Assembly (NCBI GenBank): GCA_049287025.1
Contig: JBAQFA010000051.1
Location: 65,697 to 129,696 of the forward strand
DNA from: Candidatus Magasanikiibacteriota bacterium
GTDB taxonomy: Bacteria > Patescibacteriota > Patescibacteriia > Magasanikbacterales > UBA922
DNA: 64,000 nt
Direction of reading: 5' to 3'
The notes beneath the pieces are model-generated. The model ran no database searches. It worked only from the letters and a program-made list of their open reading frames with translations, and was not told the origin of the DNA. A program made the translations under genes and the position numbers. Positions 1 to 64,000 of this stretch are shown one piece after another. How positions within the stretch are numbered: the first letter of the stretch is position 1; every line of letters begins with the position of its first letter.

Positions 1-113
1 AAAATTTATCAAGATCAATTACAGGGTGTATTATTAAAAATTGTTGCCATGATAATTATGGTTATAGGTGTTTATATAATTAGCAGTTAAATTTTATTGA
101 ATTTAGTTTTATT

Positions 114-1418
114 ATGAAAATATTGTTTATTACTTCTAGCAATATGATTGCCCCTGATATGGCTCGTCTTTTGCAAGATGAAGGTAACCAGGTAAAATTA
201 TTTATTGATGACAAAAATCGGAGTGATAATTTCGAAAATATTATTAAGAAATGTAAAAACTGGAAACAGGAATTGGCCTGGGTAGGTAAGGATGGTCTGA
301 TAATTTTTGATGATGTTGGCTATGGTAAGATTCAAGATAATTTAAGAGAACATGGTTTTGCAGTTTTTGGTGGTAATGCTGAGAGTGATAAGCTTGAAAT
401 GAAAAGATCTTATGCCCAGGATGTGCTAAAAGATCATGGTTTGCAGACTTTGGAAACTTGGGATTTTGATAATATTGATGATTGTGTTAATTTTATCAAA
501 AAAAGCAAAAAAACTTGGGTTTTGAAACAAAACGATCACAAACTTAATATTAATACTGTCTCACAGTTTAAAGATAACCAAGATATTTTGGATGTTTTGA
601 AATTGTGTAAGACTAAATATAAAAATAAAGTTAAGGTTATTACTTTGCAAGAAAAAGTAGAAGGGGTGGAAATTGGTGTAGGCAGGTTTTTTAATGGCAA
701 AAATTGGGTTGGACCAGTGGAAATAAATTTTGAACACAAACGGCTTTTTGATGGCGACGTTGGACCAATGACAACTGAAATGGGCACTTTGGCTTGGCTT
801 GAGACTGAAAAAGATAGTGTGTTATTTAAAAAAACCCTATCTAAATTGAAACCATTTTTGAAAAAAATAAAATTTAGAGGAGATTTTGAAATTAATTTTA
901 TTATAAACGGCCAAAATATTTATCCTTTAGAAATTACTCCTAGGCTAGGCTCCCCAATAGTCCATTTACAGAGTGAAATGTTAAATTTGAAGTGGGCGCA
1001 ATTTTTGAAAGCTTTGGCTCTTGGTAAAAGCCTTAGACCAAAATGGAAAAAAGGTTATGGCTTGGTGGTGTTATTGGCTGTACCACCATTTCCTTATATG
1101 ACAAAGTTGGGAAAAAATTCTCCCAGAGGTGTGATTGTCTATTTGGATAAAGTTACAAAAAATGATTTTAAACATATCTTTTTTGAAGGGGTGTCAAAAG
1201 AAAAAGTTCAAGGCAAGGAACATTTTTATATTTCGGATGATGAAGGCTATGTTTTATATGTGACTGGTGTGGGGAAAGCTATTGCCAAGGTGCAAAAAAA
1301 TGTTTATGGAATAATTAAAAAAATCTATGTTCCAAAATCTCTTTATAGAAGAGATATTGGGTCCAAGTTTTTGTTTAGTGACGAGAAGCTTTTGAAAAAA
1401 TGGGGTTATATTAAATAA
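114..1418 (+). CDS. ATP-grasp ligase, phosphoribosylamine--glycine ligase (PurD/GARS)-like
   Basis: 434-aa ORF. Carries the PurD core motif 'EHKRLFDGDVGPMTTEMGTLAW' (cf. DHKRxxDGDTGPNTGGMG) and a PurD-like N-terminal Rossmann segment ('FGGNAESDKLEMKRSYAQDVLKDHG'). Confidence 0.7.
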   Translation: MKILFITSSNMIAPDMARLLQDEGNQVKLFIDDKNRSDNFENIIKKCKNWKQELAWVGKDGLIIFDDVGYGKIQDNLREHGFAVFGGNAESDKLEMKRSYAQDVLKDHGLQTLETWDFDNIDDCVNFIKKSKKTWVLKQNDHKLNINTVSQFKDNQDILDVLKLCKTKYKNKVKVITLQEKVEGVEIGVGRFFNGKNWVGPVEINFEHKRLFDGDVGPMTTEMGTLAWLETEKDSVLFKKTLSKLKPFLKKIKFRGDFEINFIINGQNIYPLEITPRLGSPIVHLQSEMLNLKWAQFLKALALGKSLRPKWKKGYGLVVLLAVPPFPYMTKLGKNSPRGVIVYLDKVTKNDFKHIFFEGVSKEKVQGKEHFYISDDEGYVLYVTGVGKAIAKVQKNVYGIIKKIYVPKSLYRRDIGSKFLFSDEKLLKKWGYIK

Positions 1419-1501
1419 AATTTATTTATGGCTTCTCTCTAGTTTAATATGGCCAAATTGTGTTATAATATAATTGAAAACTATTTAATCTAAAAGAAAT
1501 T

Positions 1502-2218
1502 ATGAAGAAAGAAAATAAATTTCAAAAAACTAAAGATTTTTTATCCCAGATACCTAATTGGGAAAAAGATTATAAAAAAAATAATGAAGTTCAATTGAAT
1601 TATGAAAAAAAAGATTGGGCTAATGCCAAAGCGTGTTTTTCTGAACATGATTTAAAGATTTTAGGTGAACCTGTGATGGAAGACTGGGAAACCCCGTATA
1701 TGAAAGATTTGGCCGAAGTAGCGACCTCTAAGGGCGGTGTGGTGTTGGAATTAGGTTTTGGTATGGCAATCTCGGCTAACTTTATTCAACAGCATAATAT
1801 TAAAAAACACATTATCATTGAAGCTAACAAAGCGGTAGTCAAACAAGCTGAAAAGTTTGCAAAAAAATCTAAACATAAAGTAGTGATACTGGCTGGTTTG
1901 TGGGAGGATATGATAAAAAAGATTCCTAACAATAGTTTGAATGGAATTTTATTTGACACTTATCCACTTTCGGAAGTTGAATTGTATCAGAATCATTTTA
2001 ATTTTTTTCCTTTTGCTTATCAAAAATTGGTTTCTGGCGGGGTGTTTACTTATTATTCAGATGAAATAAAGAAATTTGGTAAAGTCCATCTAAAAAAATT
2101 ACAAGAAGCCGGTTTTAAGAAAAAAAATATCAAGAGTAGGGTATCTAAGGTTGTACCACCAAAAAGTTGTGAATACTGGAAAGCTAAAACTATTTTAGTT
2201 CCCATAATTACAAAATAA
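1502..2218 (+). CDS. Class I SAM-dependent methyltransferase, guanidinoacetate N-methyltransferase (GAMT) family
   Basis: 238-aa ORF. Colinear with animal GAMT as recalled: 'ILGEPVMEDWETPYM', 'GGVVLELGFGMAI', 'HKVVILAGLWED', 'NGILFDTYPLSE', 'NHFNFF', 'SGGVFTYY', 'VVPPKSCEYW'. Confidence 0.75.
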   Translation: MKKENKFQKTKDFLSQIPNWEKDYKKNNEVQLNYEKKDWANAKACFSEHDLKILGEPVMEDWETPYMKDLAEVATSKGGVVLELGFGMAISANFIQQHNIKKHIIIEANKAVVKQAEKFAKKSKHKVVILAGLWEDMIKKIPNNSLNGILFDTYPLSEVELYQNHFNFFPFAYQKLVSGGVFTYYSDEIKKFGKVHLKKLQEAGFKKKNIKSRVSKVVPPKSCEYWKAKTILVPIITK

Positions 2219-2237
2219 ATTTAATTTATATAGACTT

Positions 2238-3929
2238 ATGGACGATCCCTTTTACTGTTCCCTGTCAATCTCCCTAAGACATTTGGTGGATTTTAGTTTT
2301 GCTCCCCAATTGCTTTTTTATTCATATATCCCAATTATTGTTGTTTCTTTAGTCTTTGGTTTGTTTGTATTTTACAAGAGCCAACGTTCAGTCAATGCCA
2401 GAAATTTGCTTTATATTGCTATAGTTTTTTCGTTGTTTCTTTTGAATGAAATTGTGCAGTGGGTGGCTATTCCTGCTTCTTTAGTAAATTTTGGTTGGTT
2501 GTTGTCGCCACTTTTACAATCTTTGGTTTGGTTTTTTACGATTAGATTTTTTTATCAATTTTTAGAAGATAGAGTTTTACCATGGAAATGGAATTTGTTT
2601 TTGATAGTGTTATTTTTACCAATAATTTTTTCTTTACCAACCAGATTCAATATCGCTTTTTTTGATCTAGTAAATTGTGAAGGAACTGTTGGACCAATTT
2701 GGTATTATCTCTATTCATTACAAATTATTTCTATTATAGTTTTATTTATTTGGGGAATGATTAAATATAAAATAAATAAGATTAGTAATTTAAAAAGGCA
2801 AATATTGTTATTAAGCATTGGTGTACCATTTTTTCTTTTATCATTTGCTTTGTCAAATATTTTAGGTGAGGTCTTACAAACTTACCAAATAAATTTGGTT
2901 GGTCCTATTGGTATGGTTTTGTTTATAGGATTGTTGGGTTATTTGATAGTTCATTACCATATATTTAATATCAGAGTAATTGCGGCTAAGGTTTTAGTTA
3001 TTACCCTAGTAGTTTTAATTAGTTCACAATTTTTCTTTATTAGGAATAATACTAACAAAATACTAACAGCGATTACTTTGTTGTTGACGGCAATTTTTGG
3101 TTGGCAATTGGCAGCTTCGGTTAATCGTGAGGTAAAACAAAAGGAAGAATTGGCCAAATTGGCCAAGTCTTTGGAAAGAGCCAATTTGCGTTTGCAAGAA
3201 TTGGATCGACAAAAGACAGATTTTCTTTCCATTGCCTCTCATCAACTCCGTACCCCATTATCTATTATGAAAGGGTATGTAGAACTTATCCAAGACGGAG
3301 CTTATGGTAAAATAGATAAGAAACTTTTTGGAGTTTTGACAGAAATGGATGAAAGTAATGAACGTTTGGTAAAATTAGTGGATGAATTTTTGGATATTAC
3401 GAGAATTGAACAAGGTCGGACAAAATTTTCTTTTGAATATTATGACATGAATAAATTGGCCGAGAGTGTTGCTAAAGAATTGACCAATCGAGCGCATGAT
3501 AAAGGTTTAGAAATTATTTATAAACCAGACAAGAAAATTGAAAAAATTTATATAGATGAAGAAAAGGTTCGTCATGTAATTTTTAATTTTGTAGATAATG
3601 CGATCAAATATAGTAATAGTGGCAAAATTATTATTACTACAGAAAAAGAGCAAAAAGGTATTACCGTAAGAGTAAAAGATCAGGGTTTTGGTTTTGGTTT
3701 GGAAGATCAGGCTAATTTTTATCAAAAATTTTATCGTGGTAAAAATGTAGAGGGTACTAACGTGACTGGAACAGGCTTAGGTCTGTATGTTTGTCGTAAG
3801 TTTATTGAGGCTCATTCGGGTCATGTCTGGGCTCACAGTAAAGGTGTGGGAGAGGGGAGTGAATTTGGTTTTTGGATTCCATTAACCAAAAAAACTGCGG
3901 AAAAGGCAAATAAAATATTGAGTAAATAA
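2238..3929 (+). CDS. Membrane sensor histidine kinase
   Basis: 563 aa. About 8 N-terminal TM helices, then a coiled coil. H-box 'SIASHQLRTPLS', N/G boxes 'VDNAIKYS' and 'GTGLGLYVCRKFIEAHSG'. No response regulator is adjacent. Confidence 0.8.
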   Translation: MDDPFYCSLSISLRHLVDFSFAPQLLFYSYIPIIVVSLVFGLFVFYKSQRSVNARNLLYIAIVFSLFLLNEIVQWVAIPASLVNFGWLLSPLLQSLVWFFTIRFFYQFLEDRVLPWKWNLFLIVLFLPIIFSLPTRFNIAFFDLVNCEGTVGPIWYYLYSLQIISIIVLFIWGMIKYKINKISNLKRQILLLSIGVPFFLLSFALSNILGEVLQTYQINLVGPIGMVLFIGLLGYLIVHYHIFNIRVIAAKVLVITLVVLISSQFFFIRNNTNKILTAITLLLTAIFGWQLAASVNREVKQKEELAKLAKSLERANLRLQELDRQKTDFLSIASHQLRTPLSIMKGYVELIQDGAYGKIDKKLFGVLTEMDESNERLVKLVDEFLDITRIEQGRTKFSFEYYDMNKLAESVAKELTNRAHDKGLEIIYKPDKKIEKIYIDEEKVRHVIFNFVDNAIKYSNSGKIIITTEKEQKGITVRVKDQGFGFGLEDQANFYQKFYRGKNVEGTNVTGTGLGLYVCRKFIEAHSGHVWAHSKGVGEGSEFGFWIPLTKKTAEKANKILSK

Positions 3930-3930
3930 A

Positions 3931-4024
3931 TCCCGCACCACGAGTTTATGTCTGTGATATTAAGGCTGGGTGAATTGATATTCATTTTTTACGTCAGCAC
4001 GTGAAGTGCTCGGTGGTGAGGGAT
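3931..4024. repeat. GC-rich element with imperfect 13-bp terminal inverted repeats (MITE-like) upstream of the bactofilin gene
   Basis: 'tcccgcaccacgag' ... 'ctcggtggtgaggga' flank about 65 bp that contain the internal hairpin agcac-gtgaa-gtgct. GC-rich relative to its surroundings. Confidence 0.25.
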
Positions 4025-4090
4025 AAAAACTTGTAAAATTGTTTCAAGTGGTGTATTATATCCATAAATAATTTTTAAAATATTATATAT

Positions 4091-4549
4091 ATGTTCCAAA
4101 AACCATCTCCAGAAATCGCTCTTAATAAAGACAGACAAATGAATTCTTCTCATGACGATGTCGAAACTGTCGTTGGTCCATCAGTGGTGGTTGAGGGTGA
4201 TTTTGCTTCTGAAGGTAACATTATAGTAAAGGGGACAGTCTCTGGTTCAGTCAAAACTAGTCGCTTATTAACAGTAGAAAAAGGCGCAAAAATTTTGGCC
4301 AGTGTCAAAGCTGGGAGCGCAATTGTGGCAGGGAGTATTAGAGGTAATGTAAAAGTGGATGATAAATTAGATTTATTGGAGACATCACAGATTGCTGGTG
4401 ATATTATTTGTCAGGTTTTAACTGTGGCGCCAGGAGCTTTGTTACAAGGAAAAGTAACTATGAAAGGTTTGGATATTATAAAAACTGAAGACGAAACTAA
4501 TAAATTATTTGGTAAATTTAAAAAAGTAGAGGATACAGAAAAGAAATAG
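4091..4549 (+). CDS. Bactofilin family cytoskeletal protein
   Basis: 152 aa. Beta-helical repeat pattern 'VVVEGDFASEGNIIVKGTVSGSVK...VAGSIRGNVKVDDKLDL...IAGDIICQVLTVAPGALLQGKV', typical of DUF583/bactofilin. Confidence 0.65.
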   Translation: MFQKPSPEIALNKDRQMNSSHDDVETVVGPSVVVEGDFASEGNIIVKGTVSGSVKTSRLLTVEKGAKILASVKAGSAIVAGSIRGNVKVDDKLDLLETSQIAGDIICQVLTVAPGALLQGKVTMKGLDIIKTEDETNKLFGKFKKVEDTEKK

Positions 4550-4583
4550 CTTGTTTTTTTAAAACTGATAAAAGTGATGCATT

Positions 4584-5348
4584 ATGTACGTATATCTCTA
4601 CGATAATTTTTTAAAGCAAAAGAAGTTTGATTCAATCTTAAAGGCAATAGAAACTAGATTGACAGATTTTAGTATAGCTGGTAAAATAATCCGGCTGCAA
4701 AATTTTACCAATGCCCAGGCAGTGGTAGAGGACGAAATCAATCGAGGGGCCACGACCATTGTAATTGTGGGTAATGATATAACATTTGGTCATGTTTTAT
4801 CGCGGGCAGCTACCTGCGATATTTTATTTGGTTTTTTACCAGTTGGTACAGAGAACAATTCCATTGCGCAAGTGTTGGGTATTCCAATTGGAGTAGAAGC
4901 CTGTGATATTTTGTCAAAAAGGCGCAAAGTTAGATTGGATGTGGGCTGGTTCAATAATCGTTATTTTGTTTCTCAATTGCATATACCAGTCAGTGATATT
5001 ACAGTAGAATACGATGAAAAGTTTAGAGTGTCGGCCAAAAATAAAATGGAGTTGGTAGTATGCAATCTACAGCCATATGTTTGGAAGGGTAGAGGTAAGA
5101 TTAATGATTATATTGTTCATCCCCAAGATGGTAAATTAGAAGCTTTTTTGCGTCCGGTCTCTGGTCGGGGAATAATTAGAGAAAAATTTGAAGAACCAAG
5201 TTTGTTTCCGTTTGAGGAAATGATTGTGAGCAGTCGTAAGCCGTTTGTCGTAGAGGCTGATGGCAAAGAATCAAAAGAAATAAAAATTAAAATTAAATTA
5301 GCTAAAAGTAGGATTGGGATGATAGTGGGAAGGGAGCGGAAATTCTAA
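4584..5348 (+). CDS. Diacylglycerol kinase catalytic-domain (DAGK_cat/YegS-like) lipid kinase
   Basis: 254 aa. 'ATTIVIVGNDITFGHVL' matches the GGDGT-type nucleotide-binding loop of the DAGK_cat family. N-terminal 'YVYLYDNF' resembles the family start. Confidence 0.55.
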   Translation: MYVYLYDNFLKQKKFDSILKAIETRLTDFSIAGKIIRLQNFTNAQAVVEDEINRGATTIVIVGNDITFGHVLSRAATCDILFGFLPVGTENNSIAQVLGIPIGVEACDILSKRRKVRLDVGWFNNRYFVSQLHIPVSDITVEYDEKFRVSAKNKMELVVCNLQPYVWKGRGKINDYIVHPQDGKLEAFLRPVSGRGIIREKFEEPSLFPFEEMIVSSRKPFVVEADGKESKEIKIKIKLAKSRIGMIVGRERKF

Positions 5349-5458
5349 ACAATATCCAAAATACATGGAACAAAATACACACAATAAAATACATAACATA
5401 AATTACGTGGATTAATAAAATTGTATGTTGTTGCGTGTATATTGTATGTTGTTTTTAA

Positions 5459-5540
5459 GCCCAGGTGGCGAAATTGGTAGACGCACTACCTTGAGGTGGT
5501 AACGCCGTAAGGCATGGAGGTTCGAGTCCTCTCCTGGGCA
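5459..5540 (+). tRNA. tRNA-Leu (anticodon GAG), type II with long variable arm
   Basis: Acceptor GCCCAGG/CCTGGGC. Anticodon loop TTGAGGT. Variable arm GCCGTAAGGC. T-arm GGAGG-TTCGAGT-CCTCT. Discriminator A. CCA is not encoded. Confidence 0.85.
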
Positions 5541-5543
5541 CAA

Positions 5544-5567
5544 GTCTTGACAAACAAGACTTTTTTT
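5544..5567 (+). terminator. Rho-independent terminator after tRNA-Leu
   Basis: gtcttg-acaaa-caagac hairpin followed by T7. Confidence 0.6.
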
Positions 5568-5575
5568 GTTATAAT
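5547..5575 (+). promoter_or_regulatory. Sigma70-type promoter for rnpB, embedded in the tRNA-Leu terminator
   Basis: TTGACA at 5547-5552, 17-nt spacer, TATAAT at 5570-5575. The RNase P RNA P1 helix begins about 8 nt downstream. Confidence 0.5.
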
Positions 5576-5582
5576 TTTTTAG

Positions 5583-5999
5583 TTCATTACATAGTAGATG
5601 ATCAATCTTCGACTTTATGTTGGAGGTAGGAAAGTCCGAACATTCACCCGATGTAAATTGGGTAATAGAGTAGCGGGTAACTCCCGTCGGTCGCGAGACT
5701 AGAGGTGCGAGCAGTGACGCCGAGACGCGAAAGTGTCGAGGCACCACGTAAAAGCGTAAGCTTTTCACGTGGTGAACTCTGATAGTGATATCAGAGGTGA
5801 AACGGCAAAATCCTTACTTGAATGAAAGAACAGCCTTTCGATTCACTTCGTTCGCTTAGAGCAGACTAATTATTGGATGCTTTGGGCGAATGAAGTGCAA
5901 TTTGATTGGACAAGTTAGTTCGCTTGACCCAGCTGGTAACAGCCTGGGCAGATAAATGATCGTCCTAGACAAAATTCGGCTTATAGCTATGTAATGAAC
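5583..5999 (+). ncRNA. rnpB: RNase P RNA (bacterial type A)
   Basis: 13-bp P1 helix: gttcattacatag at 5583-5595 pairs with ctatgtaatgaac at 5987-5999. Conserved 'GGAGGTAGGAAAGTCCGAACA' (P4 5' strand) and 'ACAAAATTCGGCTTATAG' (P4 3' strand, cf. ACAGAAcCCGGCTTA). Locally GC-rich with no ORF. Confidence 0.85.
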
Positions 6000-6045
6000 A
6001 ATAAGAAATTCCCTAAAAATGGGGATTTTTTATTTATAGTCTAAG

Positions 6046-6074
6046 TTGACTAAAGTGTAAATTTTAGCTAAAAT
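6046..6074 (+). promoter_or_regulatory. Candidate sigma70 promoter upstream of the sugar transferase gene
   Basis: TTGACT, 17-nt spacer, TAAAAT. Confidence 0.4.
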
Positions 6075-6086
6075 ACAGAGTAATAG

Positions 6087-6135
6087 GATTTATTCCTTAT
6101 TCCCTGCCTGCGCAGGCAGGTTTATTCCTTACTCC
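6087..6135. repeat. 18-bp perfect palindrome cctgcctgcgcaggcagg flanked by direct repeats tttattccttaYtcc (family B palindromic element, intergenic copy)
   Basis: Perfect palindrome at 6103-6120. Flanking 14-15-bp direct repeats at 6087-6101 and 6121-6135. Related copies lie inside CDSs at 6694, 16525 and 18300. Confidence 0.5.
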
Positions 6136-6142
6136 TTTTTTT

Positions 6143-7579
6143 ATGAAACGTTCAGAAGTAATTTTAATGGTTTTACAAGTGCCAATTGATTTTGTGTTAC
6201 TTGTTTTGGCTGGTATCTCGGCTTATTATTTGCGTTTTTCCGAATGGGCAATACAATTGCGCCCGGTAATTTTTAGATTAACTCTGAATGACTTTTTTGA
6301 AGTAGCATTTTTGGTCTCTATAATTTGGATAGTTATTTTTGCGATTTTTGGTTTGTATTCAGCTGATCAGAATAGAAAATTATCTCGGGATTTGCTACGA
6401 GTTTTATTAGCTTCTTCAGTTGGTTTGGGAATCATTGCTTTGTACGTTATGTTTGCTCTGCAACAATTTGATTCTCGCTTTTTGGTAGCAGGTGGTTTTA
6501 TCTTGGCAGTTATTTATGTTAGTCTGGGTAGAATTTTGATGCGTGGGGTTAAGTCGCTTTTGTATAGAATGGGAATTGGTTTGCGTCGCGTAGTTATAAT
6601 TGGTACCGAAGAAGTGACGAAAAGTATTGTTAATACTTTGCAAAATAGAAAAGAACTTGGATATAAAGTTGTAAAAGTTTTAGAAAAGTTTAACCTGTCT
6701 GCGCAGGCAGGTAAAAATTTAATTCCCAAATTAGACAAATTAAAATTGAATGAAATAATTTTTACTAATCCCAAAGCTGATGAAAAAGAAACTTTAGGAG
6801 CTTTAAATTATTGCAATCAACGTCATATTGTTTTTAAATATTCCGCTGATTTATTTGCTACTTATAGCGCCAATATGTCTGTGACGGCTTTGGCTGGTGT
6901 GCCAATTGTAGAATTAAAACGCACAACTTTGGATGGTTGGGGTAGGGTAATAAAAAGAATTTTTGACATTATAATGAGCGTCGTAGTTATAATTATCACT
7001 TCGCCCATAATGCTTTTAACGACTTTTGTAATTTTAATAGAAACTGGTCGGCCAATAATTTATAAAAATGAAAGAGTCGGAATTAGAGGAAAGAATTTTT
7101 TTACTTTAAAATTTAGGTCAATGTTTCAAAAAGATTCCACTGGAATGCAATTTGGTGAGGTGGGGTTAAAAAATGAACAAAAGGAAAAGGAATTAATTAA
7201 AACAAATAGTATAAAATCTGGTCCAGTTTACAAAATTGCCAATGATCCTAGGGTGACACCATTTGGAAGATTTATTCGTCGTTGGAGCTGGGATGAATTA
7301 CCGCAATTTTTTAATGTTCTTGGTGGCAGTATGAGTATTGTTGGTCCGCGTCCTCATCAACCACGAGAGGTAAAGCAATACGAAGATGAATATAGTACAG
7401 TTTTTACTTTAAAACCTGGAATTACTGGTTTGGCGCAGATCTCTGGTCGGAGTGATTTGTCTTTTGATGATGAAATGAAGTTGGACGTATTTTATATAGA
7501 AAAATGGAGTTTGTTTTTGGACATTATTATATTTTTAAAAACACCGTTTGTAATTTTTAAAAAACGTAAGGCTTTATGA
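6143..7579 (+). CDS. Polyprenyl-phosphate sugar phosphotransferase (bacterial sugar transferase, WbaP/WcaJ/EpsL family)
   Basis: 478 aa. N-terminal TM helices. C-terminal catalytic domain with 'KRIFDIIMS', 'YKNERVGIRGKNFFTLKFRSM', 'DELPQFFNVLGGSMSIVGPRP', 'KPGITGLAQISGR'. Confidence 0.85.
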   Translation: MKRSEVILMVLQVPIDFVLLVLAGISAYYLRFSEWAIQLRPVIFRLTLNDFFEVAFLVSIIWIVIFAIFGLYSADQNRKLSRDLLRVLLASSVGLGIIALYVMFALQQFDSRFLVAGGFILAVIYVSLGRILMRGVKSLLYRMGIGLRRVVIIGTEEVTKSIVNTLQNRKELGYKVVKVLEKFNLSAQAGKNLIPKLDKLKLNEIIFTNPKADEKETLGALNYCNQRHIVFKYSADLFATYSANMSVTALAGVPIVELKRTTLDGWGRVIKRIFDIIMSVVVIIITSPIMLLTTFVILIETGRPIIYKNERVGIRGKNFFTLKFRSMFQKDSTGMQFGEVGLKNEQKEKELIKTNSIKSGPVYKIANDPRVTPFGRFIRRWSWDELPQFFNVLGGSMSIVGPRPHQPREVKQYEDEYSTVFTLKPGITGLAQISGRSDLSFDDEMKLDVFYIEKWSLFLDIIIFLKTPFVIFKKRKAL

Positions 7580-8700
7580 AAATTGCCTTGGTTCACGATT
7601 ATCTGGCTCAAGATGGGGGAGCCGAAAGAGTTTTAAAAGCCTTTCATGAAATTTGGCCTGAAGCCCCGATTTTTGTTTTGTTTCATGACAAAAATAAAAT
7701 TAAAGGTTTTGAAAAGGCTGATATACGTGAATCTTTTATTGCCAAAATGCCTTTTGGCCGGAAGAAATTTAAACTATATTTTCCTTGGATGCCAAGAGCG
7801 ACTGAACATCACAATTTGCATGATTTTGATGTGGTTTTGTCTTCTACCTCGGCTTTTGCCAAGGGGGTTTTGACTCGCCCTGAGACTTTGCATATTTCTT
7901 ATTGTCATACTCCGACGAGATATCTTTGGACAGATACCCATGAGTATATAGAAGATCTAAAATATAATAAATTAATTAAATTGGCCCTACCTCGGATTAT
8001 CCACCACATGCGTTTGTGGGACAAAATGAGTGTGGATAGAGTCGATCATTTCATTGCTAATTCTGGGACAGTCAGAAATCGGATTCAAAAATATTATCGA
8101 CGGGATAGTGATATTATTTTTCCGCCAGTAGATGTTAATAAATTTAAAATATCCGAAACAGTCGGAGATTATTTTGTATCGGGTGGACGTCTTGTACCAT
8201 ACAAGAGATTTGATTTATTGGTTCAGGCTTTTAATCGTTTGAAATTACCTTTGAAAATTTTTGGCGATGGACCAGAATTAGCCAATTTAAAAGAAATGGC
8301 TAAACCAAATATAGAATTTTTGGGTAGAGTGACAGATGAAGATAAAGCTGAATTATTAAGTAAAGCCCGGGCTTTTTTACACCCGCAAGTAGAAGATTGT
8401 GGTATTACGCCAATTGAATCAATGGCTTGTGGTCGGCCAGTCATTGCTTATGGCGTGGGTGGAGTGACCGAAACTGTAATTCCCGGTAAGACAGGTATAT
8501 TTTTTAATGACCAGACTTGGGAATCAATTGTAGACGCGGTAATAAATTTTGATCATGAATTGTGGTATCCAGACTATATTCGCAATTGGGCGCTACGTTT
8601 TGATGTGGATAGTTTTAAAGAGAGGATTAAACGATATGTAGAGGACAGACAGGAAGAATTTAAACAGGGTTTGGAACAATGTAAATTGGAAATACGGTGA
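7576..8700 (+). CDS. Glycosyltransferase family 4 (GT-B, 'group 1')
   Basis: 374 aa. 'FGDGPELANLKEMA...FLHPQVEDCGITPIESMACGRPVIAYGVGGVTETV' matches the GT4 C-terminal EX7E region. Start overlaps the upstream stop (translationally coupled). Confidence 0.8.
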   Translation: MKIALVHDYLAQDGGAERVLKAFHEIWPEAPIFVLFHDKNKIKGFEKADIRESFIAKMPFGRKKFKLYFPWMPRATEHHNLHDFDVVLSSTSAFAKGVLTRPETLHISYCHTPTRYLWTDTHEYIEDLKYNKLIKLALPRIIHHMRLWDKMSVDRVDHFIANSGTVRNRIQKYYRRDSDIIFPPVDVNKFKISETVGDYFVSGGRLVPYKRFDLLVQAFNRLKLPLKIFGDGPELANLKEMAKPNIEFLGRVTDEDKAELLSKARAFLHPQVEDCGITPIESMACGRPVIAYGVGGVTETVIPGKTGIFFNDQTWESIVDAVINFDHELWYPDYIRNWALRFDVDSFKERIKRYVEDRQEEFKQGLEQCKLEIR

Positions 8701-8742
8701 TCACATATCATATAACACATATCACATAACAAACATATAAAT

Positions 8743-9987
8743 ATGAATGTAGGTATTGATATTCGTTGTCTCATGGATAAAAACAGAACCGGTGTTGGGG
8801 AATATACTTTTGGTTTGTTGGATAATTTATTTAAAGGCATTGATTCCACAAATTTTAAAAAAGATTACACTGATAATAAGAATCAGTTTTTTTTATTTTA
8901 TAATTCTAGTAAAGATATTTTAGCTAATTTGCCAAAATGGGGTTATGAAAATGTACATTATATTGGATTAAATTGGCCGAACAAATTGCTTAATTTGCTT
9001 TTGTGGTTGAGGTTGATTAGGTTGGATAAAATGGTGGCCAAAGTATTGAAAGATCAAAAGATCAACCTTCGTCCCGAGCTCAGGTCGAGGGAAAGATCAA
9101 AAGATCAAATTAACAATGTAACAATTCGACAATGTAACAATCTTAATATTTGGTTTTCTCCAAATCTAAACTTTACCAATTTATCCAAGGGAGTCAAGCA
9201 TATCCAAACCATTCATGATTTATCTTTTGAATTTTTTCCAGAATGTTTTACTTGGAAACAAAGATTATGGCATTGGTTTCTCAATCCAAAAAAACAGTGT
9301 AAACGAGCGGACATTATTTTAACACCATCGGAGAATACGAGACGGGACGTTGTCGACAGATATCATATATCAGATAACAAAATACAAGTATTGAGACCAG
9401 GACTGTCTGTAGACAGAGGACATAAGACAGAAGACATAAGACATAAATATGGTTTACCAGAGAAATATATTTTGTATTTAGGGACGTTAGAGCCACGCAA
9501 GAATGTTGAAAGCATAGTAGATGCCTATAAATTATATCGGTCACAGATCACTGATCACTACCCACTTGTCCTCGCTGGTGCTCTAGGTTGGAAAAATAAA
9601 AAATTAATGCAGTTAATCAAAAACACTCCCAACGTCAAATACAGTGGTTATGTGGATGGTGAGGATAAAATGGTATTATATAAAAATGCCAGTTTATTTG
9701 TTTTTCCAAGTTTATATGAGGGTTTTGGTTTGCCTGTTTTGGAAGCAATGTCCTGTGGCGTGCCTGTAATTACTTCTAATCGCTCATCGCTTACAGAAGT
9801 TGGTCAGGATGCAGTTTACTATGTTAATCCTAACAATGTTAATGAATTGGCGGGGGCAATGGAATTGATCATGAAAAATAATGAGTTAAGAACGCGGATG
9901 ATAGCCAGAGGTTTAGAAGTTGGCAAAGATTTTGATTGGCAAAAATCAGCTCAAGAACTACTAAGTGTAATAAATAATGTAAGTTGA
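8743..9987 (+). CDS. Glycosyltransferase family 4, carrying in-frame repeat insertions
   Basis: 414 aa. 'YLGTLEPRKN', 'VFPSLYEGFGLPVLEAMSCGVPVITSN'. Contains the family-A palindromic element (9049-9142) and a palindrome plus gacataa repeats at 9403-9447. Confidence 0.8.
   Translation: MNVGIDIRCLMDKNRTGVGEYTFGLLDNLFKGIDSTNFKKDYTDNKNQFFLFYNSSKDILANLPKWGYENVHYIGLNWPNKLLNLLLWLRLIRLDKMVAKVLKDQKINLRPELRSRERSKDQINNVTIRQCNNLNIWFSPNLNFTNLSKGVKHIQTIHDLSFEFFPECFTWKQRLWHWFLNPKKQCKRADIILTPSENTRRDVVDRYHISDNKIQVLRPGLSVDRGHKTEDIRHKYGLPEKYILYLGTLEPRKNVESIVDAYKLYRSQITDHYPLVLAGALGWKNKKLMQLIKNTPNVKYSGYVDGEDKMVLYKNASLFVFPSLYEGFGLPVLEAMSCGVPVITSNRSSLTEVGQDAVYYVNPNNVNELAGAMELIMKNNELRTRMIARGLEVGKDFDWQKSAQELLSVINNVS
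9049..9142. repeat. Family A palindromic element inserted in frame in the GT4 gene
   Basis: aaagatcaaaagatcaa-[cgtcccgagctcaggtcgagg]-aaagatcaaaagatcaa, then acaatgtaacaat x2. Encodes 'KDQKINLRPELRSRERSKDQINNVTIRQCNNLN'. Confidence 0.5.
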
Positions 9988-10114
9988 CGTTATAATAGAT
10001 ATAAATAACAGTTTAACATATATTATGTTAACATTAACACTGATAAGTCTGGTATATATTGGTAAAAAATGGCTAAAACTAGCTAAGTTTAAGAAAGTTA
10101 TTAACCTGTGAAGG

Positions 10115-10143
10115 TTGACTAATGTTGATTTTTGGGGTATAAT
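10115..10143 (+). promoter_or_regulatory. Sigma70 consensus-like promoter upstream of the large secreted protein gene
   Basis: TTGACT at 10115-10120, 17-nt spacer, TATAAT at 10138-10143. Confidence 0.5.
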
Positions 10144-10187
10144 CCGCTATTCTTAATTTAATCTTAATAATTTTTAATTAATAATCT

Positions 10188-13100
10188 ATGCGAAAAATCA
10201 TCATAGGAGTAGCCGTTTTTGCTCTAGCAATCATGGCTCTACCAAATACAGCCAGCGCTGGTGGCTGTTATTATCCAAGGACAGCTAGTGAAATTATTGC
10301 TAGTAGTCCAACTAAAATAAATTTTGAAAAAACTTATGCTTTGCCTTTGACAGGCTATTGGAGTGATAATGGTGTGATGTTTTCTTCGGACAATGGAAAA
10401 GCTATATATATTAATAGTTATAATCGTGGTGGTTCCACAACAGCTTCTGGTGAATATTCTCTGTCTAATAATGCTACTTGGCCAAAAACTAGTGCAAATG
10501 ATCCATTAAAAATAAATTTTAAAAATGCAGTAAATAAAGTTGGTTTGTATTTAGGTAATGGCGAAGGTAGCGAACCTGTTGTGGCCGTGGTATCTTTATT
10601 TAATAAGTCTGGAGAAAAATTGTGTGATATTGATGTAGATGTTAAGTCAGATAATGTAGATACATTTTTAGGTTTTGAAACTGTAGCTGATTTGTATTCA
10701 ATGACAATTGATTATGGTAATACTACTCTAAGTGAAGAAATAGATGATTTGATGTTTACTTATAGTTCTAAATATGATCCAATTTGTTCAGAAACAGATG
10801 ATGGAGAAGATTATTATGTAAAAGGTGAAACTACTGGTCACTGGCTTTGTGTTGAAGACGGATATCCAATAGTCACGGAAAAAGATGTTTGTGTAGATGC
10901 GAACACTGTAAGAGAATATATGTGTAATAGTGGATGTAATAATATTTTAGCAACCGACGTAAAATGTCCTAACGGTTGTGTAAATGGAGCTTGTGTATCT
11001 CCTAGCGATATTGTGGTGCCAACCTTATCCAATTTTGTAGCTTATGACACAATTAGTGGAATAGGTTTGGTAGAAAATAAAGTTGGCTACAAAAAATATG
11101 GTAGTTATTCAAAACCATTACCAGTTTCAATTTACAATTCAACTAAAGCAATTAAATTATCTTTGATGCTTAAAAATAGCAATGATAATTTTACTTATGC
11201 TTATGTCTGGAATAATAATCCTTCAGATGGTGTAGAAGCTGATTACAGTGAGCAGACTGTGAAATCTATGGCTGGGTCAGCCAATTTTAATTCTTCGGCT
11301 GTGACAACTTTGAATTTAACTGACTATTATCGTGGTAAGTATGTGATGGTGCATGCGTTTGTGAGAAATAATGATGGTAAATCCGAAGTGCCAAATATGT
11401 CAGTAGAAGTAGATGAAGTCGTGCCATTATATTTTAGAATTGAGAAATTAAAAACGCCAACAGTAAATAGTTGTGTAGATTCTGATAATGGTTTAGAAAT
11501 TTATACCAAAGGTAGTACCAAAGGAGAAAAAGAAGGTACTAGAGTTTATGGGATTTATAATGATTCTTGCAGTAATAAAGTTGGTGAATCTGGTTTGTAT
11601 AGTGGTAAATGGGTAGTGGAACAACATTGTAGTGGCCCAGTTGACAAACCATATGTACATACTCAATGGAATGATTGTCCAAATGGCTGTATGGATGGCA
11701 AATGTGCTGAAAAGACTGTTTATGATAATACCATAAAGCCTACGGTAGCTTATCCAACAAACAAACAAGTTCTAACAAATTATCCAAGAGTAGCAACCCT
11801 AAAATGGAATTCAATTAGTGAAGCAGTTTCTTATAATATAGAATTGACATGTGATCATTGTAATAGTGTCGCCTGGCAAGATTATTATAAATGGACTTCT
11901 AAATCTAATTATTATGTTACCACTCCTCTAGATGGTGACAATGAATTTAGATTTAAAGTAAAGGCTGTGTATGCAGATGGTAGTACCAGTCAATGGTCTG
12001 ATTATAGATATTTTAGTTATAATACGTCAGCGTATTCTGAGAGTGTCTGTAGTGACCCAGATGGTAATAATACTAATGTAAAAGGTTATTCTAATGGTCT
12101 AAATAAAGTGACTAACAAACCGATGAATTATGTTGATTCTTGTGTGGTAAGTGACACTAACACGGTTTATGCTTATAGTAGTAATTATGTTAATGAATGG
12201 GTGTGTACCGCAGGAAATATTGTAGATAGTAGAGTTAGCAAGTGTAAAAATGGTTGTGTTGATGGACTTTGTGTTGAAGACAGCGAAGTTAATTATGATA
12301 TATCTGGTACAAGAGTAGTATTTTATATTTCTCTGAACCAGACCATGAAGCATAAAGAAAGCGGAGTAAATATAAAGTTGAATTATTTTGATGATAAAAG
12401 AATTTTGGTAAATTTGGATGGTGGTGCATATTTTGATGAGACAGTTTTGAGTTTAAAGACAAAGACCCAATTTTCCTTGATAAATGACAGTGTAAATAAA
12501 ATTGCCTTTACCTATTTAGGTAAGACAGCTGATGGTAAACAGGCAAAAATTTTACTTGATTATGGTGCAGATACCAATTTGAATGAATATGGTGCAGATT
12601 GTAATTTGAAAGTATATACAAAGGGTGACCAAACTGGTGGTGATGGAGTCTATCGTTTGTATGGTAGTGACAAACTTTATCATAGTGTATCTGGTATTAC
12701 TATGTCAGCTGACCCACTTGAAAAAAGTGCTAAGATTTATTTAGCGCTAAAGGGTGCTAAAGTATCTAATGTATTGATTAGTGCGAGTAGCATGAAATCT
12801 TTTACTTCAGCTAATGAAAAATATAATTTGACAGTTACATATAATGGATCTGATCCTTGTGGTGGTAGTATTATCACAGTAAAAAGTGAAAAGATTAGCA
12901 ATGAGGATTCTTGTTATAATTTATCTGGTATGGGAAACTTAGCTAAAGCTTGGGGTGATAATAAGGTCTGGTATGTGGAAGGTAATAATAAATATTGGTT
13001 TTCTTCAGCCGATGTTTATTTGTCCTGGTTTAGTGATTTCTCTGGTATCAAACTTACTGATGATAGTACAATTAATTCATTGACTCAGGGTGATAATGTT

Positions 13101-13640
13101 TGTCTAAAAACCGTATCAACTTGCTACAATCTTTCTGGTAAAGGTTATTTGGCCAAATCTTGGAATGATAACAAAGTTTGGTATGTTGATAATTCTACCA
13201 AGTATTGGTTTGCTAGTGAAAGTATTTTTAAATCTTGGTTTAAAGATTTTTCTGGAATCAAACTTATCAATGATAGTGTAATGAATTCTTTTGCTCAGGG
13301 TTCTGGTGTGTGTTATAAAGGTAGTATTACTATTCCAGTGGTAGAGAAACCTATCGTATCTTCAGGTGTGTCTTGTGGTAATTCGGCCGGTGGCGATGGT
13401 TTATATAGTATGTGTAAAGGTGATTCTATCCGCCATAGTGATGGGTTTACTATTACCAATCAAGCTTACACTGATAAAGTTTTGTCTTTAAAAACTGATG
13501 GTTTGGTAGCAACTTATATGCGTTTACCTATGAATGTCCCAGTCGTCATACAAGATATTACAGGAAAGAATAAGTATGATGTCACTTATACGCAAAAAAC
13601 AGATAAACACGGTGCATTCTTACAGATTGACAGTAAATAA
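10188..13640 (+). CDS. Large secreted cysteine-rich surface protein (signal peptide; CxNGCxxGxC modules; FN3-like domain; two C-terminal ~75-aa repeats)
   Basis: 1150 aa. Signal peptide 'MRKIIIGVAVFALAIMALPNTASA'. Repeated 'CPNGCVNGACV', 'CPNGCMDGKC' and 'CKNGCVDGLCV' modules. C-terminal duplicated repeat 'CYNLSG.G.LAK.W.DNKVWYV...KYWF...FSGIKL'. Confidence 0.7.
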   Translation: MRKIIIGVAVFALAIMALPNTASAGGCYYPRTASEIIASSPTKINFEKTYALPLTGYWSDNGVMFSSDNGKAIYINSYNRGGSTTASGEYSLSNNATWPKTSANDPLKINFKNAVNKVGLYLGNGEGSEPVVAVVSLFNKSGEKLCDIDVDVKSDNVDTFLGFETVADLYSMTIDYGNTTLSEEIDDLMFTYSSKYDPICSETDDGEDYYVKGETTGHWLCVEDGYPIVTEKDVCVDANTVREYMCNSGCNNILATDVKCPNGCVNGACVSPSDIVVPTLSNFVAYDTISGIGLVENKVGYKKYGSYSKPLPVSIYNSTKAIKLSLMLKNSNDNFTYAYVWNNNPSDGVEADYSEQTVKSMAGSANFNSSAVTTLNLTDYYRGKYVMVHAFVRNNDGKSEVPNMSVEVDEVVPLYFRIEKLKTPTVNSCVDSDNGLEIYTKGSTKGEKEGTRVYGIYNDSCSNKVGESGLYSGKWVVEQHCSGPVDKPYVHTQWNDCPNGCMDGKCAEKTVYDNTIKPTVAYPTNKQVLTNYPRVATLKWNSISEAVSYNIELTCDHCNSVAWQDYYKWTSKSNYYVTTPLDGDNEFRFKVKAVYADGSTSQWSDYRYFSYNTSAYSESVCSDPDGNNTNVKGYSNGLNKVTNKPMNYVDSCVVSDTNTVYAYSSNYVNEWVCTAGNIVDSRVSKCKNGCVDGLCVEDSEVNYDISGTRVVFYISLNQTMKHKESGVNIKLNYFDDKRILVNLDGGAYFDETVLSLKTKTQFSLINDSVNKIAFTYLGKTADGKQAKILLDYGADTNLNEYGADCNLKVYTKGDQTGGDGVYRLYGSDKLYHSVSGITMSADPLEKSAKIYLALKGAKVSNVLISASSMKSFTSANEKYNLTVTYNGSDPCGGSIITVKSEKISNEDSCYNLSGMGNLAKAWGDNKVWYVEGNNKYWFSSADVYLSWFSDFSGIKLTDDSTINSLTQGDNVCLKTVSTCYNLSGKGYLAKSWNDNKVWYVDNSTKYWFASESIFKSWFKDFSGIKLINDSVMNSFAQGSGVCYKGSITIPVVEKPIVSSGVSCGNSAGGDGLYSMCKGDSIRHSDGFTITNQAYTDKVLSLKTDGLVATYMRLPMNVPVVIQDITGKNKYDVTYTQKTDKHGAFLQIDSK

Positions 13641-13656
13641 GATTTGAAGTTAAATA

Positions 13657-13684
13657 AAACCCCACTTGAAAGAGTGGGGTTTGT
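13657..13684. terminator. Bidirectional terminator between convergent genes
   Basis: aaaccccac-ttgaaaga-gtggggttt hairpin with A/T runs on both sides. Confidence 0.6.
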
Positions 13685-13692
13685 TTATGAAA

Positions 13693-13980
13693 TTATTTTT
13701 CCAGTTCAGCTAGTTTTTTTTCCAATTCATCAAAAGTTAAATTTCCAGCCCTGTATGATTCAAAAAGTGTTAATTCTTTTTTTATCAGCTCAGAGTCAAC
13801 TGGTTGGTTGTCTCTTTCTTGACCGTATATGGCTTCGGCAGCGGCAACGTTTTCTTCTGTAATTCTTTGTATTTCTTCATCAGTGCGCTGTGGTTCACCA
13901 GTCATTTCATCTTTTAGTTCCAGAGCTTCTTTAAGCTCTGGGTATTTGGCGAGTAAAGCCTCCAATTTTTGATTGTCCAT
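13693..13980 (-). CDS. Small acidic coiled-coil hypothetical protein
   Basis: 95 aa. Last gene of a tightly spaced minus-strand operon. No recognisable domain. Confidence 0.5.
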   Translation of the reverse strand: MDNQKLEALLAKYPELKEALELKDEMTGEPQRTDEEIQRITEENVAAAEAIYGQERDNQPVDSELIKKELTLFESYRAGNLTFDELEKKLAELEK

Positions 13981-13994
13981 AATTTTTAAATTAA

Positions 13995-15434
13995 TTAATT
14001 AGTAAAATAATTCATTTGTTTTAATTTTTCAACAGTTTTTATTGTTATTTTTTCAATTACTTCTGGTGTTAAGTCTTTAAATTGCGTTGCTAATTCTTTT
14101 GCAGATTCAGCAATAACTTTGGTAATTTGGCTTGTATAACTTTCGCCATTTTTACTTTCTTTTTTTCTTGTGTCGTCAACAAAAGACACTCCTTTACCAA
14201 TTTTATCAGTAAAAAATGAAGTTTTTTTTCGTACTGCATCCTGTGGTATTTGTGAAATTATTGTTTTAATTGCTTGTAGCCATTGATCGGATTCTGTTTT
14301 TTGTTCTGTTGTCTCTGCTTTCGGTATATATAAATATGCGACACAAGTATCAGTTCTTTCATATGCAGCAAAATCTTTTCTAAACTTGAATTTTAAGCGA
14401 ATTCCGTTTTGATCTAAATAATCAGAAAGTTTACTGAGACATTCTGCAACTTTAGTAGTGCCATCTGGGCTGGCGTTAATATAGAATCGTACCTCTCGTG
14501 CATTATCCTTGTATGGAGCATTACCTTTAAACCAAACGAATCCCGCTGCTTGGTCTGGCTGTTGACCGTCGATAAGTTCTTGTTCGGTAATGTGTCTAAC
14601 TTTAGAAGATTGTGTTACTATATCAATTAATCTGTTACTAATTTCGGTATCGAAGTTTGCAATGAAATTTTCTTTGTCTGGGACATTAATCTCATCTTTT
14701 ACCTCTTGGTCAGTCATACCAGATTTATGTATATATTCATACATTACTACCGGCATTTTTGCTAGCATCTCAACATCACTTAAAGACTGTCGTTTTTTAA
14801 ATTCATCATCTGTTTCCCCAATATTTTTTCTGTTTCTAAATCTATCCATCTTCCCTCGAAAGTCTTTATCATTGAGAACAAGTTGTAGAAAATTTTTAAT
14901 TTGTTCTTCAAACAGTTGTTCTCTTTCAGATTTTATTTTTGTTTCAAGCTTATTGGTTGTTGTTTTTGGTAAAGGTTGTTTTTCTTTCTGCCTGAGATAA
15001 TCTAAAATTTTCTGTCGCAGTTTAACTTGTTCTGGGTCTGTGGTTCCCCAGAGTTCTTGTACAATTTCAGAAGACAGCCCTCGATACTTGGTTGGGATGT
15101 CTTGTTCTGTTATTGGTGGTTCGATACTCTCAGGCTTTGACATTGGCTGTTTTTCCTTGCCTCTTAGATACTCCAAAATTTTTTGACGTTTTTCAATCTC
15201 GTCTGGATGTGAAGTCTGCCAGATCTCTTCAAGTATTTCTGCAGAAATGCCACGATATTGAGGTGGTATATCTTCTTCGGTTGTTGGTTGTTCAGTGTCT
15301 TCTTCCAATTCAAAAAGCGTCTCAGTTGCTAATTTTTCTTGAGCTTTTGTTTGACCAGAAGTTGAACGAGGCTGTTTTTCGGTTGGGTGTAATTCTGGGT
15401 TTATGATTTGTTCTATTTCTTCATCTCTGTCCAT
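13995..15434 (-). CDS. Hypothetical protein with a tandem ~50-aa acidic N-terminal repeat
   Basis: 479 aa. The repeat 'EEDIPPQYRGISAEILEEIWQTSHPDEIEKRQKILEYLRGKEKQP' is followed by a near-identical copy 'EQDIPTKYRGLSSEIVQELWGTTDPEQVKLRQKILDYLRQKEKQP'. No recognisable domain. Confidence 0.6.
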   Translation of the reverse strand: MDRDEEIEQIINPELHPTEKQPRSTSGQTKAQEKLATETLFELEEDTEQPTTEEDIPPQYRGISAEILEEIWQTSHPDEIEKRQKILEYLRGKEKQPMSKPESIEPPITEQDIPTKYRGLSSEIVQELWGTTDPEQVKLRQKILDYLRQKEKQPLPKTTTNKLETKIKSEREQLFEEQIKNFLQLVLNDKDFRGKMDRFRNRKNIGETDDEFKKRQSLSDVEMLAKMPVVMYEYIHKSGMTDQEVKDEINVPDKENFIANFDTEISNRLIDIVTQSSKVRHITEQELIDGQQPDQAAGFVWFKGNAPYKDNAREVRFYINASPDGTTKVAECLSKLSDYLDQNGIRLKFKFRKDFAAYERTDTCVAYLYIPKAETTEQKTESDQWLQAIKTIISQIPQDAVRKKTSFFTDKIGKGVSFVDDTRKKESKNGESYTSQITKVIAESAKELATQFKDLTPEVIEKITIKTVEKLKQMNYFTN

Positions 15435-15436
15435 AG

Positions 15437-16282
15437 TTAGTTTAATTCCTTTATTTTTTTGATTAATTCAGAAACAGGCAAACTATCTCCAAATGGTTTG
15501 TATAGCATTCCCTTAAATTTTTTTAATCCAAACTTTGAAAAAGTTTCTAAAATATTTAGATTAAACTCTTTTAAAGCTAAAAATACTTTTTTTAAATCTT
15601 GATCATAAAAATTTTCTTCCAGTCTGTAAAAGGCTGCTAATAATTGGTGACGTATTTCTGGGTTAAAGATTTTATAACACAGTTCTTTGCGGAAAGTATT
15701 CTCTAGAGGATAATATGCTGGTAGATTGCCAGCTTTGGTTTGTAATCCCGTTGTAAGTAATTTTTGTTTGTCGTTCTCATTTAAGTAAGTAAATTCATAG
15801 AGCACTTGTAATGTGTATTCTAAAACATAAAAAATACCTATTTTTTGAATAACATCTTTATCATTTTTTTCTTGTTCTTCTGGGGATAGTTTTTTTGTCC
15901 TGTCCGCTAATTTTTTCAATAAAACGTGATGTTCTATTACGGCTGTTTTGGTTTTTGTAAATATTTTGTTTATATCCCCTAATAATTCTTCAACTTGGGT
16001 GTTTGGTGCTGGGGTGTTTGAATAAATATCAATAACATTGCCGAGCGCTTGGATAAATTCAACCTCATTAATTTTTGTTTCCATTAGTATTATTTCTGTA
16101 TTTTTTATAGCTTTGTAAGCGTGAGTAGTGGTTAGGTTTTTATTTTCCAGAGCATTTTTTAGAGAAATTGTTGCTGATAGAATATTTTTTAGAATTATTT
16201 TTTGTTCTTCTGTACCCCAAAAGTTTAATGGTTTTGTGCCCAATTTTTGAATTGTTTCAAGAAGAGTGTAGAGTGGTGTCAT
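15437..16282 (-). CDS. Hypothetical alpha-helical protein
   Basis: 281 aa. Its stop lies 2 bp before the start of the downstream gene. No recognisable domain. Confidence 0.55.
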   Translation of the reverse strand: MTPLYTLLETIQKLGTKPLNFWGTEEQKIILKNILSATISLKNALENKNLTTTHAYKAIKNTEIILMETKINEVEFIQALGNVIDIYSNTPAPNTQVEELLGDINKIFTKTKTAVIEHHVLLKKLADRTKKLSPEEQEKNDKDVIQKIGIFYVLEYTLQVLYEFTYLNENDKQKLLTTGLQTKAGNLPAYYPLENTFRKELCYKIFNPEIRHQLLAAFYRLEENFYDQDLKKVFLALKEFNLNILETFSKFGLKKFKGMLYKPFGDSLPVSELIKKIKELN

Positions 16283-16364
16283 AAAGTTTTGTTTGTATGT
16301 TAAGTATAATATAATGGCTTAGATTAGTAAATAGTTGTTGGAGGGGTTGTTTTTTTGTTGATTT

Positions 16365-17585
16365 GTGATAAATTATAGCTATATGAAAATAGGTATTGAC
16401 GCTAGAATGATGGGTTCAAAACAAGCTGGTTTAGGACGTTATGTTGAACAGCTGGTTTTGGGTTTATTGGAACAGGACAAAGAGAATGAATATGTACTGT
16501 TTACAAACAACGGTAACACACCATGTCTGCCTGCGACGGCAGACACCCCACTCAAGAGGGGATTTAAAATTGTTGAAGCAAACATACCTTGGTACAGCTG
16601 GCAAGAACAGACAAAATTTAAAAAAATAATTGATAGGGAAAAAATTGATTTAATGCATTTTCCTCACTGGAATGTGCCGTTATTTTATAATAAGCCATTT
16701 GTCGTCACGGTGCATGATTTGATTATGTACCATTATCCTCGGCAAGAGGCGAGTACTCATGGGCCGTTTGTTTATTGGCTGAAAGATTTAGGACATCGCC
16801 TAGTACTTAATCACGCGGTACAAAAAGCCAAGCATATTATTGTGACGAGTGAATTTACCAAGCAGGATTTACATCAGACCTTGGGAGTTTCATTAGAAAA
16901 AATGACTGTGACTTACCAAGCACCGTTTCAAAACACGATTCATGATTCACATAACACGACACAAGTTTTAAAAAAAAATAATGTTGAAAAACCATACGTT
17001 TTGTATGTTGGGAATGCTTATCCTCATAAAAATTTGGAAGGATTGTTAAAGTCTTGGAAAATTTTTAATGAAAAATATGGCAATGAATACCAATTAGTTT
17101 TGGTTGGCAAAAAGAATTTTTTTTATGAAAGACTTTTGAAAGATCAAAAGATTGAAAGATCAAAAGATCAGGAAGAAAAATCAGGATTTTCCGATCTTCC
17201 GATCTTCCGATCTTCAATTATTTTTACTGATTACGTCACAGACAATGAACTATCCCAACTATACGTCAACGCTTCACTCTACGTCTTCCCTTCACTCTAC
17301 GAAGGTTTTGGTTTACCACCACTCGAAGCACAACAATATAATGTGCCAGTGGTTTCTTCCAGTGCTAGTTGTTTGCCAGAAATATTAGGCGAGTCGGCGT
17401 TGTATTTTGATCCAGAGAATTATGAACAAATGGCGGAGGTGATTTATACTGGTTTGACTAATGAAGATATGAGATTTGAATTAAGACAAAATGCGAGAGA
17501 AAACCTAAAACGTTTTAATTTAAATAATATGATTAGTCAGACGTTGTTGATTTATAATAATATTGTTAAATTATTACATTATTAA
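16365..17585 (+). CDS. Glycosyltransferase family 4, carrying in-frame repeat insertions
   Basis: 406 aa. 'VFPSLYEGFGLPPLEAQQYNVPVVSSSASCLPEIL'. Contains a family-B palindrome (16525-16544), a family-A element (17137-17216) and a 12-nt direct repeat (17273-17301). Confidence 0.8.
   Translation: MINYSYMKIGIDARMMGSKQAGLGRYVEQLVLGLLEQDKENEYVLFTNNGNTPCLPATADTPLKRGFKIVEANIPWYSWQEQTKFKKIIDREKIDLMHFPHWNVPLFYNKPFVVTVHDLIMYHYPRQEASTHGPFVYWLKDLGHRLVLNHAVQKAKHIIVTSEFTKQDLHQTLGVSLEKMTVTYQAPFQNTIHDSHNTTQVLKKNNVEKPYVLYVGNAYPHKNLEGLLKSWKIFNEKYGNEYQLVLVGKKNFFYERLLKDQKIERSKDQEEKSGFSDLPIFRSSIIFTDYVTDNELSQLYVNASLYVFPSLYEGFGLPPLEAQQYNVPVVSSSASCLPEILGESALYFDPENYEQMAEVIYTGLTNEDMRFELRQNARENLKRFNLNNMISQTLLIYNNIVKLLHY
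17137..17216. repeat. Family A palindromic element inserted in frame in the GT4 gene
   Basis: gaaagatcaaaagattgaaagatcaaaagatcagga ... tccgatcttccgatcttccgatcttc. Encodes 'LKDQKIERSKDQEEKSGFSDLPIFRSS'. Confidence 0.5.
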
Positions 17586-17656
17586 ACTGCTATCTACCTC
17601 TGTTTCTCTGTGTAGTAGAACAGTGCAAAAATGTAACAATGTTTCATTATATTTAT

Positions 17657-17678
17657 CCACCCCAAACAGGTGGTTTTT
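17657..17678 (+). terminator. Rho-independent terminator after the GT4 gene
   Basis: ccacc-ccaaaca-ggtgg followed by T5. Confidence 0.5.
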
Positions 17679-17790
17679 CTTTTTAAGAACACAAAAATAT
17701 GGTATAATATTGATGTTAAAATTAAGTCAGATTTTTCTCTTAAATTAGCTAAAAAATAGAGTTATTAAAATAGTAAAAGTTTTTTGTTAA

Positions 17791-20433
17791 ATGCCAGCAA
17801 AAAGAAATGTACAATTGAGGTCTTGTTCTCTGTGCGGTCGCACTGGTCATAATCGAGCGCGGTGTAAAAATAATATTGCAGAGACAAAAATTGAAAAAAA
17901 GGCTAAACCAACGCAAAAAAACAAATTATCAACTAAGAAAAAGTTGGTAAAAAAGATAGCGGAGGATTTTTTTGTTTCTCAAAAAATTGGTTTAGGTAAG
18001 CCTATACTTGTTAGAAGCGAGATTAATACCAAATCATCACCGCACATAATAAATTTGAAACGAAAAGAAGAAACAGTTTGGGACAAAGTTGGTGTTTATC
18101 AGGAAAAGGGTTTAATCCAAAAACAAAATGTGGTGGTAGATTTTGGGCAAATGGTAAAGAAGGCTAACGCCGTTGGATTGGGAATGAGGAGTAGGGGTTT
18201 GGAGGCGAGAAATATTAAAATACATAAATCAGATTCAGTGTTGAATAATAATTATAAAAAAAATAAACAGAAAATAAATATTAATTCAGTCTTCGCTAAC
18301 CTGTCTGTGCGGGCAGGAGCTGTGATGGACAAGCAAAAATTAAACAGAAATTTTACAAAAATTAAAAATATTATTTTAAGTACGTGGAATTCTACATTCT
18401 ACATTCTACATTCTACATTCCGAAATTTCAATTACAAAAAGTTAGCTTATGCTTCTTTAGTTTTATTAATACTAATTAGTTTACCATTTCCAGCTTTTAG
18501 TTATTACAATAGTGTGCAAAATACTAGTGCCAGAATAGTAGAGGCGAGTACCAATGCTTTTTTATCTTTACAGTCTTCAACGGTGGCGGCTATGAATTAC
18601 AACATTCCTCAAGCGCAATTTGATTTGAATGAAGCTTTAATTTCATTTGGTGAAGCCAATACAATTGTAGACAAAGAACATCAAGTGTTGCAGTATGTGG
18701 CTGGCCTTTTACCCGTGGTTGGTACCCAAGTAACTAGTCGTCAACATTTATTAGTAGCTGGTCACCACTTGGCTTTGGGTAATACTTATCTTGTAAAGGG
18801 TTTAAAAGAAGTGGAAGATAATAATAGTTTTTCTACAACTGACAAAATTAAAATTATTGCTAATCATTTGTCTAGTGCTATACCACAATACGAAGAAGCC
18901 TTGGCTGATTTGAGTGCAGTTGATTCTTCGGCTGTGCCAGTTGAATATCAAGAATCTTTTAATGATTTTAAGGTTTTATTTACGGCTCTAGTTGATGATA
19001 TGAATGACATCGTTGATTTGTCTGATTCTCTAGATTTAATTTTTGGTTCAGACCAATTAAAAAGATATTTGCTTGTATTTCAAAATAATAGTGAACTACG
19101 TCCGACAGGTGGTTTCATGGGTAGTTTTGCGATTATGGATGTGCAAAAAGGCAAAATTACAAATTTGGATATTCCGGGTGGTGGAACTTATGATTTACAA
19201 GGTCAATTGAATGAATATCTTAAACCACCATTACCTTTGCAATTGTCTAATGATAGATGGGAATTTCAAGATGCCAATTGGTTTCCAGATTTTCCAGCTA
19301 GCGCAAAAAAGATTGCCTGGTTTTATGAACATGGTCGTGGTACCACGGTTGATGGGGTAATAGCTCTCAATGCTTCAGTTTTGGAAAGACTTTTATCAGT
19401 TTTGGGTCCAGTGACAAATTCAGAAAATAATTTGACATTGGCATCTGATAATGTTTTACCTCAATTACAATACAAAGTAGAAGTTGATTATGATAAAGAA
19501 GAAAATAAGCCAAAAGAAATTTTGTCAGATTTGGCTTCGCAATTTTTAAATAGTATGACTCAGTTGGATGCCATGAGTGCCATTCGTCTTTTGTCAGAAT
19601 TAAATGAAGCTTTGACACAAAAAGAAATTCAAGTTTATTTTAATGATAGTATGCTCGAGTCCAAGATGAAAAGTTTTGGCTGGGCTGGAGAAATTATTAA
19701 TAATACGAATGATCAAGATTATTTGTATGTAGTGAATACTAATATCCATGGACAAAAGAGTGATGCAAAAATAAAACAAACAATTGAACATCAAGCGGTA
19801 ATTGATGACAGTGGTTCAATTTTGGATACAGTGGTAATTACTCGGGAGCATACCGGTACACCAGGAGAAATGTTTTTTGGTGTTAACAATGTGGACTATA
19901 TTAGAGTTTATGTTCCAGCTGAGGCAGAATTAGTTGAAGCGGGTGGTTTTGTTTATCCGCCCGAAGAAGCTTTTTATGTGCCAGAGGATTGGTATAAAAT
20001 TGATTCTGATTTGGAAACCAATGAAAAGGAAATTAATATTGATAAAAAAACCGGTACGAGAATTACTAGCGAATTTGGTAAAACCGCTTTTGGTAATTGG
20101 ACAATGACTGCTCCTGGTCAAATCAGTAAAGTTTATTTTACTTACAAATTACCTTTTAAAGTGATAACGGAAAATAATAAAGAAGAGACGACTTTTGAAA
20201 AATGGAAAAAAACTTTTGTAGGTGAAGCGACCGAAGTATCACGTTATAGTTTGTTTGTCCAAAAACAATCTGGGATTGATAGTGATTTTAATTCTCGGGT
20301 TATTTACCCAGCCAACTGGACACCAATTTGGCAAGAAAATGAAAATTTGCAGATGGCTGTTAATGGGGCCGAGTTTTCAACCAGACTCAAGACTGATGAT
20401 TTTTTTGGATTAATAATGGAAAAAAATAATTAA
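17791..20433 (+). CDS. Membrane protein with an N-terminal CCHC zinc knuckle and a large extracytoplasmic DUF4012-like domain
   Basis: 880 aa. 'CSLCGRTGHNRARC' fits C-x2-C-x4-H-x4-C. One TM helix near aa 215-235. 'NNSELRPTGGFMGSFAIMDV...DANWFPDFP' is as recalled for DUF4012. Confidence 0.55.
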   Translation: MPAKRNVQLRSCSLCGRTGHNRARCKNNIAETKIEKKAKPTQKNKLSTKKKLVKKIAEDFFVSQKIGLGKPILVRSEINTKSSPHIINLKRKEETVWDKVGVYQEKGLIQKQNVVVDFGQMVKKANAVGLGMRSRGLEARNIKIHKSDSVLNNNYKKNKQKININSVFANLSVRAGAVMDKQKLNRNFTKIKNIILSTWNSTFYILHSTFRNFNYKKLAYASLVLLILISLPFPAFSYYNSVQNTSARIVEASTNAFLSLQSSTVAAMNYNIPQAQFDLNEALISFGEANTIVDKEHQVLQYVAGLLPVVGTQVTSRQHLLVAGHHLALGNTYLVKGLKEVEDNNSFSTTDKIKIIANHLSSAIPQYEEALADLSAVDSSAVPVEYQESFNDFKVLFTALVDDMNDIVDLSDSLDLIFGSDQLKRYLLVFQNNSELRPTGGFMGSFAIMDVQKGKITNLDIPGGGTYDLQGQLNEYLKPPLPLQLSNDRWEFQDANWFPDFPASAKKIAWFYEHGRGTTVDGVIALNASVLERLLSVLGPVTNSENNLTLASDNVLPQLQYKVEVDYDKEENKPKEILSDLASQFLNSMTQLDAMSAIRLLSELNEALTQKEIQVYFNDSMLESKMKSFGWAGEIINNTNDQDYLYVVNTNIHGQKSDAKIKQTIEHQAVIDDSGSILDTVVITREHTGTPGEMFFGVNNVDYIRVYVPAEAELVEAGGFVYPPEEAFYVPEDWYKIDSDLETNEKEINIDKKTGTRITSEFGKTAFGNWTMTAPGQISKVYFTYKLPFKVITENNKEETTFEKWKKTFVGEATEVSRYSLFVQKQSGIDSDFNSRVIYPANWTPIWQENENLQMAVNGAEFSTRLKTDDFFGLIMEKNN

Positions 20434-20454
20434 AATTATATTTGATAAAATTTT

Positions 20455-22371
20455 ATGATACAAAATAATAATAGAGAAAATACTGATCATGAGTTTGTAA
20501 AAATTGATTTGGATAAAAAATCAATTGCCAAAAAGACAACCGTTTCTAAACCAATTGTAAAAAGAAAAGTTGAAAAAACCAGTGTAAATAAAGGTGAACA
20601 AAAAATAAAAAAAGAATTGCAGGAAATTTATAAAAATGATGATGGGACTATGCCTAACATGAAAGATTTTAAAAAAAAGAAAAAAAGAGGCTTAGCCAGA
20701 GCATTTATGACACTGTTGTTGGCTTGCTCATTTTTGGCTGGGGTAGCTTGGTTAGGTTTTTTTGTTTTTCAGCCCAAGGTTCAATTTGCTGAAAATGATG
20801 TAGTCTTGGCCATTGAAGGTAAAGAAAATGTCATGGTGGGGGAGGAAGTTAAATATCGGGTAAAATATAATAATATTCAGAATTCATCTTTAAAAAATGT
20901 AAAGCTGCAGATTCGTTATCCAGAAGGTTTTGTTTTTAACAATGCTAGTGTGAAACCAACCAATGAAAAACAAGATGAATGGGAGCTTGGTTCATTGGGG
21001 CAAAATGCTGATAATTATATTGATATTTTTGGTCAGATGTATGGCAGTTTGGAAGAAAAACAGTCTTTTCGCGCTTTCTTAAATTATACTCCAGATAACT
21101 TTAGTTCCGAGTTTCAAAAAGTGACTAGTTTAAATATTCAGATCACTGGGTCTCCAGTAGAAATTAATATTAAATCACCAAATGAAGCTGTGCCAGGATC
21201 AGAAATAGAATTTTTAGTAGAGGCAACCAATCGTGAGGAAATAAAAAAAGATAATATGTTTTTGGTTATGGAGCCAGCTGGTGGTTTTGTCAAAACTACT
21301 AGTAGTTTGTTAAATATTCCAGACGAAGAGTATCAGTGGAGCTTGGCATCCTTTGGTGATAAAAATAGTTTATCAATAAAAGGGAGTTTTAATCCAGAAG
21401 TCGGCACTGAAGAGGCAAAAGTAGTTTTTAAAGTTGTTGGTTGGAAAGATGTAGACAGACAGTCTGATCCTTATGTTTATTTAATGAAAGAAGTTCCAGT
21501 AAAATTATTAAAAACTGATTTGTCTTTAAATTTGGCAATTAATGGTTCAATTAATGATATTAAAGTAGAACCAGGAGAAGTTTTGAATACCAGTATCATT
21601 CTAAAAAATGCTGGCAGTTCACTTTTAAAGAATTTTAGTGTTAGATTGGTTTATGAAACACCATCATATAATGGTTTGAGTATGCTTGATTGGCGGGCAT
21701 TGACTGATAAAGCTGATGGCGACATAATTGGTGAACAGATTAATCCTCAAACTAGACGAGGTATAATAAATTGGACCTCTAAACATATTAGTGATTTGCG
21801 CCAGCTAGATCCAAATGAAGAATTAAATATTGACCTAAATATTCCATTTAAAGATTCAACTGACGTGGATCTGACAAAGTTTATTGGTACTAATGCTAAA
21901 GTTTTTGTAGAAGTAAAATATGATACAGATAGTGGACAAAAATTACTTACCAGTAATGAAATAAACATGATAATTAATTCTGATTTGAAGTTTGAGGTTC
22001 GTGATCAAGTAAAACAAGATTCACAAAATAAAGATGTTCATACTTTTACTTGGTTATTATCCAATAATTATCATGAACTTAAAGATATAGAAATTTCCGC
22101 TGATATCTATGGTGATATTGCTTGGCAAGAAGAAAATCTAGTTGTACCAGCTGGTGAGGCTAAGTGGGATGACAAAGAAAAGAAATTAGTTTGGAAAGTT
22201 GCTTCAATGCCAACCAGTCTAGATGTTTTGGCCTTACAATTTAGTTTTGTTTTAAATAGTAAAAATCCATCACAAACAAATCTAACTTCCAAAGTTAGTG
22301 TCAAAGCTACAGATACTATTACTGGAGAAGAAATATTAAAATCTGGTAATGAAGTTTTGTTAAATCAATAA
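20455..22371 (+). CDS. Membrane-anchored protein with repeated DUF11/CARDB-like beta-sandwich domains
   Basis: 638 aa. Lys-rich N-terminus, one TM helix ('AFMTLLLACSFLAGVAWLGFFVF'), then several repeats of the 'G..V.Y.V...N........V.L....P.GF' type. Confidence 0.5.
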   Translation: MIQNNNRENTDHEFVKIDLDKKSIAKKTTVSKPIVKRKVEKTSVNKGEQKIKKELQEIYKNDDGTMPNMKDFKKKKKRGLARAFMTLLLACSFLAGVAWLGFFVFQPKVQFAENDVVLAIEGKENVMVGEEVKYRVKYNNIQNSSLKNVKLQIRYPEGFVFNNASVKPTNEKQDEWELGSLGQNADNYIDIFGQMYGSLEEKQSFRAFLNYTPDNFSSEFQKVTSLNIQITGSPVEINIKSPNEAVPGSEIEFLVEATNREEIKKDNMFLVMEPAGGFVKTTSSLLNIPDEEYQWSLASFGDKNSLSIKGSFNPEVGTEEAKVVFKVVGWKDVDRQSDPYVYLMKEVPVKLLKTDLSLNLAINGSINDIKVEPGEVLNTSIILKNAGSSLLKNFSVRLVYETPSYNGLSMLDWRALTDKADGDIIGEQINPQTRRGIINWTSKHISDLRQLDPNEELNIDLNIPFKDSTDVDLTKFIGTNAKVFVEVKYDTDSGQKLLTSNEINMIINSDLKFEVRDQVKQDSQNKDVHTFTWLLSNNYHELKDIEISADIYGDIAWQEENLVVPAGEAKWDDKEKKLVWKVASMPTSLDVLALQFSFVLNSKNPSQTNLTSKVSVKATDTITGEEILKSGNEVLLNQ

Positions 22372-22375
22372 AAAT

Positions 22376-22765
22376 ATGAACCCAGAAAAAATAAAAGTTA
22401 TTTGGGATGACAAAGATAAGTTAGTCTATATAAAATTAGTAGGTGAGTTTGATCAAGACCATGCTGAACAAGCCGTTCAAAAATATCGAGAAGTTTTGGA
22501 TGAAATAGAAGAAAAAGATATTGTTTTGAATAAAGTTTTATATGATATTACTGAAGCTGGTGATGCTACGATTGGCGCCAGAAGAATTTTTGCTAGTTTT
22601 GCCAGAAGTATTACTCAGAGTTTTAAAAATTTAAAAGTTGCATATATAGATGGACCAAGGTTGGCTATGATTGTTAGTCGTTTTATCCATAGACTTACAA
22701 GTATTGGGGAAGTAAGATATTTTAAAACAGAAGAAGATGCGAGAGGATGGCTAAGAGGAGAATAA
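22376..22765 (+). CDS. Small hypothetical protein (STAS-like fold possible)
   Basis: 129 aa. Starts 5 bp after the upstream gene. No confident domain. Confidence 0.45.
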   Translation: MNPEKIKVIWDDKDKLVYIKLVGEFDQDHAEQAVQKYREVLDEIEEKDIVLNKVLYDITEAGDATIGARRIFASFARSITQSFKNLKVAYIDGPRLAMIVSRFIHRLTSIGEVRYFKTEEDARGWLRGE

Positions 22766-22781
22766 CGTTTGTAAAATATAA

Positions 22782-22807
22782 AACTAGCTATAAAGCTAGT
22801 TTTTTTG
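22782..22807. terminator. Bidirectional terminator
   Basis: aactagc-tataaa-gctagtt followed by T7. Abuts the 3' end of the minus-strand tRNA-Arg. Confidence 0.55.
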
Positions 22808-22809
22808 AT

Positions 22810-22884
22810 TGGTGCCCTCGGCAGGAGTCGAACCCACATTACCAGGTTCGAAGCCTGGTGTCCTATCCGTTGAACGACGAGGGC
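22810..22884 (-). tRNA. tRNA-Arg (anticodon TCG)
   Basis: Minus-strand sequence GCCCTCG...CGAGGGC-A-CCA. Anticodon stem CCAGG/CCTGG with loop CTTCGAA. T-loop TTCGACT. CCA is encoded. Confidence 0.85.
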
Positions 22885-22961
22885 AAAAAAACACGATACA
22901 AAATACACTTATCACTACACAAATAATATGTATCGTGTTATGTGTGTCATGTATCGTGTTT

Positions 22962-23037
22962 TGGTACGCCGCCTGGGGATTGAACCCAGGACCTTGGGCT
23001 TAAGAGGCCCCTGCTCTACCAACTGAGCTAGCGGCGC
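22962..23037 (-). tRNA. tRNA-Lys (anticodon CTT)
   Basis: Minus-strand sequence GCGCCGC-TA-GCTCAGTTGGTAGAGC-A-GGGGC-CTCTTAA-GCCCA-AGGTC-CTGGG-TTCAATC-CCCAG-GCGGCGT-A-CCA. Confidence 0.85.
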
Positions 23038-23057
23038 GCGTGTAAAATTTTATAATT

Positions 23058-23840
23058 CTACTCAAAATATTCACTTTTTGTATCTTGTTTAATTATATTT
23101 ATTTTTGGGCCAGGCCATTTTTTTATTTCCAAAGCATTTTCTGCCGCATTTACTTGAGCTTCTTGTTTACTGCTACCACGACCTTCGGCAATTTTTTCTT
23201 TATCTAAGTATACACCAACAATAAATTCCTTGGCATGATCAGGGCCGTCTTCTTGGATTACTTTGTAAGTTGGAGTAATGCCAATAATTTCTTGAGCTGA
23301 TTCTTGGAATCTTGATTTTGGATCCATCCACAAACCTTTTTCTAAGACTTCTGGTAATTTGGAAATAAACCATCTTAAAATAAATTGTTTGGCCATATCC
23401 CAACCCTGATCAACATAGATAGCACCGATTAATGATTCCATGACTTTAGCTAGAATATATTCTCTGGCTTTAGTGCCAGCGTCTTTGGATTCACCATGGC
23501 TCAAAAATAAGTATGGCTCCATGTCAATTTCACTGGCAATCTGGGCGCACATCTTGGCGTTTACCAGAGCGGCACGCCAATTGGTCAATTCACCCTCGGG
23601 ATTTTGATAATTTTCAAATAAATGTTCAGTAATAACTAATTCTAATACGGCATCACCCAAGAATTCTAACCGTTCATTGTGACCCAAAGCAAAATCACGA
23701 TTTTCATTTAAATAAGAACGATGAACCAAAGCCTGAACAATATAATTGGAATTATTAAATTTTATGCCGATTCTATCTTCAAGGTTTTTAAATTTTTTTT
23801 CTTTGTATTGTTCAACGACTTGCATAATTTTCTCCATCAT
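23058..23840 (-). CDS. rnc: Ribonuclease III
   Basis: Signature 'ERLEFLGDAVLELVITEHLF' and a C-terminal dsRBD ('GPDHAKEFIVGVYLDKEKIAEGRGSSKQEAQVNAAENAL'). Start moved to the internal ATG at 23840 (MMEKIMQ...). The track ORF extends to 23909. Confidence 0.85.
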   Translation of the reverse strand: MMEKIMQVVEQYKEKKFKNLEDRIGIKFNNSNYIVQALVHRSYLNENRDFALGHNERLEFLGDAVLELVITEHLFENYQNPEGELTNWRAALVNAKMCAQIASEIDMEPYLFLSHGESKDAGTKAREYILAKVMESLIGAIYVDQGWDMAKQFILRWFISKLPEVLEKGLWMDPKSRFQESAQEIIGITPTYKVIQEDGPDHAKEFIVGVYLDKEKIAEGRGSSKQEAQVNAAENALEIKKWPGPKINIIKQDTKSEYFE

Positions 23841-24014
23841 CTCGAGTGAGCCTGAATAGGCGACGAGAGATCCCTTAAATAAAAAGGTTAGATGGACACA
23901 CAGATTCAACTAATTTAACGAATTGGAACTGATCTTTTGTTAGGTTAAAACAATCCGTTCAAATTCGTCTAATTTGTTGAACTAGTAATCCGGTTTAAAA
24001 TTAATAAAGAACTC

Positions 24015-24443
24015 TTATTCTTTTTTTACTTCTATATTTTTATAAATTGCTCCTAATACACCATTAACAAATTTGCCACTAGATTGTCCACCGTAAGTTT
24101 TGGCTACCTCAATGGCTTCATTGATCGCAACTTTGGCGGGAATTTTATCATTAAATTTTAATTCATAAATACCAATCCGCAAAACATTTCTATCTACGAG
24201 TGATAATTGTTCTAAAGGCCAATTGGTGGCATACTGGGTTATTATTTTATCAATTTCAGACAAATTATTGATAACCCCGTCCACAGTATCATAGACATAT
24301 TGTTTATCTTCATTTAGTCCAGCGCCAAATTCTTCTAGGTTCTGATCAATAATGGCAGGCAAAACAGCCGTGGGTTGATTTTTGAAATCCCATTGATACA
24401 AAGATTGCATGACAATTGATCTGGCTAAATGACGATTGGACAT
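24015..24443 (-). CDS. nusB: Transcription antitermination factor NusB
   Basis: 142 aa. '[17 protein letters not shown]' matches the NusB N-terminal signature. Typical all-helical length. Confidence 0.75.
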
Positions 24444-24525
24444 AAGACATTGATTACACAGATTATTATGGATTTCACTGACTTTACAATATTTTGTTGG
24501 TTTATAAAATCAGTCCCAATCTATG

Positions 24526-24756
24526 TTATTTTGAAGTCTTACCAGTGGCTTTATGACTGCGTTTCAATCTAGCAGTGCGTTTTTCTACATTGACGACACT
24601 TTTGCCACGGTAGTTGCCACATTTGGCACAGGCAACATGAGGCTTGATAACAGCATTGCAAGTACTACATTTGGTGGTAGTGGTTTTTTTCAAAGCAAAA
24701 TGAGAAGCTCGGTCATGCTTTGATCTAGGTGTGCGTTTTTTTGAAGGTAGACCCAT
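24526..24756 (-). CDS. rpmF: 50S ribosomal protein L32
   Basis: 'KKRTPRSKHDRASHFALKKTTTTKCSTCNAVIKPHVACAKCGNY' is an L32 zinc-ribbon type. Start chosen at the internal ATG 24756 (MGLPSKK...). The track ORF extends to 24846. Confidence 0.7.
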   Translation of the reverse strand: MGLPSKKRTPRSKHDRASHFALKKTTTTKCSTCNAVIKPHVACAKCGNYRGKSVVNVEKRTARLKRSHKATGKTSK

Positions 24757-24896
24757 ATAAAATAAATTATAAATTACAAATGTCAAATTCCAAATGTTTG
24801 GAAAATAAGCTGGGAATATTATACAATAAATAGAAAATAAAATCAAGAGGTGGTCCAGGAATTGCTAAAAATCCGTTTTTTCGCTAGAATAGTAGT

Positions 24897-25835
24897 ATGT
24901 TAGAGAATAATAGACAGCTAGATTTGGCTGAATTTTTACAATCCAGTGAATGGGGCAGGTTTCAAGAGTCCACCGGTAAAAAGGTGGTAAATTTTGTGAT
25001 TGATGATATTCAGATACAGGGGCTTGAACACAGTCTGTCTTTTTTAGGGAAATATTTGTATATTCCCAGACTTAAGACATCAGACCTAAGACTTAAGAAT
25101 GTAATTGAATATTTAAAAAGTTCAGATTATATCTTTTTGAGGATAGAACCAATTGAAGAATTTTCAATTTTAAATTTTAAATTTTCAATGATTAAGAATA
25201 GACAGCCACAGACTACTTTAATTTTAGATTTAACAAAATCAGAAGAGCAGTTATTACAAGCCATGCATACCAAGACTCGTTATAATATTCATTTGGCGGA
25301 AAAGCATAATGTAGAAGTGAAAAATGAAAAAGATGTAAATGTTTTTTGGAATTTGAATTTGGAAACTACAGAACGTGATAAATTTAAAAGCCATGATAAA
25401 GATTATTATAAAAAAATGCTGGATAGCGGAATGGCTTTTCAATTAACAGCTTATTATAATGATAAAGCTATTGCTTCAAATATATTTATAAATTATAAAA
25501 ATACTTTTACTTATTTGCACGGAGCTTCGTCCGGAGAATTTAGAAATTTAATGGCACCATATTTATTACAATGGGAAGGAATAAAATTTGCTAAGAGTCA
25601 GGGCTGTGATTATTATGATTTTTGGGGGATTGCCCCTCAGGTAAAAGAAAACGATAAAAAATCCCGTAGTTGTTTTCATAATTTATGTTGGGAAGTTAAT
25701 CATAAATGGACCGGAGTGACTCGTTTTAAAGCAGGCTTTGGCGGACAGGTGAAAGAATATCCAGAAGGAGTAGATATTATTTTAAATAAAAATAAATACA
25801 AAATATATAAAATTATTAGGTTTTTTTGGCTTTAA
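24897..25835 (+). CDS. FemAB-family peptidoglycan interpeptide-bridge aminoacyltransferase-like protein
   Basis: 312 aa. 'FLQSSEWGRFQ', 'TLILDLTKSEEQLLQAMHTKTRYNIHLAEK', 'YDFWGI' are FemX/FemA-like. Carries an in-frame repeat at 25065-25101. Confidence 0.55.
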   Translation: MLENNRQLDLAEFLQSSEWGRFQESTGKKVVNFVIDDIQIQGLEHSLSFLGKYLYIPRLKTSDLRLKNVIEYLKSSDYIFLRIEPIEEFSILNFKFSMIKNRQPQTTLILDLTKSEEQLLQAMHTKTRYNIHLAEKHNVEVKNEKDVNVFWNLNLETTERDKFKSHDKDYYKKMLDSGMAFQLTAYYNDKAIASNIFINYKNTFTYLHGASSGEFRNLMAPYLLQWEGIKFAKSQGCDYYDFWGIAPQVKENDKKSRSCFHNLCWEVNHKWTGVTRFKAGFGGQVKEYPEGVDIILNKNKYKIYKIIRFFWL

Positions 25836-26109
25836 TATTGCCTTTTTTGTGCATATCTTGACTTTTTCTTGATTTTATGCTATATTATTATGTTGATTTG
25901 TGATATAATGAAGACAAAATTAATTTCTTTTTATGAATAAAATAAAGGAAATTTTGGCTAAATTTTGGGATATTTTTACGGTTTATAAACAAGGTAGAGA
26001 CAGATTAGAAAAGGAAGAATATCAGATAATTAAGGATGCAATAGAGGAAGCTAAAATAAACAAAATTCAAAAAATTAGAGAACATATAAATAAATTATAA
26101 TTTTTTACT

Positions 26110-29100
26110 ATGTCTTTTAAAGAATTCAAAAATTTTTTTCAGAGTCCAAAAGGTATAAAAAGAGATGAAAGAATTACCGCATCGGTAAAAGGTTTTTTTG
26201 ATGATAGGAAACAAACAAAAGGAATGGTGGATGCTTATGAATTTGATCGCAAAGAAAAAGAGAGAAATGATGCCGAGGCTAGTAAAATGGTGACATCTAG
26301 AAGGTTTCAAAATAAAGGTGAAAATATTGATGAAGGTGAAAGTGAAGTTCACAGTGCCGTTGAATATCCTGGTAAGTGGGAGATGTTAAAAGATCGATTG
26401 GTTGGTGGTAACAGACAAGAGCCGGTGGCAGATTTTTTGGAAGCAGAAGCTAGGGCTGAAGCCAAGATACATAAGCGTAGAGTACAGGATTGGATTGAGG
26501 GTAGTGAAGATGGTTCAGTAAAAGGTATAAGACAAATAATTGAAGAACAAAATCTTGATATTGATTTGGAATTTGTTTTAGAAAAAATTAATCAAAAAGA
26601 AAAAGATTGGGGTACACATTACGAACAATTTATTAGAGATATATTTAGTATGGTGGCAGAAATGAAAGTAATGATTTATCAGGAAAATCTTGTCCGATGG
26701 ATGACTGATTTGGTTGAAACAGAAGGTTTTGATATTGAAGTTGATCTAGATGGTATTTTGGGTAAATTAAATCAAGCTATAAATAGATCGGGTGGCGACT
26801 TTTCTAAGGTAAATTCGGAATTACAAGAAACAGAAAGAGAAATCAAAATTGAAGTCAAAAGACAAATGCTTTCTGGTTGGTTGGACAAGTTTTTGGCACC
26901 ATCTGAACAGTGTAAAACCGAAAAAGATACAGCTGTCAATGGGGTGGAAGAGGATTTGAAAATTGAGTTAGAAAAAGTGGATGGATTATCAAAGGCAACA
27001 TCTGAAGTAAATAAATTAGTCCAAAAACAAGATGCTTTAGAACTACGTAAGAGAATTTTGTCAGAGGAAATGTTAAAATTAGAGAGATTGGAACAAGAAA
27101 GTGAAGTGGGTGCAGAGGTTGAAGGTGGCGAAGTTGAAGTAGTTGTTGAAGGTGGTGGTAGAAAAAAAGGGAAAAAAGGTAAGAAGGTCGAAACCGCTGG
27201 TAATGCAAGTACAATAGAAGAAAGAAAAGCTAGAGTTCAAAAAGCGATTGATGAATATGAAGATGAATTGAAATTGGCAAGAGCAGAATTGGCTTTGTCA
27301 AGAGAAAAATTAGCTACAATAACTACCCAAGCTGGGGGTTCAGCGGAAAAGGTTAGGGTGTTAAAAGAAAGAAAAAAACAATTACAAGGTGAACAAAAAA
27401 GTGCAGAAGATGAACTTAAAAAAGTTAAGGGAGTTATAGAAACATTTAGACAAGATATTAATACTCAGGCTAAGTCTTCTGGAAGTAATGAAAGCTCATT
27501 TAGATTGGAAATAGCTAGAATTAAACGTAAAGCTTCTAATGATTTGGATAAATTGGGTGGTATAAAAGATTTTCCTGATTTGGATAATATTCCAGAGATG
27601 CCAAAATTAGATCTGCCAGAATTGCCAGATGAGTTTTGTTATTTGCCAAGTGATGTCCAAAGTAAATTATCCAAAAAGAAACCAGTAGATGTAAAAAAAC
27701 CTTGGGAATTGACTGGTCCGATGGCACCAAGTGGAATATTTAGAGCAGCTAGTGGTGGTAAGATTTCTCCTTTTAGAAAGGAAAGAGGCGGAGAAACAGA
27801 AAAAAGTGATAAAGATAGATTGAGAGAAATCTTAGCCGGAAATAATTTGGAGAAAAAAATTCAAGCTTTAGTAAAATGGGCAGAAGAAAAAAATAGAAGA
27901 CAAGGACTAGGTGACGAAAGTGATGAATATAGCGCTTTGAGTTTATTATTACGCGCGGAAAGTTTTGTAAATGGTTTGTCGGATAATGATAAAAAAGTGG
28001 AATGGTTAAAAACCATAGGTACATGGATAAATATGCCAGAAAGGGATAAACAGAATTATGATGCTTTGTCAGATACTGATAGAGCCATAATAAATGATTT
28101 AGAAATTAATTATAATCCTCAAACTGGTAAACCAGAATTATTTAGAAAAGATGACCTGGATAGGCTTGAACAGCAAATAGAGAATGAAAGTGATCCGGAA
28201 AAGAAATTAATTCTTTTGTTAAAAAAAGCCCAATATGAAGCTATGGGCTTGTTAGAAGGTGATTTTAATAAAACTTTGGAATTGGTCAGTCAAGAATTAG
28301 AAAAAATAAAAGATAATTGTGCTAGATTTATTTCCCTAGCTTGTTTGGTGGCAGAAAGAAGAAATAATCTTGGTGCTGATGATGGAGAAACCAAACGTAT
28401 ATTAGGTACGGCTGTGGAAATGACGGAAAAAGTTGAAGACTTGACAGAAAGAGAAAAATTAATAAAAAAATTAATTAAATCATATGGCGCACTTGGTCCA
28501 AGAAAAGAAGCGATTGATCACTTGGTAGGTGATACTAGTGAACCAATTTCAGAACCTGTTGAAGAGTCTGTAGAGACAGAAGAGTTAGATGAAGACGCTC
28601 CAGTCGTTGATGAACAATCTACTAGAACAGAAGATTTTGTTGGTTTTGATTATGATGAAGTTTTTACTGATGATGAAGCAGCTAGTCAAGTAGATGAAGA
28701 TGTGGACTCACAAACTGTTCCAAATCAAGATAAATCAAAGGATGTTGCCAAATTGGCCTGGTTGAAAAACTTGGGTAAAAGACTAGTTCCATCATTTTTG
28801 AAAAGAAATCAAGAAAAAGTTGAACCAAATCAAACTGGACCAGACGTTCAAGAACCAGAACAAGAGAGTGAAAGTGATCAGGAATTCAACAAATTGTTAG
28901 AATCGATGGAAGGAGATCATGTTAATATTAAGCTAAAGTCGTTAGCTGAGTTTGTTCAAGATCAGGAAAGTAAGGGTACTTTTGGAAGTATTTCTGATAG
29001 AGTAAAAGATATGGTTGGAGGGTTGAGTCAGGAACTTAATAAACGAGGAGAAAGAAGTTCAGAAAATACAATGGGAGCATACATTGATTTGGCTAGAGTT

Positions 29101-29451
29101 AATACTGCTTTGAATAATTTTACTGAAGCTAGAAAAAATTATGATAAATCAAGAAAAATGGGTCCATCTATAATTACCAAGGGTCCTGGTTATTATCAAG
29201 ATAGTCATTTGGATCAAACTTTTAAATGGTTGGATGCTATGATTGATGGATATATAAAACTAGGTCCGACTTCAAGAGCAAAGAGTAGAGCCAAAAATTG
29301 TTATAAAGAAATGGCAAAATTAAGAGGATATGTACGTAAGGCAGAAAAGAAGTATAGAGGAGATCCTGATAAACAGCCATTTGGTAATCATTTATATGAA
29401 GATATTAACGCAAGGATGGAAGGTTATGTACATCAAATAAATAAAAAATAA
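26110..29451 (+). CDS. Giant acidic hypothetical protein (coiled-coil and low-complexity regions)
   Basis: 1113 aa. No TM helix or signal peptide seen. E/K/D-rich, with a long coiled-coil segment and a 'GGEVEVVVEGGGRKKGKKGKK' stretch. No recognisable domain. Confidence 0.6.
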   Translation: MSFKEFKNFFQSPKGIKRDERITASVKGFFDDRKQTKGMVDAYEFDRKEKERNDAEASKMVTSRRFQNKGENIDEGESEVHSAVEYPGKWEMLKDRLVGGNRQEPVADFLEAEARAEAKIHKRRVQDWIEGSEDGSVKGIRQIIEEQNLDIDLEFVLEKINQKEKDWGTHYEQFIRDIFSMVAEMKVMIYQENLVRWMTDLVETEGFDIEVDLDGILGKLNQAINRSGGDFSKVNSELQETEREIKIEVKRQMLSGWLDKFLAPSEQCKTEKDTAVNGVEEDLKIELEKVDGLSKATSEVNKLVQKQDALELRKRILSEEMLKLERLEQESEVGAEVEGGEVEVVVEGGGRKKGKKGKKVETAGNASTIEERKARVQKAIDEYEDELKLARAELALSREKLATITTQAGGSAEKVRVLKERKKQLQGEQKSAEDELKKVKGVIETFRQDINTQAKSSGSNESSFRLEIARIKRKASNDLDKLGGIKDFPDLDNIPEMPKLDLPELPDEFCYLPSDVQSKLSKKKPVDVKKPWELTGPMAPSGIFRAASGGKISPFRKERGGETEKSDKDRLREILAGNNLEKKIQALVKWAEEKNRRQGLGDESDEYSALSLLLRAESFVNGLSDNDKKVEWLKTIGTWINMPERDKQNYDALSDTDRAIINDLEINYNPQTGKPELFRKDDLDRLEQQIENESDPEKKLILLLKKAQYEAMGLLEGDFNKTLELVSQELEKIKDNCARFISLACLVAERRNNLGADDGETKRILGTAVEMTEKVEDLTEREKLIKKLIKSYGALGPRKEAIDHLVGDTSEPISEPVEESVETEELDEDAPVVDEQSTRTEDFVGFDYDEVFTDDEAASQVDEDVDSQTVPNQDKSKDVAKLAWLKNLGKRLVPSFLKRNQEKVEPNQTGPDVQEPEQESESDQEFNKLLESMEGDHVNIKLKSLAEFVQDQESKGTFGSISDRVKDMVGGLSQELNKRGERSSENTMGAYIDLARVNTALNNFTEARKNYDKSRKMGPSIITKGPGYYQDSHLDQTFKWLDAMIDGYIKLGPTSRAKSRAKNCYKEMAKLRGYVRKAEKKYRGDPDKQPFGNHLYEDINARMEGYVHQINKK

Positions 29452-29464
29452 TTAATCATATTTT

Positions 29465-32400
29465 ATGACAAGAGAATCAACTCCAACAATTGAACAACCG
29501 AAAGATAAAGCAAAAGAACGTATAATTTTAGAGAAAAGAGCGAAGGAACAAATAAAATTAATAAGTGATATGGCACGAGAAAGTCGTTTGCATGATTATT
29601 ATAATATGCTGAGAGCAAAAGGTGAAAAAATGGCAGTAAAGGCTGACGCAGAAATTTTTAATAAGAGGGGTGAAAGTAAGAGAGGGGTAGATTCTGATGC
29701 CGCCAATCTGTGGGCGAATCAAGTGACAAATAAATTAGAAAGTTTTTTGGATAGAAAAGAAAAAAATAAATCTTATATAAAGGAAATAGAACTTATTAAT
29801 AAAGCCATTCAAGAGAGTAGACTTAATGATTATTATTTGGAACAAAAATCTGCCGGTGATGCTGTAGCTGTTGAGGCTGATACTAAGGTTTTTGGTACTG
29901 GTGATAGAAAGCGTGGTAAAGGAAATGATGCTGCTAACCAATGGGCTAATGAAAAAGTAAAAAAATTGGAAGAAATGATTGCTGGAAGTGTTTCAGAAAA
30001 AGAGATAAAAGAATTACTTGATGTTTTAGATGGTAATAATTTAGTTGATTCTGAAGTTAGTGCAGAAACTCCAACCAAGCCAGTTGATGTGGCGGAAGCG
30101 AAAGAGACAAAGCCGTCTACTGTAAGAGTACACTTGGTTGAAACTGGTGTAAAAGAAGAAGGATCGGAAGGTGGACCTAGAAGGAAATCAACAATTTTAG
30201 GAGATCCACAGCCAGAATCTGGTGTTGCCTCAGCACCCAGAGCAGAACAAAGTAATTCTGAATTTCTTACTAAATTGGAAACAGAGAAAGACCCTGCCAA
30301 ACGAATTGCTTTGTGGTTGGAATTGGCCAAGGAACAAAAGAAAAAAGGCCAAGGTGATTTTGAAGATTCTTTAGTAAAAGCTGAGAAAGAATTATCAAAA
30401 ATAGATGATATTAATAAAAAATTAAATTTATTAGTTAATATCATTGATGTTAGAATTAGTTTGGGTGCTGATGAAGTAGAAACAGGTAAACTTTTGGATG
30501 AAGCTGGTAAACAATTGGATAAATTAACTGATACAGATTTAAAAACTGTAATTCGTCATAATCTAATTATATTAAATGGAAAAATGACAAATGAGGGCGC
30601 TGAAATAACAGCATTAGTGGACAAATTAAAGAAAGTACAAGGTGATTTAAAAGCTGTAAAAAATGATCGTGATACTACAGGAGAAAAGAATTATCCAATG
30701 ATACATGTAAAAAAACCAGAGTCTGGCGCTATTACGACTGGTGATAATGGCGATTTGGAAAAATATAGAAAAATTATTTTGGAACAACCTAGAACTGTGT
30801 TTGATGAACAACTTTCAGAATTTGCAAATCGTAAAAATTCAGAATCAGATGAAATAGTTGAACTTTCAGAAGATGAATTAATGACCTCAGAAAAATTAGC
30901 TGACGCTTTGTTAGATTATTTTTGGGATTACATCAAAGAAAATCCAGATGCTGGATTTGTACCTTTGAAAAGTTTTGTGGATGTAAATAAATTAGGTGCC
31001 AAAGATATTCAAGAAATAATAGACAATTTAAATAAAAGAGGTTATCCAGTCCAGGGTGGTTATCCTATACAAATGGGCGATCCAACAATGGGTAGAATAA
31101 ACATTGGTGAACCAGTACTAAAGAGGATAATTTCTGCAGAAAATGATGAAGCAAAAAAAATTGGTGACAATGAGGCAAGTGCTTATAGATTATTAGCTTT
31201 GGCTACTAATCGTATTTTGGTAGCAAAGGGTAGACCGTCTGAATCATTAGATTCTGGTGTTAGATTTGCTCTAGATCAGGCCTGGCAGGTGGTACAAGAT
31301 CTGAATAAAGATGATAAGAATTTTGATTTGGTAGATAGATTAAGAGAAGAAATTGCTGTGTATTGGCAAGAATACGGTGATAATGGAAAATATTTAGAAG
31401 TGATGAGTTGGGACAGTGGTAGATCTAAAAAAACGGATAGTTTTGAAGCTCCATCTTTACCTGACAACACCATCGACCTCCTCGACGAATCAGGTTATGA
31501 AAGATTGGTACAACAATACCATGAAGCCTATCCAGATGAAGATGAAGAAGTACTAAAAAGTTTTGTTCAATCTCAATTAGATAAAGGTGTCACCACTATC
31601 AAAGCACCAGATCTAAAACATTTAAAAGAATTGGCTGATATATATACATATGAATATGGTATTAATCTAAAAACTGATGCCTATCGTGGATTAATCTCAG
31701 CCTTTAATGAAAATTTCCCTGACGCCACTCCAATTGAGTTAGTCACAATTGAACGTGCCTTAGAAGCTCTACCAGATGATCCAAAACAACTAGAAGCGGC
31801 TCGCTCAACATTTTTAAGTGTGCTTGAGGCTAAGAAGAGAAAGGGTGTACAAGATTTTGAACAATTTACTAGAGATTTGTCCCAAGCTTTTTCTGGATTA
31901 TCTGAAGCCGGTAAAAGGATTAATGATATGATTGAATATGGAAAAAGATTAGATAAAGATGCAGAAGTTCAAACCATGTTAAATGACATTAAGACTTGGT
32001 CAATTGATCAATTAGAATCTGAATTGGCCAAATATGGTAATGCTACAGTTATTAATTCTCCAGAAAGAAATGCTTTGAGTATTGAAGAGTCTGTCCGTCT
32101 TTCGTTTATTCAGGATGAATTGAGGAGAAAAACAGATGAAGTTTCGGTTGGTAGTTTGCGAACAACTGAAGCCGAAACCCAACAAGAATTTGCCGACATG
32201 ACTACAGATAGATTGGTATCTGAATTGATTAGATACGGTAGAATCGGTGGTTTTGATCCGTTTAACGTGAGGAAAATGTCAACAATTTTGTTGAATAATG
32301 CAGATCGTCCACGCTTTGATTATATTCGTAGTGAATTATTGAAAAGACCAGCTAATGAAGTAGCTAAAGCTAGGTTAGAATTGATTGGCAAAAACAGAAC

Positions 32401-33619
32401 ATCACGTGGGGCTACAGAAAGAGTATTGCGTGATTGGGATGCAACTAAAGATAGACCGGACTATGTAGATGATTTTGAACCTAATTTGGATGAAGATGCT
32501 TATCATGAATTAATTAAATCATTTCATGATAGATTTCCTGATGCCACTCCAGCTGAATTAGCTACAGTTGAACATGTTTTAGAAGGCCTACCTAATGACC
32601 CTAAACAATTGGAAGCGACTCGCTTGGCATTTATGAGTGTGCTTGGGGCTAAAGGAGATAAAGACGGACAAGCAGAAGAAAAAAGCAGACTCTTGTTAGA
32701 AGATAGTTTAAAAGGGACTGGATCAAAACCAGATGAACTAGTAGAAGAACAATTACAACAAAAAAGATTTGATGAATTTACTAGAGATTTGTCCAAAGCT
32801 TTTGCTGAACTTGGTAATATAGATTTTAAAATAAAACCAAGCGCTATACCCGATATCTCTAATGCTTATCATGAGTTAGCAGGTCTTGAATTTGATTCAG
32901 ATGAATTAAATGCATTACAATCAGATTTGGATACACGTGGAATTGATTACTCCTCTTTGTTAAAAGAAGATAAAAAAGGTCTTGATTCAGACAAAGTCGT
33001 AGATGCTGTAACTTTGGCTGCTGGCCTAGGTGTTGGTGTTTCTGTAGATGCACTTAAAAATATTCCCGTCGCTATAAGAAAGGGTTGGCTTGCAAAAGGA
33101 TTAGACTTTATTCTTGGAAGAAATAAAAAAAATAAACGACCAGAAATAGTATTAAAAACTGGTGCCCAAGAAGATTTAGATGTTGGGTTTGAAGATGACG
33201 AAGCCACTGAATCTACTGAACCTGGTAGAACCATACCATTTGCTTTACAAGAAGACGAAGAACCTTTACCATTAGAAAAATTAAAAAAAGGGTTAGCGGT
33301 TGAAGGGGGCGAAGCTGAAATTGATGGTAAAATTTCATCCAGGATGTCCAACCAAGAAAAAGAAGCTGGTAATGCAAAAGATCCAGAAAAAAGAACACAA
33401 GCATTTTTAAAATTGGCTAATGTTAGAGTGGCTGATTATGAGGCTGGACATGATGTGATAAATTTAGTAGGGGCGAGAAGCGTTTTAAATAAGGCTGAAC
33501 TATCTGCTAGACAAGTAAAAAATCCCAAAATACGAAAAGGTTTGATAGATGATATAGTTGTGTACTGGCAAAGACTTGGAGATAATGATACCGCCGGTAA
33601 AGTACGTGCTGGAAAGTAA
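29465..33619 (+). CDS. Giant acidic hypothetical protein with internal duplications
   Basis: 1384 aa. Internal repeats 'FPDATP(I/A)EL(V/A)T(I/V)E..LE.LP.DPKQLEA.R..F(L/M)SVL' occur twice, and 'L(H/N)DYY...(A/V)DA..(F)..(K/G)(R/D).KRG...DAAN(L/Q)WAN' occurs twice. A 'VYWQ..GDN' motif occurs twice. Starts 13 bp after the upstream giant. Confidence 0.6.
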   Translation: MTRESTPTIEQPKDKAKERIILEKRAKEQIKLISDMARESRLHDYYNMLRAKGEKMAVKADAEIFNKRGESKRGVDSDAANLWANQVTNKLESFLDRKEKNKSYIKEIELINKAIQESRLNDYYLEQKSAGDAVAVEADTKVFGTGDRKRGKGNDAANQWANEKVKKLEEMIAGSVSEKEIKELLDVLDGNNLVDSEVSAETPTKPVDVAEAKETKPSTVRVHLVETGVKEEGSEGGPRRKSTILGDPQPESGVASAPRAEQSNSEFLTKLETEKDPAKRIALWLELAKEQKKKGQGDFEDSLVKAEKELSKIDDINKKLNLLVNIIDVRISLGADEVETGKLLDEAGKQLDKLTDTDLKTVIRHNLIILNGKMTNEGAEITALVDKLKKVQGDLKAVKNDRDTTGEKNYPMIHVKKPESGAITTGDNGDLEKYRKIILEQPRTVFDEQLSEFANRKNSESDEIVELSEDELMTSEKLADALLDYFWDYIKENPDAGFVPLKSFVDVNKLGAKDIQEIIDNLNKRGYPVQGGYPIQMGDPTMGRINIGEPVLKRIISAENDEAKKIGDNEASAYRLLALATNRILVAKGRPSESLDSGVRFALDQAWQVVQDLNKDDKNFDLVDRLREEIAVYWQEYGDNGKYLEVMSWDSGRSKKTDSFEAPSLPDNTIDLLDESGYERLVQQYHEAYPDEDEEVLKSFVQSQLDKGVTTIKAPDLKHLKELADIYTYEYGINLKTDAYRGLISAFNENFPDATPIELVTIERALEALPDDPKQLEAARSTFLSVLEAKKRKGVQDFEQFTRDLSQAFSGLSEAGKRINDMIEYGKRLDKDAEVQTMLNDIKTWSIDQLESELAKYGNATVINSPERNALSIEESVRLSFIQDELRRKTDEVSVGSLRTTEAETQQEFADMTTDRLVSELIRYGRIGGFDPFNVRKMSTILLNNADRPRFDYIRSELLKRPANEVAKARLELIGKNRTSRGATERVLRDWDATKDRPDYVDDFEPNLDEDAYHELIKSFHDRFPDATPAELATVEHVLEGLPNDPKQLEATRLAFMSVLGAKGDKDGQAEEKSRLLLEDSLKGTGSKPDELVEEQLQQKRFDEFTRDLSKAFAELGNIDFKIKPSAIPDISNAYHELAGLEFDSDELNALQSDLDTRGIDYSSLLKEDKKGLDSDKVVDAVTLAAGLGVGVSVDALKNIPVAIRKGWLAKGLDFILGRNKKNKRPEIVLKTGAQEDLDVGFEDDEATESTEPGRTIPFALQEDEEPLPLEKLKKGLAVEGGEAEIDGKISSRMSNQEKEAGNAKDPEKRTQAFLKLANVRVADYEAGHDVINLVGARSVLNKAELSARQVKNPKIRKGLIDDIVVYWQRLGDNDTAGKVRAGK

Positions 33620-33642
33620 TTTGTCTGAGTAAAAAATTAGAC

Positions 33643-34218
33643 ATGAACAAATTTAAATATTCTTGGTCACAAAAATTATTTTTAAGAATCAATGCCGAGA
33701 TTGGCAGGCGAATTTGGCTTGATGAGATAATGAAACTGGCTGCCCACTGGTTAATTTATCTATACTCTTTTATTGTTTTGGTTTGGGGAGTGATTGTCTT
33801 AACACCGGTTGAGCTGAAATTATTTATAAAACTTCTTTTAACCGTGGTTGCTTTGAGTAACGTTATTGTTTGGCTCTTAGCAATTATTTGGCGTCACCCT
33901 AGACCAATTGAAGAATTGCCAAATGTAAAAGAAATTGTTTTACCCTTACAGACTTTTCGGTCATTTCCTTCTATTCACACTATGTTGTCGTTTATTCTTT
34001 TGTTTTTGACAATTCTTAGTGGAATTGGTATCTTGGGAATAATAATATTTTTTATTATTTCTGTAATTATTGCTACCGCGCGAGTGTATGTCGGAGTTCA
34101 TTATCCTCGTGATATTATTGGGGGAATATTATTTGCATTATTTTTTTCTGTAATTGTTTTTTGGTTATTAGAAAATGTTTCACAGCCGGTTTATCTTTGG
34201 TTGATAAAACTTATTTAA
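33643..34218 (+). CDS. PAP2-family membrane phosphatase (undecaprenyl-diphosphatase / PA phosphatase-like)
   Basis: 191 aa, multi-TM. PAP2 motifs 'WRHPRP' (KxxxxxxRP), 'PSIH' (PSGH) and 'ARVYVGVHYPRD' (SRxxxxxHxxxD). Confidence 0.75.
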   Translation: MNKFKYSWSQKLFLRINAEIGRRIWLDEIMKLAAHWLIYLYSFIVLVWGVIVLTPVELKLFIKLLLTVVALSNVIVWLLAIIWRHPRPIEELPNVKEIVLPLQTFRSFPSIHTMLSFILLFLTILSGIGILGIIIFFIISVIIATARVYVGVHYPRDIIGGILFALFFSVIVFWLLENVSQPVYLWLIKLI

Positions 34219-34226
34219 TATTATTT

Positions 34227-34931
34227 ATGAAGGCAATAATTTTGGCCGGGGGGTTGGGTACACGTTTACGTCCATTGACCTTAGAGACGCCTAAACCACT
34301 TTTACCAATCAAAGGTATCCCGATGGCAGAACAGGCGATTTTGAATTTTAAAAAATATGGTATTACTGATATTGTTTTATCTATTGGTTATTTGGCCGAT
34401 AAAATTAAAGAGTACTTTGGTAATGGTGAGAAGTGGGGAGTACAGATTGCTTACTGTGTAGAAGATGAACCTTTGGGTACTGGTGGAGCAATCAAAAAGG
34501 CAACTGAAGGCATAAAAGAAACTTTTATAGCTATTAATGGTGACAATTTGGCAGACTTTAATTGGGCGGAAATAATTTCTGTCCATAAAAAAAATCAAGC
34601 AAAAATTACTTTGGCACTTTTTCCAGTAGAAGACGTTACTCAATTTGGTATTGCTGAATTGGAGGGAGACAAAATCAGGCGTTTTATAGAAAAGCCAAAA
34701 GTTGAGGAAGCGCCCTCAAATTTAAATAATGCCGGCGGTTATATAATTGAACCAGAAGCTCTGGATATTTTGCCAACGGGGGTTTCTTCTATTGAACGTG
34801 ATTGTTTTGAAAAACTTGCAAGTCAAGGTGTGGTGTATGCCTATCAGCACAATGGGCAGTGGTATCCAACTGATACTTTGGAAAAATATAAACTGGCGGA
34901 TGAGAAGTTTGTGCCAGTCGTCATTTTTTAA
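34227..34931 (+). CDS. Sugar-1-phosphate nucleotidyltransferase (NTP_transferase family)
   Basis: 'MKAIILAGGLGTRLRPLTLETPKPLLPI'. Start set at ATG 34227. The track ORF start at 34161 overlaps the PAP2 gene. Confidence 0.8.
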   Translation: MKAIILAGGLGTRLRPLTLETPKPLLPIKGIPMAEQAILNFKKYGITDIVLSIGYLADKIKEYFGNGEKWGVQIAYCVEDEPLGTGGAIKKATEGIKETFIAINGDNLADFNWAEIISVHKKNQAKITLALFPVEDVTQFGIAELEGDKIRRFIEKPKVEEAPSNLNNAGGYIIEPEALDILPTGVSSIERDCFEKLASQGVVYAYQHNGQWYPTDTLEKYKLADEKFVPVVIF

Positions 34932-34959
34932 ATTTTTAATTTCTAGTAACTAATCTCTA

Positions 34960-35820
34960 ATGAAATTTCCAATTTTTAATTTTCAATTTTATAAATTTGT
35001 TGGGATATTAACGTTGTTGTTTTTGTTGTTGTTTGGCAGTTATAAATGTTATCGTTATTTTCATCCTAAATATATACCTTTACCACCCCGGCCGGAAGTT
35101 ACTATTACTATTATACCAGGTTGGGATTTACGTGATGTAGCAGAATATTTAGTCGCACAAAAATTGGCCAGCAGTACAGATGACGTTTACACCATTACTG
35201 GAGAGTCAGCGAAAAAATATAAAGTAAGTGATGACGCGGTTTATTTTGGACCGTCAGATGACTTACTTGAACAAAAACCATTTGGTTTGAGTATGGAAGG
35301 TTATTTGGCTCCAGAAACTATTCGAGTTTTTGCTGACGCTGATTTAGCAAGTATAATTGATAAATTTTATTTTGCTAGAAAAGATCAATTAACTCCAAAC
35401 ATTTTAGAAGCAGTAAAAGTTTCTAAAAAAAGTTTGCATGAAATTTTAACCATGGCCAGTATTTTGGAACGTGAAGTTAGAAATTTAGAAGACAAGAAAA
35501 AAGTCGCTGATATTTTTTGGCGGAGATTAAAGATCAATTGGGCCTTGCAAGCTGATTCTACCGTACATTATGCTGTGGGTAAAGAGGGAAATGTATTTAC
35601 TACAGCCGAAGATCGTCAAGTTGATTCATTATGGAATACTTATAAATATCCTGGACTGCCACCTAGTCCAATTTGTAATCCTGGGTTGGAATCAATTCAA
35701 GCTGCGCTTTATCCAGAAGCAAATAGTTATTGGTATTTTTTGACAGATAAAGATGGAACTGTACATTATGCTAAGACGTTGGAGGAACAAAATAGTAATA
35801 AATATAAATATTTAAATTAA
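34960..35820 (+). CDS. mltG: Endolytic murein transglycosylase MltG (YceG family)
   Basis: 286 aa. N-terminal TM anchor. 'WNTYKYPGLPPSPICNPGLESIQAALYPEANSYWYFLTDKDGTVHYAKTLEEQ' matches the YceG C-terminal signature. Confidence 0.8.
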   Translation: MKFPIFNFQFYKFVGILTLLFLLLFGSYKCYRYFHPKYIPLPPRPEVTITIIPGWDLRDVAEYLVAQKLASSTDDVYTITGESAKKYKVSDDAVYFGPSDDLLEQKPFGLSMEGYLAPETIRVFADADLASIIDKFYFARKDQLTPNILEAVKVSKKSLHEILTMASILEREVRNLEDKKKVADIFWRRLKINWALQADSTVHYAVGKEGNVFTTAEDRQVDSLWNTYKYPGLPPSPICNPGLESIQAALYPEANSYWYFLTDKDGTVHYAKTLEEQNSNKYKYLN

Positions 35821-35825
35821 TTTTT

Positions 35826-37331
35826 ATGTCAGATGAAAACAGAACAGGAGAACCACCCCGTTTTAAAATTGTTCCACCAGAACCATCTGTTGATGTTGTT
35901 GTAGTAGAAGAACCAGAAGGTGAAGAGGTAATGGAGTTACGAGAGAAGAGTCATAAAGTTGTGGCTGACATTACTAAGTGTCACGAGATTGTCGATTCTA
36001 TAACAGTTGAAAATTTATTTGATCCGTCTTGTGTTCCAGAAAATATAAAAAAATTAGAATTGGTCAAACAGGTACAAGATGAGGTTCACCAGACTTTGGA
36101 AGAAAATAATGATAATTTTTTTTCTTGTAAAGCATATTTAGAAGTCCATGATGCTAAAGTTTTGTTGAGTGCTTTAGAATTGTATGAAAAAATTAAACAA
36201 TTGTCATTAAAAAAAATTGGTCGCGAAAAACCAGATAGATTATCTGTTGAATATGATGTATGGTCGCTTTTAAATTCTAATGAGTTAAATTTGAAAGATT
36301 TACAATCTAGGCTAAATAATTTGTGTTATAGGAGTATAACCTCTAAGAATCCACATCCAGAGATTATTAAGGGTGTGCCAGATATGACTGGAGATAAAAA
36401 AGTTGATTATAAAATTGCTTTTGATACAATAAAACCTTTGTTTGAAGTTTTGACAAGGGTTAGAGATATACAGTTACGTAATGGTTTGGTAGACAAAGAC
36501 ACTCAGCTAGATCCTCTAGGAGTGGTTTTGGCAAAAATTATGAGTTATGGTCATGACAATACCGAAGCTTTACATCTAGCTTTGAGTCATTATGATGATG
36601 TCTCAGAAGCAGGTAAGAGAGAAATATTATTTTGGCTTCAACCTTTATTTGGTGAACAAAAAGCAGAAGGTGAGTTGGAAGAACGAATTAGGGAATATAA
36701 AAAGACCGAAGCAATCGGTGAATTGATGGCTCAATTACCAAACGTAGAAGCATTGTCACAATTTATTTATCAACATGTAGATAAAATTGCCATTGAACAC
36801 ACAACTGAACAACATGATTATCATGATAAAGAATACTTACTAAAGGCAATTTTAGAGTTGATTAAAGCTAATACTTTTTCTTCTGATTTACAAAATATAG
36901 GAATGGAAGGGGCATATGAAGCTTATAAGGCACAAGTGCATGAAAGGATAGAAGCAAAATTATCTGGCAGTATAAAAGAAATGAGACATCCTTTAACACG
37001 ACATGTTGGAGATTTTAATTTGCGTGAAACAGTGTCAGGCGACATAAAAAAAGAAATGATAGATGAGGCGGAATTTTTTGCTACAATGGGGCGTAATTAT
37101 AATTTGGTCGAAGCTTTGGAAAAAGGTTGGATATCAACTATTTGGTATTTTCAACGTACTTTTAAACCAGAACAGACAATTACGGCGGTAATTAAAATTG
37201 AAGAAGTGGACACTATTGTAAATACAACAGGCAAAGAATTGTTAGAGTATGTTGAAAATCGTCCAAGAGGTGTAAAAGATGAAAAATTAGATAAAATTAT
37301 TGAATATTTAAAAGAGCATGATGTGGTGTAA
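35826..37331 (+). CDS. Hypothetical acidic protein
   Basis: 501 aa. No recognisable domain. Tightly packed between mltG and queA. Confidence 0.5.
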   Translation: MSDENRTGEPPRFKIVPPEPSVDVVVVEEPEGEEVMELREKSHKVVADITKCHEIVDSITVENLFDPSCVPENIKKLELVKQVQDEVHQTLEENNDNFFSCKAYLEVHDAKVLLSALELYEKIKQLSLKKIGREKPDRLSVEYDVWSLLNSNELNLKDLQSRLNNLCYRSITSKNPHPEIIKGVPDMTGDKKVDYKIAFDTIKPLFEVLTRVRDIQLRNGLVDKDTQLDPLGVVLAKIMSYGHDNTEALHLALSHYDDVSEAGKREILFWLQPLFGEQKAEGELEERIREYKKTEAIGELMAQLPNVEALSQFIYQHVDKIAIEHTTEQHDYHDKEYLLKAILELIKANTFSSDLQNIGMEGAYEAYKAQVHERIEAKLSGSIKEMRHPLTRHVGDFNLRETVSGDIKKEMIDEAEFFATMGRNYNLVEALEKGWISTIWYFQRTFKPEQTITAVIKIEEVDTIVNTTGKELLEYVENRPRGVKDEKLDKIIEYLKEHDVV

Positions 37332-37336
37332 ATGTT

Positions 37337-38503
37337 ATGAACACATCAGACTTTGACTACAATTTACCTTTAGAATTAATTGCACAAAAACCAGTAGAGC
37401 CACGAGATTATTCACGGTTGTTTGTGGTTGATAGAAAAGAAATAGGAAAAGATCCTTCGGCGAAGTTTACCCCGATGAATATCGGGGCTCAGGACAAGCA
37501 TTTTTATGATATTATTGATTATCTAAAACCAGGTGATTTGATAGTTTGGAATAATTCCAAAGTTTTTAAAGCTAGATTATTTGGTGAATTAGAATCAACC
37601 AATAATCAAGAATTGTTTGAACATAAAAAAAAGATTGAAGTGTTTTTAGTTAGAGAAATGGAAAATAAAGGCGTATGGAAAGTTCTTGCTAAACCCGGTC
37701 GGCATGTGAGAGTGGGTATGAGAATTAGATTTTCAGAAGACTTTTATTGTGATGCTATGATTAAAGATCCAGAAGGAACTATTCTAGTGCAATTTCCATA
37801 TGATGCCGAGACAGTTATGAAGAAGGCGAATAAATATGGTCATATTCCAGTACCGCCATATGTAAAAGACGAACCAGATCAAATTGAAACTTACCAAACT
37901 GTTTATGCCAAAGACGAAGGGTCGGTCGCAGCACCAACAGCTGGTTTTCATTTTACCAAAGAACTAATTGAAAAGATAAAAGCCAAAGGCGTGGAGTTTG
38001 CTGAGGTGACTTTGCATGTTGGACTTGGAACTTTTTTACCAGTGAAATCAGAAAGAGTAGAAGATCACACTATGCATAGCGAGTGGATAGAATTGTCACA
38101 AGAAAATGCAGATAAGATTAATAAAGCCAAAGCTGAAGGTAGACGGGTGGTGGCGGTTGGTACTACGACTGTAAGAACTTTGGAAGGTGTGGCGCAAAAG
38201 TTTCTCCCCCTACCAGGGGGAGTTAGAGGGGGTCTGCAACCAGAAGGACCCCACCCAACCTCCCCTTATAGGGGAGGAGCTGTTCATGCCTACAAAGGAG
38301 ATATTAATATTTTCATCACCCCAGGTTTTGAATTTAAAGTTGTTGACGCAATGATTACTAATTTTCATTTACCAAAGTCTACCCTACTTATGTTAGTGAG
38401 TGCGTTTATTGGTGATCGGGAAAAGACTTTGGAAATATATAATCAAGCTGTGGCAGAAAAATATCGATTCTTTAGTTTTGGGGATGCAATGTTTATACAT
38501 TAG
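37337..38503 (+). CDS. queA: S-adenosylmethionine:tRNA ribosyltransferase-isomerase, with an ~28-aa in-frame insertion
   Basis: 'FDYNLPLELIAQKPVEPRDYSRL', 'VGTTTVRTLE', 'ITNFHLPKSTLLMLVSAF'. The insertion 'LPLPGGVRGGLQPEGPHPTSPYRGGA' is encoded by three GC-rich hairpins (38204-38277). Confidence 0.85.
   Translation: MNTSDFDYNLPLELIAQKPVEPRDYSRLFVVDRKEIGKDPSAKFTPMNIGAQDKHFYDIIDYLKPGDLIVWNNSKVFKARLFGELESTNNQELFEHKKKIEVFLVREMENKGVWKVLAKPGRHVRVGMRIRFSEDFYCDAMIKDPEGTILVQFPYDAETVMKKANKYGHIPVPPYVKDEPDQIETYQTVYAKDEGSVAAPTAGFHFTKELIEKIKAKGVEFAEVTLHVGLGTFLPVKSERVEDHTMHSEWIELSQENADKINKAKAEGRRVVAVGTTTVRTLEGVAQKFLPLPGGVRGGLQPEGPHPTSPYRGGAVHAYKGDINIFITPGFEFKVVDAMITNFHLPKSTLLMLVSAFIGDREKTLEIYNQAVAEKYRFFSFGDAMFIH
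38204..38277. repeat. Three consecutive GC-rich palindromes inserted in frame in queA
   Basis: ctcccccta-ccagggggag at 38204-38222, ggggtc...gacccc at 38229-38252, cctcccc-ttata-ggggagg at 38259-38277. About 65% GC within a 35% GC gene. Confidence 0.55.
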
Positions 38504-38533
38504 ACAGTCTCCAGCAAACAGTAGACATTATTT

Positions 38534-39028
38534 ATGAAAAAAGAGTTTGAAGAAAAATTTAAAAAGACTCTAGAATTTTTGGAAGATTCCAAAATAGAAA
38601 GTCCAAATAAGCCTGCTCTTCCCCATGTAAAAAGAGTCGGAGAATTTTTGTATAAAAAAGGTTTCAGTGATGAGGTTGTTAATGCTGGCTTACTGCATGA
38701 TTCTTTGGAATGGTCAGAGACTGGAGAAGATGATATTGAAAAGAAGTTTGGCAAGAGAATTTTGGAAATTGTAAAAGCCAATTCTAAAGATAGATCTATA
38801 GATGGTACAATGAACCGAGCAGTAGACATGATGGAAAGATGTAAAAAATTTGGTGATGATGCTTTGGCAGTCAAAGTGGCTGATGTGTTGGATAGCTGTA
38901 ATTATTATTTTGTACAAAAAAAGGAGAAAGAATTGATAACTTATAGAAAATTTGCAAAATTGTTATTAGAAAATTTGTCTGATAATTTAAAAAAGATTTT
39001 TTTGGAAGATTTAAAGATAGTTGAATAA
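38534..39028 (+). CDS. HD-domain phosphohydrolase
   Basis: 164 aa. 'HVKRVGEFL...NAGLLHDSLE' gives the H...HD motif. Confidence 0.6.
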   Translation: MKKEFEEKFKKTLEFLEDSKIESPNKPALPHVKRVGEFLYKKGFSDEVVNAGLLHDSLEWSETGEDDIEKKFGKRILEIVKANSKDRSIDGTMNRAVDMMERCKKFGDDALAVKVADVLDSCNYYFVQKKEKELITYRKFAKLLLENLSDNLKKIFLEDLKIVE

Positions 39029-39111
39029 AAAAGTAGTGTATTTACAAAAGTTTAATTTGTGTTATATTATCTATATTAGCATAATAAGACTAAGAAAATA
39101 ATTTAAAAAAT

Positions 39112-39603
39112 ATGTGTAGTCGAGAAGTAGACTTAAGTTTTGGAGAATTGGCTAGAAAAATAAAGTATGGGCCAAGACCTAGTACGGAAAAAATAGAACA
39201 AGATTTTTTTGGGGAAGGAAAAGAGCTTCCCCAGTCTTTTTTGGATAAAGTGACAGATTTTTTAATTAGAGAGGATCACTACTCGCCTAGACCAGGACAC
39301 CACAGAGTCTTCGATTCCATTTTTATGTTAGAAGGTCATAAAATTTTGGTTCACTATATATTGAGAGAACGTTTTGACCATAAGAATCAAACAGATGATT
39401 TGTTAACACATGATGGTATGGGCTATATTAGGATAGGAGAAGGAGAATTGCATAATAGTATGATAGAAATTGATGATAAAAATCCAGAAGTGGGAGAAAG
39501 AGAGACGCTGGGTCTAACCGATGATAATTTGGTTAAATTAATTAGGAAAGAGATGATCACTTATCTACGTAGTCTTGGAGAATTAGCTTTTAAAGAAAAA
39601 TAA
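39112..39603 (+). CDS. Hypothetical protein
   Basis: 163 aa. No recognisable domain. Confidence 0.45.
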   Translation: MCSREVDLSFGELARKIKYGPRPSTEKIEQDFFGEGKELPQSFLDKVTDFLIREDHYSPRPGHHRVFDSIFMLEGHKILVHYILRERFDHKNQTDDLLTHDGMGYIRIGEGELHNSMIEIDDKNPEVGERETLGLTDDNLVKLIRKEMITYLRSLGELAFKEK

Positions 39604-39607
39604 AAAA

Positions 39608-39630
39608 TCGGGGTATGAACCTCGGTTTTT
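39608..39630 (+). terminator. Rho-independent terminator (hairpin with loop tatgaa)
   Basis: tcgggg-tatgaa-cctcgg followed by T5. An inverted copy of the same hairpin lies at 40787. Confidence 0.55.
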
Positions 39631-39633
39631 AGT

Positions 39634-39662
39634 TTGACAAAACACGAAAAATGTGCTATAAT
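39634..39662 (+). promoter_or_regulatory. Perfect-consensus sigma70 promoter (TTGACA-17-TGnTATAAT)
   Basis: TTGACA at 39634-39639, 17-nt spacer with TG at 39654-39655, TATAAT at 39657-39662. Lies 54 bp upstream of the TSP3 gene. Confidence 0.55.
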
Positions 39663-39715
39663 ATCTCTAGTTTTTAAATAAAATTGGCTAAATAAAGCCA
39701 AATAATTAGAAAAAT

Positions 39716-40321
39716 ATGAAAGAAGGACCATGGTTTAAAACGGCGGCTAAATTTGTCATACCATTGGTTGGATTAGGAATGGCAAGCCCAAATGCTGAAG
39801 GAAGAGAGCTTAAGTTTGAAAAAAATAAAGCTTCATATGCTATTGACCCCGATGGTGATGGTGTACCATCTGTACGTGAGGACTCAGAGGGTCGACTGGT
39901 TAGAGGTGATAATTGTCCAAAAAAGCCCAATCCTGACCAATCGGATGCTGATTATGATGGTGTTGGAAATGCATGTGACAATTGCCCTGAGGAAAGAAAT
40001 CGAAGGGAGAATCCTGGTGAGAGTAAAAGATACCGGGTGGGAGGGGATGGTTCTATCATTGGTGATCCTTATGAAATATTTGAGAAAGCTAAACAGCCAG
40101 ATAAAGATGGTGACGGTATCGGCGATGAATGTGATTTTGATGGCAATGATGTGGATGGTGATGGCATTATTAATGGCGCTGATAATTGTCCACATAATCC
40201 GAACAAGGGTCAATCAAATTTGGACCACGATGGTCTTGGTGATGCATGTGATGACGATGCTGATGGGGATGAAATTTCTAAAAAGAATGATAGAAATGAC
40301 TTAGATCCAAATAAATTTTAA
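39716..40321 (+). CDS. Thrombospondin type 3 repeat (calcium-binding) protein, secreted
   Basis: 201 aa. N-terminal hydrophobic signal. Repeated 'DNCPxxPNxDQSDxDxDGxGxACD' units, e.g. 'GDNCPKKPNPDQSDADYDGVGNACDNCP', 'DKDGDGIGDECD', 'DNCPHNPNKGQSNLDHDGLGDACDDD'. Confidence 0.7.
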   Translation: MKEGPWFKTAAKFVIPLVGLGMASPNAEGRELKFEKNKASYAIDPDGDGVPSVREDSEGRLVRGDNCPKKPNPDQSDADYDGVGNACDNCPEERNRRENPGESKRYRVGGDGSIIGDPYEIFEKAKQPDKDGDGIGDECDFDGNDVDGDGIINGADNCPHNPNKGQSNLDHDGLGDACDDDADGDEISKKNDRNDLDPNKF

Positions 40322-40356
40322 AATTATTTTATATTAATTCAGTCAATTATAAAAAT

Positions 40357-40779
40357 ATGGGAAATCCTACACAAGAAGGAATAAATCCAAGTGCTCGAGA
40401 AGTTGAAGGAGCTTTTTTTGGGACAGATTCTCGTGGAAAAAAATATCAACCTTTAGAAACTGATGAGGAAATTTTCGTTAGAGAAAGAGCAAAAAAAGTA
40501 AGTAGATTGAAAGAATTGTTAAGATATTGGAATAATGGAATTGATGATTTTGATATCACTACACGTCCGGTAATTGATGACGACGTAGAAAAACTTGTAT
40601 CTGGTGGATATCCTATGGCGGTAGCGGAAACTGCTGAATGTTTAAGATTTTTAAAACACGATTGTGGTATGAGTGAAAATGATGTCAAAAATTCACTTGT
40701 AGGTGTGACTCCTATTAATTCCAATTGGTTTGACAGAGACTTAGAAAAACACATTTTAGAAGTGTACAGAGAAATTTAA
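40357..40779 (+). CDS. Hypothetical protein
   Basis: 140 aa. No recognisable domain. Confidence 0.45.
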   Translation: MGNPTQEGINPSAREVEGAFFGTDSRGKKYQPLETDEEIFVRERAKKVSRLKELLRYWNNGIDDFDITTRPVIDDDVEKLVSGGYPMAVAETAECLRFLKHDCGMSENDVKNSLVGVTPINSNWFDRDLEKHILEVYREI

Positions 40780-40786
40780 ATAAAAT

Positions 40787-40810
40787 CCGAGGTTCATACC
40801 TCGGTTTTTT
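40787..40810. terminator. Bidirectional terminator (hairpin with loop ttcata, inverted copy of the one at 39608)
   Basis: ccgagg-ttcata-cctcgg followed by T6. Serves the convergent genes at 40357 (+) and 40840 (-). Confidence 0.55.
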
Positions 40811-40839
40811 GTTTTATTGTGTTACTCTGTTGTTCTGTT

Positions 40840-41511
40840 CTAAGTGTTCAAATGTAATGGATTAAAATTTGTATCCTTATCAAAAAAATCTTCATTTTCT
40901 TTTTTCTTTAGGAAATTGACCACACGGTAGGTGAGAGGTAAGAAAATAATTTCAATCCCAACTTTGAAAATGTAGTTTGATATCCAAATAATCCAAATCA
41001 AGTCCCAAGGCAAGACTCCTGCAAAGGCGATGAGTAAAAATATAGTAGTGTCAAAGAATTCACCAACCAATGTGGAACCTATGGCACGGAGCCAAAAATA
41101 TTTACCAGCGGTTTTTACTTTTAATTTTGCCAAAATATAACTATTTAAAAATTCACCAATTAAATAAGCACATAAACTTCCCAATACTATTCTAGGTACG
41201 ACACCAAGGATTGCATCATAGGCGCCTTGGTTACCCCAATCCATGGCAGGAGGAAGAATACCTACAACAAAAAAAGTGAAGACCATTAATAAATTCATGA
41301 TAAAGCCAGTCCAGATAACTCGTCTGGAGTTGGCATAGCCATAGACCTCTGTAAGAACATCACCAAATATATAGGCTAGAGGAAAAAGAATTGTGCCACC
41401 ATCAAAACTAAACCAGCCGAGTGATAAAATTTTACTACTGGCGATGTTAGATAGGATTAGGACGACTGAGAATAATGTGGTGATGAAGGCGAGGTATTTG
41501 TATTGTTTCAT
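40840..41511 (-). CDS. Queuosine-precursor transporter, YhhQ/COG1738 family
   Basis: 223 aa, about 6 TM. 'FDGGTILFPLAYIFGDVLTEVYGYANSRRVIW' matches the YhhQ signature. Confidence 0.7.
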   Translation of the reverse strand: MKQYKYLAFITTLFSVVLILSNIASSKILSLGWFSFDGGTILFPLAYIFGDVLTEVYGYANSRRVIWTGFIMNLLMVFTFFVVGILPPAMDWGNQGAYDAILGVVPRIVLGSLCAYLIGEFLNSYILAKLKVKTAGKYFWLRAIGSTLVGEFFDTTIFLLIAFAGVLPWDLIWIIWISNYIFKVGIEIIFLPLTYRVVNFLKKKENEDFFDKDTNFNPLHLNT

Positions 41512-41661
41512 AAATTTTAACTATCCAGATATCCGGATAATCCAGATTTACGGATAAATTAATGAATAAAAAAAAGATGAGCACCGAGCCATCTAATGTC
41601 ACCTTGATGGGGTAATAAATTATGGAAGTATTATATGGAAAAAAATTTATTTTGTCAATAA

Positions 41662-42885
<1,224 letters not shown>

Positions 42886-42937
42886 TTATTTACCAATTTT
42901 ATATTATTTTGCAATAAATTTCAAGGTGTGGTAAGAT

Positions 42938-43588
42938 TTGTTTGTTAATCATAATTTTATGCAGAGAAATCGAATTGAAATGGGTGACTTTAAAAAAGAG
43001 ATGGGTGTTGCTCCACATGTTTCTTTTAAAGGACAAAAACATAAAGAAATATTATTTGAAAATAATCCAGCAAAATATCCTCCGGAAGCATATCCAGCCG
43101 AGAATACACCTTTTGGTAATATAAATATAGAAGAAAATCCAGTTATTGAAATTGCAATGAAACAAGGTTTGATCATGATTTTGGATGATGGTAGGGCATG
43201 GGTGACTATTAAAGGAAAAGAATTTTTAGAATGTCATAATAAAAAAAATTTTGAAAATGGTTATTTTGACGGTCAAGACAGAGTGCCTTTTTTTGGTAGG
43301 CTTGATAAAAAAGATATTGAAAATAATGGTTATTTAAAATGGGGTTTAGAAAATGGCCTGTTGGAACAAGAGGGTGAGGGAGAAATTAAAGTTAAAGTTC
43401 CAGAAGGATATGAATTTTTGAATACTCTTAAAAATTTAAATACAGCGTTTGCTGTTGATGGCGATAAATACGCTTATAGTAAATTCACAGATGCTGGTGG
43501 TACGTTGGCTCAGAGGGCAAAAGAGCGTAAACGTGATCAGAGGGATAAATATAGACAAACATTGGAAAAAATTTTAAAGGGCCGATAA
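42938..43588 (+). CDS. Hypothetical protein
   Basis: 216 aa. No recognisable domain. Confidence 0.45.
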   Translation: MFVNHNFMQRNRIEMGDFKKEMGVAPHVSFKGQKHKEILFENNPAKYPPEAYPAENTPFGNINIEENPVIEIAMKQGLIMILDDGRAWVTIKGKEFLECHNKKNFENGYFDGQDRVPFFGRLDKKDIENNGYLKWGLENGLLEQEGEGEIKVKVPEGYEFLNTLKNLNTAFAVDGDKYAYSKFTDAGGTLAQRAKERKRDQRDKYRQTLEKILKGR

Positions 43589-43599
43589 GCCCTTTTTTT
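43577..43599 (+). terminator. Rho-independent terminator overlapping the stop codon
   Basis: aagggc-cgataa-gccctt followed by T5. Confidence 0.55.
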
Positions 43600-43609
43600 A
43601 TTATCTTTT

Positions 43610-44464
43610 TTGTTCTACAATATAAGAATGAGAGAATACTTTTGGTTTAATATAATGTGCTTATCAATCTCAGTGTTTTGTGGACTGGGGACGTTTTTGA
43701 TTTGGCAGAATTTTTTAAATACTGAGTCATTTGTTCATTATACAATTACATCACAAATTGAAGTAGAAGATCAAAAGACTAAAAGATCAGAAGATCAAGT
43801 AATTTTGAATAAAGATCTTCCGATCTTGCGATCTTCTACTCTTGACATAGCAAGTACAACAAAAAATAAAAAAATTATTGAACTACCAAAACAATACAAC
43901 CTCGCCGTCCCATTTACTTCCCAAGCGCCAGAAAAGAATTGGGATCAGCCGTGGCAGGATGCTTGCGAAGAAGCAGCACTTCTGATGTTGGATGCTTATT
44001 ATAAAAATTATAAATTGAGTCCTTTATTTGCCAAGGATGAAATTTTGAAAATGGTAAAGTGGGAGGAAAATAAAGGCTGGGGGAGAAGTATTGAAATAGA
44101 AAAGATAAAACAGGTAGCAGAGGAATACTTAAAAATTTCCAATTTCCAATTTCCAATTTCCAAACTCGTGATTATTGAAAATCCCACAGTTGAAGATATT
44201 AAAAAATCGATTGCCAATGATAATCCAGTGTTAGTCGTGGCCGATGGAAAAGCTTTACCCAATCCACATTTTCAAAATGGTGGTCCAGAGTATCACGCCT
44301 TAATTATTCGTGGCTATACTGAAACCAAATTTATTACCAATGATCCGGGTACACAGTTTGGTGAAGCGTTTGAATATGAGTATGATGATTTGATGGATGC
44401 GATTAGAGATTGGAATAATGGAGATGTGAAGAATGGACGCAGAGTAATTTTGGTGATAGAATAA
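43610..44464 (+). CDS. Peptidase C39-like (papain-fold) domain protein, membrane-anchored, with in-frame repeat insertions
   Basis: 284 aa. N-terminal TM helix. 'VPFTSQAPEKNWDQPWQDACEEAALLMLDAYY' fits the Peptidase_C39_2 pattern. Family-A element at 43766-43840, tttccaa x4 at 44135-44163. Confidence 0.5.
   Translation: MFYNIRMREYFWFNIMCLSISVFCGLGTFLIWQNFLNTESFVHYTITSQIEVEDQKTKRSEDQVILNKDLPILRSSTLDIASTTKNKKIIELPKQYNLAVPFTSQAPEKNWDQPWQDACEEAALLMLDAYYKNYKLSPLFAKDEILKMVKWEENKGWGRSIEIEKIKQVAEEYLKISNFQFPISKLVIIENPTVEDIKKSIANDNPVLVVADGKALPNPHFQNGGPEYHALIIRGYTETKFITNDPGTQFGEAFEYEYDDLMDAIRDWNNGDVKNGRRVILVIE
43766..43840. repeat. Family A palindromic element inserted in frame in the C39-like gene
   Basis: gaagatcaaaagactaaaagatcagaagatcaag ... 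aaagatcttccgatcttgcgatcttc. Encodes 'EDQKTKRSEDQVILNKDLPILRSS'. Confidence 0.5.
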
Positions 44465-44471
44465 GGCAACT

Positions 44472-46505
44472 ATGATTGATTTTCAACAAGAACTAAATGA
44501 TGAACAATTAAAAGTCGTTACCAATGGTGATGGACCTTGTTTAGTTTTGGCTGGGGCGGGATCTGGTAAAACACGCACGATTACTTATCGCGTAGCCTAT
44601 TTATCAGAACAAGATGTAAAGCCAGAAAATATTTTACTAGTAACTTTTACGAATAAGGCAGCACGGGAAATGCTAGAGAGAGTAAAGGTGTTAACTGGTG
44701 GTGATATTCATTTGCCATGGGCGGGGACGTTTCATCATATTGGTTATAGATTACTGAAAAAATATGCGACTCTGATTGGCTACAAAAATAATTTTTCTGT
44801 ATTAGATAGTGAAGATAGTTTGGATTTGATTAAACTTTGTCTTAAAAATGAAGGTATTGATCGAAAAGAAAAACGATTTCCTTCCCCAGCTGTGGTTCAG
44901 GCAATTATTTCTTATGCGCGGAATTCAGAAACCACGATTGCTGATGTTTTGGATTTGAAGTATGAACATTTTTTATATATCAGTGATATAATTGTTAGAA
45001 TTGCTGAAGATTATCAAAAAAGAAAAATAGCTGCGAATGTGATGGATTTTGATGATCTACTGGTGAATTGGTATATGTTGTTAGTTAAGGAACAAGGAGT
45101 AAGGAGTAAGTTAGCCGAACAATTTGAATATATTTTGGTTGATGAATATCAGGATACAAATAAAATTCAGGCCTCAATAATAAATTTATTAGCTTCTAAA
45201 CATAATAATTTATTGGTCGTGGGTGACGATGCTCAGAGCATTTATTCTTTTCGAGCGGCTGATATACAGAATATCTTAGCGTTTGAAAAAAAATATAGTC
45301 AAGCTAAAATTTTTAAATTGGAAACTAACTATCGCTCTACGCCAGATATTTTGGATTTGGCCAATGATATTATCGCGAATAATCTAAAGCAATATGAAAA
45401 GAATTTAAAAGCCATTAATACTAATTTTACTAAACCAGAACTGATTGCTTTTGCTAGTCAGGCCGAAGAAGCGCAATTTATAGTGCAAAGAATTAAAGAA
45501 TTGGAAAATGAAGGTATAGACCTAAATAAAATCGCCGTATTATTTCGTGCAGCTTATCATTCCCAAGCTTTGGAAATGGAACTGGTAAAACGGGGGGTTG
45601 ACTATGATTATCGTGGCGGAGTAAGATTTTTTGATCGAGCGCATGTCAAAGACGTTTTGGCTTATTTGCGGATTATAAATAATATTGCCGACGAGGTGGC
45701 TTGGCGGAGAGTTTTAAATATGCAAATTGGCATCGGCCCAACTTGGGCAGAGCGGATACTGTCATTAATTATTCAGAATCCAGAATTAGCAAATGACCTG
45801 TCTCATGTTGGTGCACAATTGCCAGCCAAAGCTCAGGTAGGGTGGAATGATTTTTTACAGATTTATGAAAGATTAATGTTAGTTGAAAATAAAAATCCAG
45901 GTGATCTTATTCTTGCAGTATTAGAATCTAAATATACAGAATATATTGAAAATGAATATCCAGATTATCGTGAACGTTTGGAAGATATAAAACAATTATC
46001 TTTATTTTCAAAAAATGAAACCGAACTAGATAAGTTTTTGGCTGAGGCTACGTTGCAAGAGAATTTTCGTTCACTTACCCCCGGCCAATCTCTCAAAGAA
46101 AGAGAGGAGAAAATTGTTCTTTCTACGATTCATCAGGCCAAGGGTTTGGAATGGGAGGCAGTGTTTGTGTTGGGTTTGTCAGCTGGACAATTTCCCAATG
46201 ATCGGGCTTTGCGTGAGCGTGATGGTATAGAAGAAGAAAGGCGTTTGTTTTATGTAGCAGTCACTCGCGCTAAAAAATATTTATATCTTACATATTCATT
46301 TGGTGGTGGATGGGGTGATTCTTTGGCTGGACCAAGTATGTTTATTGATGAGCTTAATAAAAAATTAGTGTCGGCCGAAGGTGTTGGAGGAGGAAATGTG
46401 TTTGAAGATTTTGATGATGAAGTGGAATATATAGATGAAGATTCTCAAATTATAGATAGTAAAAAGTTTCCTGGGAGTTTTTTGAAAGATTTGGGTGAGT
46501 TGTAA
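44472..46505 (+). CDS. ATP-dependent DNA helicase, UvrD/PcrA/Rep family
   Basis: 677 aa. Walker A 'LAGAGSGKTRT', 'LLVTFTNKAAREM', 'LVDEYQDTN', 'VGDDAQSIYSFRAAD', 'STIHQAKGLEWEAVFV'. Confidence 0.85.
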   Translation: MIDFQQELNDEQLKVVTNGDGPCLVLAGAGSGKTRTITYRVAYLSEQDVKPENILLVTFTNKAAREMLERVKVLTGGDIHLPWAGTFHHIGYRLLKKYATLIGYKNNFSVLDSEDSLDLIKLCLKNEGIDRKEKRFPSPAVVQAIISYARNSETTIADVLDLKYEHFLYISDIIVRIAEDYQKRKIAANVMDFDDLLVNWYMLLVKEQGVRSKLAEQFEYILVDEYQDTNKIQASIINLLASKHNNLLVVGDDAQSIYSFRAADIQNILAFEKKYSQAKIFKLETNYRSTPDILDLANDIIANNLKQYEKNLKAINTNFTKPELIAFASQAEEAQFIVQRIKELENEGIDLNKIAVLFRAAYHSQALEMELVKRGVDYDYRGGVRFFDRAHVKDVLAYLRIINNIADEVAWRRVLNMQIGIGPTWAERILSLIIQNPELANDLSHVGAQLPAKAQVGWNDFLQIYERLMLVENKNPGDLILAVLESKYTEYIENEYPDYRERLEDIKQLSLFSKNETELDKFLAEATLQENFRSLTPGQSLKEREEKIVLSTIHQAKGLEWEAVFVLGLSAGQFPNDRALRERDGIEEERRLFYVAVTRAKKYLYLTYSFGGGWGDSLAGPSMFIDELNKKLVSAEGVGGGNVFEDFDDEVEYIDEDSQIIDSKKFPGSFLKDLGEL

Positions 46506-46561
46506 ATTGTATTATTGAATTTATAATAATAAAAACAGCCTTTGTGGGGTTGTTTTTTTGT

Positions 46562-46885
46562 ATAGAGTTTAATTATAGGGCGCAGAGATGGAGTGCTGCG
46601 CGGGTTATCACGACGCCGTGCAGGCCGGTAGCACAGCTCTGAGCTGAACTACCCGGATTGCATTGCAACACTCCATCTGGACGCTTTCACGTCCTTGCCC
46701 TCCTTTTTGGCTTTTGCAGTCTGTAAACACGCTTTGATGCGGCGACAAGGGGGTGCCTTGATTGGCATACCCTTTGTGCTTACAGACGGCGTCTGCCTTT
46801 TCCATTTTCCTCCTAGTTAGAGTAAACAACAACCGTGGTGCGTGAACTATCTTCGGTTGTTGTTTCTCTCGGTTGGTGTATTTGA
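46562..46885. other. GC-rich (~55-60%) structured island with no convincing ORF: candidate ncRNA of unknown class or horizontally acquired fragment
   Basis: Nested inverted repeats: agatggagtg at 46578-46587 pairs with cactccatct about 90 nt downstream. Hairpins cagctc-tg-gagctg and ttgcattgcaa. Hairpin aaacaacaaccg...cggttgttgttt near the 3' end. Confidence 0.3.
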
Positions 46886-46919
46886 GATATATCATTATTT
46901 ATTAATTTTGTCAACAGTC

Positions 46920-46948
46920 TTGACTTTATATAAATTTCATACTATAAT
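46920..46948 (+). promoter_or_regulatory. Sigma70 consensus-like promoter for ndk
   Basis: TTGACT at 46920-46925, 17-nt spacer, TATAAT at 46943-46948. ATG lies 30 bp downstream. Confidence 0.5.
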
Positions 46949-46977
46949 CTAGCCAATAAATTTTAATCTATATTTAT

Positions 46978-47457
46978 ATGAATTTTGAAGGAATTTTTGA
47001 AAAAACGATTTTAATTGTTAAACCAGATGGCGTACAAAGAAGTTTGGTTGGTGAAGTGTTGCGTCGTTTGGAATTAAAAGGTCTTAAAATTGTTGGTCTA
47101 AAAATGATGTTACTAGACGAAATAAAACTTCGCGAACACTACGCTCATCATGTAGAAAAGCCATTTTATTCTGGTTTGGAAAAGTTTATGAAATCCAGCC
47201 CAGTGGTTTGTATTTGTGCTGAAGGTAAAGGGGCCGTAGAAGCTGTGCGTTTGATCGCTGGCACCACTAATGCGGCCAAAGCTGACGGTGGCACAATTCG
47301 TGGTGACCTCGCTATGGGTATGTGTAATGTGGTACATTGTAGTGATAGTGTAGAAACTTCCAAAGCTGAAGTAGAGAGATTTTTTAAAGAAGGTGAAATC
47401 TTTGATTATGATAAGACAGAATATTTGCATGTATATATGGATGATGAACGAGTGTAA
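46978..47457 (+). CDS. ndk: Nucleoside diphosphate kinase
   Basis: 159 aa. 'TILIVKPDGVQRSLVGEVLRR', 'NVVHCSDS' (active-site His), 'RGDLA'. Confidence 0.9.
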   Translation: MNFEGIFEKTILIVKPDGVQRSLVGEVLRRLELKGLKIVGLKMMLLDEIKLREHYAHHVEKPFYSGLEKFMKSSPVVCICAEGKGAVEAVRLIAGTTNAAKADGGTIRGDLAMGMCNVVHCSDSVETSKAEVERFFKEGEIFDYDKTEYLHVYMDDERV

Positions 47458-47496
47458 GTTTAAGAAGTATCTAAGTTTTCTAAGTTAACTAAGTTT

Positions 47497-47529
47497 AAAA
47501 GCGCCTTTATATTATGAAGCGCTTTTTTT
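47497..47529 (+). terminator. Rho-independent terminator after ndk
   Basis: aaaagcgc-(14-nt loop)-gcgctttt followed by Ts. Confidence 0.5.
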
Positions 47530-47908
47530 GTACAAAAAGTTATCCACACTAGGTCTTGCAAATTTTTTGGCGTTTTAGTAAGATAAAACAGATAGAAATA
47601 ATATGAATTCACAAAATAACAACCAAAATATATATAAGAACTGGAGTATCAAGTTGTCTATTGTCGTACGCAATCTTTTTGTGTACGTTTTGTATTCTAG
47701 GGTGCTATATATAAATGGTTGCTATAATGATTAATAAATATTTATATAATAAAAAGCACTCTAGAAAAACTAGAGTGCTTTAATTTTATAAAAATTGTTC
47801 TTTAAACAAGGAGGAAATAGGGTAGACAAATATTTTTAACAGATAGATAATTAAAATTAGTTATTTTTCTGGTGGAGATATCAACCAAATATCTTTTGGA
47901 GGGATCCA

Positions 47909-48097
47909 ATGGGAAAACAGGAGTGGACCTGTCCTGGATGTGGTTGTGATGTCAAGAAGAAGAACACTCGGCTCTGCCCCGAGTGTGGAGTTGGTCGGTA
48001 CGATAAAAAGCGTACACCACAAGTTGGTGTGTCGCCGGCAATCATGAGCTTTTTCGAGATTGCTTATCCTCCTGAAACAAGGAGGAAAAAATCGTGA
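47909..48097 (+). CDS. Zinc-ribbon microprotein (CPxCG ... CPECG)
   Basis: 62 aa, 'MGKQEWTCPGCGCDVKKKNTRLCPECGVGRYDKKR'. SD GGAGGG lies 5 nt before the ATG. Locally GC-rich. Competing antisense ORF 47861..48157 rejected. Confidence 0.45.
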   Translation: MGKQEWTCPGCGCDVKKKNTRLCPECGVGRYDKKRTPQVGVSPAIMSFFEIAYPPETRRKKS

Positions 48098-48491
48098 CGA
48101 CAGTATGGGGTGGCGGGAGTATGGACTTGTGGTCTTTCCCGCCACCCTGAGGATCATGACAAAACCGCCAGAAACTTGAGAGAAAAATTTATTGTTCTTT
48201 CAAGGAGGTTACGGCGGTTTTGTTTTTAAATTTGACATGGTTATTTTGATGTGAGATAATATGTTTGATCCTGATAGCTGTGGCAGTTCATATCATATCC
48301 GCAAATATTCATACTTGGGAAACCTATATTTCTCCAGCCTGTGGGCTAGAGGTGCGGTTACCCACCTGATTTTCAGGGGTATGGATATGTCCTGCTTCGG
48401 GCTGATGGATCTACAAAAGACAATCTTAAAGAGGTTGTTTTTTTAACTTGACTTTTGTAATTAATTAGTGTATTATATTTTTGCTTTTTAT

Positions 48492-48565
48492 GGACCCGTA
48501 GCTCAGTTGGTTAGAGCGCTACATTGACATTGTAGAGGTCAGAAGTTCAACTCTTCTCGGGTCTA
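48492..48565 (+). tRNA. tRNA-Val (anticodon GAC)
   Basis: GGACCCG-TA-GCTCAGTTGGTTAGAGC-G-CTACA-TTGACAT-TGTAG-AGGTC-AGAAG-TTCAACT-CTTCT-CGGGTCT-A. No CCA encoded. Confidence 0.85.
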
Positions 48566-48670
48566 CAGAGGATGCTCAGTTTCGGCCAAAGGCCGACCAG
48601 CCTCTGGCTGGGGTTAGAGCGTCCCGATTTTACATCGGGAAGGTCAGAAGTTCAACTCTTCTCGGGTCTA
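48566..48670 (+). other. Partial tRNA-Val duplicate lacking a 5' acceptor strand, with the anticodon arm replaced by hairpin tcccga-ttttaca-tcggga (UUA anticodon-like loop)
   Basis: 48613-48670 repeats GGTTAGAGCG ... AGGTCAGAAGTTCAACTCTTCTCGGGTCTA, the exact 30-nt 3' end of tRNA-Val. The preceding 48 nt contain the hairpins tcggcc-aaa-ggccga and agcc-tct-ggct. No sequence pairs with the 3' acceptor strand. Confidence 0.4.
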
Positions 48671-48758
48671 CTAGGGCTTTGCTTATACTATGCCCTATAA
48701 ATAGTTTACTACTTGAAAAAATTTTATAAGTGTAGTATACTCCTTTTACTTTTTATAA

Positions 48759-48835
48759 AGGGCAATTAGCTCAGTTGGCTAGAGCGCAACACTGATAATG
48801 TTGAGGTCCCAGGTTCGATTCCTGGATTGCCCACC
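48759..48835 (+). tRNA. tRNA-Ile (anticodon GAT)
   Basis: GGGCAAT-TA-GCTCAGTTGGCTAGAGC-G-CAACA-CTGATAA-TGTTG-AGGTC-CCAGG-TTCGATT-CCTGG-ATTGCCC-A-CCA. CCA is encoded. Confidence 0.9.
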
Positions 48836-48945
48836 AAACACAGTTGGACAAAACTGTGTTTTAATTTACAAAAAAGATGCTTAGTAATGAGATTCTCGGA
48901 GCGAAGCGAAGATCCCGATTTTTATCGGGACTGGATTGCCCACCA
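48836..48945 (+). other. Terminator hairpin, then a second tcccga-tttttat-cggga hairpin fused to a 15-nt copy of the tRNA-Ile 3' end (ctggattgcccacca)
   Basis: aacacagtt-ggacaaa-aactgtgtt followed by T4 at 48836-48868. 48909-48945 reads gatcccgatttttatcgggactggattgcccacca, then the hairpin ccgtcc-aaaata-ggacgg. Confidence 0.4.
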
Positions 48946-49024
48946 AGCCGTCCAAAATAGGACGGTTTTAAATTTGATTTTTTTGGGAAATAGGTATATA
49001 ATTGATTTTACATTAATTTATTTT

Positions 49025-49663
49025 ATGATACTAAATCTTACAGAAAAACAAAAGGCTGAAGAAGATGGAGAGGAAGAGTCTTTACCGATTGTAAGTGAGA
49101 CAGAAAAGGGTTTTTTGGCTAAAACCAGTCTTTTCTTTTTGGAGTTAATCAAGATTGTCATCTTGGCGGCAATTACCATTGGTTTGGTACGTTATTTTTT
49201 GTTCAAACCATTTTATGTAAAAGGTCAATCAATGGAACCAAATTTTTATGAAAGTGACTACCTTATTATAGATGAGTTATCTTATCGTTTTCGTGAACCC
49301 GAGCGGGGGGAGGTTATTGTTTTTCGCGCTCCCGTAGATAAAAAAGAATTTTACTTGAAAAGAATTTTAGGCTTGCCTGGTGAGAGAGTGAAGGTTGGTG
49401 ATGGTAAAGTCGTGGTTTATAACAATGATTATCCCCAAGGAATTTTAGTGGATGAATATTATTTGACCGAAAGCACACCTGGTTCAACTATGACTACTTT
49501 AGGATCAGATCAATATTTTGTAATGGGGGATAATCGTGATGCCAGTTATGATTCACGTCGGTTTGGTCCGATTGACAAAAATGACGTTGTTGGACGCGCT
49601 TGGGTGAGAGGTTGGCCATTTACTCGAGTAGGTAAGTTGGGCACGCCTGAATATAATTTTTAG
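49025..49663 (+). CDS. lepB: Signal peptidase I (S26 family)
   Basis: 'FYVKGQSMEPNFYESDYLIIDE', 'GEVIVFRAP', 'YLKRILGLPGERV', 'YFVMGDNRDASYDSRRFGPI'. Start set at ATG 49025. The track ORF start at 48827 runs through the tRNA-like fragment. Confidence 0.8.
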   Translation: MILNLTEKQKAEEDGEEESLPIVSETEKGFLAKTSLFFLELIKIVILAAITIGLVRYFLFKPFYVKGQSMEPNFYESDYLIIDELSYRFREPERGEVIVFRAPVDKKEFYLKRILGLPGERVKVGDGKVVVYNNDYPQGILVDEYYLTESTPGSTMTTLGSDQYFVMGDNRDASYDSRRFGPIDKNDVVGRAWVRGWPFTRVGKLGTPEYNF

Positions 49664-49687
49664 ATTATAAATTTTTAAAAGATATTT

Positions 49688-51106
49688 ATGCTAACAAAAA
49701 ATAAAAAAACTGCAATTAAAAAAAAGAAAATCATATCACCGAAGAAGGTTGAAAATAAAGTTACTGTAAATTTGGAAGAAAAAAATGATGAAATTGTTGA
49801 AGGGATTAAAACTGCCAAAGGTAAAGTTTTGTCTTTACTGAGAGGTTTTAAAGATATTCTTCCAAAGGAAGATAATTATTGGAAAACAATTCGTCATTCG
49901 GCTGAAGATTTGGCCGAAGCCTATGGCTATAAATGGATTGAAACACCGATTGTAGAAGAAGCGGGTTTGTTTATTAGATCAATTGGTAAAGGTACAGATG
50001 TCGTGGATAAGGAAATGTATGTGTTTGAAGATACTGATGGTGATAAAATTTGTCTTCGACCAGAAGCCACAGCTTCAGTTGCTCGAGCTTATATTTTACA
50101 TGGTATGCATTCTTTGCCTCAGCCGGTAAAGGTGTGGTATTTAGGACCAATGTTTCGCCATGACCGACCACAGGCTGGCCGATATAGAGAATTTCACCAG
50201 TTTAGTTGTGAGACTCTAGGGGTAAAAGACCCAGTCGTAGATGCCGAATTAATTGCGGTGGCTTATAATTTTTTAAAAGATCTAAATATTAGTTCAGTGG
50301 TTTATATCAATAGTATTGGCACTTTGGCAGATAGACAAAATTATATTGTAGAATTAGTTGGTTATTTGCGAGCCAAGAGAAGCTATTTGTGTGAGGAATG
50401 TAAAAAAAGAATAAATAAAAATCCATTGCGGGTTTTGGATTGTAAAAATCCTGATTGCAAAACTATTTTGGAAGAAGTGCCCCAGATTATAGACTGGTTA
50501 AGTGATGAATCTAGAAATTTTTTCATGAAAGTTTTGGAATATTTGGATGATCTTAATATTCCTTATGAATTAAAACCAACTTTGGTACGTGGACTAGATT
50601 ATTATACTGATACCGTTTTTGAATTATATAAAGAAAGTGGCGAAGAGGGAGCCCAAAGCGCTCTTGGTGGTGGTGGTCGTTATGATGGTTTGGTGGCTGA
50701 ATTAGGTGGTAAAGAATCAGTTCCGGGTTGTGGTTTTTCTCTAGGTCTAGAAAGAATTGTAAATGTTTTGAAAGAACAACAACAGGCGAGTGGTATTGAA
50801 TATCAAGAAACTAATAAATTTTATTTTGCTCAGCTTGGTGAACAGGCTAGACGTAAGACTTTAAAAATATTAGAAGAATTACGTTTGAATGGAATTGTCG
50901 TAAAGCATAATTTGGCCAAGACTGCCTTGAAGGCACAGTTGGAATTGGCCAACAAATACAAAGCTGATTACACTTTGATTTTGGGTCAAAAAGAAGTTCA
51001 GGATGGTACAATTATTATTCGTGATATGGAGTCGGGAATTCAGGAAATTATTGATCAAAAGAAATTGGTTCCAGCTATAAAAAAGAAATTGGAGAAAATG
51101 AACTAG
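49688..51106 (+). CDS. hisS: Histidine--tRNA ligase (class II), with a ~45-aa Lys-rich N-terminal extension
   Basis: 'GFKDILPKE', 'ICLRPEATASVARAY', 'FRHDRPQAGRYREFHQFSCE', 'GGGGRYDGLV'. Confidence 0.85.
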   Translation: MLTKNKKTAIKKKKIISPKKVENKVTVNLEEKNDEIVEGIKTAKGKVLSLLRGFKDILPKEDNYWKTIRHSAEDLAEAYGYKWIETPIVEEAGLFIRSIGKGTDVVDKEMYVFEDTDGDKICLRPEATASVARAYILHGMHSLPQPVKVWYLGPMFRHDRPQAGRYREFHQFSCETLGVKDPVVDAELIAVAYNFLKDLNISSVVYINSIGTLADRQNYIVELVGYLRAKRSYLCEECKKRINKNPLRVLDCKNPDCKTILEEVPQIIDWLSDESRNFFMKVLEYLDDLNIPYELKPTLVRGLDYYTDTVFELYKESGEEGAQSALGGGGRYDGLVAELGGKESVPGCGFSLGLERIVNVLKEQQQASGIEYQETNKFYFAQLGEQARRKTLKILEELRLNGIVVKHNLAKTALKAQLELANKYKADYTLILGQKEVQDGTIIIRDMESGIQEIIDQKKLVPAIKKKLEKMN

Positions 51107-51188
51107 TTTATTTGACTTTTGGCTAGAACTAGTGTATTATTAAAACAAGATTAATTTATCTAATTTTATTCACAGGAGGTGAATAAGT

Positions 51189-51434
51189 ATGTCAGAAATA
51201 AAACGTAAAAAAGGTGAATCCTTTGAAGCTTTTATGCGCCGAATTAAACGGCGTTGGCAACAGTCCGGTAAATTGTTACAGGCTCGTAAAATCCAATACG
51301 TCCAACCTACCTTGAGCAAGAACATGCAAAAGAAGCATACCGTAAAAAAGTTGCAAATGGTTTCAAAAATGAATTATCTGCGTAAAATTGGTCGTTTACC
51401 AGAAGAAGAAGAAAAATTCACTAAAAGAAAATAA
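51189..51434 (+). CDS. rpsU: 30S ribosomal protein S21
   Basis: 81 aa, basic. 'GESFEAFMRRIKRRWQQSGKLLQARK'. SD AGGAGGTG lies 8 nt upstream. Confidence 0.7.
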   Translation: MSEIKRKKGESFEAFMRRIKRRWQQSGKLLQARKIQYVQPTLSKNMQKKHTVKKLQMVSKMNYLRKIGRLPEEEEKFTKRK

Positions 51435-51439
51435 ACTTT

Positions 51440-51883
51440 ATGTCTTTGCGTGATGTAATTCAGGAGGCGCAAAAACAAGCTATGAAAGAACGCAAAGAGA
51501 AAACCTTATCTACTTTGCGTCTTTTGTGGTCACAAATTAGAAATACCGAGATTGATAAAAAAAGCGATCTGACTGATAGTGAAATTTTGGATGTGATCAA
51601 ACGGCAAGTTAAACAATTAAAAGATTCATTAAAAGATTTTGAACGGGGCGGTCGACAAGATTTGATCATGGGTGTAAATGAAGAAGTGAATTTGCTAGAA
51701 AGTTATTTGCCAGCGCAAATGGGAGATGAAGAACTCAAAAAAATAACTGAAGAAGTTTTGCAAAAAAATAATATTACTGAAACAAAAGATATAGGAAAAG
51801 CGATTGGCCTCGTGATGAAAGAAATTAATGGTGGGGCAGACGGTAATCGAGTGCGCGAGTTGATCAGTCAAATTCTAAAATAA
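51440..51883 (+). CDS. GatB/YqeY-domain protein
   Basis: 147 aa. 'DSEILDVIKRQVKQLKDSLKDFERGGRQDL', 'ELKKITEEVLQ' are YqeY-like. Confidence 0.65.
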   Translation: MSLRDVIQEAQKQAMKERKEKTLSTLRLLWSQIRNTEIDKKSDLTDSEILDVIKRQVKQLKDSLKDFERGGRQDLIMGVNEEVNLLESYLPAQMGDEELKKITEEVLQKNNITETKDIGKAIGLVMKEINGGADGNRVRELISQILK

Positions 51884-51899
51884 ATAAAAAAATTAATTC

Positions 51900-54020
51900 T
51901 TGTCCCTGGTTTCCATGCTGACTAGGACTGACAAAAAATTAAATTGGTTAAAAAGAACTACCACATTGTTTGCGGTTATTTTTATGGTAGTTTTTTTGTT
52001 TGCTTTTTTGCAACCGACCTCTGCTCAAGGAGTAATACAAGGTGGCAATGAAAATACTGATACTCTTGGTATAGAAACTATTGATCAAAATATTGGTTTG
52101 ACTGGTATGGACATAAGATTAGTAGCGGTCAAAATCATTCGGGCAGTTTTAGGTTTACTTGGTATTATTGTTTTGGGTTTAGTTTTATATGCAGGTTATA
52201 CTATTATGACCTCAGGTGGTAATGAAGAAAAAGTTCAACAAGGTAAAAAGATCTTGATCAATGCGGTAATTGGTCTCATAATTATAATGTCTGCCTTTGC
52301 TATAGTACAATTTATTATTAATATGCTTAGTGGCAATGGCGGTAGATTTGGAAATGATAATAGTTCTCGTCCAAGAATTGAGACTTTTGCTGGCAGTGGG
52401 TCACTGGGCAAAATAATCCGTGATCATTACCCAATGCGAGGGCAAACTGGAGTAAAAAGAAATACAAAAGTAATGATTACTTTTGCCGATGCAATTGACC
52501 CGAGTACCATAATAGAAAATACTAACAATACTTGCTGGGCTCCAGATGGTTCCCCAACATCCACTTGTCCTACTGGAGCAGTTCCATATTATGGTGATTG
52601 TTTGGTGCGAGCAGATTTTGATTGGGGGAGAGATTGTGATCATCTAATTTCCAACAATTTAATTATTTATAAAACAGATGATACAACCAAGACTCCGGTA
52701 GAGTCGGCTGCTATGACGACTTATAATGCTGATAGAGATGCTTTTACTTTTGTATTCAAGCCACTTTCCCCATTAGGTAGTGATGAGGGAGACGTGTGGT
52801 ATACAGTGACTTTGGATAATGATATAAAAAGAAAAACAGGTGAAGGTGCTTTTGATAGTCAATTTTATAAATATTATACGTGGCAATTTCAAACTGATAC
52901 AGGATTTGATTTCACACCACCATATGTAGTAAGTGTTGATCCAGTGGCAACTGATAATAATATTTCAAAAAATACTATTATACAGATTATGTTTAATGAA
53001 GCGATGGATCCGACAGCGGTACAAGGAGTTTTGGACGGTACTGGTTTATTTAATAATTTAGTTTTTCATAGTGTGAGTATAACTGGTGAGTGGCAAGTGT
53101 CCAATGGTTACACAACCGTAGAATTTGTTTCAGACCAACCGTGTGGCATAAATAGTTGTGGCGGAACAATTTATTGTTTGCAATTGGATTGTTCGCCAAT
53201 AGACACAGATTGTTCAGAAGATTTTCAAACACTTATTCGTACAGCCGCGAAGTTGTCTGGAGGGCAATCATTTGAAGCTCTGCCTTTTTCTGGAGTTATG
53301 GATGCCGCTGGCAATGCTCTAGATGGCAATGAAGATGATATAGCTCAGACTAAGCCACCTATGCCAGGCACAATGGAGGAGAGAGCAGTTATTGGGCTTG
53401 GTGAAGAGACAGCTGACAACTATTTGTGGTCTTATAACGTAAAAAATAAAATTGATAATATATCACCCTATGTCCAAAAAGTTTATCCTGGGTTAGACGA
53501 AGGGTCGGTGTCAAAAGACGCTGTAGTAGAAATTAATTTTAGTCGAAAAATGCGTTCGTATAATTTTAGTGATATCCAATTGGACCAACACCCTGATGTT
53601 GTAGATGATTTAAATATTGATTTTGCTTTTTGGGTCAGATCAATTGTTAGTGAAAATAATAAAACAATTGGAAGAATATATAATAGTAGTGGTTTTGGTT
53701 CTAATGGAGCTAATTTTTATTATTTTCCTCAAGTGCCAAGTAGTATCGTAAGTACAAATTTTAATTGTTTGTACCCTGGTCGGGGTCCAGTCAGATCACC
53801 ATCGGATATTAATTTTTCTCCCACTTGTGTTGTTGGTGAATATGACGAAAATGGTAATCCGATTGCATCGTCAATTCAAAATTGTGTGAATGTTAGTAAC
53901 GTTAGTTCAACTATAGATACTGGCTGTATTGATGTTAGTGATGTAAATGTACAGGCAACTGATTCAGTGACTAGTTGTTTAAATTATCTTCAACGACTTG
54001 ATGTTAGTCCAATTTTTTAA
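51900..54020 (+). CDS. Large surface protein with an N-terminal double-TM VirB2/TrbC-pilin-like module and a cysteine-rich extracellular region
   Basis: 706 aa. 'IRLVAVKIIRAVLGLLGIIVLGLVLYAGYTIMTSGGNEEKVQQGKKILINAVIGLIIIMSAFAIVQFIINML', then a Cys-rich domain. Paralogous N-terminus to the next gene. Confidence 0.65.
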   Translation: MSLVSMLTRTDKKLNWLKRTTTLFAVIFMVVFLFAFLQPTSAQGVIQGGNENTDTLGIETIDQNIGLTGMDIRLVAVKIIRAVLGLLGIIVLGLVLYAGYTIMTSGGNEEKVQQGKKILINAVIGLIIIMSAFAIVQFIINMLSGNGGRFGNDNSSRPRIETFAGSGSLGKIIRDHYPMRGQTGVKRNTKVMITFADAIDPSTIIENTNNTCWAPDGSPTSTCPTGAVPYYGDCLVRADFDWGRDCDHLISNNLIIYKTDDTTKTPVESAAMTTYNADRDAFTFVFKPLSPLGSDEGDVWYTVTLDNDIKRKTGEGAFDSQFYKYYTWQFQTDTGFDFTPPYVVSVDPVATDNNISKNTIIQIMFNEAMDPTAVQGVLDGTGLFNNLVFHSVSITGEWQVSNGYTTVEFVSDQPCGINSCGGTIYCLQLDCSPIDTDCSEDFQTLIRTAAKLSGGQSFEALPFSGVMDAAGNALDGNEDDIAQTKPPMPGTMEERAVIGLGEETADNYLWSYNVKNKIDNISPYVQKVYPGLDEGSVSKDAVVEINFSRKMRSYNFSDIQLDQHPDVVDDLNIDFAFWVRSIVSENNKTIGRIYNSSGFGSNGANFYYFPQVPSSIVSTNFNCLYPGRGPVRSPSDINFSPTCVVGEYDENGNPIASSIQNCVNVSNVSSTIDTGCIDVSDVNVQATDSVTSCLNYLQRLDVSPIF

Positions 54021-54027
54021 TTAGTTT

Positions 54028-57000
54028 ATGAAAGGTTTAAAAAGCAAAATTTTATTTAGTTTCTTAATTGCAGTTTTTTTAATTGGAGGCTTTTTGTGTG
54101 TTTCTAATTTTGCTTTGGCTCAAACAGATACTTTGGGTTTAAACTCAGTTGGCGATAATATTGCCTTAGCTGGGACTGATATTAGAGTAATTGTTGTTAA
54201 AATAATCCGAGCTCTTTTGGGGTTATTGGGGATCATTGCTTTGGTAATAGTTTTGTATGGTGGCTACGTATATATGACTTCGGGCGGTAATGAAGAAGAA
54301 ATTGGTAAAGCAAAAAAGATTTTGATAAACGGTGTAATTGGATTAATAATTATTTTCTCGGCTTTTGCGATTGTCCAATTTGTTTTGAACAAATTGGCCG
54401 ATGCTACTGGTCTTAATGATAATAATATATCCAAACTTTGTTCTGATCCAAATTATGCTGTATTACATCATGACCAATGTTATCCAGATAATTGGTGTCA
54501 AGATCTAACTGATTGTTGTGAAAAAAATAGTTTTGTTGTAAAGAGTATTACCCCAAACACTGATTCCACTAATATGAATAATGTGTTGGTTAGAGTAGTG
54601 TTTAGTGGTCGTATTCAGTATAATTCTGGTGATGTAAAAATTTATAAAAGTGGTAAAGACATTTCTACTGATTTTGAGTTTAGTGTGGTAGGTTCTAGTA
54701 GTAAAGACGAAAATTCAGTGATTGAGGCTAGATATAATGGTCAAGAAGTCTGTGATGAAGGTGGAAAATGTCTGCCGTCTGGTGAATATAAGGTAGTTGT
54801 TAGCCCTGACATAAAGGATCTGTCAGGTAGACAAATAACCAAAGATACGGCTTGTGGCACCTATTTCTTAGAAGCCAGTTTCCAAGTTAATACAGGGGAG
54901 TTTGCTGGTTATTATCATTTAGATGGTACAACTAGTAGTTTGTATATTACACCGAATACAGTTCATCCTTTGTTAAATGACAAAGTGACAGTGGGGGTAT
55001 GGGTAAAAGTAAATGGTCCAGCTATAGATAGTTGGGTAGATGCTACGAGTGGTAAGACTGTAACATCTACAGCGGGTTGGGTTATATCCAGCGAAGGTTT
55101 TGGAGTAGAGTTGATGGCCAATCTTAATGCTAGTAATACTGTCAATATAGCTGGTGGAATTATGGATGCAATTGATCCAATAGTTTCGAATGGAAAAGGT
55201 GGATACTCGTCTCATCCCAGAACTAATACTACAGTGGTGACAGATAAAAAGGTAAATGAGTGGTTTTATGTGTCAATGACTTATGATGGTAGTATTATAA
55301 AATTATATATTAATGGTGAATTTAAAAAATCAGTTGTTCAGACCGGTCCGATAAAACAATCTAAAACAAGATTTAGTATTGGGTCTTTGGATAATTTACG
55401 TTATAATTTTAATGGTGACGTGGATGAAGTTCATGTTTATAATAAAGTTTTAACGCCTCAACAGATAACACAAAATTATAGTGGCGGTCTTGGTCGGTTG
55501 GATCATTTTAGTTTAGTTCAAGACGGTATTATCCTAAATTTACATTTTGACAAGACTGATGATTTGACAGATTATTCTACCTATAAACATGTAGTGAAAA
55601 ATAATAATGCAATTTGGGTAAATGCTACTACTGAACCAGGTGTTGATAAAGGAATAAAAAAAGATATAACGCCACCTAATTTAGAAAATATTATTATTGA
55701 TGGTAAAGTGTCTAGTAATGGTCAATTGTATCGAGGTCGAACTTATAGTTTTAAAACTAGACTATCTGACAACAGTGGGGCGGGTTTGGTGCGTTTTTCA
55801 TTAGACAAAATAAAGTCTGGTGATGTTTTGGAACGAAATTTAAATTCTTATGGTGGACCTAGAATAAATAGGGTAGGTGGTTCTGATGCTCCACCGAGTA
55901 ATAAATATGATTATCACTATGCACTATATTTACCTTTGGTTTCCACGGCTCTACAAGATTACCAAGTGACTTTGGAAGGTTGGGATATTGATAGTAATAG
56001 TACGATTGTGACTACTACGTTTAGAGTAATTGGTGAACATTGTGACAATGAAGTGCAAGATGGTGATGAAACAGGTGTGGATGTGGGTGGTTCTTGCGGT
56101 CCAGGTAGAGATGGTGCTTGTAAAAATGATATTGACTGTGCTCCAAATTATAAGTGTGTAAATAATTTTTGTGTACCTAGTCCATTGATTACTGATGTTT
56201 TGCCAATGCGAGGTGCAGGTGGTAATTGGGTCACAATTCTTGGTAAAAATTTTGGTGATAGTGGAAAAGTGTATTTTGGAGCAGACACAGTTGGTAATGC
56301 TCAATATAATGGTCCATGGAATTGGTCTGAAGTTAGTCTGGTTGATTGTGGTGGTTATGATACTTGGCATAATAGTTGGATAATTTTTGAAGTACCAGAA
56401 GGAGTAATAAATGATTTGTATAATATTAAAGTAGAGAGGGCTGATAATGGTTTATCTGATACTACTAGGGATAATATTGGCCCAAGACCAAATGAAATTG
56501 GTTTGTTTGTAAAAAATGATACTAAGAGTCCAGGGTTGTGCCAAGTTGGAGTAGACATAAATGATAATGATATCCCATATGGAGCAGTTGTGGCCACAAG
56601 AAATACCCCAATATTTTTGGTTGGTAAGTCATTTGGTGATACTACCAAATCTGGTAGAGCGGTAATGTTTGGTGGTTCTTATGATGCTCTCCAAGGGAAA
56701 TTAACTGGGGGACTTCAAGCTCTGATACAGACCAATGGTTGGAATGATGCTCGGATTAATTCTTTTGTTCCTAGGAATTCTCAATATGGTAAACAGTCAG
56801 TTTATGTGACAGTTGATGGTCAGGCTAGCAATGGTTTACCATTTACAGTGGTAGATAAAGATGGTTTGTCTGAGCATACCCCAGTGATTGAAGAGATTAG
56901 TCCAACCTCCACTACGCCTGGCAGTTTAATAACTATTTTTGGTAAAAATTTTGGTGACATGCCAGGTAATATTTTTGTGGCCAAAACTAAAGCTGATGCT

Positions 57001-60000
57001 TTGAGTTGTAATGTGGATTCACCCCAAAATAAATGTATAAGGCTTTACAATCAAAATGACACTGAATTTCCAGAAAAATGTGATAATACCTGGAGTGATG
57101 ATCAGGTAGTGGCTAAGGTACCGGGTGGTTCTTGGCTTGATAGGCCTATAGTAGCCCCAGAATCTGGTTATCAGGTAACAACTAGCACTAACAATAGAAT
57201 ATTTAATATAAATTCTTTGCCAGCGGATGAAAGTGTTTTGAAATCGGCTTTAGATTTTTCTTCGCCATTTACTTTGGAAATAAAATTTAAATTGGACAAA
57301 TTACCAGCATACCATCAAACAATAGTAGATTCGAGTGATTGGCCTTATCCACATTTGAGATTTGATGGGGTAGATGATTATGTAGAAGCACCAGGGTTAG
57401 ATTTGACTGGTAAGTCTTTTACTGTGGAATTTTTTGCTAAACGTGGTGCTATAAATAGTGGTGACGATTTTATTATCGGTCAGGGGATTAGTGAAAGTTA
57501 TAAAGGATTACAAATTGGTTTTAGACCAAATAATAAATTTACCTTTTCGTTTTGGTATTCAGACGTTGATACTCCTGCTTACACTGATTTGGATTGGCAT
57601 CATTGGGCGGTTACTTATGATAAAGATATACACAAAAAAAAGATTTATAGAGATGGGATATTAATTTTGGAAAATATAAATCCTAACGGCTATATTTACA
57701 CCGCTGGTAGTAAATTAAATATTGGTGGGTGGGTAGATGATGTCTACGGTAATCGTTGGTTCAAAGGTGGTTTAGATGAATTGAGAATATTAGACAGAGT
57801 TTTGTCTCAGCAAGAAATCAGTGAGGATGCTGCCAAAATAAATACTGGTGATAGTTATGTTTTTAGAAATAATGTTTTGCTCTGGTATCACTTTGATGAT
57901 AGTAGTGAACTAGTTGTTGAAGATAAATCTACTTATGGTAATAATGGTACTCTAAAAAATGGCGTTGTTCGTGCCGGTTGGGGAAGTGGTGGCTCGAGAG
58001 GCATATATGAAGGTATCGTCGGTAGAGCGGGAAATTATGGATTTATATTTCCTTTTGTTGATGATAAACCAGTTTTTTGTTTTGCCTTGCCAACTGTTGG
58101 TGTTGAAAATGTGGAACCAATATGTAGTATCCAAACAGTTAGAGTTGGAGAAACTTACCATTATGTTATTACTTGGGATAAAGATAGGGGGGCAATAAGA
58201 TTGACTGATTCTGGTGGTCATAGTGAAACAGCTTTTGCAACTGGTTTAGATTTGAGTCAAGATCAATTTTTGATTGGTAAATTTGTGACTGATAACAGTG
58301 AAGCAACGATTGAATATTCGTTGAATAGGTTAAATATTTTGCCTGGTTCAGCTTTGTTTGATAATGATGTAACCAGCCTTTTTAATAATAATAATCGTCC
58401 TGGTTGGTCAAATTTAATGACTAAGTCTGGAATTATTTCCACCGACTTAACCGGTGGTGAAATTACCCCAACAAATGGCCTAACTGCTGGTAAATTTTAT
58501 ACAGTTTTAAGACGTTATGATGGTCTAAGTAGTTTAGGTGATGATAATTTTGATATAACAGATGGTCCAACCAAGCCTGGTTTGTGCAAGTTGACGCCAA
58601 ATAGTGGGTTGTCTCCATTACCATCAGGTCAATATTTAACTTTGAATGGTGAGGGTCTTAGTTCCAACGTTGATCCAGTTGTTTATTTTTGGCAAGTAGG
58701 CTCTGTGGCGGGTAACTATAGTACCTGGCTTGGATCTAATAGAGATTTGTATAATGGTGCGCCAGTTTTACACAGAACCTCAACTAACGAGATTGAGACT
58801 GCTATCCCGGTGTCTTCTCTTGGTAATAGTTTGTCAAATCCAGGGGACATAAAAGTTGTTGTAAATGGTCAAGATACTAATTCTCTACGTTATCAATTAA
58901 GTGATTGTACCCAAGCGAGTGAAGTTGAAGCTAATGTTATGTCAAGTTCAAGTTATCATTGCTGTTCTACTCCTGACTCAAGAGATTATGGTTTGTGGAA
59001 AAATACAGTTTGTGATGGTGACACTGTTAGTGCTGGTTATGTGTGGCGTTTTACCAATGGTAGAATAATTACCGCCCCATTTGTTTTGGAACGTTGTGAT
59101 GCTGTTTCTATACCTTCGCCCTCACCTAGTTTGATAAATACAGAAGACGCGAGAAATGCTTGTCCAAATGCTATTATAACAACGGTATTTTCTAGACCCA
59201 TGAATAGTTCAACCTTGGTTGCGAGTAATGTGAAAGTTTATACTTGTGGTAGCACGGAGTTTGGTAGTATTGATTGTGATACAAATAAAGTTGATGTCAC
59301 AAGTAATTATGCTTTTGTTGTAGAAGGAGAGAGTGTTTTAAAATTAAATCCACCTGCGTCAGGTCATACCACCAATACTTGGCATCGAGTGGAATTATCT
59401 AGTAATATTGAATCAATTGAAGAAATTGATGAATTTGACAGTCAGAGATTGGTTGGTCAAAAATTAAAAGCCACCAGACCTTTATCACGGACTAATATTG
59501 CTTATCACTTTGATTTTAGAACCGGGGCAACCAATTGTAAATTAGTCGGAGCAAATATTGAACCAAATCTTTACTCAGTAGATTATCTTGGTAAACTCCA
59601 GGATCGTCGTTATCTTTTTGACAAGAGCACTAATGCTCTGTATCATCCGGCCAATCCTTTATATTTATTTATCAATGGTCGAGCAGATCAGGAATGTACA
59701 AATATTAGTGCCGAAGGTTATCCTTGGCAGTGGAATCCACGTTATCCAAATTATAATAGTGATACACCACCGGCTACTATACCCACTGATGTAGCTACAG
59801 CAACTGTACAGTTAGCACCGTCTTCTGGTACTTCAACACCTATTTATACCAATACCAGAGCTACAGCCATTGGTTGGCATGAGGGGTTGGGTAATTTATC
59901 AGTTAGTACAATTGTTTCTTCTTCTGTAGCTGGTGATTCTGATAAAGTAATAACAGCTACTTCGGCTATATCAATTATTTTAGGTCCACCACGGGTGACA

Positions 60001-63000
60001 TATTATGAACCAAATTGTTCCGAAGCTTGTATTAATGGCAGCCTTAGAATTGGTTTTAGTCGACAAATGAAAGTGGATACTTATAATGATAGTAATGGTA
60101 TAAAAATGTACAAGTGCGCTAATGCTAATTGTTTATCAGATCAACTAACGGCAGTAGATAGTAGATATTATGAGGTTGATTCCGATGCTTCTACTAATTG
60201 GGAAATGATTGTACAGATGGTAAGTTCCTCACATTATTTAGAGCCAGATACAAATTATAAAGTTGTTTTAAATGGTTATTATAATTCTGGTGTTTATGTT
60301 AGTAGCACTGCAATACAGGGTCTGACTGAGTTATCTGGTATTATTTCTGATAACACCATTAGTCTAATACCGTTTCAGTGGCAATTTAAGACTGAAGCCG
60401 GTGGCGTGGTTTGTAAGGTAAATAGAATTGAGACTGAACCTGTAAATATTTATCATAATTATATTGGACAAAAATCACTAGTAGTAGCCAATCCCTATAG
60501 TAGCCCAAATGAGTGTAGCGCGACTGGACAACTTCTAAATCGTTGGGATTATGGTTATACTTGGAGTTCAGCTAACGGTTCAATCGCTTCGGTGTCTAAT
60601 TTTAATTATAAAGCTTCTTGGCCAGATTTTTGTGCAATGGATTGCTTACCAAAGGGGAGTGATATCTCTTCTAGTACTAATAATATTGGTTTGTCAGTCT
60701 GTGGTAATGGTACAGTTGATTTGGGAGAAGATTGTGATATTGCGCGTGCCGGTGAGGTCATTGGTGTGTCTTGTAGTTTAAGTTGTTTGCGTCCAGGAAA
60801 TAATGTTACAACTGGTACCTCTGGTTTTGTTTGTGGTGATGGCATTGTTAGTTCAACATTGGGAGAACAATGTGAACCGTCTGTTGAGGGTACAGATGTT
60901 TGCTCAAGTAAATGTTTGTTAACTGGTTCTAAACCACAGACTAATGTAGTGGTTTCCGGCGCCTCTATTTGTGGTAATAATAAATTAGAAAAAGGCGAAG
61001 CCTGTGATCCAGAAATTGGTGTTAGTGGTTGTACCAATAATTGTTTGCACACTGGAGCGCAGTTAGCATCTTATTGGTGTGATAGTGATCCAGCCTCGGC
61101 TTTTGCTACTTCTACAATATGTCTTAATGCTCCTAGTGTTTGTGGTAATAATAAAATAGAAAAGGGTGAAGAATGTGAAGTCAATTTGGATAGTACTTCT
61201 TATTTAAGAGTTTTAAATCAAGATAATTATAATGCTGTAAATGGTAGTTCTGGTTTACTTGTAACTAGTGGCACGCCCGCTTATTATTGTTCAGATTCTT
61301 GTTTACTAAAGAATTTGTGTGGCGCGACTTTTATACCAGATAGTTATGGTCATAAATGTAATGCCAGTAGTGATTATTGTAATAATGATTGTACCTTAGC
61401 AGGTTCATCGCCTGTGTATGCGACTTCATCTTTTTGTGGTAATGGTGTAGTTGAAAATGGTGAATCTAATATTTGTGAGGTGACTTCCACTATAGCTGAT
61501 ACTGTCCCTGGTACCAACCCTACCCAAATGGTGACAGCCATTGGTAGTCTGATGACATCTAGTTCCACCCAGGAGACTGATATTCGGGCAAATTTATTTC
61601 AAGATAGTACGATTTTAGGTTCATCCAATTATTATTTGATGTGTGGTTATAATGAGTTTGAAAATCCTGAATCTGATGTATATAATAATTGCCCATCAAA
61701 TGCTAATAATGGCTATGGTGTAGGAACCAATTCTTGTTGTTATGCTAGACCTCTGCGTAAAACTGGTTCAGAATATCCTTTGGATTCAGCTGGTCTGTCT
61801 GGTCCTGGTGTTTGTCGTAATACTTATATAGCGGTTGAGTTTGATGGTTATTTGGATGAAAAGACAGTTAATAAAGATACGGTATTTTTGGCGACTGGTA
61901 TAAATACTAATACTAGTACATACAATTGCTGGTCTGGAAGTAATAATGTGACTGATAAAGTAATTTCTGCTTTAGATTATGTACCAAATTATCTGGTTTT
62001 AGGAGACGGTAGTTTTATAAATAAAAGTTTGGCTTTTATAAAGAACATTTTTGTAAAAATTACAAGATTTTTTGTTGAATTAGTTTATGCATATAGTCCT
62101 GTGGTAACAGATTATGATACTTGGTGCTCACCAAATTTGGTAAAGGATGTTCAGGTAAGTTATAGAGTGGATGCGTCATCTACTACCCATAGTATTATTA
62201 CAAAGTTAGATATACAGTTAAATGCTGTTTTGGAAGCGGAAAAAACTTATGCTGTGGTACTGGTGGGTGGAAAAAGTGGTATAAAAGATAAGTATGGTGT
62301 TGGTATTAAAAACCAGAGAACAGACAGTAATGCTTTAAATGATGGTTGGGTGTTCAAGACCAGAGCTGATATTTGCACATTGAGTCAAGTGGATGTAAGA
62401 CCCGACAATCATCTGTTTACAAGACCATTAACAACCACAACCTTTGAAATTTTTGGTATTAGCCAGTCAGCTAATAATCAATTATTACAACCAATTGCCA
62501 ATGTGTATGATTGGAATTGGATTTGGTCGCCGACTACAACTCAATTATTCGATATACCAGTCGCTGGTACTAGCTGGGATAGTAATAATATTATTATTGG
62601 CTCTACCGAATTAGAAGGGGATTTAATGGCTGTTGGTAAAGCAGAAATTGTTAGCTCGACTGATGCAAAAGAGGTTGGGAAAGTTTTGGCAGATACTTTT
62701 GATTTGACAGCGAATTTTTGTGAAAGACCATGGCCAGATTTTAATGATGATGGTACTTGGGAACCATTTAAAGACACTGTTTATAATTTTAGCTTGAGCT
62801 ATTGTGCAGATAAGGGGGCTTCTGGGGATACGAGTGATGATTTACCATTTTTGACTAATTCAGTATTTGTCACCAGTAGCGATCCAGCCAATTTGAGTTT
62901 TGCTGCGTCCACTGGTACTTTGAAAAGGTTTTTCTTATTTAATGATAAAAATGATGATGTAATTGGGATTCAAATTTTTAGCAATGAAGATGGATTGGAT

Positions 63001-64000
63001 GTTGATAAATGGTACAAAGCTCAGCCGTTTGCTGGTCAAAAAACTTTGACAACTGGTAGAGTGGCTAATTACCCAGCTTTGGTAGATGAAAATAATTATT
63101 ATGTAAATGTTTTGAATATTGATGAAGCTACTAATATTACCTATAGCAATATTTATTTGTTCAGTCTTAATAAAGGAGCGCAAAAAAATACTAGAACAGT
63201 TTTTGAAAAATTAGTCCTGGACTCACTCAAGTTTAATATAAACCTAACTGATTTTGGTTATTGTTTGCGTTCCAGTGCTGATCTTTATGTTTCACCTTAT
63301 AATTATATAGAAAAAGAATGTGATACAGATTTTGATTGTCGTGATAGTTTTGGTGTGCCTCTCACCAACGCCAATGGAACTTGTTCCAATGTTAAAACCA
63401 AAATATTTAGAGATTTGGATAGACTAAATGATATAAAAGAAATTCAAGGTATTTTTGATAAGTTTAAAGCTGGTTCAACAATGTACCCTGATCTAAAAGG
63501 TGGTACTTATATCCCAGGCTATACCAATTCCAAATGGTCTTCTTGGGGATTATTGGCAAGTAAAATAAACAGTGGCTTACCATCAGACCCCTTAAACACC
63601 TGGGTAGGTTGTGATAGTAATGCCGAACAGGGTACCTGCTGGAATGCAGTTAGTTCAACTTTTTATTGTCCGCATTTTGCCAGCATCTATGAATACAAAG
63701 TAGCCACTTCTACCAATACTTTTTTGTTCCATGTACCATTAGAATATTTCAAACCTTGGTATGGGGTGTCTAGCCACTATGTTTCACCGACTGGTAGTTA
63801 TTCATTTGACAGACTGTGTGAACCTGATTTTTCTTATAGTCCATTTGGAGCCTCTTGTGGTGATGGAGTGGTAAATAGTAATGAAGAATGTGATCCACCC
63901 GGTTCAATGCGAGTAATCGCTAGTACTACCCAGGGTTTTGTGGCGACTTCTACTTGTAGTGATACTTGTATGTGGAGTGATAATAATTTTTATGAAACAA
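54028..64000 (+). CDS. Giant surface protein (>3300 aa, 3' end beyond window): double-TM pilin-like N-terminal module, LamG/ConA-like lectin domains, IPT/TIG domains, Cys-rich CGNGxxExGExCD repeats
   Basis: ATG at 54028, frame 1. The ORF track lists no frame-1 plus-strand ORF anywhere in 54028-64000, and codons read sensibly at 56191, 58561, 63301 and 63991. N-terminus 'IRVIVVKIIRALLGLLGIIALVIVLYGGYVYMTSGGNEEEIGKAKKILINGVIGLIIIFSAFAIVQF'. LamG-like 'EWFYVSMTYDGSIIKLYINGEF' and 'HHWAVTYDKD...IYRDGIL'. IPT-like 'ITDVLPMRGAGGNWVTILGKNFGD' and 'IEEISPTSTTPGSLITIFGKNFGD'. Cys repeats 'CGNGTVDLGEDCD', 'CGDGIVSSTLGEQCE', 'CGNNKLEKGEACD'. Confidence 0.7.
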   Translation, partial: MKGLKSKILFSFLIAVFLIGGFLCVSNFALAQTDTLGLNSVGDNIALAGTDIRVIVVKIIRALLGLLGIIALVIVLYGGYVYMTSGGNEEEIGKAKKILINGVIGLIIIFSAFAIVQFVLNKLADATGLNDNNISKLCSDPNYAVLHHDQCYPDNWCQDLTDCCEKNSFVVKSITPNTDSTNMNNVLVRVVFSGRIQYNSGDVKIYKSGKDISTDFEFSVVGSSSKDENSVIEARYNGQEVCDEGGKCLPSGEYKVVVSPDIKDLSGRQITKDTACGTYFLEASFQVNTGEFAGYYHLDGTTSSLYITPNTVHPLLNDKVTVGVWVKVNGPAIDSWVDATSGKTVTSTAGWVISSEGFGVELMANLNASNTVNIAGGIMDAIDPIVSNGKGGYSSHPRTNTTVVTDKKVNEWFYVSMTYDGSIIKLYINGEFKKSVVQTGPIKQSKTRFSIGSLDNLRYNFNGDVDEVHVYNKVLTPQQITQNYSGGLGRLDHFSLVQDGIILNLHFDKTDDLTDYSTYKHVVKNNNAIWVNATTEPGVDKGIKKDITPPNLENIIIDGKVSSNGQLYRGRTYSFKTRLSDNSGAGLVRFSLDKIKSGDVLERNLNSYGGPRINRVGGSDAPPSNKYDYHYALYLPLVSTALQDYQVTLEGWDIDSNSTIVTTTFRVIGEHCDNEVQDGDETGVDVGGSCGPGRDGACKNDIDCAPNYKCVNNFCVPSPLITDVLPMRGAGGNWVTILGKNFGDSGKVYFGADTVGNAQYNGPWNWSEVSLVDCGGYDTWHNSWIIFEVPEGVINDLYNIKVERADNGLSDTTRDNIGPRPNEIGLFVKNDTKSPGLCQVGVDINDNDIPYGAVVATRNTPIFLVGKSFGDTTKSGRAVMFGGSYDALQGKLTGGLQALIQTNGWNDARINSFVPRNSQYGKQSVYVTVDGQASNGLPFTVVDKDGLSEHTPVIEEISPTSTTPGSLITIFGKNFGDMPGNIFVAKTKADALSCNVDSPQNKCIRLYNQNDTEFPEKCDNTWSDDQVVAKVPGGSWLDRPIVAPESGYQVTTSTNNRIFNINSLPADESVLKSALDFSSPFTLEIKFKLDKLPAYHQTIVDSSDWPYPHLRFDGVDDYVEAPGLDLTGKSFTVEFFAKRGAINSGDDFIIGQGISESYKGLQIGFRPNNKFTFSFWYSDVDTPAYTDLDWHHWAVTYDKDIHKKKIYRDGILILENINPNGYIYTAGSKLNIGGWVDDVYGNRWFKGGLDELRILDRVLSQQEISEDAAKINTGDSYVFRNNVLLWYHFDDSSELVVEDKSTYGNNGTLKNGVVRAGWGSGGSRGIYEGIVGRAGNYGFIFPFVDDKPVFCFALPTVGVENVEPICSIQTVRVGETYHYVITWDKDRGAIRLTDSGGHSETAFATGLDLSQDQFLIGKFVTDNSEATIEYSLNRLNILPGSALFDNDVTSLFNNNNRPGWSNLMTKSGIISTDLTGGEITPTNGLTAGKFYTVLRRYDGLSSLGDDNFDITDGPTKPGLCKLTPNSGLSPLPSGQYLTLNGEGLSSNVDPVVYFWQVGSVAGNYSTWLGSNRDLYNGAPVLHRTSTNEIETAIPVSSLGNSLSNPGDIKVVVNGQDTNSLRYQLSDCTQASEVEANVMSSSSYHCCSTPDSRDYGLWKNTVCDGDTVSAGYVWRFTNGRIITAPFVLERCDAVSIPSPSPSLINTEDARNACPNAIITTVFSRPMNSSTLVASNVKVYTCGSTEFGSIDCDTNKVDVTSNYAFVVEGESVLKLNPPASGHTTNTWHRVELSSNIESIEEIDEFDSQRLVGQKLKATRPLSRTNIAYHFDFRTGATNCKLVGANIEPNLYSVDYLGKLQDRRYLFDKSTNALYHPANPLYLFINGRADQECTNISAEGYPWQWNPRYPNYNSDTPPATIPTDVATATVQLAPSSGTSTPIYTNTRATAIGWHEGLGNLSVSTIVSSSVAGDSDKVITATSAISIILGPPRVTYYEPNCSEACINGSLRIGFSRQMKVDTYNDSNGIKMYKCANANCLSDQLTAVDSRYYEVDSDASTNWEMIVQMVSSSHYLEPDTNYKVVLNGYYNSGVYVSSTAIQGLTELSGIISDNTISLIPFQWQFKTEAGGVVCKVNRIETEPVNIYHNYIGQKSLVVANPYSSPNECSATGQLLNRWDYGYTWSSANGSIASVSNFNYKASWPDFCAMDCLPKGSDISSSTNNIGLSVCGNGTVDLGEDCDIARAGEVIGVSCSLSCLRPGNNVTTGTSGFVCGDGIVSSTLGEQCEPSVEGTDVCSSKCLLTGSKPQTNVVVSGASICGNNKLEKGEACDPEIGVSGCTNNCLHTGAQLASYWCDSDPASAFATSTICLNAPSVCGNNKIEKGEECEVNLDSTSYLRVLNQDNYNAVNGSSGLLVTSGTPAYYCSDSCLLKNLCGATFIPDSYGHKCNASSDYCNNDCTLAGSSPVYATSSFCGNGVVENGESNICEVTSTIADTVPGTNPTQMVTAIGSLMTSSSTQETDIRANLFQDSTILGSSNYYLMCGYNEFENPESDVYNNCPSNANNGYGVGTNSCCYARPLRKTGSEYPLDSAGLSGPGVCRNTYIAVEFDGYLDEKTVNKDTVFLATGINTNTSTYNCWSGSNNVTDKVISALDYVPNYLVLGDGSFINKSLAFIKNIFVKITRFFVELVYAYSPVVTDYDTWCSPNLVKDVQVSYRVDASSTTHSIITKLDIQLNAVLEAEKTYAVVLVGGKSGIKDKYGVGIKNQRTDSNALNDGWVFKTRADICTLSQVDVRPDNHLFTRPLTTTTFEIFGISQSANNQLLQPIANVYDWNWIWSPTTTQLFDIPVAGTSWDSNNIIIGSTELEGDLMAVGKAEIVSSTDAKEVGKVLADTFDLTANFCERPWPDFNDDGTWEPFKDTVYNFSLSYCADKGASGDTSDDLPFLTNSVFVTSSDPANLSFAASTGTLKRFFLFNDKNDDVIGIQIFSNEDGLDVDKWYKAQPFAGQKTLTTGRVANYPALVDENNYYVNVLNIDEATNITYSNIYLFSLNKGAQKNTRTVFEKLVLDSLKFNINLTDFGYCLRSSADLYVSPYNYIEKECDTDFDCRDSFGVPLTNANGTCSNVKTKIFRDLDRLNDIKEIQGIFDKFKAGSTMYPDLKGGTYIPGYTNSKWSSWGLLASKINSGLPSDPLNTWVGCDSNAEQGTCWNAVSSTFYCPHFASIYEYKVATSTNTFLFHVPLEYFKPWYGVSSHYVSPTGSYSFDRLCEPDFSYSPFGASCGDGVVNSNEECDPPGSMRVIASTTQGFVATSTCSDTCMWSDNNFYET

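Follow-up and report, generated by a model that had tools for sequence, protein, structure and literature searches.

What are the two giant acidic proteins encoded side by side in a Candidatus Magasanikiibacteriota MAG, an ultrasmall bacterium of the Patescibacteria, and where did their genes come from? We analyzed the window of 64,000 nucleotides in which this pair, here termed P1 and P2, is located.

26110..29451, + strand: P1 (WA057_05820), 1113 aa, acidic, all-alpha, no family
29465..33619, + strand: P2 (WA057_05825), 1384 aa, acidic, all-alpha, no Cys, no family

Both ORFs occupied exactly the coordinates of the original prediction, with the same lengths and a spacing of 13 bp. The reading frames of P1 and P2 differ and a TAA at 29453-29455 closes the P2 frame, indicating two genes rather than a single broken gene. 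The absence of homologues and domains and the MAG origin of the sequence could suggest that the ORFs are decaying or spurious, or that the locus is an assembly chimera, but our analyses bring this explanation close to refutation. With a per-codon stop probability of 0.087 at the local composition of this 34% GC DNA, the chance of a stop-free run was ~1e-44 for 1113 codons and ~1e-54 for 1384 codons, and the remaining five frames hold 33-212 stops. P1 and P2 follow the GC1>GC2>GC3 order of other genes, their RSCU values correlated with the rest of the window at 0.93 and 0.95, respectively, and their leaders, AT-rich and SD-less, are like those of all the window's other genes. Both genes look native in codon usage and in the context of their translation starts. 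In addition, dN/dS between internal copies was below 1 (0.29-0.65). Arguing against a chimera, a separate Logan assembly of the reads, made independently, reproduced the gene arrangement and junctions exactly, and on either side the locus runs on into conserved genes of this lineage. At the sequence level, these findings show that P1 and P2 are genuine protein-coding genes kept by selection.

Charge counts and a Kyte-Doolittle scan bore out the description of both proteins as acidic and lacking TM helices. D+E account for 20.1% of P1 and 19.1% of P2, compared with 16.7% and 15.1% for K+R, giving net charges of -38 and -56. A TM-grade segment was absent from both, the top 19-mer scoring 1.59 at P2 1178-1196 with two Asp inside. 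The lack of both a signal peptide and TM segments in P1 and P2 is consistent with the proposed cytoplasmic location.

Comparison with relatives by blastn and tblastn placed both genes in a larger block:

25787..33660, + strand: 7.87-kb block with promoter-like sites, a 55-codon ORF, P1 and P2 (blastn/tblastn against the nearest relative, L001)
25858..25909, + strand: promoter-like region (consensus scan and direct sequence reading; consensus matches only)
25933..26100, + strand: 55-codon ORF, MNKIKEILAKFWDIF...HINKL (gene call in the NCBI and Logan assemblies)

The promoter-like region contains two consensus matches, TTGACT-17-TATATT with a TG at 25858-25886 and a perfect extended -10 element, TGaTATAAT, at 25901-25909, the latter 24 nt ahead of the small ORF. 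This ORF, which is absent from L001, ends 9 bp before P1. We counted the intergenic gaps of 9, 13, and 23 bp, together with the lack of a terminator-like site on the + strand from 26188 to 34752, in favor of co-transcription. The block sits between the FemAB and PAP2 genes in an otherwise conserved row of envelope genes, FemAB-PAP2-(NTP-transferase)-YceG. The flanks run colinear with those of L001 (UBA11710) at amino acid identities of 70-97%, and window positions 25786 and 33661 correspond to L001 10887 and 10939 with the block missing. FemAB and PAP2 are adjacent in three relatives (L001, L004, and L009; 6-18 bp apart in the latter two), and in L006 one unrelated, NUDIX-like gene of 183 aa lies between them. 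Gene order across these relatives shows the block to be an apparent insertion into the conserved FemAB-PAP2 envelope row.

The sharp presence or absence of the 7.87-kb block, at a site where L006 differs as well, raises the question of whether a Patescibacteria mobile element or phage brought it in as cargo or left it behind as a remnant, in which case it would encode a structural, tape-measure-like, scaffolding, or anti-defence protein not adapted to a cellular role. Its own promoter-like sites and the orphan status of its genes, a typical trait of genes from phages and MGEs, agree with this idea, as do the best BFVD matches, which were tape-measure proteins but non-significant (E of at least 0.038 and TM about 0.1 with a low-confidence model). 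Nevertheless, we consider this origin rather unlikely. The block contains no integrase, recombinase, or transposase gene, its boundaries lack terminal inverted repeats and a target-site duplication, and no other phage-like gene lies within or beside it. PHROGs provided no family for P1, P2, or the 55-codon ORF (best E 0.038-0.11), tblastn found no match for P1 or P2 in 50,697 phage records or for P2 in 72,556 plasmid records, and IMG/VR was unmatched by either protein. Codon usage, moreover, is indistinguishable from that of host genes. Three specific identities were rejected: an integrative mobile element (IS, transposon, or genomic island), due to the lack of a recombinase or transposase, TIRs, and flanking direct repeats at the boundaries; a phage tail tape-measure or structural protein, due to the lack of a phage family or phage-record match and to neighbors that are cellular envelope and housekeeping genes; and an anti-phage defence system, as the best PADLOC-DB match was ZorA at E 0.092 and 9.5 bits in the long-helix region of P1, with none for P2 or the 55-aa ORF. 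The tRNA genes lie 2.8 kb from the block rather than at its junction.

We detected no relative of P1 or P2 among about 15 billion known proteins. A word search of 5.8 billion protein clusters returned only P1 and P2 themselves. Residues 1-1200 of P2 were also scanned exhaustively with HMMER against 1.84 billion representatives and matched P2 itself and nothing else at E <= 0.001; the search for P1 was by word index. P2 had no Pfam match at E <= 1 and P1 had only sub-threshold ones. By Pfam HMM score, neither protein qualifies for the TPR clan (CL0020), as P1 scored 15.4 bits for TPR_12 against a cutoff of 30.1 and ~11.6 bits for TPR_10 and TPR_2 against 27, and P2 had no match. NCBIfam and PDB sequences were likewise unmatched by either protein, and no catalytic signature or residues could be recognized in P1 or P2. 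The prediction that the proteins have no recognizable domains held across Pfam, NCBIfam, PHROGs, PADLOC, and PDB sequences, all empty above threshold. Furthermore, the self-only matches, together with the absence of the block from the syntenic site in four relatives, strongly support the view that the pair is lineage-specific. The overall reading offered originally, a lineage-specific cytoplasmic scaffold or effector pair, is thus supported in part: lineage specificity stands, a cytoplasmic location is consistent with our data, and the scaffold or effector role is a plausible guess.

Both proteins resolve into helical modules, several of them repeated.

26536..26883, + strand: P1 143-258, weak two-copy repeat in the N-terminal helical domain (BLASTP of pieces; model helices H137-261)
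26923..27549, + strand: P1 272-480, four very long predicted helices of 65, 42, 44, and 20 aa (DSSP on the AF2 model)
28174..28527, + strand: P1 689-806, helical module common to P1 and P2 (BLASTP, alignment A3)
28528..28740, + strand: P1 807-877, strongly acidic linker, net -18 per 50 aa (charge profile; predicted disordered)
28870..29448, + strand: P1 921-1113, C-terminal helical domain (model helices H921-1112)
29549..29980, + strand: P2 29-95 and 107-172, tandem N-terminal duplication SRL(H/N)DYY...DAAN.WAN (alignment A4)
30272..30619, + strand: P2 270-385, P2 copy of the P1 689-806 helical module (BLASTP, alignment A3)
31256..31384, + strand: P2 598-640, VYWQ..GDN helical unit, copy 1 (repeat comparison and motif count)
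31568..31903, + strand: P2 702-813, FPDATP...DPKQLEA...F(T)RDLS unit, copy 1 (alignment A2; DNA repeats D1 and D7)
32390..32815, + strand: P2 976-1117, FPDATP unit, copy 2, with a 31-aa insertion (alignment A2 and DNA repeats)
33470..33586, + strand: P2 1336-1374, VYWQ..GDN unit, copy 2, C-terminal (repeat comparison and motif count)

Each motif pair claimed for P2 was found in two copies. The FPDATP units are 46% identical (E 5.6e-22), with DNA 31643-31833 matching 32462-32652 at 72%; the N-terminal duplicates are 45% identical (E 3.5e-15; dN/dS 0.29); and the VYWQ..GDN units are 35% identical (E 0.002), with the motif at residues 632 and 1366 against a chance expectation of none. In P1, the sole internal repeat was weak, residues 143-198 and 201-258 being 24% identical (E 0.003; BLASTP of pieces). 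The claim of internal duplication is therefore firmly upheld for P2 alone, where it is highly significant (E 1e-15 to 1e-22). BLASTP also aligned P1 689-806 with P2 270-385 at 31% identity across 118 aa (E 9e-7), and this module of ~115 aa recurs within P2, where 270-385 is related to 741-830 (z 5.9, P 3e-4). These alignments show P1 and P2 to be distant paralogues and P2, in particular, to have grown as helical modules within it were duplicated again and again.

A further possibility is that both proteins belong to a known family but have diverged so far, with compositional bias, repeats, and fast evolution, that the relationship escaped detection. Genes that seem lineage-specific are documented to arise from homology-detection failure (PMC7660931). 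The proteins do evolve fast, with internal-copy dN of 0.47-0.80 compared with 0.02-0.32 for orthologues of neighbor genes, and even between P1 and P2 paralogy can be recognized across no more than about 115 aa. We nonetheless regard this explanation as quite improbable: the syntenic site is empty in the closest relative, leaving no diverged orthologue that could have been overlooked, the exhaustive scan with P2 was empty at its threshold, and repeat-pair profiles searched against PDB sequences matched a designed repeat protein alone.

The divergence of the internal copies also bears on origin. Their dS of about 1.0-1.8, compared with mostly 0.5-1.0 for orthologues shared with the nearest relative, is near or above 1 and hence saturated, so that dating of the duplications is rough. 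The divergence of the copies appears to equal or exceed that of the split from this relative. This suggests that the block entered from an unsampled donor, alike in base composition, rather than arising in place after speciation. The donor may have been, for example, a different Patescibacterium or a mobile element of such a bacterium.

Single-sequence AlphaFold (AF2) models of both proteins were all-alpha and of low confidence (mean pLDDT 42.8 and 46.9), with consecutive helical hairpins at pLDDT 43-47. The best-predicted part of either protein was the shared module at P1 689-806 (pLDDT 62-79). The adjoining P1 linker had no secondary structure in the model (pLDDT about 30) and carries an acidic-aromatic motif, FVGFDYDE; DNA repeat family D4 ties this linker to GFEDDE in P2. 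Foldseek returned nothing significant with these low-confidence query models: the lists were mostly TPR, HAT, 14-3-3, alpha-SNAP, and designed repeats, and the TPR, HAT, and 14-3-3 matches all had E of at least 0.1. Among PDB sequences, the A3 profile matched the designed helical-repeat protein 7udk (E 6.6e-4), and P1 984-1016 gave the sub-threshold TPR-like match to Pfam TPR_12 (E 0.021). Structure and profile searches placed P1 and P2 in no well-characterized family, so that the original reading stands unrefuted on this point, with the structure test being a weak one due to the low confidence of the models. The helical-repeat character of the pair is a prediction from secondary structure and weak matches alone. 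Membrane-binding amphipathic helices were checked and found no support.

P1 and P2 resemble TPR-like or alpha-solenoid scaffolds (TPR, HAT, alpha-SNAP, and designed repeats) in being all-alpha and built of repeated helix-turn-helix units, to which they match weakly, and in having no recognizable catalytic residues, so that binding would be expected. They differ in that they have a small number of long units (about 45-140 aa) instead of tandem 34-aa arrays, their repeats fall below family threshold, their modules are split by long acidic disordered linkers, and no confident solenoid model was obtained. Coiled-coil cytoskeletal and scaffold proteins such as crescentin, FilP/Scy, Ccrp, and EzrA are mostly a continuous coiled-coil rod, conserved within clades and often encoded near envelope or division genes. 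P1 and P2 share with them a predicted cytoplasmic, non-enzymatic nature, long helices, and an envelope/division-gene neighborhood (FemAB, PAP2, YceG). In contrast, only about 200 of 2497 residues lie in long helices, and the genes are absent from sister species. We rejected an intermediate-filament-like class since the long helices are confined to P1 272-480 (19% of P1), where they are broken by a Gly/Lys-rich stretch at 334-365, and P2 has none comparable. This P1 region is coiled-coil-like, yet its heptad (3.5-residue) periodicity is modest.

We tentatively favor a reading in which P1 and P2 are a pair of multivalent helical-repeat proteins without enzymatic activity that serve for binding or as a scaffold in an accessory role, and in which the block encoding them came from an unsampled donor. 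The all-helical, repeat-built nature of the proteins and their lack of a catalytic signature fit a binding or scaffold role, and their absence from sister species argues that this role is accessory, in host interaction or conflict, rather than housekeeping. Both proteins would be cytoplasmic and multivalent, acting through partner binding rather than catalysis, with arrays of helical-hairpin (TPR-like or alpha-solenoid-like) modules joined by long acidic disordered linkers that would display the acidic-aromatic motifs GFDYDE, GFEDDE, and EFDSDE. P1 would add about 200 residues of very long helices, and P1 and P2 probably co-assemble into a scaffold, as suggested by adjacency and paralogy only.

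Alternatively, P1 and P2 may be translocated effectors without a Sec signal, delivered into or onto a host bacterium by a contact-dependent machine such as a T4SS, with helical-repeat or coiled-coil modules that bind host targets; we view this as possible but unlikely. The usual T4SS effector profile is drawn from Legionella and Coxiella effectors, and orphan effectors of the Dot/Icm type are large, species-specific, repeat- and coiled-coil-bearing, and found in accessory insertions. P1 and P2 fit this description, being large, strain-specific, rapidly evolving, repeat-built, helical/coiled-coil, acidic orphans without a signal peptide, in an accessory insertion. They differ from the Legionella Dot/Icm substrates in that we found no translocation signal or dedicated chaperone and in that the target would be a bacterium. 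T4SSs are widespread in Patescibacteria, usually without a relaxase, and are thought to be co-opted for non-conjugative functions with unknown substrates (PMC12102498). The same window encodes a HopA1-effector-family protein and, as circumstantial context, two VirB2-like T4SS_pilin-domain proteins, at 51900..54020 and from 54025, the second of which is a giant:

54025..>63999: surface protein of >3325 aa with T4SS_pilin, Big_5, and Laminin_G_3 domains

Like P1 and P2, this protein is the product of a very large, lineage-variable gene in a small genome. It differs in being a surface protein with adhesion-type, beta-rich domains, whereas P1 and P2 are all-alpha and lack both such domains and an export signal; nor is it similar in sequence to either. 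Its N-terminal pilin domain is presumably a membrane anchor. Counting against the effector explanation, no secretion signal was recognizable in P1 or P2, although none is defined for Patescibacteria T4SSs; no VirB4/VirD4 or chaperone gene is adjacent; the window contains no T4SS ATPase gene; the block lies amid envelope-biosynthesis genes; and the observations would fit a cytoplasmic role as well.

For the biology of this lineage, a bolder combination of these ideas, which we consider distinctly doubtful, is that P1 and P2 are a new protein family gained after speciation by an ultrasmall episymbiont and serving as cargo of a T4SS that has lost its conjugative relaxase, with the FemAB/PAP2 junction acting as a hot spot for the swapping of accessory cargo. 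If true, this would make the pair the first candidates for translocated effectors that a Patescibacterium directs at a bacterial host.

The original prediction described two same-strand ORFs separated by 13 bp, and the ORF listing and translation recovered both at exactly the predicted coordinates. The two genes, P1 and P2, lie with a small ORF in a 7.87-kb block (window 25787..33660), and their products have the same sequences as two hypothetical proteins annotated in a Candidatus Magasanikiibacteriota MAG (Patescibacteria/CPR).

Genes of the block (window coordinates).
25933..26100: 55-codon ORF, 9 bp upstream of P1, also called by gene callers
26110..29451 (+): P1, 1113 aa, WA057_05820
29465..33619 (+): P2, 1384 aa, WA057_05825

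With a stop probability of 0.087 per codon at the local base composition, stop-free runs of the P1 and P2 lengths have chances of about 1e-44 and 1e-54, respectively, and the remaining five frames contain 33 to 212 stops each. P1 and P2 occupy different frames, and a TAA closes the P2 frame immediately after the P1 stop; we therefore rejected a single gene split by a frameshift in favor of two genes. Gene order agrees between the contig of the NCBI MAG and a Logan assembly made independently from run SRR28062879. Synonymous codon usage correlates with that of the other window genes at 0.93 for P1 and 0.95 for P2, with GC3 at the low end (0.19-0.20 versus 0.21-0.33 for other genes), and both genes have AT-rich leaders and no Shine-Dalgarno sequence, like every other gene in the window. 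P1 and P2 are real, co-oriented genes, and it is exceedingly improbable that they are junk or an artefact.

Two promoter-like sites precede the 55-codon ORF (TTGACT-17-TATATT and a perfect extended -10, TGaTATAAT). Due to the short intergenic gaps (9, 13, and 23 bp) and the absence of a terminator-like site on the + strand from 26188 to 34752, the small ORF, P1, and P2 look co-transcribed, probably together with the downstream PAP2 phosphatase gene and onward. We detected no structured RNA in the block.

As predicted, both proteins are acidic and lysine-rich (D+E, 20% in P1 and 19% in P2; K+R, 17% and 15%; net charge, -38 and -56), and neither contains a hydrophobic segment of transmembrane grade. 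Both N-termini are hydrophilic with no signal peptide, and P2 contains no cysteine. Internal duplications had been claimed for both proteins. The claim held firmly for P2 only, in which three repeat pairs were far beyond chance; in P1 we found a single weak repeat (E 0.003).

Internal repeat pairs of P2 (residues).
29-95 versus 107-172: (H/N)DYY...DAAN.WAN unit, 45% identity, E 3.5e-15
702-813 versus 976-1117: FPDATP...DPKQLEA unit, 46% identity, E 5.6e-22
598-640 versus 1336-1374: VYWQ..GDN unit, 35% identity, E 0.002

The FPDATP copies are 72% identical at the DNA level. One clearly homologous module is common to P1 (689-806) and P2 (270-385; 31% identity, E 9e-7), and this shared module is related to the FPDATP unit (P2 263-400 versus 741-830, z 5.9, P 3e-4). 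Its similarity to the C-terminal copy was not significant (P 0.058), and a two-sequence HMM revealed no further module copies. The helix-start motif of the shared module, DPxK(K/R/Q), is enriched, with two occurrences in P1 and four in P2 versus about 0.15 expected. P1 and P2 are paralogous and have grown by module duplication; there is only partial support for tracing every helical module back to one 'DPxK(K/R)...GDF' unit. The C-terminal halves of P1 and P2 were rejected as colinear paralogues (P 0.11, not significant). Similar acidic-aromatic motifs (GFDYDE, GFEDDE, and EFDSDE; DNA repeat family D4) recur in the acidic linkers of both proteins.

Single-sequence AlphaFold2 models of P1 and of P2 residues 1-1200 had mean pLDDT values of 46.9 and 42.8, respectively. 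At this low confidence, both models are uniformly alpha-helical with long unstructured stretches, and P2 is predicted as a string of helical modules with linkers between them.

Regions of P1 (residues; helical and disordered assignments from the low-confidence AlphaFold2 model).
1-75: disordered N-terminus
76-261: helical domain
272-480: four very long helices with a Gly/Lys-rich break
481-566: Pro-rich linker
567-806: helical modules, the best-predicted part (pLDDT 62-79)
807-877: strongly acidic linker, net -18 per 50 aa
After 877, to the C-terminus: helical domain

Membrane binding by basic WL..GL..FL.RN helices was unsupported, as their hydrophobic moment did not rank high. Foldseek searches with these low-confidence models (P1 and P2 against PDB, and P1 against BFVD) returned no match at E <= 0.001 and placed neither protein in a well-characterised family. 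The non-significant top matches were designed helical repeats, TPR/HAT/14-3-3/alpha-SNAP folds, and phage tape-measure proteins, which on these models appear generic for long helices or helical hairpins and uninformative beyond that. A profile of the shared module matched only a designed helical-repeat protein among PDB sequences (E 6.6e-4), and profiles of the other two repeat pairs matched none.

The proposal that P1 and P2 belong to no nameable family and are specific to their lineage was borne out. Pfam gave only a sub-threshold match for P1 (TPR_12, 15.4 bits versus a cutoff of 30.1) and none for P2, and NCBIfam, PHROGs, PADLOC, and PDB sequences gave no match near threshold for either protein. 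A word-index search of 5.8 billion clusters recovered only P1 and P2 themselves, also when P1 was searched without its low-complexity long-helix region, and exhaustive HMMER of 1.84 billion representatives with P2 1-1200 as the query again recovered self only. No paralogue occurs elsewhere in the window or in L001, the UBA11710 relative described below, and since the proteome of the MAG is contained in the searched database, its own genome apparently lacks one too. No membership test that we ran placed P1 or P2 in a family, and the two are orphans that fit no known one. It is quite unlikely that either belongs to a known family from which it has diverged so far that sequence methods missed it. 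As a general kind, large helical-repeat or coiled-coil proteins that are lineage-specific and encoded in an accessory insertion are familiar.

The window represents ordinary chromosomal DNA, with tRNAs, RNase P RNA, HisRS, UvrD, NDK, QueA, Tgt, and many envelope genes. Genes for a DUF4012 protein, a DUF11 protein, a SpoIIAA-like protein, RNase III, NusB, L32, and a FemAB-family transferase lie upstream of P1 and P2, and those for the PAP2 phosphatase, a nucleotidyl transferase, and YceG/MltG lie downstream. Several other loci drew our attention.

Other features of the window.
4091..4549 (+): bactofilin gene (PF04519, E 1e-22), behind a histidine kinase gene
5459..5541 (+): 83-nt tRNA-like gene immediately upstream of RNase P RNA, anticodon unassignable by ARAGORN ('tg'), Rfam tRNA 49 bits
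5586..5999 (+): RNase P RNA gene, 103.4 bits versus a gathering score of 100
10188..13640 (+): 1150-aa Cys-rich protein with internal repeats, an N-terminal signal/anchor sequence, and nothing matching in Pfam; a probable surface protein, again from a large gene of no assigned family
13995..15434 (-): 479-aa protein matching the HopA1 effector family (PF17914, E 4e-11)
48599..48671 (+): ARAGORN 'tRNA-Stop' with anticodon TTA (would read UAA), between tRNA-Val(GAC) and tRNA-Ile(GAT), below the gathering score of the Rfam tRNA model; candidate readings are a suppressor-like tRNA, a pseudo-tRNA, and a false positive
51900..54020: 706-aa protein with the same T4SS_pilin and Big_5 start as the next gene, which directly follows
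54025..63999 (+): third giant gene, free of stops for at least 3325 codons and running past the window end; N-terminal T4SS_pilin (VirB2-like), Big_5, pentaxin-like, and two Laminin_G_3 domains

Type III effectors of plant pathogens are the known setting of the HopA1 family, and a member in a Patescibacterium was not expected. The last two genes look like a tandem pair encoding pilin-anchored giant surface proteins, which are unrelated to P1 and P2.

A scan of GTDB genomes with FemAB as the anchor identified one relative, Magasanikbacteria UBA11710 (L001), and a metagenome scan with RNase III as the anchor identified three more (L004, L006, and L009); a metagenome scan anchored on PAP2 found none. 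The window and L001 are colinear for more than 25 kb, with neighboring proteins 70-97% identical. In L001, a mere 52 bp stand in place of the interval from 25786 to 33661, and the FemAB and PAP2 genes overlap by 4 bp; these genes are 6 bp apart in L004 and 18 bp apart in L009. From this arrangement in the relatives, we conclude by comparative sequence analysis that FemAB-PAP2 adjacency is ancestral and the 7.87-kb block derived, having been gained at a variable junction by insertion into a conserved row of envelope genes. In L006 (Ga0209542_10000015), an unrelated 183-aa NUDIX-like gene lies between FemAB and PAP2 (7575..8126, -), suggesting that the junction is a recurrent site of gene gain. 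Elsewhere along the alignment, the nucleotidyl transferases beside PAP2 (window 34161..34931 and L001 11439..12239) share only 30% identity, pointing to a non-orthologous replacement. L001 has no counterpart of three small genes at window 39112..40779, one of which encodes a thrombospondin type-3 repeat protein (39716..40321), and it carries about 2.2 kb extra (5725..7911) beside a tRNA-Arg/Lys pair.

At the block boundaries we found neither inverted repeats nor target duplications, nor a recombinase gene. P1 and P2 had no match in IMG/VR contigs or phage records, and P2 had none in plasmid records. That the pair is cargo of a mobile element or phage is unlikely.

Substitution rates.
Internal copies and P1/P2 shared module: dN/dS 0.29-0.65, dS 0.96-1.84, dN 0.47-0.80
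Flanking-gene orthologues, this genome versus UBA11710: dN/dS 0.03-0.32, dS mostly 0.48-0.98, dN 0.016-0.32

P1 and P2 are under selection. With dS saturation taken into account, the duplications seem no younger than the species split, which makes it improbable that the block was created in place afterwards. Its source is most likely an unsampled donor of similar composition; alternatively, the block may be evolving exceptionally fast.

Our favored reading, held tentatively at somewhat under even chances, is that P1 and P2 serve in binding or as scaffolds, without enzymatic activity and probably in concert, and that each consists of helical-repeat modules joined by flexible acidic linkers. Their role would be accessory, since sister species do without them. 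Bactofilin, a cytoskeletal element, could be relevant if they are scaffold proteins. It is also conceivable, if rather unlikely, that they are translocated effectors: VirB2-like pilin-domain proteins are encoded in the window, and Patescibacteria have widespread type IV secretion systems (T4SS) that lack a relaxase and whose substrates are unknown (PMC12102498). Nothing yet points to an unusual mechanism for either protein, and the most useful leads are the clean evidence for insertion and the effector possibility.

Sister species do not have these genes, although the locus is otherwise conserved, which makes the pair a clean case of recent accessory-gene gain. Patescibacteria have genomes of roughly 1 Mb in which orphan genes are abundant, and at that scale, devoting 7.5 kb to two proteins found nowhere else among about 15 billion catalogued sequences implies that the selective reason is strong and very local. 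To our knowledge, almost nothing has been established about how this lineage interacts with its hosts. Should P1 and P2 prove to be delivered to a host, they would offer initial access to the substrates of the Patescibacteria secretion machinery; as cytoplasmic scaffolds, they would illustrate how duplication of modules yields large repeat proteins in reduced genomes.

What the first reader, a model, noticed from the sequence alone, without database searches (positions are those of the whole stretch)
38204..38277. Three GC-rich hairpins inserted in frame into queA
QueA normally has about 15 residues between the 'GTT(S/T)VR(S/T)LE' motif and the 'IFI.PG(F/Y)' strand, as recalled from E. coli QueA. 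Here there are about 43. The extra 'LPLPGGVRGGLQPEGPHPTSPYRGGA' is encoded by ctccccctaccagggggag, ggggtc..gacccc and cctccccttataggggagg, three perfect or near-perfect palindromes at about 65% GC in a 35% GC gene. A DNA-level palindromic insertion tolerated in an essential tRNA-modification enzyme is unusual.
Basis: partly seen in the sequence, partly recalled or inferred. Interest (0 to 1): 0.6.

Follow-up and report, generated by a model that had tools for sequence, protein, structure and literature searches.

The report
Palindromic repeat inserted inside queA
A 74-base GC-rich, three-hairpin copy of a widely dispersed palindromic repeat sits in frame in a floppy surface loop of the tRNA-modification enzyme QueA of a tiny-genome (CPR) bacterium, a clear case of selfish-looking hairpin DNA being carried and translated inside ordinary genes.

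Summary
Window 38204-38277 lies in queA (37337-38503, Candidatus Magasanikbacteria). It is 74 nt at 63.5% GC in a 36% GC gene and holds three hairpins. It adds about 25 residues relative to solved QueA structures.

It is one copy of a dispersed palindromic repeat: two inverted hairpin-bearing ends around a variable middle, like a REP doublet (REPIN/BIME).
- A 95%-identical copy lies between two tRNA genes in a related genome.
- Single hairpins of the type sit in frame in tgt and uvrD of relatives.
- The same motif occurs in more than 120 metagenome contigs (28-73% GC), mostly between genes but also in frame in LpxD, PBP1, CysRS, MetH and others.
- Among QueA orthologs the DNA stems are kept by compensated changes while neutral sites are saturated. 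The first hairpin is read in all three frames, so the DNA, not the peptide, is the conserved entity.

The loop is predicted disordered and hypervariable. Orthologs 93-95% identical elsewhere carry unrelated inserts there.

Best reading: a non-autonomous, Rickettsia-palindromic-element-like repeat tolerated in a permissive loop. How it moves, and whether it has any function, is unresolved. A second hairpin insert lies at 37454-37498.

The parts
37337..38503 (+). Host gene queA (S-adenosylmethionine:tRNA ribosyltransferase-isomerase), 388 aa, intact ORF
   Evidence: Pfam PF02547, E=1.9e-124, full length. PDB QueA 1VKY, E=4.7e-93. Identical to an NCBI protein named QueA of Candidatus Magasanikbacteria. 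The AF2 model matches the QueA crystal structures at E about 1e-31.
38204..38277 (+). The element: a 74-nt GC-rich palindromic repeat copy made of two inverted hairpin-bearing ends and a central stem-loop. It is read through as residues 290-314 (LPLPGGVRGGLQPEGPHPTSPYRGG).
   Evidence: It is 95% identical, outside the central loop, to an intergenic copy at L083 2990-3075.
38204..38222 (+). Hairpin 1 (left end): CTCCCCCT acc AGGGGGAG, 8-bp stem, 3-nt loop
   Evidence: The stem is kept in 11 orthologs through compensated variants.
38223..38228 (+). Left spacer TTAGAG, conserved in canonical copies from other loci and other phyla
38229..38252 (+). Hairpin 2 (centre): GGGGTC / GACCCC stem with a 12-nt loop. 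This is the variable spacer of the doublet.
   Evidence: In orthologs the loop is 4-31 nt long, and the loop-proximal stem differs but stays self-complementary.
38253..38258 (+). Right spacer ACCCAA
38259..38277 (+). Hairpin 3 (right end): CCTCCCCT tat AGGGGAGG, 8-bp stem, 3-nt loop
37454..37498 (+). Second in-frame insert in the same gene (within residues 36-54, ..DPSAKFTPMNIGAQDK). Its core is the hairpin CCCCGAT gaat ATCGGGG (37470-37487). The flanks CCTTCGGCGAAG / CTCAGGACAAG resemble the 'PSTSSGQA / LRQAQDK' DNA element seen in other QueA orthologs.
   Evidence: There is a 13-residue gap against 1VKY. Only 10 of 120 orthologs have extra residues here. pLDDT is below 50 at residues 43-52. 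The CCCGAT..ATCGGG hairpin occurs three times in the window against 0 in shuffles.

Best explanation
The 74-nt segment is a copy of a non-autonomous, dispersed palindromic DNA repeat.

Its architecture is that of a REP doublet (REPIN/BIME-like). Two inverted, nearly identical ends each form a small G/C hairpin followed by a short spacer and a G5/C5 run. They are separated by a variable middle whose flanks pair. The strand can fold either as three hairpins or as one long rod.

The copy entered queA at the DNA level, in the loop between the conserved GTTTVRTLEG helix and the GDINIF strand. It survives there for three reasons: the loop is surface-exposed and structurally unconstrained, the G/C-rich sequence is free of stop codons in most frames, and length changes in the central loop keep the frame. 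It is transcribed and translated as a disordered Pro/Gly-rich loop that contributes nothing specific to QueA.

Shown:
- membership of a repeat family;
- copies outside genes and in other genes;
- the DNA stems, not the peptide, are conserved;
- a permissive, hypervariable and disordered loop.

Inferred:
- The insert is neutral for the enzyme.
- The family spreads as single-stranded hairpin DNA with a trans-acting enzyme, of which a Y1/HUH (RAYT or IS200-type) transposase is the best guess (about 25% confidence).
- Old copies keep perfect stems through arm-to-arm templated correction of quasi-palindromes and/or selection on the fold.
For: 1. Repeat family.
- A near-identical full copy (0.95 identity outside the central loop) lies in the tRNA-Lys/tRNA-Arg spacer of L083. 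The same spacer is empty in the window, L007 and L084, and half-filled in L008.
- Single hairpins of the type are in frame in tgt (L083 twice, L007 three times) and in uvrD (L083, L084, L207). One full copy supplies the C-terminus and the stop codon of a glycosyltransferase gene in L206.
- In total there are 37 such hairpins in 411 kb, against at most 1 in shuffles.

2. Wide distribution.
In 80 matches the unrequested CTCCCCCT arm lies upstream, and 13 matches have the full three-hairpin form.
- Plasmid hits come from Moraxella osloensis (narG-narH spacer), Pseudanabaena and Planktothrix.
- Thirteen of the 80 copies lie inside long ORFs. Nine of these ORFs were scanned against Pfam: LpxD, NTP transferase, a thioredoxin-reductase-like protein, PBP1, peptidase U32, an ATP-grasp protein, ketoacyl synthase, CysRS and MetH.

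3. The DNA, not the peptide, is conserved.
- Hairpin 1 is read as LPLxGG, SPYxGE or PPxRGE in different QueA orthologs.
- Fourfold-degenerate sites between the window's queA and its orthologs are saturated (0.23-0.44 identity). The stems nevertheless stay perfect in 10 of 12 copies.
- Stem variants are compensated: CTCCCCCT/AGGGGGAG, TCCCCCCT/AGGGGGGA, GGGGTTT/AAACCCC, GGGGGTGTT/AACACCCCC.
- A copy's own arms pair better than arms swapped between copies. For hairpin 2 the figures are 7.0 against 1.1 contiguous bp.

4. Permissive loop.
- 79 of 120 orthologs have extra residues there (0-33 aa).
- Orthologs 93-95% identical elsewhere have unrelated inserts.
- The DNA of L213 and L214 is about 87-95% identical on both sides of the loop and unrelated within it.
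- The AF2 model shows coil with pLDDT below 50 at residues 295-310 and a confident fold elsewhere.

5. The architecture and the two alternative folds match the published description of REPINs: conserved ends, a less conserved spacer, compensatory changes, and hairpin versus 'clover' folds (PMC3116915).

6. The same gene holds a second insert built on a different hairpin that is repeated three times in this window.
Against: - Only one copy of the three-hairpin element is present in the 64-kb window, so copy number in this genome is unknown.
- No target-site duplication was seen, and no conserved insertion motif beyond a recurrent TT before hairpin 1.
- No transposase family was found among 46 window ORFs. 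None was enriched among 118 ORFs next to metagenome copies.
- All queA copies lie at the same site and in the same orientation, and two sister pairs share variants (L082/L206, L084/L207). This fits one old insertion kept by constraint as well as it fits repeated insertion.
- Conservation of the exact spacer sequences across phyla is not explained by a purely selfish, lineage-bound repeat.
- Translation of the insert is inferred from the open frame, not observed.
Confidence: 0.7

Rival explanations
1. There was a single ancient insertion, and it has since been kept by selection because the nucleic-acid structure has a function for the host. Candidate functions are an mRNA stability or processing signal (such as an RNase III site), a translational pause between QueA domains, or a protein-binding DNA site. 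On this view it is a domesticated element rather than a passenger.
For: - All queA copies share site and orientation.
- The stems are perfect although neutral sites are saturated.
- Changes are compensated in all three stems.
- Sister orthologs share variants.
- The RNA fold is very stable, at -46.3 kcal/mol with z = -3.4.
- The spacer sequences TTAGAG and ACCCAA are conserved even across phyla.
Against: - The element is missing, truncated or replaced by unrelated sequence in most orthologs, including ones 93-95% identical elsewhere. QueA therefore does not need it.
- Copies lie in both orientations relative to host genes, in many unrelated genes and in intergenic DNA.
- There is no Rfam family for it.
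- Element similarity does not follow host similarity overall (Mantel r = 0.10).
- Perfect stems can also result from templated correction of quasi-palindromes, a known mutational bias (own knowledge).
Confidence: 0.18
2. The hairpins were created on the spot by replication template switching (fold-back copying) in a slippery loop, not by insertion of a pre-existing element.
For: - The loop is a hot spot of indels and low-complexity expansions.
- Each hairpin evolves as its own self-complementary unit.
- In L008 the two element halves flank what looks like the native spacer hairpin.
Against: De novo origin cannot explain 95% identity, spacers included, to a copy in a tRNA spacer of another genome. 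Nor can it explain the same 30-nt motif in more than 80 unrelated contigs and in Moraxella and cyanobacterial plasmids. The composition, 63.5% GC in a 36% GC gene, is also foreign to the locus.
Confidence: 0.06
3. The segment is a lineage-specific Pro/Gly-rich loop selected at the protein level, for example as a flexible linker or an interaction motif, and its palindromic coding is incidental.
For: The peptide pattern LPLxGG...SPxRGG recurs in about 22 orthologs.
Against: - The same DNA is read in three frames, giving different peptides.
- G/C is kept at synonymous positions in an AT-rich genome.
- Untranslated copies exist.
- The loop is predicted disordered and is freely replaced.
Confidence: 0.03
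4. The segment is an assembly or sequencing artefact, such as a chimeric join or adaptor-like sequence.
For: All sequences are metagenome assemblies, and G/C hairpins are hard to sequence.
Against: The element is found in frame at the same site in at least 12 independent assemblies from NCBI, JGI and ENA. These copies show ortholog-specific compensated differences.
Confidence: 0.01

Closest known systems
Rickettsia palindromic elements (RPEs)
   Same: Both are dispersed palindromic repeats found in frame inside unrelated housekeeping genes. Both are read through as extra peptide segments at positions compatible with the protein fold, and both also occur between genes (review PMC10969869).
   Different: - RPEs are about 100-150 bp and confined to Rickettsia, and each family encodes a conserved peptide.
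- This element is 74 nt (up to about 110 nt in other copies), G/C-rich in an AT-rich genome, and read in all three frames. It belongs to a family seen in contigs of 28-73% GC and in Moraxella and cyanobacterial plasmids.
- No sequence relationship to RPEs was tested.
REPINs / BIMEs (REP doublets forming hairpins, linked to RAYT transposases)
   Same: Both consist of two inverted palindromic units separated by a spacer. In both, the ends are conserved more than the spacer and compensatory changes occur. Both can fold as a long hairpin or as a 'clover' of local hairpins. Both show singlets as decay products and lie mostly between housekeeping genes (PMC3116915).
   Different: - REPs are by definition extragenic, usually species-specific and numerous, and are tied to a RAYT gene.
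- This copy and several others are intragenic and in frame, and the core sequence is shared across phyla.
- No RAYT was seen in the window or next to other copies. Copy number in this genome is unknown.
MITEs that make in-frame fusions (ERIC, Nezha and others)
   Same: Both are short, non-coding, have inverted ends, form stable stem-loops and can sit inside ORFs (PMC10969869).
   Different: Typical MITEs are AT-rich, have target-site duplications and have a recognisable parent IS. This element is GC-rich, shows no target-site duplication and has no known parent.
Very small mobile hairpin repeats of cyanobacteria (SDRs) and mobile GC clusters of yeast mitochondria (both recalled from memory, not checked here)
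   Same: Both are small G/C-rich or palindromic units that insert into other repeats, RNA genes and coding sequence of AT-rich genomes without destroying function. GC clusters lie in frame in var1.
   Different: These are different organisms and sequences, and the comparison is only by analogy. The cyanobacterial plasmid hits were not examined.

Membership tests
QueA (PF02547) - host gene | Full-length match to the Queuosine_synth profile and to solved QueA structures | tested here: met
   Pfam E=1.9e-124 over profile positions 1-322 of 322. PDB 1VKY, 1YY3 and 1WDI match at E<=5.6e-78. Foldseek gives E about 1e-31.
RPE-like in-frame palindromic repeat | Palindromic, hairpin-forming sequence | tested here: met
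   Two perfect 8-bp stems and one 6-bp stem, plus 28-nt imperfect arms overall
RPE-like in-frame palindromic repeat | Member of a repeat family with copies at unrelated loci | tested here: met
   Copies lie in a tRNA spacer, tgt, uvrD and the end of a GT gene in related genomes. There are more than 80 copies in metagenome contigs. Only one copy was seen in this 64-kb window.
RPE-like in-frame palindromic repeat | Inserted in frame in ORFs of unrelated genes without stops | tested here: met
   queA is an open ORF through the element. Other in-frame hosts are tgt and uvrD in related genomes and LpxD, PBP1, CysRS, MetH and others in metagenome contigs. Actual translation was not tested.
RPE-like in-frame palindromic repeat | Position compatible with the protein fold (surface or loop) | tested here: met
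   The insert falls in a gap between aligned blocks of 1VKY/1YY3. In the AF2 model it is coil with pLDDT below 50 at residues 295-310, between helix 276-288 and strand 319-323.
RPE-like in-frame palindromic repeat | Sequence homology to the named Rickettsia RPE families | not tested
   No RPE sequences were compared. The host phylum, the size (74 nt against about 100-150 bp) and the composition differ. It is therefore filed as 'works like', not as a member.
REPIN / REP doublet | Two inverted REP-like units separated by a spacer, able to form a long hairpin | tested here: met
   Left module CTCCCCCTaccAGGGGGAGTTAGAGGGGGTC and right module GACCCCACCCAACCTCCCCTtatAGGGGAGG. The RNA minimum-free-energy fold is a rod at -46.3 kcal/mol, and the DNA fold is three hairpins.
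REPIN / REP doublet | Ends conserved more than the spacer, with compensatory changes | tested here: met
   The central loop varies from 4 to 31 nt while the stems stay paired.
REPIN / REP doublet | Extragenic location | tested here: not met
   This copy and all 23 queA hairpins are intragenic. So are 8 of the 14 hairpins outside queA in the relatives. In other taxa most copies are extragenic (67 of 80).
REPIN / REP doublet | Cognate RAYT (Y1 transposase) gene flanked by the repeat | not testable with these tools
   There is no Y1_Tnp or other transposase family among 46 window ORFs. None is enriched among 118 neighbouring ORFs. The whole genome was not available.
REPIN / REP doublet | High copy number within one genome | not testable with these tools
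   Only 64 kb of this genome and at most 21 kb of each relative could be read. Several metagenome contigs hold two copies.
MITE | Terminal inverted repeats and small non-coding size | tested here: met
   The ends are inverted copies of each other, and the element is 74-110 nt long.
MITE | Target-site duplication flanking the element | tested here: not met
   No direct repeat flanks the copies in queA, in the tRNA spacer or in the metagenome contigs. Old duplications could have decayed.
Intron / intein / known structured RNA | Match to a curated RNA family or a splicing domain | tested here: not met
   There is no Rfam match at gathering score, and only chance-level hits at E<=10. The 25-residue insert is too short for an intein.

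The most novel reading that the evidence does not exclude
There exists an undescribed, cross-phylum family of G/C-rich REPIN-like hairpin elements with the core CTCCCCCT-loop-AGGGGGAG-TTAGA-GGGGGT. It routinely colonises coding sequence in frame, especially in small AT-rich CPR genomes. Its hairpins are actively maintained over divergences that saturate neutral sites. Together with other small repeats it drives rapid cassette-like turnover of surface loops in conserved enzymes such as QueA, Tgt, UvrD, CysRS and MetH. That would make it a general, previously unrecognised route of protein-loop evolution, and possibly one with a conserved trans-acting machinery that explains why the sequence is shared across phyla.
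Probability: 0.3. Interest if true: 0.75.

Novelty: new variant of a known kind. Interest (0 to 1): 0.58.

Why it matters
In-frame palindromic repeats have been treated as a Rickettsia curiosity. Here the same phenomenon appears in a CPR bacterium with a different, smaller, G/C-rich element whose core sequence is shared by contigs of very different base composition.

The finding matters in four ways:
- It gives a concrete and easily searched marker for studying how hairpin DNA spreads in reduced genomes.
- It shows that conserved enzymes can carry and exchange such cassettes in one loop within about 5% protein divergence.
- It warns annotators that Pro/Gly-rich 'LPLxGG..SPxRGG' segments are repeat-derived, not functional motifs.
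- The contrast between perfect stems and saturated neutral sites makes the question 'selection or self-templated correction of palindromes?' testable on natural data.

Tried and rejected
- Rfam, at gathering score and at E<=10, gave no family for the element.
- A protein search with the translated element failed. The query was first too short, and the padded 56-aa query then found nothing.
- Viral contigs hold essentially no copies, with 0 and 1 hits, so there is no sign of a phage vector. The phage BLAST gave only chance hits.
- No transposase was found in the window and none was enriched beside other copies.
- I considered that the QueA loop attracts inserts because every insert is a hairpin. 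Ten other loop variants fold no better than shuffles (z from -1.4 to +2.2), so this is rejected as a general rule.
- The phylogenetic test of single versus repeated insertion was inconclusive. The NJ tree of 120 orthologs is star-like with patchy carriers. The Mantel test gave r = 0.10, p about 0.19.
- MAFFT could not put the hairpins in register, so the stems were parsed and tested with my own scripts instead of the count of structure pairs.
- The GC-rich double hairpin in the glycosyltransferase gene (16524-16561) is only about 5 residues longer than homologs, so it is not a clear insert.
- The literature library returned no paper combining Patescibacteria, palindromic and in-frame, and none printing the core sequence.
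Full report
**What is there.**
The window is a 34.5% GC piece of a Candidatus Magasanikbacteria (CPR/Patescibacteria) genome. The ORF at 37337-38503 is a full-length QueA. It matches Pfam PF02547 at E=1.9e-124 and PDB 1VKY at E=4.7e-93.

At 38204-38277 the gene holds 74 nt of 63.5% GC, against 36.3% for the rest of the gene. The segment has three hairpins:
- CTCCCCCT-acc-AGGGGGAG (38204-38222);
- GGGGTC-12 nt-GACCCC (38229-38252);
- CCTCCCCT-tat-AGGGGAGG (38259-38277).

The whole is also an imperfect 28-nt-arm palindrome. It starts in codon phase 0 and encodes residues 290-314. Against Thermotoga and Bacillus QueA structures the alignment breaks exactly here, leaving about 25 unmatched residues. 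Folded as DNA, the strand gives three hairpins (-22.7 kcal/mol, z = -3.1). Folded as RNA, it gives one rod (-46.3 kcal/mol, z = -3.4).

**It is an insert in a hypervariable, disordered loop.**
In an alignment of the 120 closest QueA proteins, all CPR and 62-76% identical, the stretch between TVRTLEG and GDINIF varies from 9 to 50 residues. Of these, 79 have extra residues.

An AlphaFold2 model built on 111 of the orthologs is confident overall (pLDDT 81.7, pTM 0.80). It gives coil with pLDDT below 50 for residues 295-310, between helix 276-288 and strand 319-323. The model matches the QueA crystal structures.

Orthologs that are 93-95% identical outside the loop carry completely unrelated loop sequences. 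At the DNA level, L213 and L214 are about 87-95% identical in 60-nt bins on both sides of the loop. Between GAAGG and GGTGAT they are unrelated: one has the G/C element and the other an AT-rich low-complexity segment.

**It is a DNA element, not a peptide motif.**
About 29 of the 120 orthologs carry the same kind of insert. I fetched the DNA of eleven orthologs carrying the full element, plus one that keeps only hairpin 3. Ten of the twelve copies parsed, and the later-fetched L213 copy, show the architecture hairpin 1 - spacer - hairpin 2 - spacer - hairpin 3 with perfect stems.

The stems differ between orthologs by changes that are compensated on the other arm:
- hairpin 1: CTCCCCCT/AGGGGGAG, TCCCCCCT/AGGGGGGA, CCTCCCCCT/AGGGGGAGG;
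- hairpin 2: GGGGTC/GACCCC, GGGGTTT/AAACCCC, GGGGTCT/AGACCCC, GGGGGTGTT/AACACCCCC.

The loops are free, and the central loop ranges from 4 to 31 nt. A copy's own arms pair better than arms swapped between orthologs. For hairpin 2 the figures are 7.0 against 1.1 contiguous bp.

Fourfold-degenerate sites between the window's queA and these orthologs are only 23-44% identical, which means they are saturated. Unconstrained sequence of that age would be unrecognisable.

The first hairpin is translated as LPLxGG, SPYxGE or PPxRGE in different orthologs, so all three frames are used. What is kept is the nucleic-acid palindrome.

**It belongs to a dispersed family.**
- In L083, a related genome, a full copy lies between tRNA-Lys and tRNA-Arg. 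It is 95% identical to the window's copy outside the central loop, spacers TTAGAG and ACC(C/T)AA included.
- The same spacer is empty in the window (22885-22961), in L007 and in L084. L008 has hairpin 1 and hairpin 2 only.
- L083's own queA copy is more diverged from that spacer copy (0.81 identity). One genome therefore holds an old and a young copy.
- Single hairpins of the type lie in frame in tgt and uvrD of relatives. In L206 a full copy provides the last 12 codons and the stop codon of a glycosyltransferase gene.
- Across 411 kb of Magasanikbacteria DNA there are 37 such hairpins, against 0-1 in shuffles. Of these, 23 are in queA (because of how the loci were sampled), 8 are in other genes and 6 are intergenic.

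**The family is far wider than CPR.**
In 80 matches the complementary CTCCCCCT arm, which was not part of the pattern, lies just upstream. Thirteen matches have the complete three-hairpin form, and some contigs hold two copies.

Most copies are intergenic. Thirteen lie within long ORFs, and nine of these were scanned against Pfam. All nine are ordinary conserved genes:
- LpxD;
- a nucleotidyl transferase;
- a thioredoxin-reductase-like flavoprotein;
- PBP1, between the transglycosylase and transpeptidase domains;
- peptidase U32;
- an ATP-grasp/citrate-binding protein;
- ketoacyl synthase;
- CysRS;
- MetH, between the B12 cap and the B12-binding domain.

Plasmid records place 33-nt matches at 97% identity in the Moraxella osloensis narG-narH spacer, and weaker ones in Pseudanabaena and Planktothrix. 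Viral contigs essentially lack the motif. ORFs next to the copies are housekeeping genes with no recurrent partner.

**How it most likely works.**
The anatomy is that of a REP doublet. There are two inverted, conserved, individually palindromic ends, a less conserved spacer with compensated pairing, a rod fold and a 'clover' fold, and decayed singlets. All of these are described for REPINs (PMC3116915). The behaviour, in-frame residence in unrelated genes at fold-compatible positions, is that of Rickettsia palindromic elements (PMC10969869).

I therefore read the queA segment as a non-autonomous palindromic repeat that entered a permissive loop and is read through. The G/C-rich modules are open in four of six frames (read directly from the sequence), and indels in the central loop restore the frame.

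Three steps are inferred and not shown:
- mobilisation as single-stranded hairpin DNA by a trans-acting Y1/HUH transposase;
- neutrality for QueA;
- maintenance of perfect stems by arm-to-arm templated correction and/or selection.

No transposase was found in the window. No target-site duplication was seen.

**What remains open.**
All queA copies share site and orientation, and two sister pairs share variants. One old insertion with later loss and replacement is therefore plausible. Yet the window's copy resembles the L083 spacer copy (0.95) and the L213 copy (0.91; QueA identity 0.75) more than the copy in its nearest QueA relative L081 (0.80; QueA identity 0.81). Overall, element similarity does not track host similarity (Mantel r = 0.10, p about 0.19).

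A host function of the fold cannot be excluded. Arguing against it are the frequent loss of the element, the presence of copies in both orientations, and the variety of hosts. Why the exact spacer sequences are shared across phyla is unexplained.

**Second insert and other repeats.**
queA in this window has a further 13-residue insert (residues 36-48; DNA core 37454-37498). It is absent from the solved structures and from 110 of 120 orthologs, and it is also predicted disordered.

Its hairpin CCCCGAT-gaat-ATCGGGG belongs to a second family, CCCGAT-N4-5-ATCGGG. That family has three copies in the window against none in shuffles. The other two lie next to tRNA-Val and tRNA-Ile.

In other QueA orthologs the peptides PSTSSGQA and LRQAQDK occur at three different sites. 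Back-translation suggests that they are one DNA string, CCTTCGACAAGCTCAGGACAAGC, read in two frames. Only the LRQAQ reading (CCCTTCGACAAGCTCAGGG in L081) was seen at the DNA level.

Small repeats inside coding sequence are thus a general habit of these genomes.

**Verdict.**
The finding is real and correctly interpreted. It is a new variant of a known kind: an RPE-like, in-frame insertion of a REPIN-like repeat. It occurs in a phylum where I found no published description, and it belongs to an apparently unnamed family with an unexpectedly wide distribution.

Noticed in passing
window 37454-37498 (hairpin 37470-37487), 48623-48639, 48914-48929: A second dispersed hairpin family, CCCGAT-N4-5-ATCGGG, has three copies in the window against 0 in 100 shuffles. 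It is absent from the related loci. One copy is the core of a second in-frame 13-residue insert in queA.
   Followed up: partly
window 48567-48671 and 48839-48947: The 3' 31 nt of tRNA-Val are duplicated at 48641-48671, and 17 nt of the tRNA-Ile 3' end are duplicated at 48931-48947. Each duplication directly follows a CCCGAT hairpin. ARAGORN calls 48599-48671 'tRNA-Stop (tta)', but the Rfam tRNA model scores it at only 20.8 bits. It looks like a degenerate tRNA-Val copy created by small hairpin elements inserting at tRNA ends, not a suppressor tRNA.
   Followed up: partly
QueA orthologs P0004, P0006, P0007, P0014, P0021, P0026 and others (alignment); L081 4770-5918, L205 10001-11251: The short inserts 'PSTSSGQA/PSASSGQA' occur at two QueA sites and 'TLRQAQ(DK)' at a third. 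Back-translation suggests one DNA string, CCTTCGACAAGCTCAGGACAAGC, read in two frames. Only the LRQAQ reading (L081) and a related interrupted copy (L205) were seen as DNA. 'DRLAGRSPSEGREF' recurs at a fourth site in 14 orthologs. One ortholog (P0021) carries four different inserts.
   Followed up: partly
window 22885-22961: The tRNA-Lys/tRNA-Arg spacer is 'empty' here. In L083 it holds a full copy of the three-hairpin element, and in L008 a partial one whose two halves flank the native spacer hairpin.
   Followed up: yes
window 16524-16561 (in glycosyltransferase gene 16365-17585): Two adjacent G/C hairpins (TGTCTGCC..GGCAGACA and CCCC..GGGG) are read in frame as TPCLPATADTPLKRG. The segment is only about 5 residues longer than in homologs, so an insertion is not established. 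Similar CTGCC..GGCAG hairpins lie at 6103-6120 and about 18300.
   Followed up: partly
window 39210-39233 (in ORF 39112-39603): A perfect 8-bp hairpin, TGGGGAAG-8 nt-CTTCCCCA, lies in frame in a small ORF with no Pfam match.
   Followed up: no
L007 16300-17110; L083 12670-13400 (tgt genes): The Tgt genes of relatives carry two to three separate in-frame inserts. Each combines a C/G hairpin with a second module, GTCGACACGAGCGAAGCGAGTGCGGGA (peptide ..RSTRAKRVRE), which is repeated twice within one gene. The window's own tgt (41662-42873) and uvrD (44472-46502) have none.
   Followed up: partly
window 54025-64000: A single open reading frame of more than 3325 codons runs off the end of the window. 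It is a giant protein gene and was not examined.
   Followed up: no
window 5459-5541 and 5586-5999: A tRNA of 83 nt whose anticodon ARAGORN could not assign lies directly upstream of an RNase P RNA. The RNase P RNA only just reaches the Rfam gathering score (103.4 against 100 bits) and is 414 nt long against a 367-position model, so it may itself carry insertions.
   Followed up: no

Follow-up and report, generated by a model that had tools for sequence, protein, structure and literature searches.

Among the small RNAs of bacteria, RNAIII, SgrS, and SR1 represent molecules that are dual-function or formerly coding. To our knowledge, the regulatory RNAs of Candidate Phyla Radiation (CPR) bacteria, organisms that do not grow on their own, are almost entirely uncharacterized. 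Candidates for orphan structured noncoding RNAs have been obtained through the GC-IGR approach, which, as outlined in the publications concerned, draws on long GC-rich intergenic regions of AT-rich bacteria (PMC11109978, PMC6429828, PMC8723152).

The window considered here, the whole 64,000-nucleotide stretch of DNA analyzed from a Candidatus Magasanikiibacteriota bacterium, contains a GC-rich island at 46562-46885. On the left, the island is flanked by an ORF for a UvrD-like helicase at 44472-46505 (the name UvrD was given in the original prediction), and on the right, it is flanked by ndk at 46978-47457, identified by a Pfam NDK match. No other ORF of the size of uvrD or ndk adjoins the island in the ORF list. 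The adjoining ndk is also present in the Candidatus Magasanikiibacteriota assembly GCA_049304355.1 (CPR lineage), and the cluster to which the window's Ndk belongs at 90% comprises a single member. The GC content of the island is 0.506 overall, compared to a mean of 0.345 for the window; it rises to 0.58 in the core at 46575-46706 and reaches a maximum of 0.555 to 0.567 in windows of 150 to 200 nt. The 55 to 60% GC originally given for the island is therefore correct for the core but too high for the interval as a whole. Outside the locus, the 64 kb contains no 324-nt window that is equally GC-rich, the RNase P RNA gene included (z = 4.1), and blastn and nhmmer searches of the window with the island and its halves show that it is present in a single copy.

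A repeat search of the island recovers all of the inverted repeats named in the original prediction (Table 1). Folding energies were compared with those of 100 dinucleotide-preserving shuffles, none of which matches the island on either strand. For the plus strand, the energy is −132.2 kcal/mol (z = −5.7), and for the minus strand, it is −127.2 kcal/mol (z = −7.6), the raw value of the plus strand being slightly better. Counts of G.U versus A.C positions per helix are mixed between the strands and do not decide which of them is transcribed.

As read from the sequence, the island on the minus strand most likely forms a self-contained unit comprised of a promoter, a first hairpin domain (D1), a linker with a Shine-Dalgarno (SD)-like motif and an AUG, a second domain (D2), a 3′ domain (D3), and a shared terminator hairpin. 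The putative −35 hexamer stands back-to-back with the −35 hexamer TTGACT (46920-46925) of ndk, whose own plus-strand promoter, TTGACT-17-TATAAT at 46920-46948, agrees with the consensus at 11 of 12 positions. The putative minus-strand −10 hexamer lacks the usual final T and was omitted by the promoter scanner because the scanner demands a T at position 6. D1 carries an 11-nt loop motif, AGUUCACGCA, at 46848-46839. D3 is closed by a 5-bp stem and contains a hairpin capped by GAAA as well as a long arm, the first part of which is a 13-bp helix. The terminator hairpin is good on the plus strand, on which it serves uvrD with a G.U pair and a T run, and weaker on the minus strand, on which it contains an A.C mismatch; the scanner's list omits it. 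It is presumed to be the 3′ end of the minus-strand unit as well. The SD-AUG linker is probably a single-stranded relic of the start of a mini-gene. Since it is conserved, it could also mean that ribosome binding still matters, a point against a pure RNA reading.

Table 1. Repeats and elements of the island and its minus-strand unit, in positions of the window
Feature	Position	Strand	Remarks
Terminator hairpin AAAAACAGCC-N7-GGTTGTTTTT	46531..46557	both	Repeat search and direct reading; conserved in L004
D3, conserved 3′ domain	46575..46706	−	z = −6.4 in both species
Inverted repeat AGATGGAGTGCTGC / GCAACACTCCATCT	46586-46599 and 46665-46678		Arms 65 nt apart
65-aa ORF (MEKADAVCKHKG...)	46608..46805	−	Not regarded as conserved coding DNA
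Inverted repeat GGTAGCACAGCTC / GAGCTGAACTACC	46627-46653
Inverted repeat TTGCATTGCAA			Among those originally listed; present in the island
D2, branched rod	46707..46802	−	∼95 nt; −38.8 kcal/mol, z = −5.5
Linker AGGAGGAAAAUG, SD-like motif and AUG	46803..46814	−	Counterpart in L004, GGGGGAAAAUG
D1, 16-bp hairpin with 18-nt loop	46819..46869	−	−19.9 kcal/mol, z = −5.3
Inverted repeat AAACAACAACCG / CGGTTGTTGTTT	46824-46835 and 46854-46865		Arms 100% complementary
−10 hexamer TATATC, putative promoter	46886..46891	−	Preceded by TG (extended −10); 17 nt from the −35 hexamer
−35 hexamer TTGACA, putative promoter	46909..46914	−	Read from the sequence; identical in L004

The only relative of another species that contains the island is UBA11710 (locus L004), with an Ndk that is 97% identical. 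The parts of the unit are found there in the same order, with the D1 loop motif conserved and both promoter hexamers identical; all three substitutions of the promoter stretch fall into the spacer. No hexamer of the TTGACA type is found in the island-less relatives L134 and L135. The background for this comparison is set by ndk, with 89% nucleotide identity and only 59% at four-fold degenerate sites, and by ordinary intergenic DNA, with an identity of 0.60 to 0.72. D3 is ∼95% identical in the two species (0.95, 0.82, and 0.97 in the 40-nt bins across 46586-46705), a level also seen for ndk as a coding sequence, for the tRNAs, and for a 6S RNA candidate when these two genomes are compared. Of the 10 variable columns of D3, 8 are unpaired in the shared fold of the minus strand, and 2 stay paired, changing from U.G to C-G and from U-A to U.G; this association has a one-sided Fisher p of 0.002, with the consensus built from the same two sequences. 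The minus-strand consensus of D3 contains 43 pairs with two one-sided changes and no pair broken in either species (n = 2 sequences), whereas the plus-strand fold of each species loses 4 to 5 pairs in the other. The sequence comparison thus supports the conservation of D3 at the level of a functional RNA, with substitutions that avoid or preserve pairs. Palindromes can also persist in DNA through template switching, without selection on an RNA.

D1 and D2 show an identity of 0.35 to 0.50 between the two species and are effectively unalignable, apart from two motifs kept within them, the D1 loop and GGRGGAAAAUGRAAAA. In either species, both domains nevertheless fold significantly better than shuffled sequence, with z scores from −4.5 to −5.5. 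D1 of UBA11710 is a 14-bp hairpin in the same place (z = −4.6) with the same loop motif on a stem of unrelated sequence; with two sequences, positional homology of the stems is beyond proof. D2 of UBA11710 folds with −32.5 kcal/mol (z = −4.5) and keeps the rod shape, with a length of ∼95 nt in both species.

None of the RNA classes searched matches the island. At gathering scores, the 4227 models of Rfam 15 applied to the whole window give no match at 46500-46950, and at an E value of ≤10 with relaxed filters, they give only junk matches of 14 to 18 bits at the island. The equivalent islands of 20 relatives are likewise without a match. The models cover tmRNA, signal recognition particle (SRP) RNA, 6S RNA, T-box, cobalamin, and other riboswitches, ribozymes, group I and II introns, OLE, HEARO, raiA, ROOL, and GOLLD. 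The original prediction had found no resemblance to tmRNA, SRP RNA, a T-box, or a cobalamin riboswitch and had left room for some other Rfam identity; ARAGORN detects no tmRNA in the window, and none of the 4227 families gives the island a name. A CsrA-sponge-like RNA was considered and rejected, as GGA motifs are not enriched in the island, and so was a retron noncoding RNA or an IscB/TnpB guide RNA, as no gene for a reverse transcriptase or for IscB/TnpB adjoins it. Searches of the 136 related loci described below, performed with blastn and nhmmer for the island and its halves, return the same species and UBA11710 only, and a covariance model of D3 applied to 100 sources returns only the two training sequences.

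The folds, the pattern of conservation, and the loss of the reading frame together make an orphan structured small RNA the most likely explanation of the island. Such an RNA would be encoded on the minus strand, with a length of ∼340 to 350 nt, and selection would act on its structure and not on a protein; judged by sequence, this reading stands about evenly between belief and doubt. As far as two species allow, the suggestion of an undescribed structured noncoding RNA made in the original prediction has gained support, with no Rfam match, a lost ORF, a conserved D3, and preserved shapes of D1 and D2. The kind of gene is most likely one already known, an independent bacterial small RNA gene in the form of a GC-rich intergenic island, known so far from two closely related species.

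Transcription of the proposed RNA would start at the sigma-70-type promoter, TTGACA-17-TATATC with the additional TG, placed back-to-back with the promoter of ndk. The transcript would pass through D1, the purine-rich SD-AUG linker, D2, and D3 and would probably end at the hairpin that also terminates uvrD. It would probably have arisen from an mRNA of the type found at this position in sister lineages, in which a GC-rich mini-gene encodes a small protein, either basic or of the zinc-ribbon type, and the 3′ end is structured; the coding part would then have decayed, with the 3′ domain and the D1 loop staying under selection. D3 could serve as a binding platform or as a stabilizing fold. The 11-nt D1 loop, carried on a freely varying stem, would be the place at which a partner RNA or protein recognizes it. 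A search for a partner site of this loop within the 64-kb window found none.

The wider context of the island is provided by 136 related loci gathered via Ndk. The island occurs in the same species (L001 to L003, with one single-nucleotide polymorphism [SNP]) and in UBA11710 only. The A/T SNP at window position 46738 separates L001 and L003 from the window. L001 starts at window position 46619 and L003 starts at 46584, so that two independent assemblies break inside D3. The next closest relatives, L134, L135, L136, and L106, with Ndk proteins that are 89 to 92% identical, contain neither the island nor its promoter, and just ∼80 to 100 nt separate the upstream gene from ndk in these loci. In ∼15 relatives, ndk follows directly after uvrD. 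A long ORF in L106, coiled-coil by eye, ends at a similar terminator without an island. An ORF of 627 to 707 amino acids without a Pfam match lies between uvrD and the local island in the nearest two relatives with an island, L004 (646-2529) and L005 (412-2535); this ∼1.9-kb gene is absent from the window, in which uvrD abuts the same terminator. An all-versus-all comparison of the upstream regions was set aside, as it was swamped by uvrD homology, and the pair that was followed up proved to be an AT-rich plus-strand gene.

GC-rich islands upstream of ndk are found in 22 of 89 distinct loci, with a GC content of 0.55 to 0.73, compared to 0.36 to 0.49 for the whole locus. The GC-rich units located 100 to 650 nt upstream of ndk include those of L005, L013, L024, L032, L036, L038, L042, L061, L062, L066, L070, L079, L094, L110, and L111, among others. 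In 17 of the 22, the island contains a small minus-strand ORF preceded by an SD sequence. The products of these mini-genes are either very basic peptides of ∼40 amino acids or small proteins with CxxC knuckles, and their ORFs show matches to DZR or Zn_ribbon with E values of 2.5e-4 to 2.3e-3, none of which reaches the thresholds set by Pfam itself. Each mini-gene is followed, beside the terminator of the upstream gene, by a long imperfect hairpin whose loop is AT-rich. Islands of different lineages show no sequence relationship. The pairs L047/L052 and L033/L042 have conserved ends around a middle that has been replaced, a mosaic also seen between the window and L004.

This setting gives rise to the rival reading that the island is the remnant of a decaying mini-gene, in which D3 would be kept only as part of a module that terminates or insulates, situated between the convergent units and the promoter of ndk, without a stand-alone function as an RNA. 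Such a remnant is unlikely. In its favor, several of the 17 SD-preceded ORFs of the relatives encode CxxC pairs, the SD-AUG relic is present in the window, the ORF is truncated in UBA11710, and the terminator-side domain is the best-conserved part in L047/L052 and L033/L042 as well. Furthermore, L065 retains one arm only of the hairpin of L062, which suggests a deletion. A plain terminator, however, needs no 130-nt multihelix domain held at 95% identity. D1 and D2 have stayed folded after their sequences diverged past alignment, and the promoter hexamers have been kept in UBA11710, features that argue for an orphan structured RNA and against a mere remnant.

A second rival reading takes the 65-aa ORF, or the 95-aa version that begins with the ATG at 46895, as the gene of a species-specific small protein, the folded RNA being simply its mRNA, structured in its 3′ part. 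The ORF was part of the original prediction and is indeed present, with the AGGAGG at 46814-46809, only 3 nt from the ATG. The plus strand contains, besides the 19-codon ORF first thought to be the only one, a 41-codon TTG-initiated ORF at 46695-46820. Translation would be in line with the AGGAGG, with the conservation of GGRGGAAAAUGRAAAA in UBA11710, and with the real mini-genes of sister lineages at this position, among which L042 and L110 share a conserved peptide. Nonetheless, a protein is quite unlikely. Conservation of the ORF at the amino acid level in relatives, which would have spoken for a protein gene, is not found; in UBA11710, the ORF from the same AUG reads MKNCACK*, the stop following as codon 8 after 7 sense codons. 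Within D3, indels of 1, 1, and 2 nt shift the frame, so that three different frames are needed to read the ∼95% identical sequence in the two species. The 62-aa mini-gene at 47909-48097 serves as a positive control and keeps its frame in UBA11710 with 84% amino acid identity. Among 5.8 billion proteins, neither the 95-aa nor the 65-aa ORF has a homologue, nor does any of the six frames of D3 in either species, and among 1.84 billion cluster representatives, the ORF gives one spurious match to a repeat protein, without a BLASTP alignment. A tblastx comparison of the spacers of the window and L004 with those of the relatives yields noise only. The 65-aa product has no Pfam match at an E value of ≤1 and no CxxC pair, in contrast to a zinc ribbon with its two CxxC/CPxCG knuckles. 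The SD-ATG spacing of 3 nt differs from the 4 to 7 nt in the mini-genes of relatives. The GC content at third codon positions is 0.54 in a window with 34.5% GC overall. As roughly estimated, a stretch of 43 codons without a stop arises by accident in ∼20% of cases at 57% GC. With neither a frame conserved in UBA11710 nor homologues in the two protein sets, the 65-aa ORF was rejected as a conserved protein-coding gene.

A third rival reading treats the island as a mobile or palindromic DNA element (similar to MITEs, REPs, the ends of IS200/IS605 elements, or integron cassettes) inserted between uvrD and ndk, with hairpins that act in DNA. Its presence in some and absence from other close relatives (none in L134, L135, L136, or L106) is in line with mobility, as are the ∼1.9-kb gene of L004 and L005 that the window lacks, the breaks of two assemblies inside the island, and the GC-rich palindromic in-frame inserts found elsewhere, at 38190-38290 and in uvrD of L064. 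The element would, however, be one without a second copy in the 64 kb and without a copy elsewhere in the 136 related loci as searched with nhmmer and the covariance model, and no transposase, integrase, or reverse transcriptase gene adjoins it. A search for terminal inverted repeats or a target duplication around the island returns only AT-rich promoter-like matches, none of them convincing. An integron cassette was rejected separately, as neither strand of 46531-46920 contains an attC core site (RYYYAAC or GTTRRRY). The original prediction had also considered a horizontally acquired fragment, a suggestion that gains no support here. Although the position is variable, nothing similar is found in phage and plasmid records by blastn, and exact D3 patterns are absent from viral contigs (two patterns) and from JGI metagenome contigs. 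A mobile element is very unlikely. On a fourth reading, the island would act in cis on the plus strand and regulate ndk, either as a structured leader or by buffering read-through between uvrD and ndk. This is extremely improbable despite the slightly better raw energy of the plus strand and the G.U pairs that some helices have on that strand only. The island sits after the uvrD terminator and before the near-consensus promoter of ndk, has no conserved plus-strand promoter upstream, and folds differently on the plus strand in the two species with 4 to 5 pairs broken each, and most relatives express ndk in the absence of such an element.

Several other features of the window were observed alongside the island. 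Downstream of ndk, an AT-rich intergenic block at 47586-47745 is 93 to 100% identical in UBA11710, compared to 0.65 to 0.72 for its neighbors; the sole Rfam match there, to RefA9, is weak (E = 0.17) and overlaps its 3′ end. The plus-strand mini-gene at 47909-48097 is GC-rich and encodes a zinc-ribbon protein of 62 aa (MGKQEWTCPGCG...CPECG..., with CPGCG...CPECG knuckles and a basic tail); GGAGGG stands in front of it, and a long terminator hairpin of two tiers comes after it, extending to ∼48230. Loci L023, L088, L089, and L135 have weaker homologues downstream of ndk, and L022 has a weak minus-strand match upstream of ndk. The gene caller of L001 missed this mini-gene. The 6S RNA candidate at 48265-48415 on the plus strand reaches 37.6 bits with RF00013 (gathering score, 46.4; E = 1e-5), and the surrounding block at 48266-48505 is 95 to 100% identical in UBA11710. 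A tRNA-like gene with the anticodon UUA at 48599-48671 (plus strand), which ARAGORN calls tRNA-Stop, scores 20.8 bits with the Rfam tRNA model, compared to a threshold of 29. It sits between tRNA-Val and tRNA-Ile in a gap ∼100 nt longer than that of UBA11710, and the bins at 48546-48625 are unaligned with that species. Far upstream, a tRNA gene at 5459-5541 (plus strand; Rfam tRNA, 49.3 bits), for which ARAGORN prints "tg" and assigns no anticodon, is directly followed by a class A RNase P RNA at 5586-5999 (plus strand) with large insertions, which barely passes its threshold of 100 with 103.4 bits. The insert at 38190-38290 is GC-rich, laden with palindromes (...FLPLPGGVRGGLQPEGPHPTSPYRGGAV...), and in frame within the plus-strand ORF at 37337-38503 (388 aa), which we take to be QueA-like; a similar palindrome of C/G runs is located inside uvrD of L064. 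In-frame palindromic elements occur in Rickettsia, and the two inserts resemble them.

If the reading as an orphan structured RNA is true, the island would be among the few RNA candidates of CPR bacteria with a promoter, a domain layout, and selection at the level of structure. Its immediate importance is limited by its occurrence in two species only, and the surrounding pattern, with mutually unrelated GC-rich units at one position in 22 of 89 relatives, may matter more. This pattern upstream of ndk raises the question of how, in reduced genomes, small genes and RNAs arise, give way to others, and disappear. A further-reaching proposal would see in the island a genuinely new class of three-domain regulatory RNA derived from the mRNA of a fast-evolving mini-gene, and in the site upstream of ndk in Magasanikbacteria, it would see the repeated replacement of GC-rich units with retention of the structured 3′ domain, a cassette-like turnover without a known recombinase in a CPR lineage. 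This proposal is distinctly doubtful.

Compared with known systems, the island, read as a noncoding RNA, resembles 6S RNA in its size, a few hundred nucleotides, and in its long irregular helix, but it has no Rfam match, and the window contains a separate 6S candidate. With RNAIII, SgrS, and SR1, it shares the combination of a structured RNA, an SD-AUG, and a short ORF, with the structure apparently the conserved part; in contrast to them, its ORF is unconserved (65 versus 7 codons), and it shows no sequence or structural similarity to any of the three. The mini-genes of the Magasanikbacteria have the same position, strand, and layout, with a divergent promoter, an SD sequence, a GC-rich body, and a long imperfect hairpin by the terminator. 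The island differs from these mini-genes, and from the one at 47909-48097, by the lack of sequence similarity, CxxC pairs, and a conserved frame, and its 3′ hairpin is expanded to a multihelix domain of 130 nt. Candidates from the GC-IGR approach become named motifs, as the publications on it present the matter, through many covarying representatives; the island, with two, is not yet a motif. In the features by which these publications characterize their candidates, the two are alike: a long intergenic region far richer in GC than the genome around it, a strong predicted fold, promoter- and terminator-like signals, and no match among described families.

Follow-up and report, generated by a model that had tools for sequence, protein, structure and literature searches.

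Two short inserts lie directly behind the intact genes for tRNA-Val(GAC) and tRNA-Ile(GAU) in the 64,000-nucleotide stretch of DNA analysed here (the window). They are probably incomplete, non-functional copies of the tRNA genes beside them, and apparently represent the state without an open reading frame (ORF) of a cassette with the order tRNA, GIY-YIG gene, pseudo-tRNA (tRNA*). The cassette is found again at this locus in other Magasanikbacteria, and in unrelated bacteria at tRNA genes for Ala, Val, Ile, Met, Pro and Phe. The inserts of the window are apparently tied to it by their shared anatomy: each presents, on the same strand as the adjacent tRNA gene, a copy matching the 3' end of that gene and a hairpin in the place of the anticodon arm. 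No GIY-YIG ORF lies between tRNA and copy in the window, where an HMM search for such an ORF or a remnant of it returned nothing even at E<=10, and we have therefore filed these copies as ORF-less relics and not as intact members.

Two partial tRNA copies with a replaced anticodon arm

The features of the locus are listed in Table 1. The preliminary description of this DNA had noted that the 3' ends of tRNA-Val and tRNA-Ile are each repeated shortly downstream, beside a hairpin occupying the anticodon-arm position. Both repeats are real: the Val repeat is exact over 31 nt and the Ile repeat covers 16 nt (CTGGATTGCCCACCAA, at 48822-48837 and 48931-48946), with the hairpin abutting it. The copies are placed 105 bp (tRNA-Val) and 109 bp (tRNA-Ile) 3' of their own genes, and at the Val locus similarity reaches 43 nt at 88% (48629-48671). 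The pattern TCCCGA-loop-TCGGGA, for which 0.02 chance occurrences are expected in the window, is present twice, each time where the anticodon arm should stand. The full GAGCG..AGGTC frame is retained around the hairpin of the Val copy; the Ile copy is missing the variable loop, AGGTC and the 5' T arm.

Two further remarks of the preliminary description hold, namely that the inserts have a segment in common, which reads GATGCTCAG in the Val insert (48571-48579) and GATGCTTAG in the Ile insert, and that the Val copy has no 5' acceptor strand, CAGAGGA being unable to pair with CGGGTCT. The longer remnant around the Val segment, GATGCTCAGTT, occupies the same position as its counterpart in the tRNA* of L081 and L223. 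An excision scar or a miniature tRNA-targeting element had been envisaged, and it is fair to speak of a tRNA-targeting element in miniature or decayed form; the duplicated segment is no simple att core, and is a near-whole tRNA copy with the anticodon arm swapped for a GC hairpin.

Table 1. Features of the tRNA-Val/tRNA-Ile locus, in window coordinates. AC* denotes the hairpin standing in place of the anticodon arm.
Feature	Position	Strand	Basis or remark
Promoter-like site of tRNA-Val, TTGACT/TATTAT	48448-48476		Promoter scan
tRNA-Val(GAC), intact	48492-48566	+	ARAGORN; Rfam 69.9 bits
Val insert, pseudo-tRNA-Val (tRNA*), 105 bp	48567-48671	+	Alignment; missing from L001/L012 as a clean indel
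GATGCTCAGTT, remnant of tRNA positions ~7-17 (acceptor end, 5' D-stem, D-loop)	48571-48581	+	Comparison with GTAGCTCAGTT of tRNA-Val
Double-hairpin module, 30 nt, TCGGCC-AAA-GGCCGA + CCAGCC-TCT-GGCTGG, in the D-loop of pseudo-tRNA-Val	48582-48611	+	Hairpin scan
GGTTAGAGCG, D-loop and 3' D-stem of pseudo-tRNA-Val	48612-48621	+	Identical to tRNA-Val 48509-48518
AC* hairpin of the Val copy, TCCCGA-TTTTACA-TCGGGA	48622-48640	+	Directly before the Val 3' copy
Exact 31-nt copy of tRNA-Val variable loop, T arm and 3' acceptor strand	48641-48671	+	Repeat comparison
Promoter-like site of tRNA-Ile	48713-48741		Promoter scan
tRNA-Ile(GAU), intact, CCA encoded	48760-48836	+	ARAGORN; Rfam 74.5 bits
Terminator-like hairpin AAACACAGTT-GGACAA-AACTGTGTTT with T run, left end of the Ile insert	48836-48861	+	
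Ile insert, pseudo-tRNA-Ile, 109 bp	48837-48945	+	Present in L001/L012; absent from L003, L004
GATGCTTAG, 5' D-arm remnant of pseudo-tRNA-Ile	48876-48884	+	One frame reads TAG TAA TGA
AC* hairpin of the Ile copy, TCCCGA-TTTTTA-TCGGGA	48913-48930	+	Abuts the Ile copy
16-nt copy of the end of the tRNA-Ile region (3' T-stem, acceptor strand, CCA, A)	48931-48946	+	Repeat comparison
Native terminator CCGTCC-AAAATA-GGACGG with T run	48948-48972	+	Common to empty-site relatives

The double-hairpin module of the Val insert has homologues within other pseudo-tRNAs, in the D-loop at L029 and L044 and in the T-loop at L003, L010, L013 and L084, and the pattern CCAGCC-N3-GGCTGG lay within 500 nt of a tRNA in six of six cases. 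A search of the module and of tRNA* against Rfam gave no family except tRNA, with neither SRP RNA nor a small ribozyme among the results. The terminator-like hairpin with which the Ile insert begins on its left is comparable to one found between tRNA and ORF in the intact cassettes L221 and L223. The Ile insert was also considered as a possible C-terminal ORF remnant; its alignment to the 3' ends of the ORFs was unconvincing and the HMM gave no match.

Empty sites and related copies in Magasanikbacteria

Empty sites, which the preliminary description had proposed to look for in relatives, were found for both inserts. The LepB of the window is 100% identical to a protein recorded under Candidatus Magasanikbacteria (CPR). 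In a close relative (L001/L012; LepB 90% identity, flanks ~95% identical) the Val insert is missing as a clean 105-bp indel and the Ile insert is present, its AC* hairpin reading TCCCGA-TTTATA-TCGGGG in L001. In the more distant L003 and L004, which lack the Ile insert, the terminator found behind the insert in the window comes immediately after tRNA-Ile. The indel between the window and L001 is explained as easily by a deletion between the 31-nt repeats as by an insertion. A split, permuted or intron-containing tRNA at the Val locus is out, as tRNA-Val is self-complete and the copy is dispensable in L001.

We sampled 80 species-level loci of Magasanikbacteria, 69 of them with the tRNA pair, and found extra tRNA-Ile or tRNA-Val fragments at 24 of these 69. 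BLAST alignments of the fragments split into tRNA positions 1-28 and 44-75, so that it is the anticodon arm that has been replaced. At eight loci, the DNA beside the fragment encodes an ORF of 85-95 aa that matches the Pfam GIY-YIG domain (PF01541), with its start placed at the 3' end of the tRNA (CCCAC followed at once by ATG). An HMM of these ORFs gave ten matches in 1.29 Mb of loci, and all ten abut tRNA-Ile or tRNA-Val. The arrangements comprise tRNA, ORF and 3' copy; 5' copy, ORF and tRNA; and tandem repeats of either. At L007, a scaffold gap lies between such pseudo-tRNA repeats.

The replacement stems are of the types TCCCGA/TCGGGA, CCCCGC/GCGGGG and TCCCGC/GCGGGA, and include perfect palindromes such as CCCGCCGCGGCGGG; further GC hairpins occur within the D- or T-loops of the copies. 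The AC* stem of the Val copy is found in the same position in L039, L082 and L084 and, among the matches listed, in 175 metagenome copies. At L039, a tRNA* of the TCCCGA type occurs together with a GIY-YIG ORF. L084 has the order tRNA, ATG, GTTAGAGCG-TCCCGA..., which is the form that a clean deletion of the ORF would leave. At L044, L003 and L010 the 3' end of tRNA* deviates from that of the resident tRNA, which fits an import from another genome.

The cassette in metagenomes and isolates

The hairpin, whose wider occurrence had also been put forward as a check, was found in other Magasanikbacteria loci, as described above, and in metagenomes. The metagenome scan used the motif GAGCG-TCCCGA-N4-8-TCGGGR-AGGTC, and is biased to one stem and to tRNAs with GAGCG/AGGTC flanks; at least 120 stretches matched, and the set analysed comprises 122 loci with GC contents of 28-68%. 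In two 'viral' contigs the motif flanks tRNA-Pro and tRNA-Ala genes, with GIY-YIG ORFs adjoining; a phage origin was rejected, protein scans of viral contigs having given distant giant-virus matches only.

Among the matches listed, the 122 loci hold 175 copies, 160 of which are not called as tRNA, and a GIY-YIG ORF is present in 60 of the 122 motif-only loci; 64 of 65 such ORFs lie on the same strand as a tRNA* and no more than 300 nt from it (median 15 nt), most frequently in the order tRNA, ORF, tRNA*. Within the same listed matches, 110 copies match a real tRNA in their own locus (109 of the 110 on the same strand), the isotypes being Ala-GGC (40), Val-GAC (18), Met-CAT (17), Ile-GAU (11), Ala-UGC (9), Pro (5) and others; clusters of ORFs at >=45% identity contain mixed tRNA isotypes, and up to 7-8 units can follow one another in tandem (L137). 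The hairpin moves between hosts and isotypes, and the 3' part of the copy matches the local tRNA. At the metagenome locus L183, an 18-mer is identical to positions 48913-48930 of the window, and a GIY-YIG ORF lies ~600-750 nt off.

Hairpins of the TCCCGA type are also found outside pseudo-tRNAs. Three of the motif matches listed are genuine tRNA-Ala(GGC) genes with the native arm TCCCG-AUGGCAU-CGGGA, which suggests this arm as the source of the hairpin, and a plain terminator at L029 (6359) is of the same type. The hairpin alone is therefore not diagnostic.

Selection by protein homology only, as homologues of one ORF, led to loci from a cultured isolate of Agriterribacter humi (L221, Chitinophagaceae), a Chitinophagaceae MAG and Moranbacteria. 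All four loci picked in this way have the order tRNA, ORF, pseudo-tRNA, frequently accompanied by additional 5' copies or repeated as three units of ORF and copy in tandem. The 97-99% identical loci L148 and L149 differ by exactly one unit of ORF and tRNA*-Phe, bounded by the 3' repeat of tRNA-Phe, and their numbers of solo tRNA*-Ile units are also unequal. Whether or not it holds the ORF, the cassette is gained or lost in units that have tRNA repeats at their borders. Altogether, the linkage is seen in lineages of CPR bacteria and Bacteroidota and in unassigned metagenome contigs; the anatomy of the cassette, its presence/absence polymorphism, the tight association of ORF and tRNA* and the wide distribution are direct observations.

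The GIY-YIG protein and a possible mode of spread

The protein of the cassette (85-95 aa) consists of the GIY-YIG catalytic domain only (Pfam PF01541), of the UPF0213/YhbQ type. UPF0213/YhbQ is a very common bacterial family of stand-alone, SLX1-like GIY-YIG proteins, for which structures have been solved and to which, to our knowledge, no role has been assigned. The nearest solved structures are those of UPF0213 proteins BH0048 (1ZG2, E 1.4e-10) and EF2693 (1YWL), followed by SLX1, and the best PDB matches are UPF0213 proteins of 96-107 aa. Both ORF families have kept the catalytic GIY-YIG residues, and a word-indexed protein search with the family A ORF found two relatives only. Being a bare catalytic domain without a DNA-binding domain, the nuclease has no evident means of site recognition. 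The intact tRNA beside the ORF has a normal anticodon arm, and thus no visible protection from an enzyme that cuts tRNA genes.

From these sequences, we tentatively suggest that the cassette may spread by nuclease-triggered recombination with the tRNA serving as homology. The putative nuclease would break or nick a tRNA gene, and repair would copy the cassette from a donor, in which the intact tRNA would form the left homology arm and the 3' part of tRNA* the right one. Because the right arm would be the recipient's own sequence, the 3' end of tRNA* would come to match the host tRNA, with the hairpin being carried along by the element. Loss of the ORF and recombination between the direct repeats could then yield solo copies, arrays or empty sites. 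Expression of the ORF probably occurs by read-through from the tRNA promoter, with the 5' end of the mRNA predicted to coincide with the 3' processing site of the tRNA or to lie close to it, and the non-canonical loops, truncations and loop insertions may prevent the copies from serving as mis-decoding tRNAs. Of the hallmarks of homing endonucleases, presence/absence polymorphism is found (the window versus L001; the ORF-bearing unit of L148 versus L149); a DNA-binding module joined to the nuclease, as in I-TevI, Seg and Mob, is not.

Alternative explanations

Instead of being a non-functional by-product, the pseudo-tRNA might be a functional RNA partner of the nuclease, acting as an antitoxin or decoy, as a regulator or as a guide to the matching tRNA gene, and the copies of the window would then be orphan partner genes. 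Such a role would suit a stem whose sequence is conserved in hosts ranging over 28-68% GC, in contrast to the freely varying loops among the matches listed, and which differs by lineage yet stays complementary in all three types given above. It would also suit the arrays of 7-8 units at L137, the occurrence of related ORFs at different tRNA isotypes, and a protein of 85-95 aa that has no sequence-recognition domain. However, a complete cloverleaf is possible, once a normal anticodon arm is restored, in only 18 of the 175 copies among the matches listed, most of the 175, 90% of them, being truncated at the 5' or 3' end, and several of the hairpin centres are perfect DNA palindromes, with which a role at the level of DNA fits equally well. 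We regard an RNA partner as unlikely. A more specific proposal, in which the tRNA scaffold would display the conserved hairpin and the variable acceptor/T-arm part would specify the tRNA gene (or tRNA) to be attacked or protected, is more doubtful still. If true, it would amount to an RNA-specified or RNA-antagonised GIY-YIG system, and would explain both how a bare domain finds tRNA genes and how isotypes are switched.

It is likewise unlikely that the copies arose by ordinary local duplication, through slippage or unequal crossing-over at the tRNA pair, followed by decay, with GIY-YIG genes merely settling in the same permissive spot. Repeat recombination is active at these loci, as is evident from tandem units and from copy-number differences between near-identical genomes, and about half of the motif-selected loci among the matches listed are without an ORF. 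Yet local duplication leaves unaccounted for the presence of the same anticodon-arm hairpin at Ala, Val, Ile, Met and Pro genes of unrelated bacteria, the position of 64 of the 65 ORFs among the matches listed at no more than 300 nt from a copy, and the presence of a copy in every protein-selected locus.

Integrase att sites are classically recognised by directly repeated 3' ends of tRNA genes, and the preliminary description had accordingly proposed integrase-type insertion at the two tRNA genes. Insertion-type footprints and empty sites are indeed present, and repeats of 31 nt and 16 nt flank the inserted DNA, as would be expected of attL/attR scars left by an integrase-mobilised island or prophage whose interior was later deleted; it is the integrase as agent that fails. 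None of the ten mid-sized ORFs of the window scanned against Pfam is an integrase or recombinase (they are glycosyltransferases, Tgt, QueA and similar), and in intact relatives the whole interval is a single GIY-YIG ORF of ~270 nt. Moreover, the copy reaches the D arm, the replacement of the anticodon arm looks engineered, and two independent deletions down to ~100 bp would be required, all of which makes integrase scars very improbable. A derivative of a MITE or insertion sequence was rejected, as the insert ends have no terminal inverted repeats and are flanked by 16-31 nt of repeated tRNA sequence in place of a short target-site duplication.

Finally, a genuine suppressor tRNA with the anticodon UUA at 48599-48671 is hardly credible: ARAGORN, whose use had been advised, does call 'tRNA-Stop(tta)' there, but the Rfam tRNA score of 20.8 bits is below the gathering threshold of 29, no 5' acceptor strand is available for pairing, the loop has a C at position 37 on a 6-bp stem, the copy is absent from the close relative L001, and the UUA loop noticed earlier is incidental, loops of this hairpin type showing extreme variation in both sequence and length (99 different sequences of 4-8 nt in the 175 copies among the matches listed).

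Comparison with known systems and implications

The free-standing GIY-YIG homing endonuclease gene segB lies within the tRNA gene cluster of phage T4 (PMC2330249). Like the cassette, the T4 Seg and Mob systems place a GIY-YIG gene by tRNA genes, show presence/absence polymorphism and presumably spread through break-induced gene conversion of the DNA on either side. In contrast, their proteins exceed 200 aa and carry DNA-binding domains, whereas that of the cassette is a catalytic domain of the UPF0213 type with 85-95 aa, and Seg genes create neither pseudo-tRNA copies nor hairpin replacements.

In organelle genomes, mobile endonuclease ORFs are accompanied by a duplicated 3' end of the host gene, an example being Allomyces atp6 with its GIY-YIG ORF. 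As in the cassette, the target is an essential gene, one intact copy is kept and the displaced partial copy forms a direct repeat; the host is, however, a protein gene to which the ORF is fused in frame, the leftover copy is not known to contain an engineered hairpin or to form tandem arrays.

Fragments of tRNA genes that result from integrase-mediated integration, at attL/attR, have been described by van der Gulik et al. (2023; PMC9897764). They resemble the inserts in being same-strand repeats of the 3' end downstream of an intact tRNA, and in being mis-called as tRNA. The inserts differ from them in that no recombinase is present, the interval is 75-300 bp, most of the tRNA is copied and the anticodon arm is replaced. 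The stand-alone UPF0213/YhbQ proteins of known structure (1ZG2, 1YWL) belong by sequence to the same family as the cassette ORFs, and the literature searched holds no description of a linkage of UPF0213 to tRNA genes or pseudo-tRNAs.

GC-rich palindromic elements are known from several AT-rich genomes, among them the GC clusters of yeast mitochondria, the double-hairpin elements of Allomyces and the palindromic elements of Rickettsia. The 30-nt module and the CCTGCCTGC..GCAGGCAGG palindrome are similar to them, as short GC hairpins at non-essential sites of an AT-rich genome, but differ in being found preferentially inside pseudo-tRNAs, at the D-, anticodon and T-loops, and their mobility is putative here.

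The combination of a UPF0213-type nuclease with an arm-replaced pseudo-tRNA is present in none of the nearest known kinds compared above, and had no prior description in the full-text literature searched. The examined members of UPF0213/YhbQ are tied to tRNA genes and a pseudo-tRNA in a manner resembling a selfish cassette, which offers the family a function that can be put to the test. Should the hairpin or the pseudo-tRNA prove to direct the nuclease, this would be a new targeting mode for a small nuclease. The pseudo-tRNAs are in addition a source of copy-number variation at tRNA loci, and tRNA finders mistake them for tRNAs, in this case for a 'stop-codon suppressor'.

Tandem arrays of pseudo-tRNA units

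Tandem arrays, built either of pseudo-tRNA units (partial tRNA copies in which a GC hairpin replaces the anticodon arm) or of entire units of GIY-YIG nuclease ORF plus pseudo-tRNA, were found in four loci (L137, L115, L162 and L223). Arrays of pseudo-tRNA units count at most seven or eight repeats, each 72-94 nt long, and every array unit in the four loci contains a piece of the native tRNA flank.

Coordinates of the arrays, RNA genes and palindromic elements (positions in the window or in the named locus)
Feature	Location	Strand	Remarks
Tandem array	L137 220-750		
Tandem array	L115 1700-1910		
Tandem array	L162 10845-11310		
Tandem array	L223 840-1870		
6S RNA gene candidate	window 48265-48415	+	Rfam 6S match; immediately 5' of tRNA-Val
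Promoter-like site of 6S RNA candidate	window 48232-48260		
Long-variable-arm tRNA	window 5459-5541	+	ARAGORN label 'tRNA-??? (tg)'; Rfam 49.3 bits
Class A RNase P RNA	window 5586-5999	+	3' of the tRNA, promoter-like spacer between
GC palindrome CCTGCCTGC-GCAGGCAGG	window 6103-6120		downstream of RNase P RNA
Nested palindromic elements	L014 4330-4400; L014 5300-5370; L018 15150-15210		GC-rich; CCCTCCCC ... TCCCGA-loop-TCGGGA ... GGGGAGGG

Palindromic elements

Palindromes of the type present downstream of the RNase P RNA also occur as insertions in the T-loops of pseudo-tRNAs (L022, L035, L033 and L066), and seven of the eight copies in our set of loci lie less than 500 nt from a tRNA. The nested elements of L014 and L018 are remote from all tRNAs and look like a distinct small-palindrome repeat family in which the TCCCGA-loop-TCGGGA hairpin has been reused as the inner part.

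Neighbouring RNA genes

The 6S RNA candidate scored 37.6 bits (E = 2e-5), below the Rfam gathering score of 46.4; a similar sequence occupies the equivalent position in the close relative L001, in L004 and, on the opposite strand, in L010. The candidate is probably a 6S RNA gene. Inspection by eye identified the long-variable-arm tRNA as a putative tRNA-Leu(GAG). The RNase P RNA contains large insertions and barely exceeded its threshold (103.4 versus 100).

Indels, assembly and reading frame

In L001 (~2700-2930), some 230 bp of GC-rich DNA 5' of the small zinc-ribbon ORF had no counterpart by eye in the 47800-47900 region of the window, and were therefore taken as a further indel between these two close relatives. 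In L007, the same tRNA-Ile 3' end with its flank borders both sides of a scaffold gap (N run, 1778-1876), so repeats of this kind seem to interrupt or mislead genome assembly. Finally, L148 is a contig of very high AT content, and its GIY-YIG ORF (~2290-2600) stays open only when TGA codes for an amino acid, which suggests a host that uses genetic code 4 or 25, with TGA reassigned.
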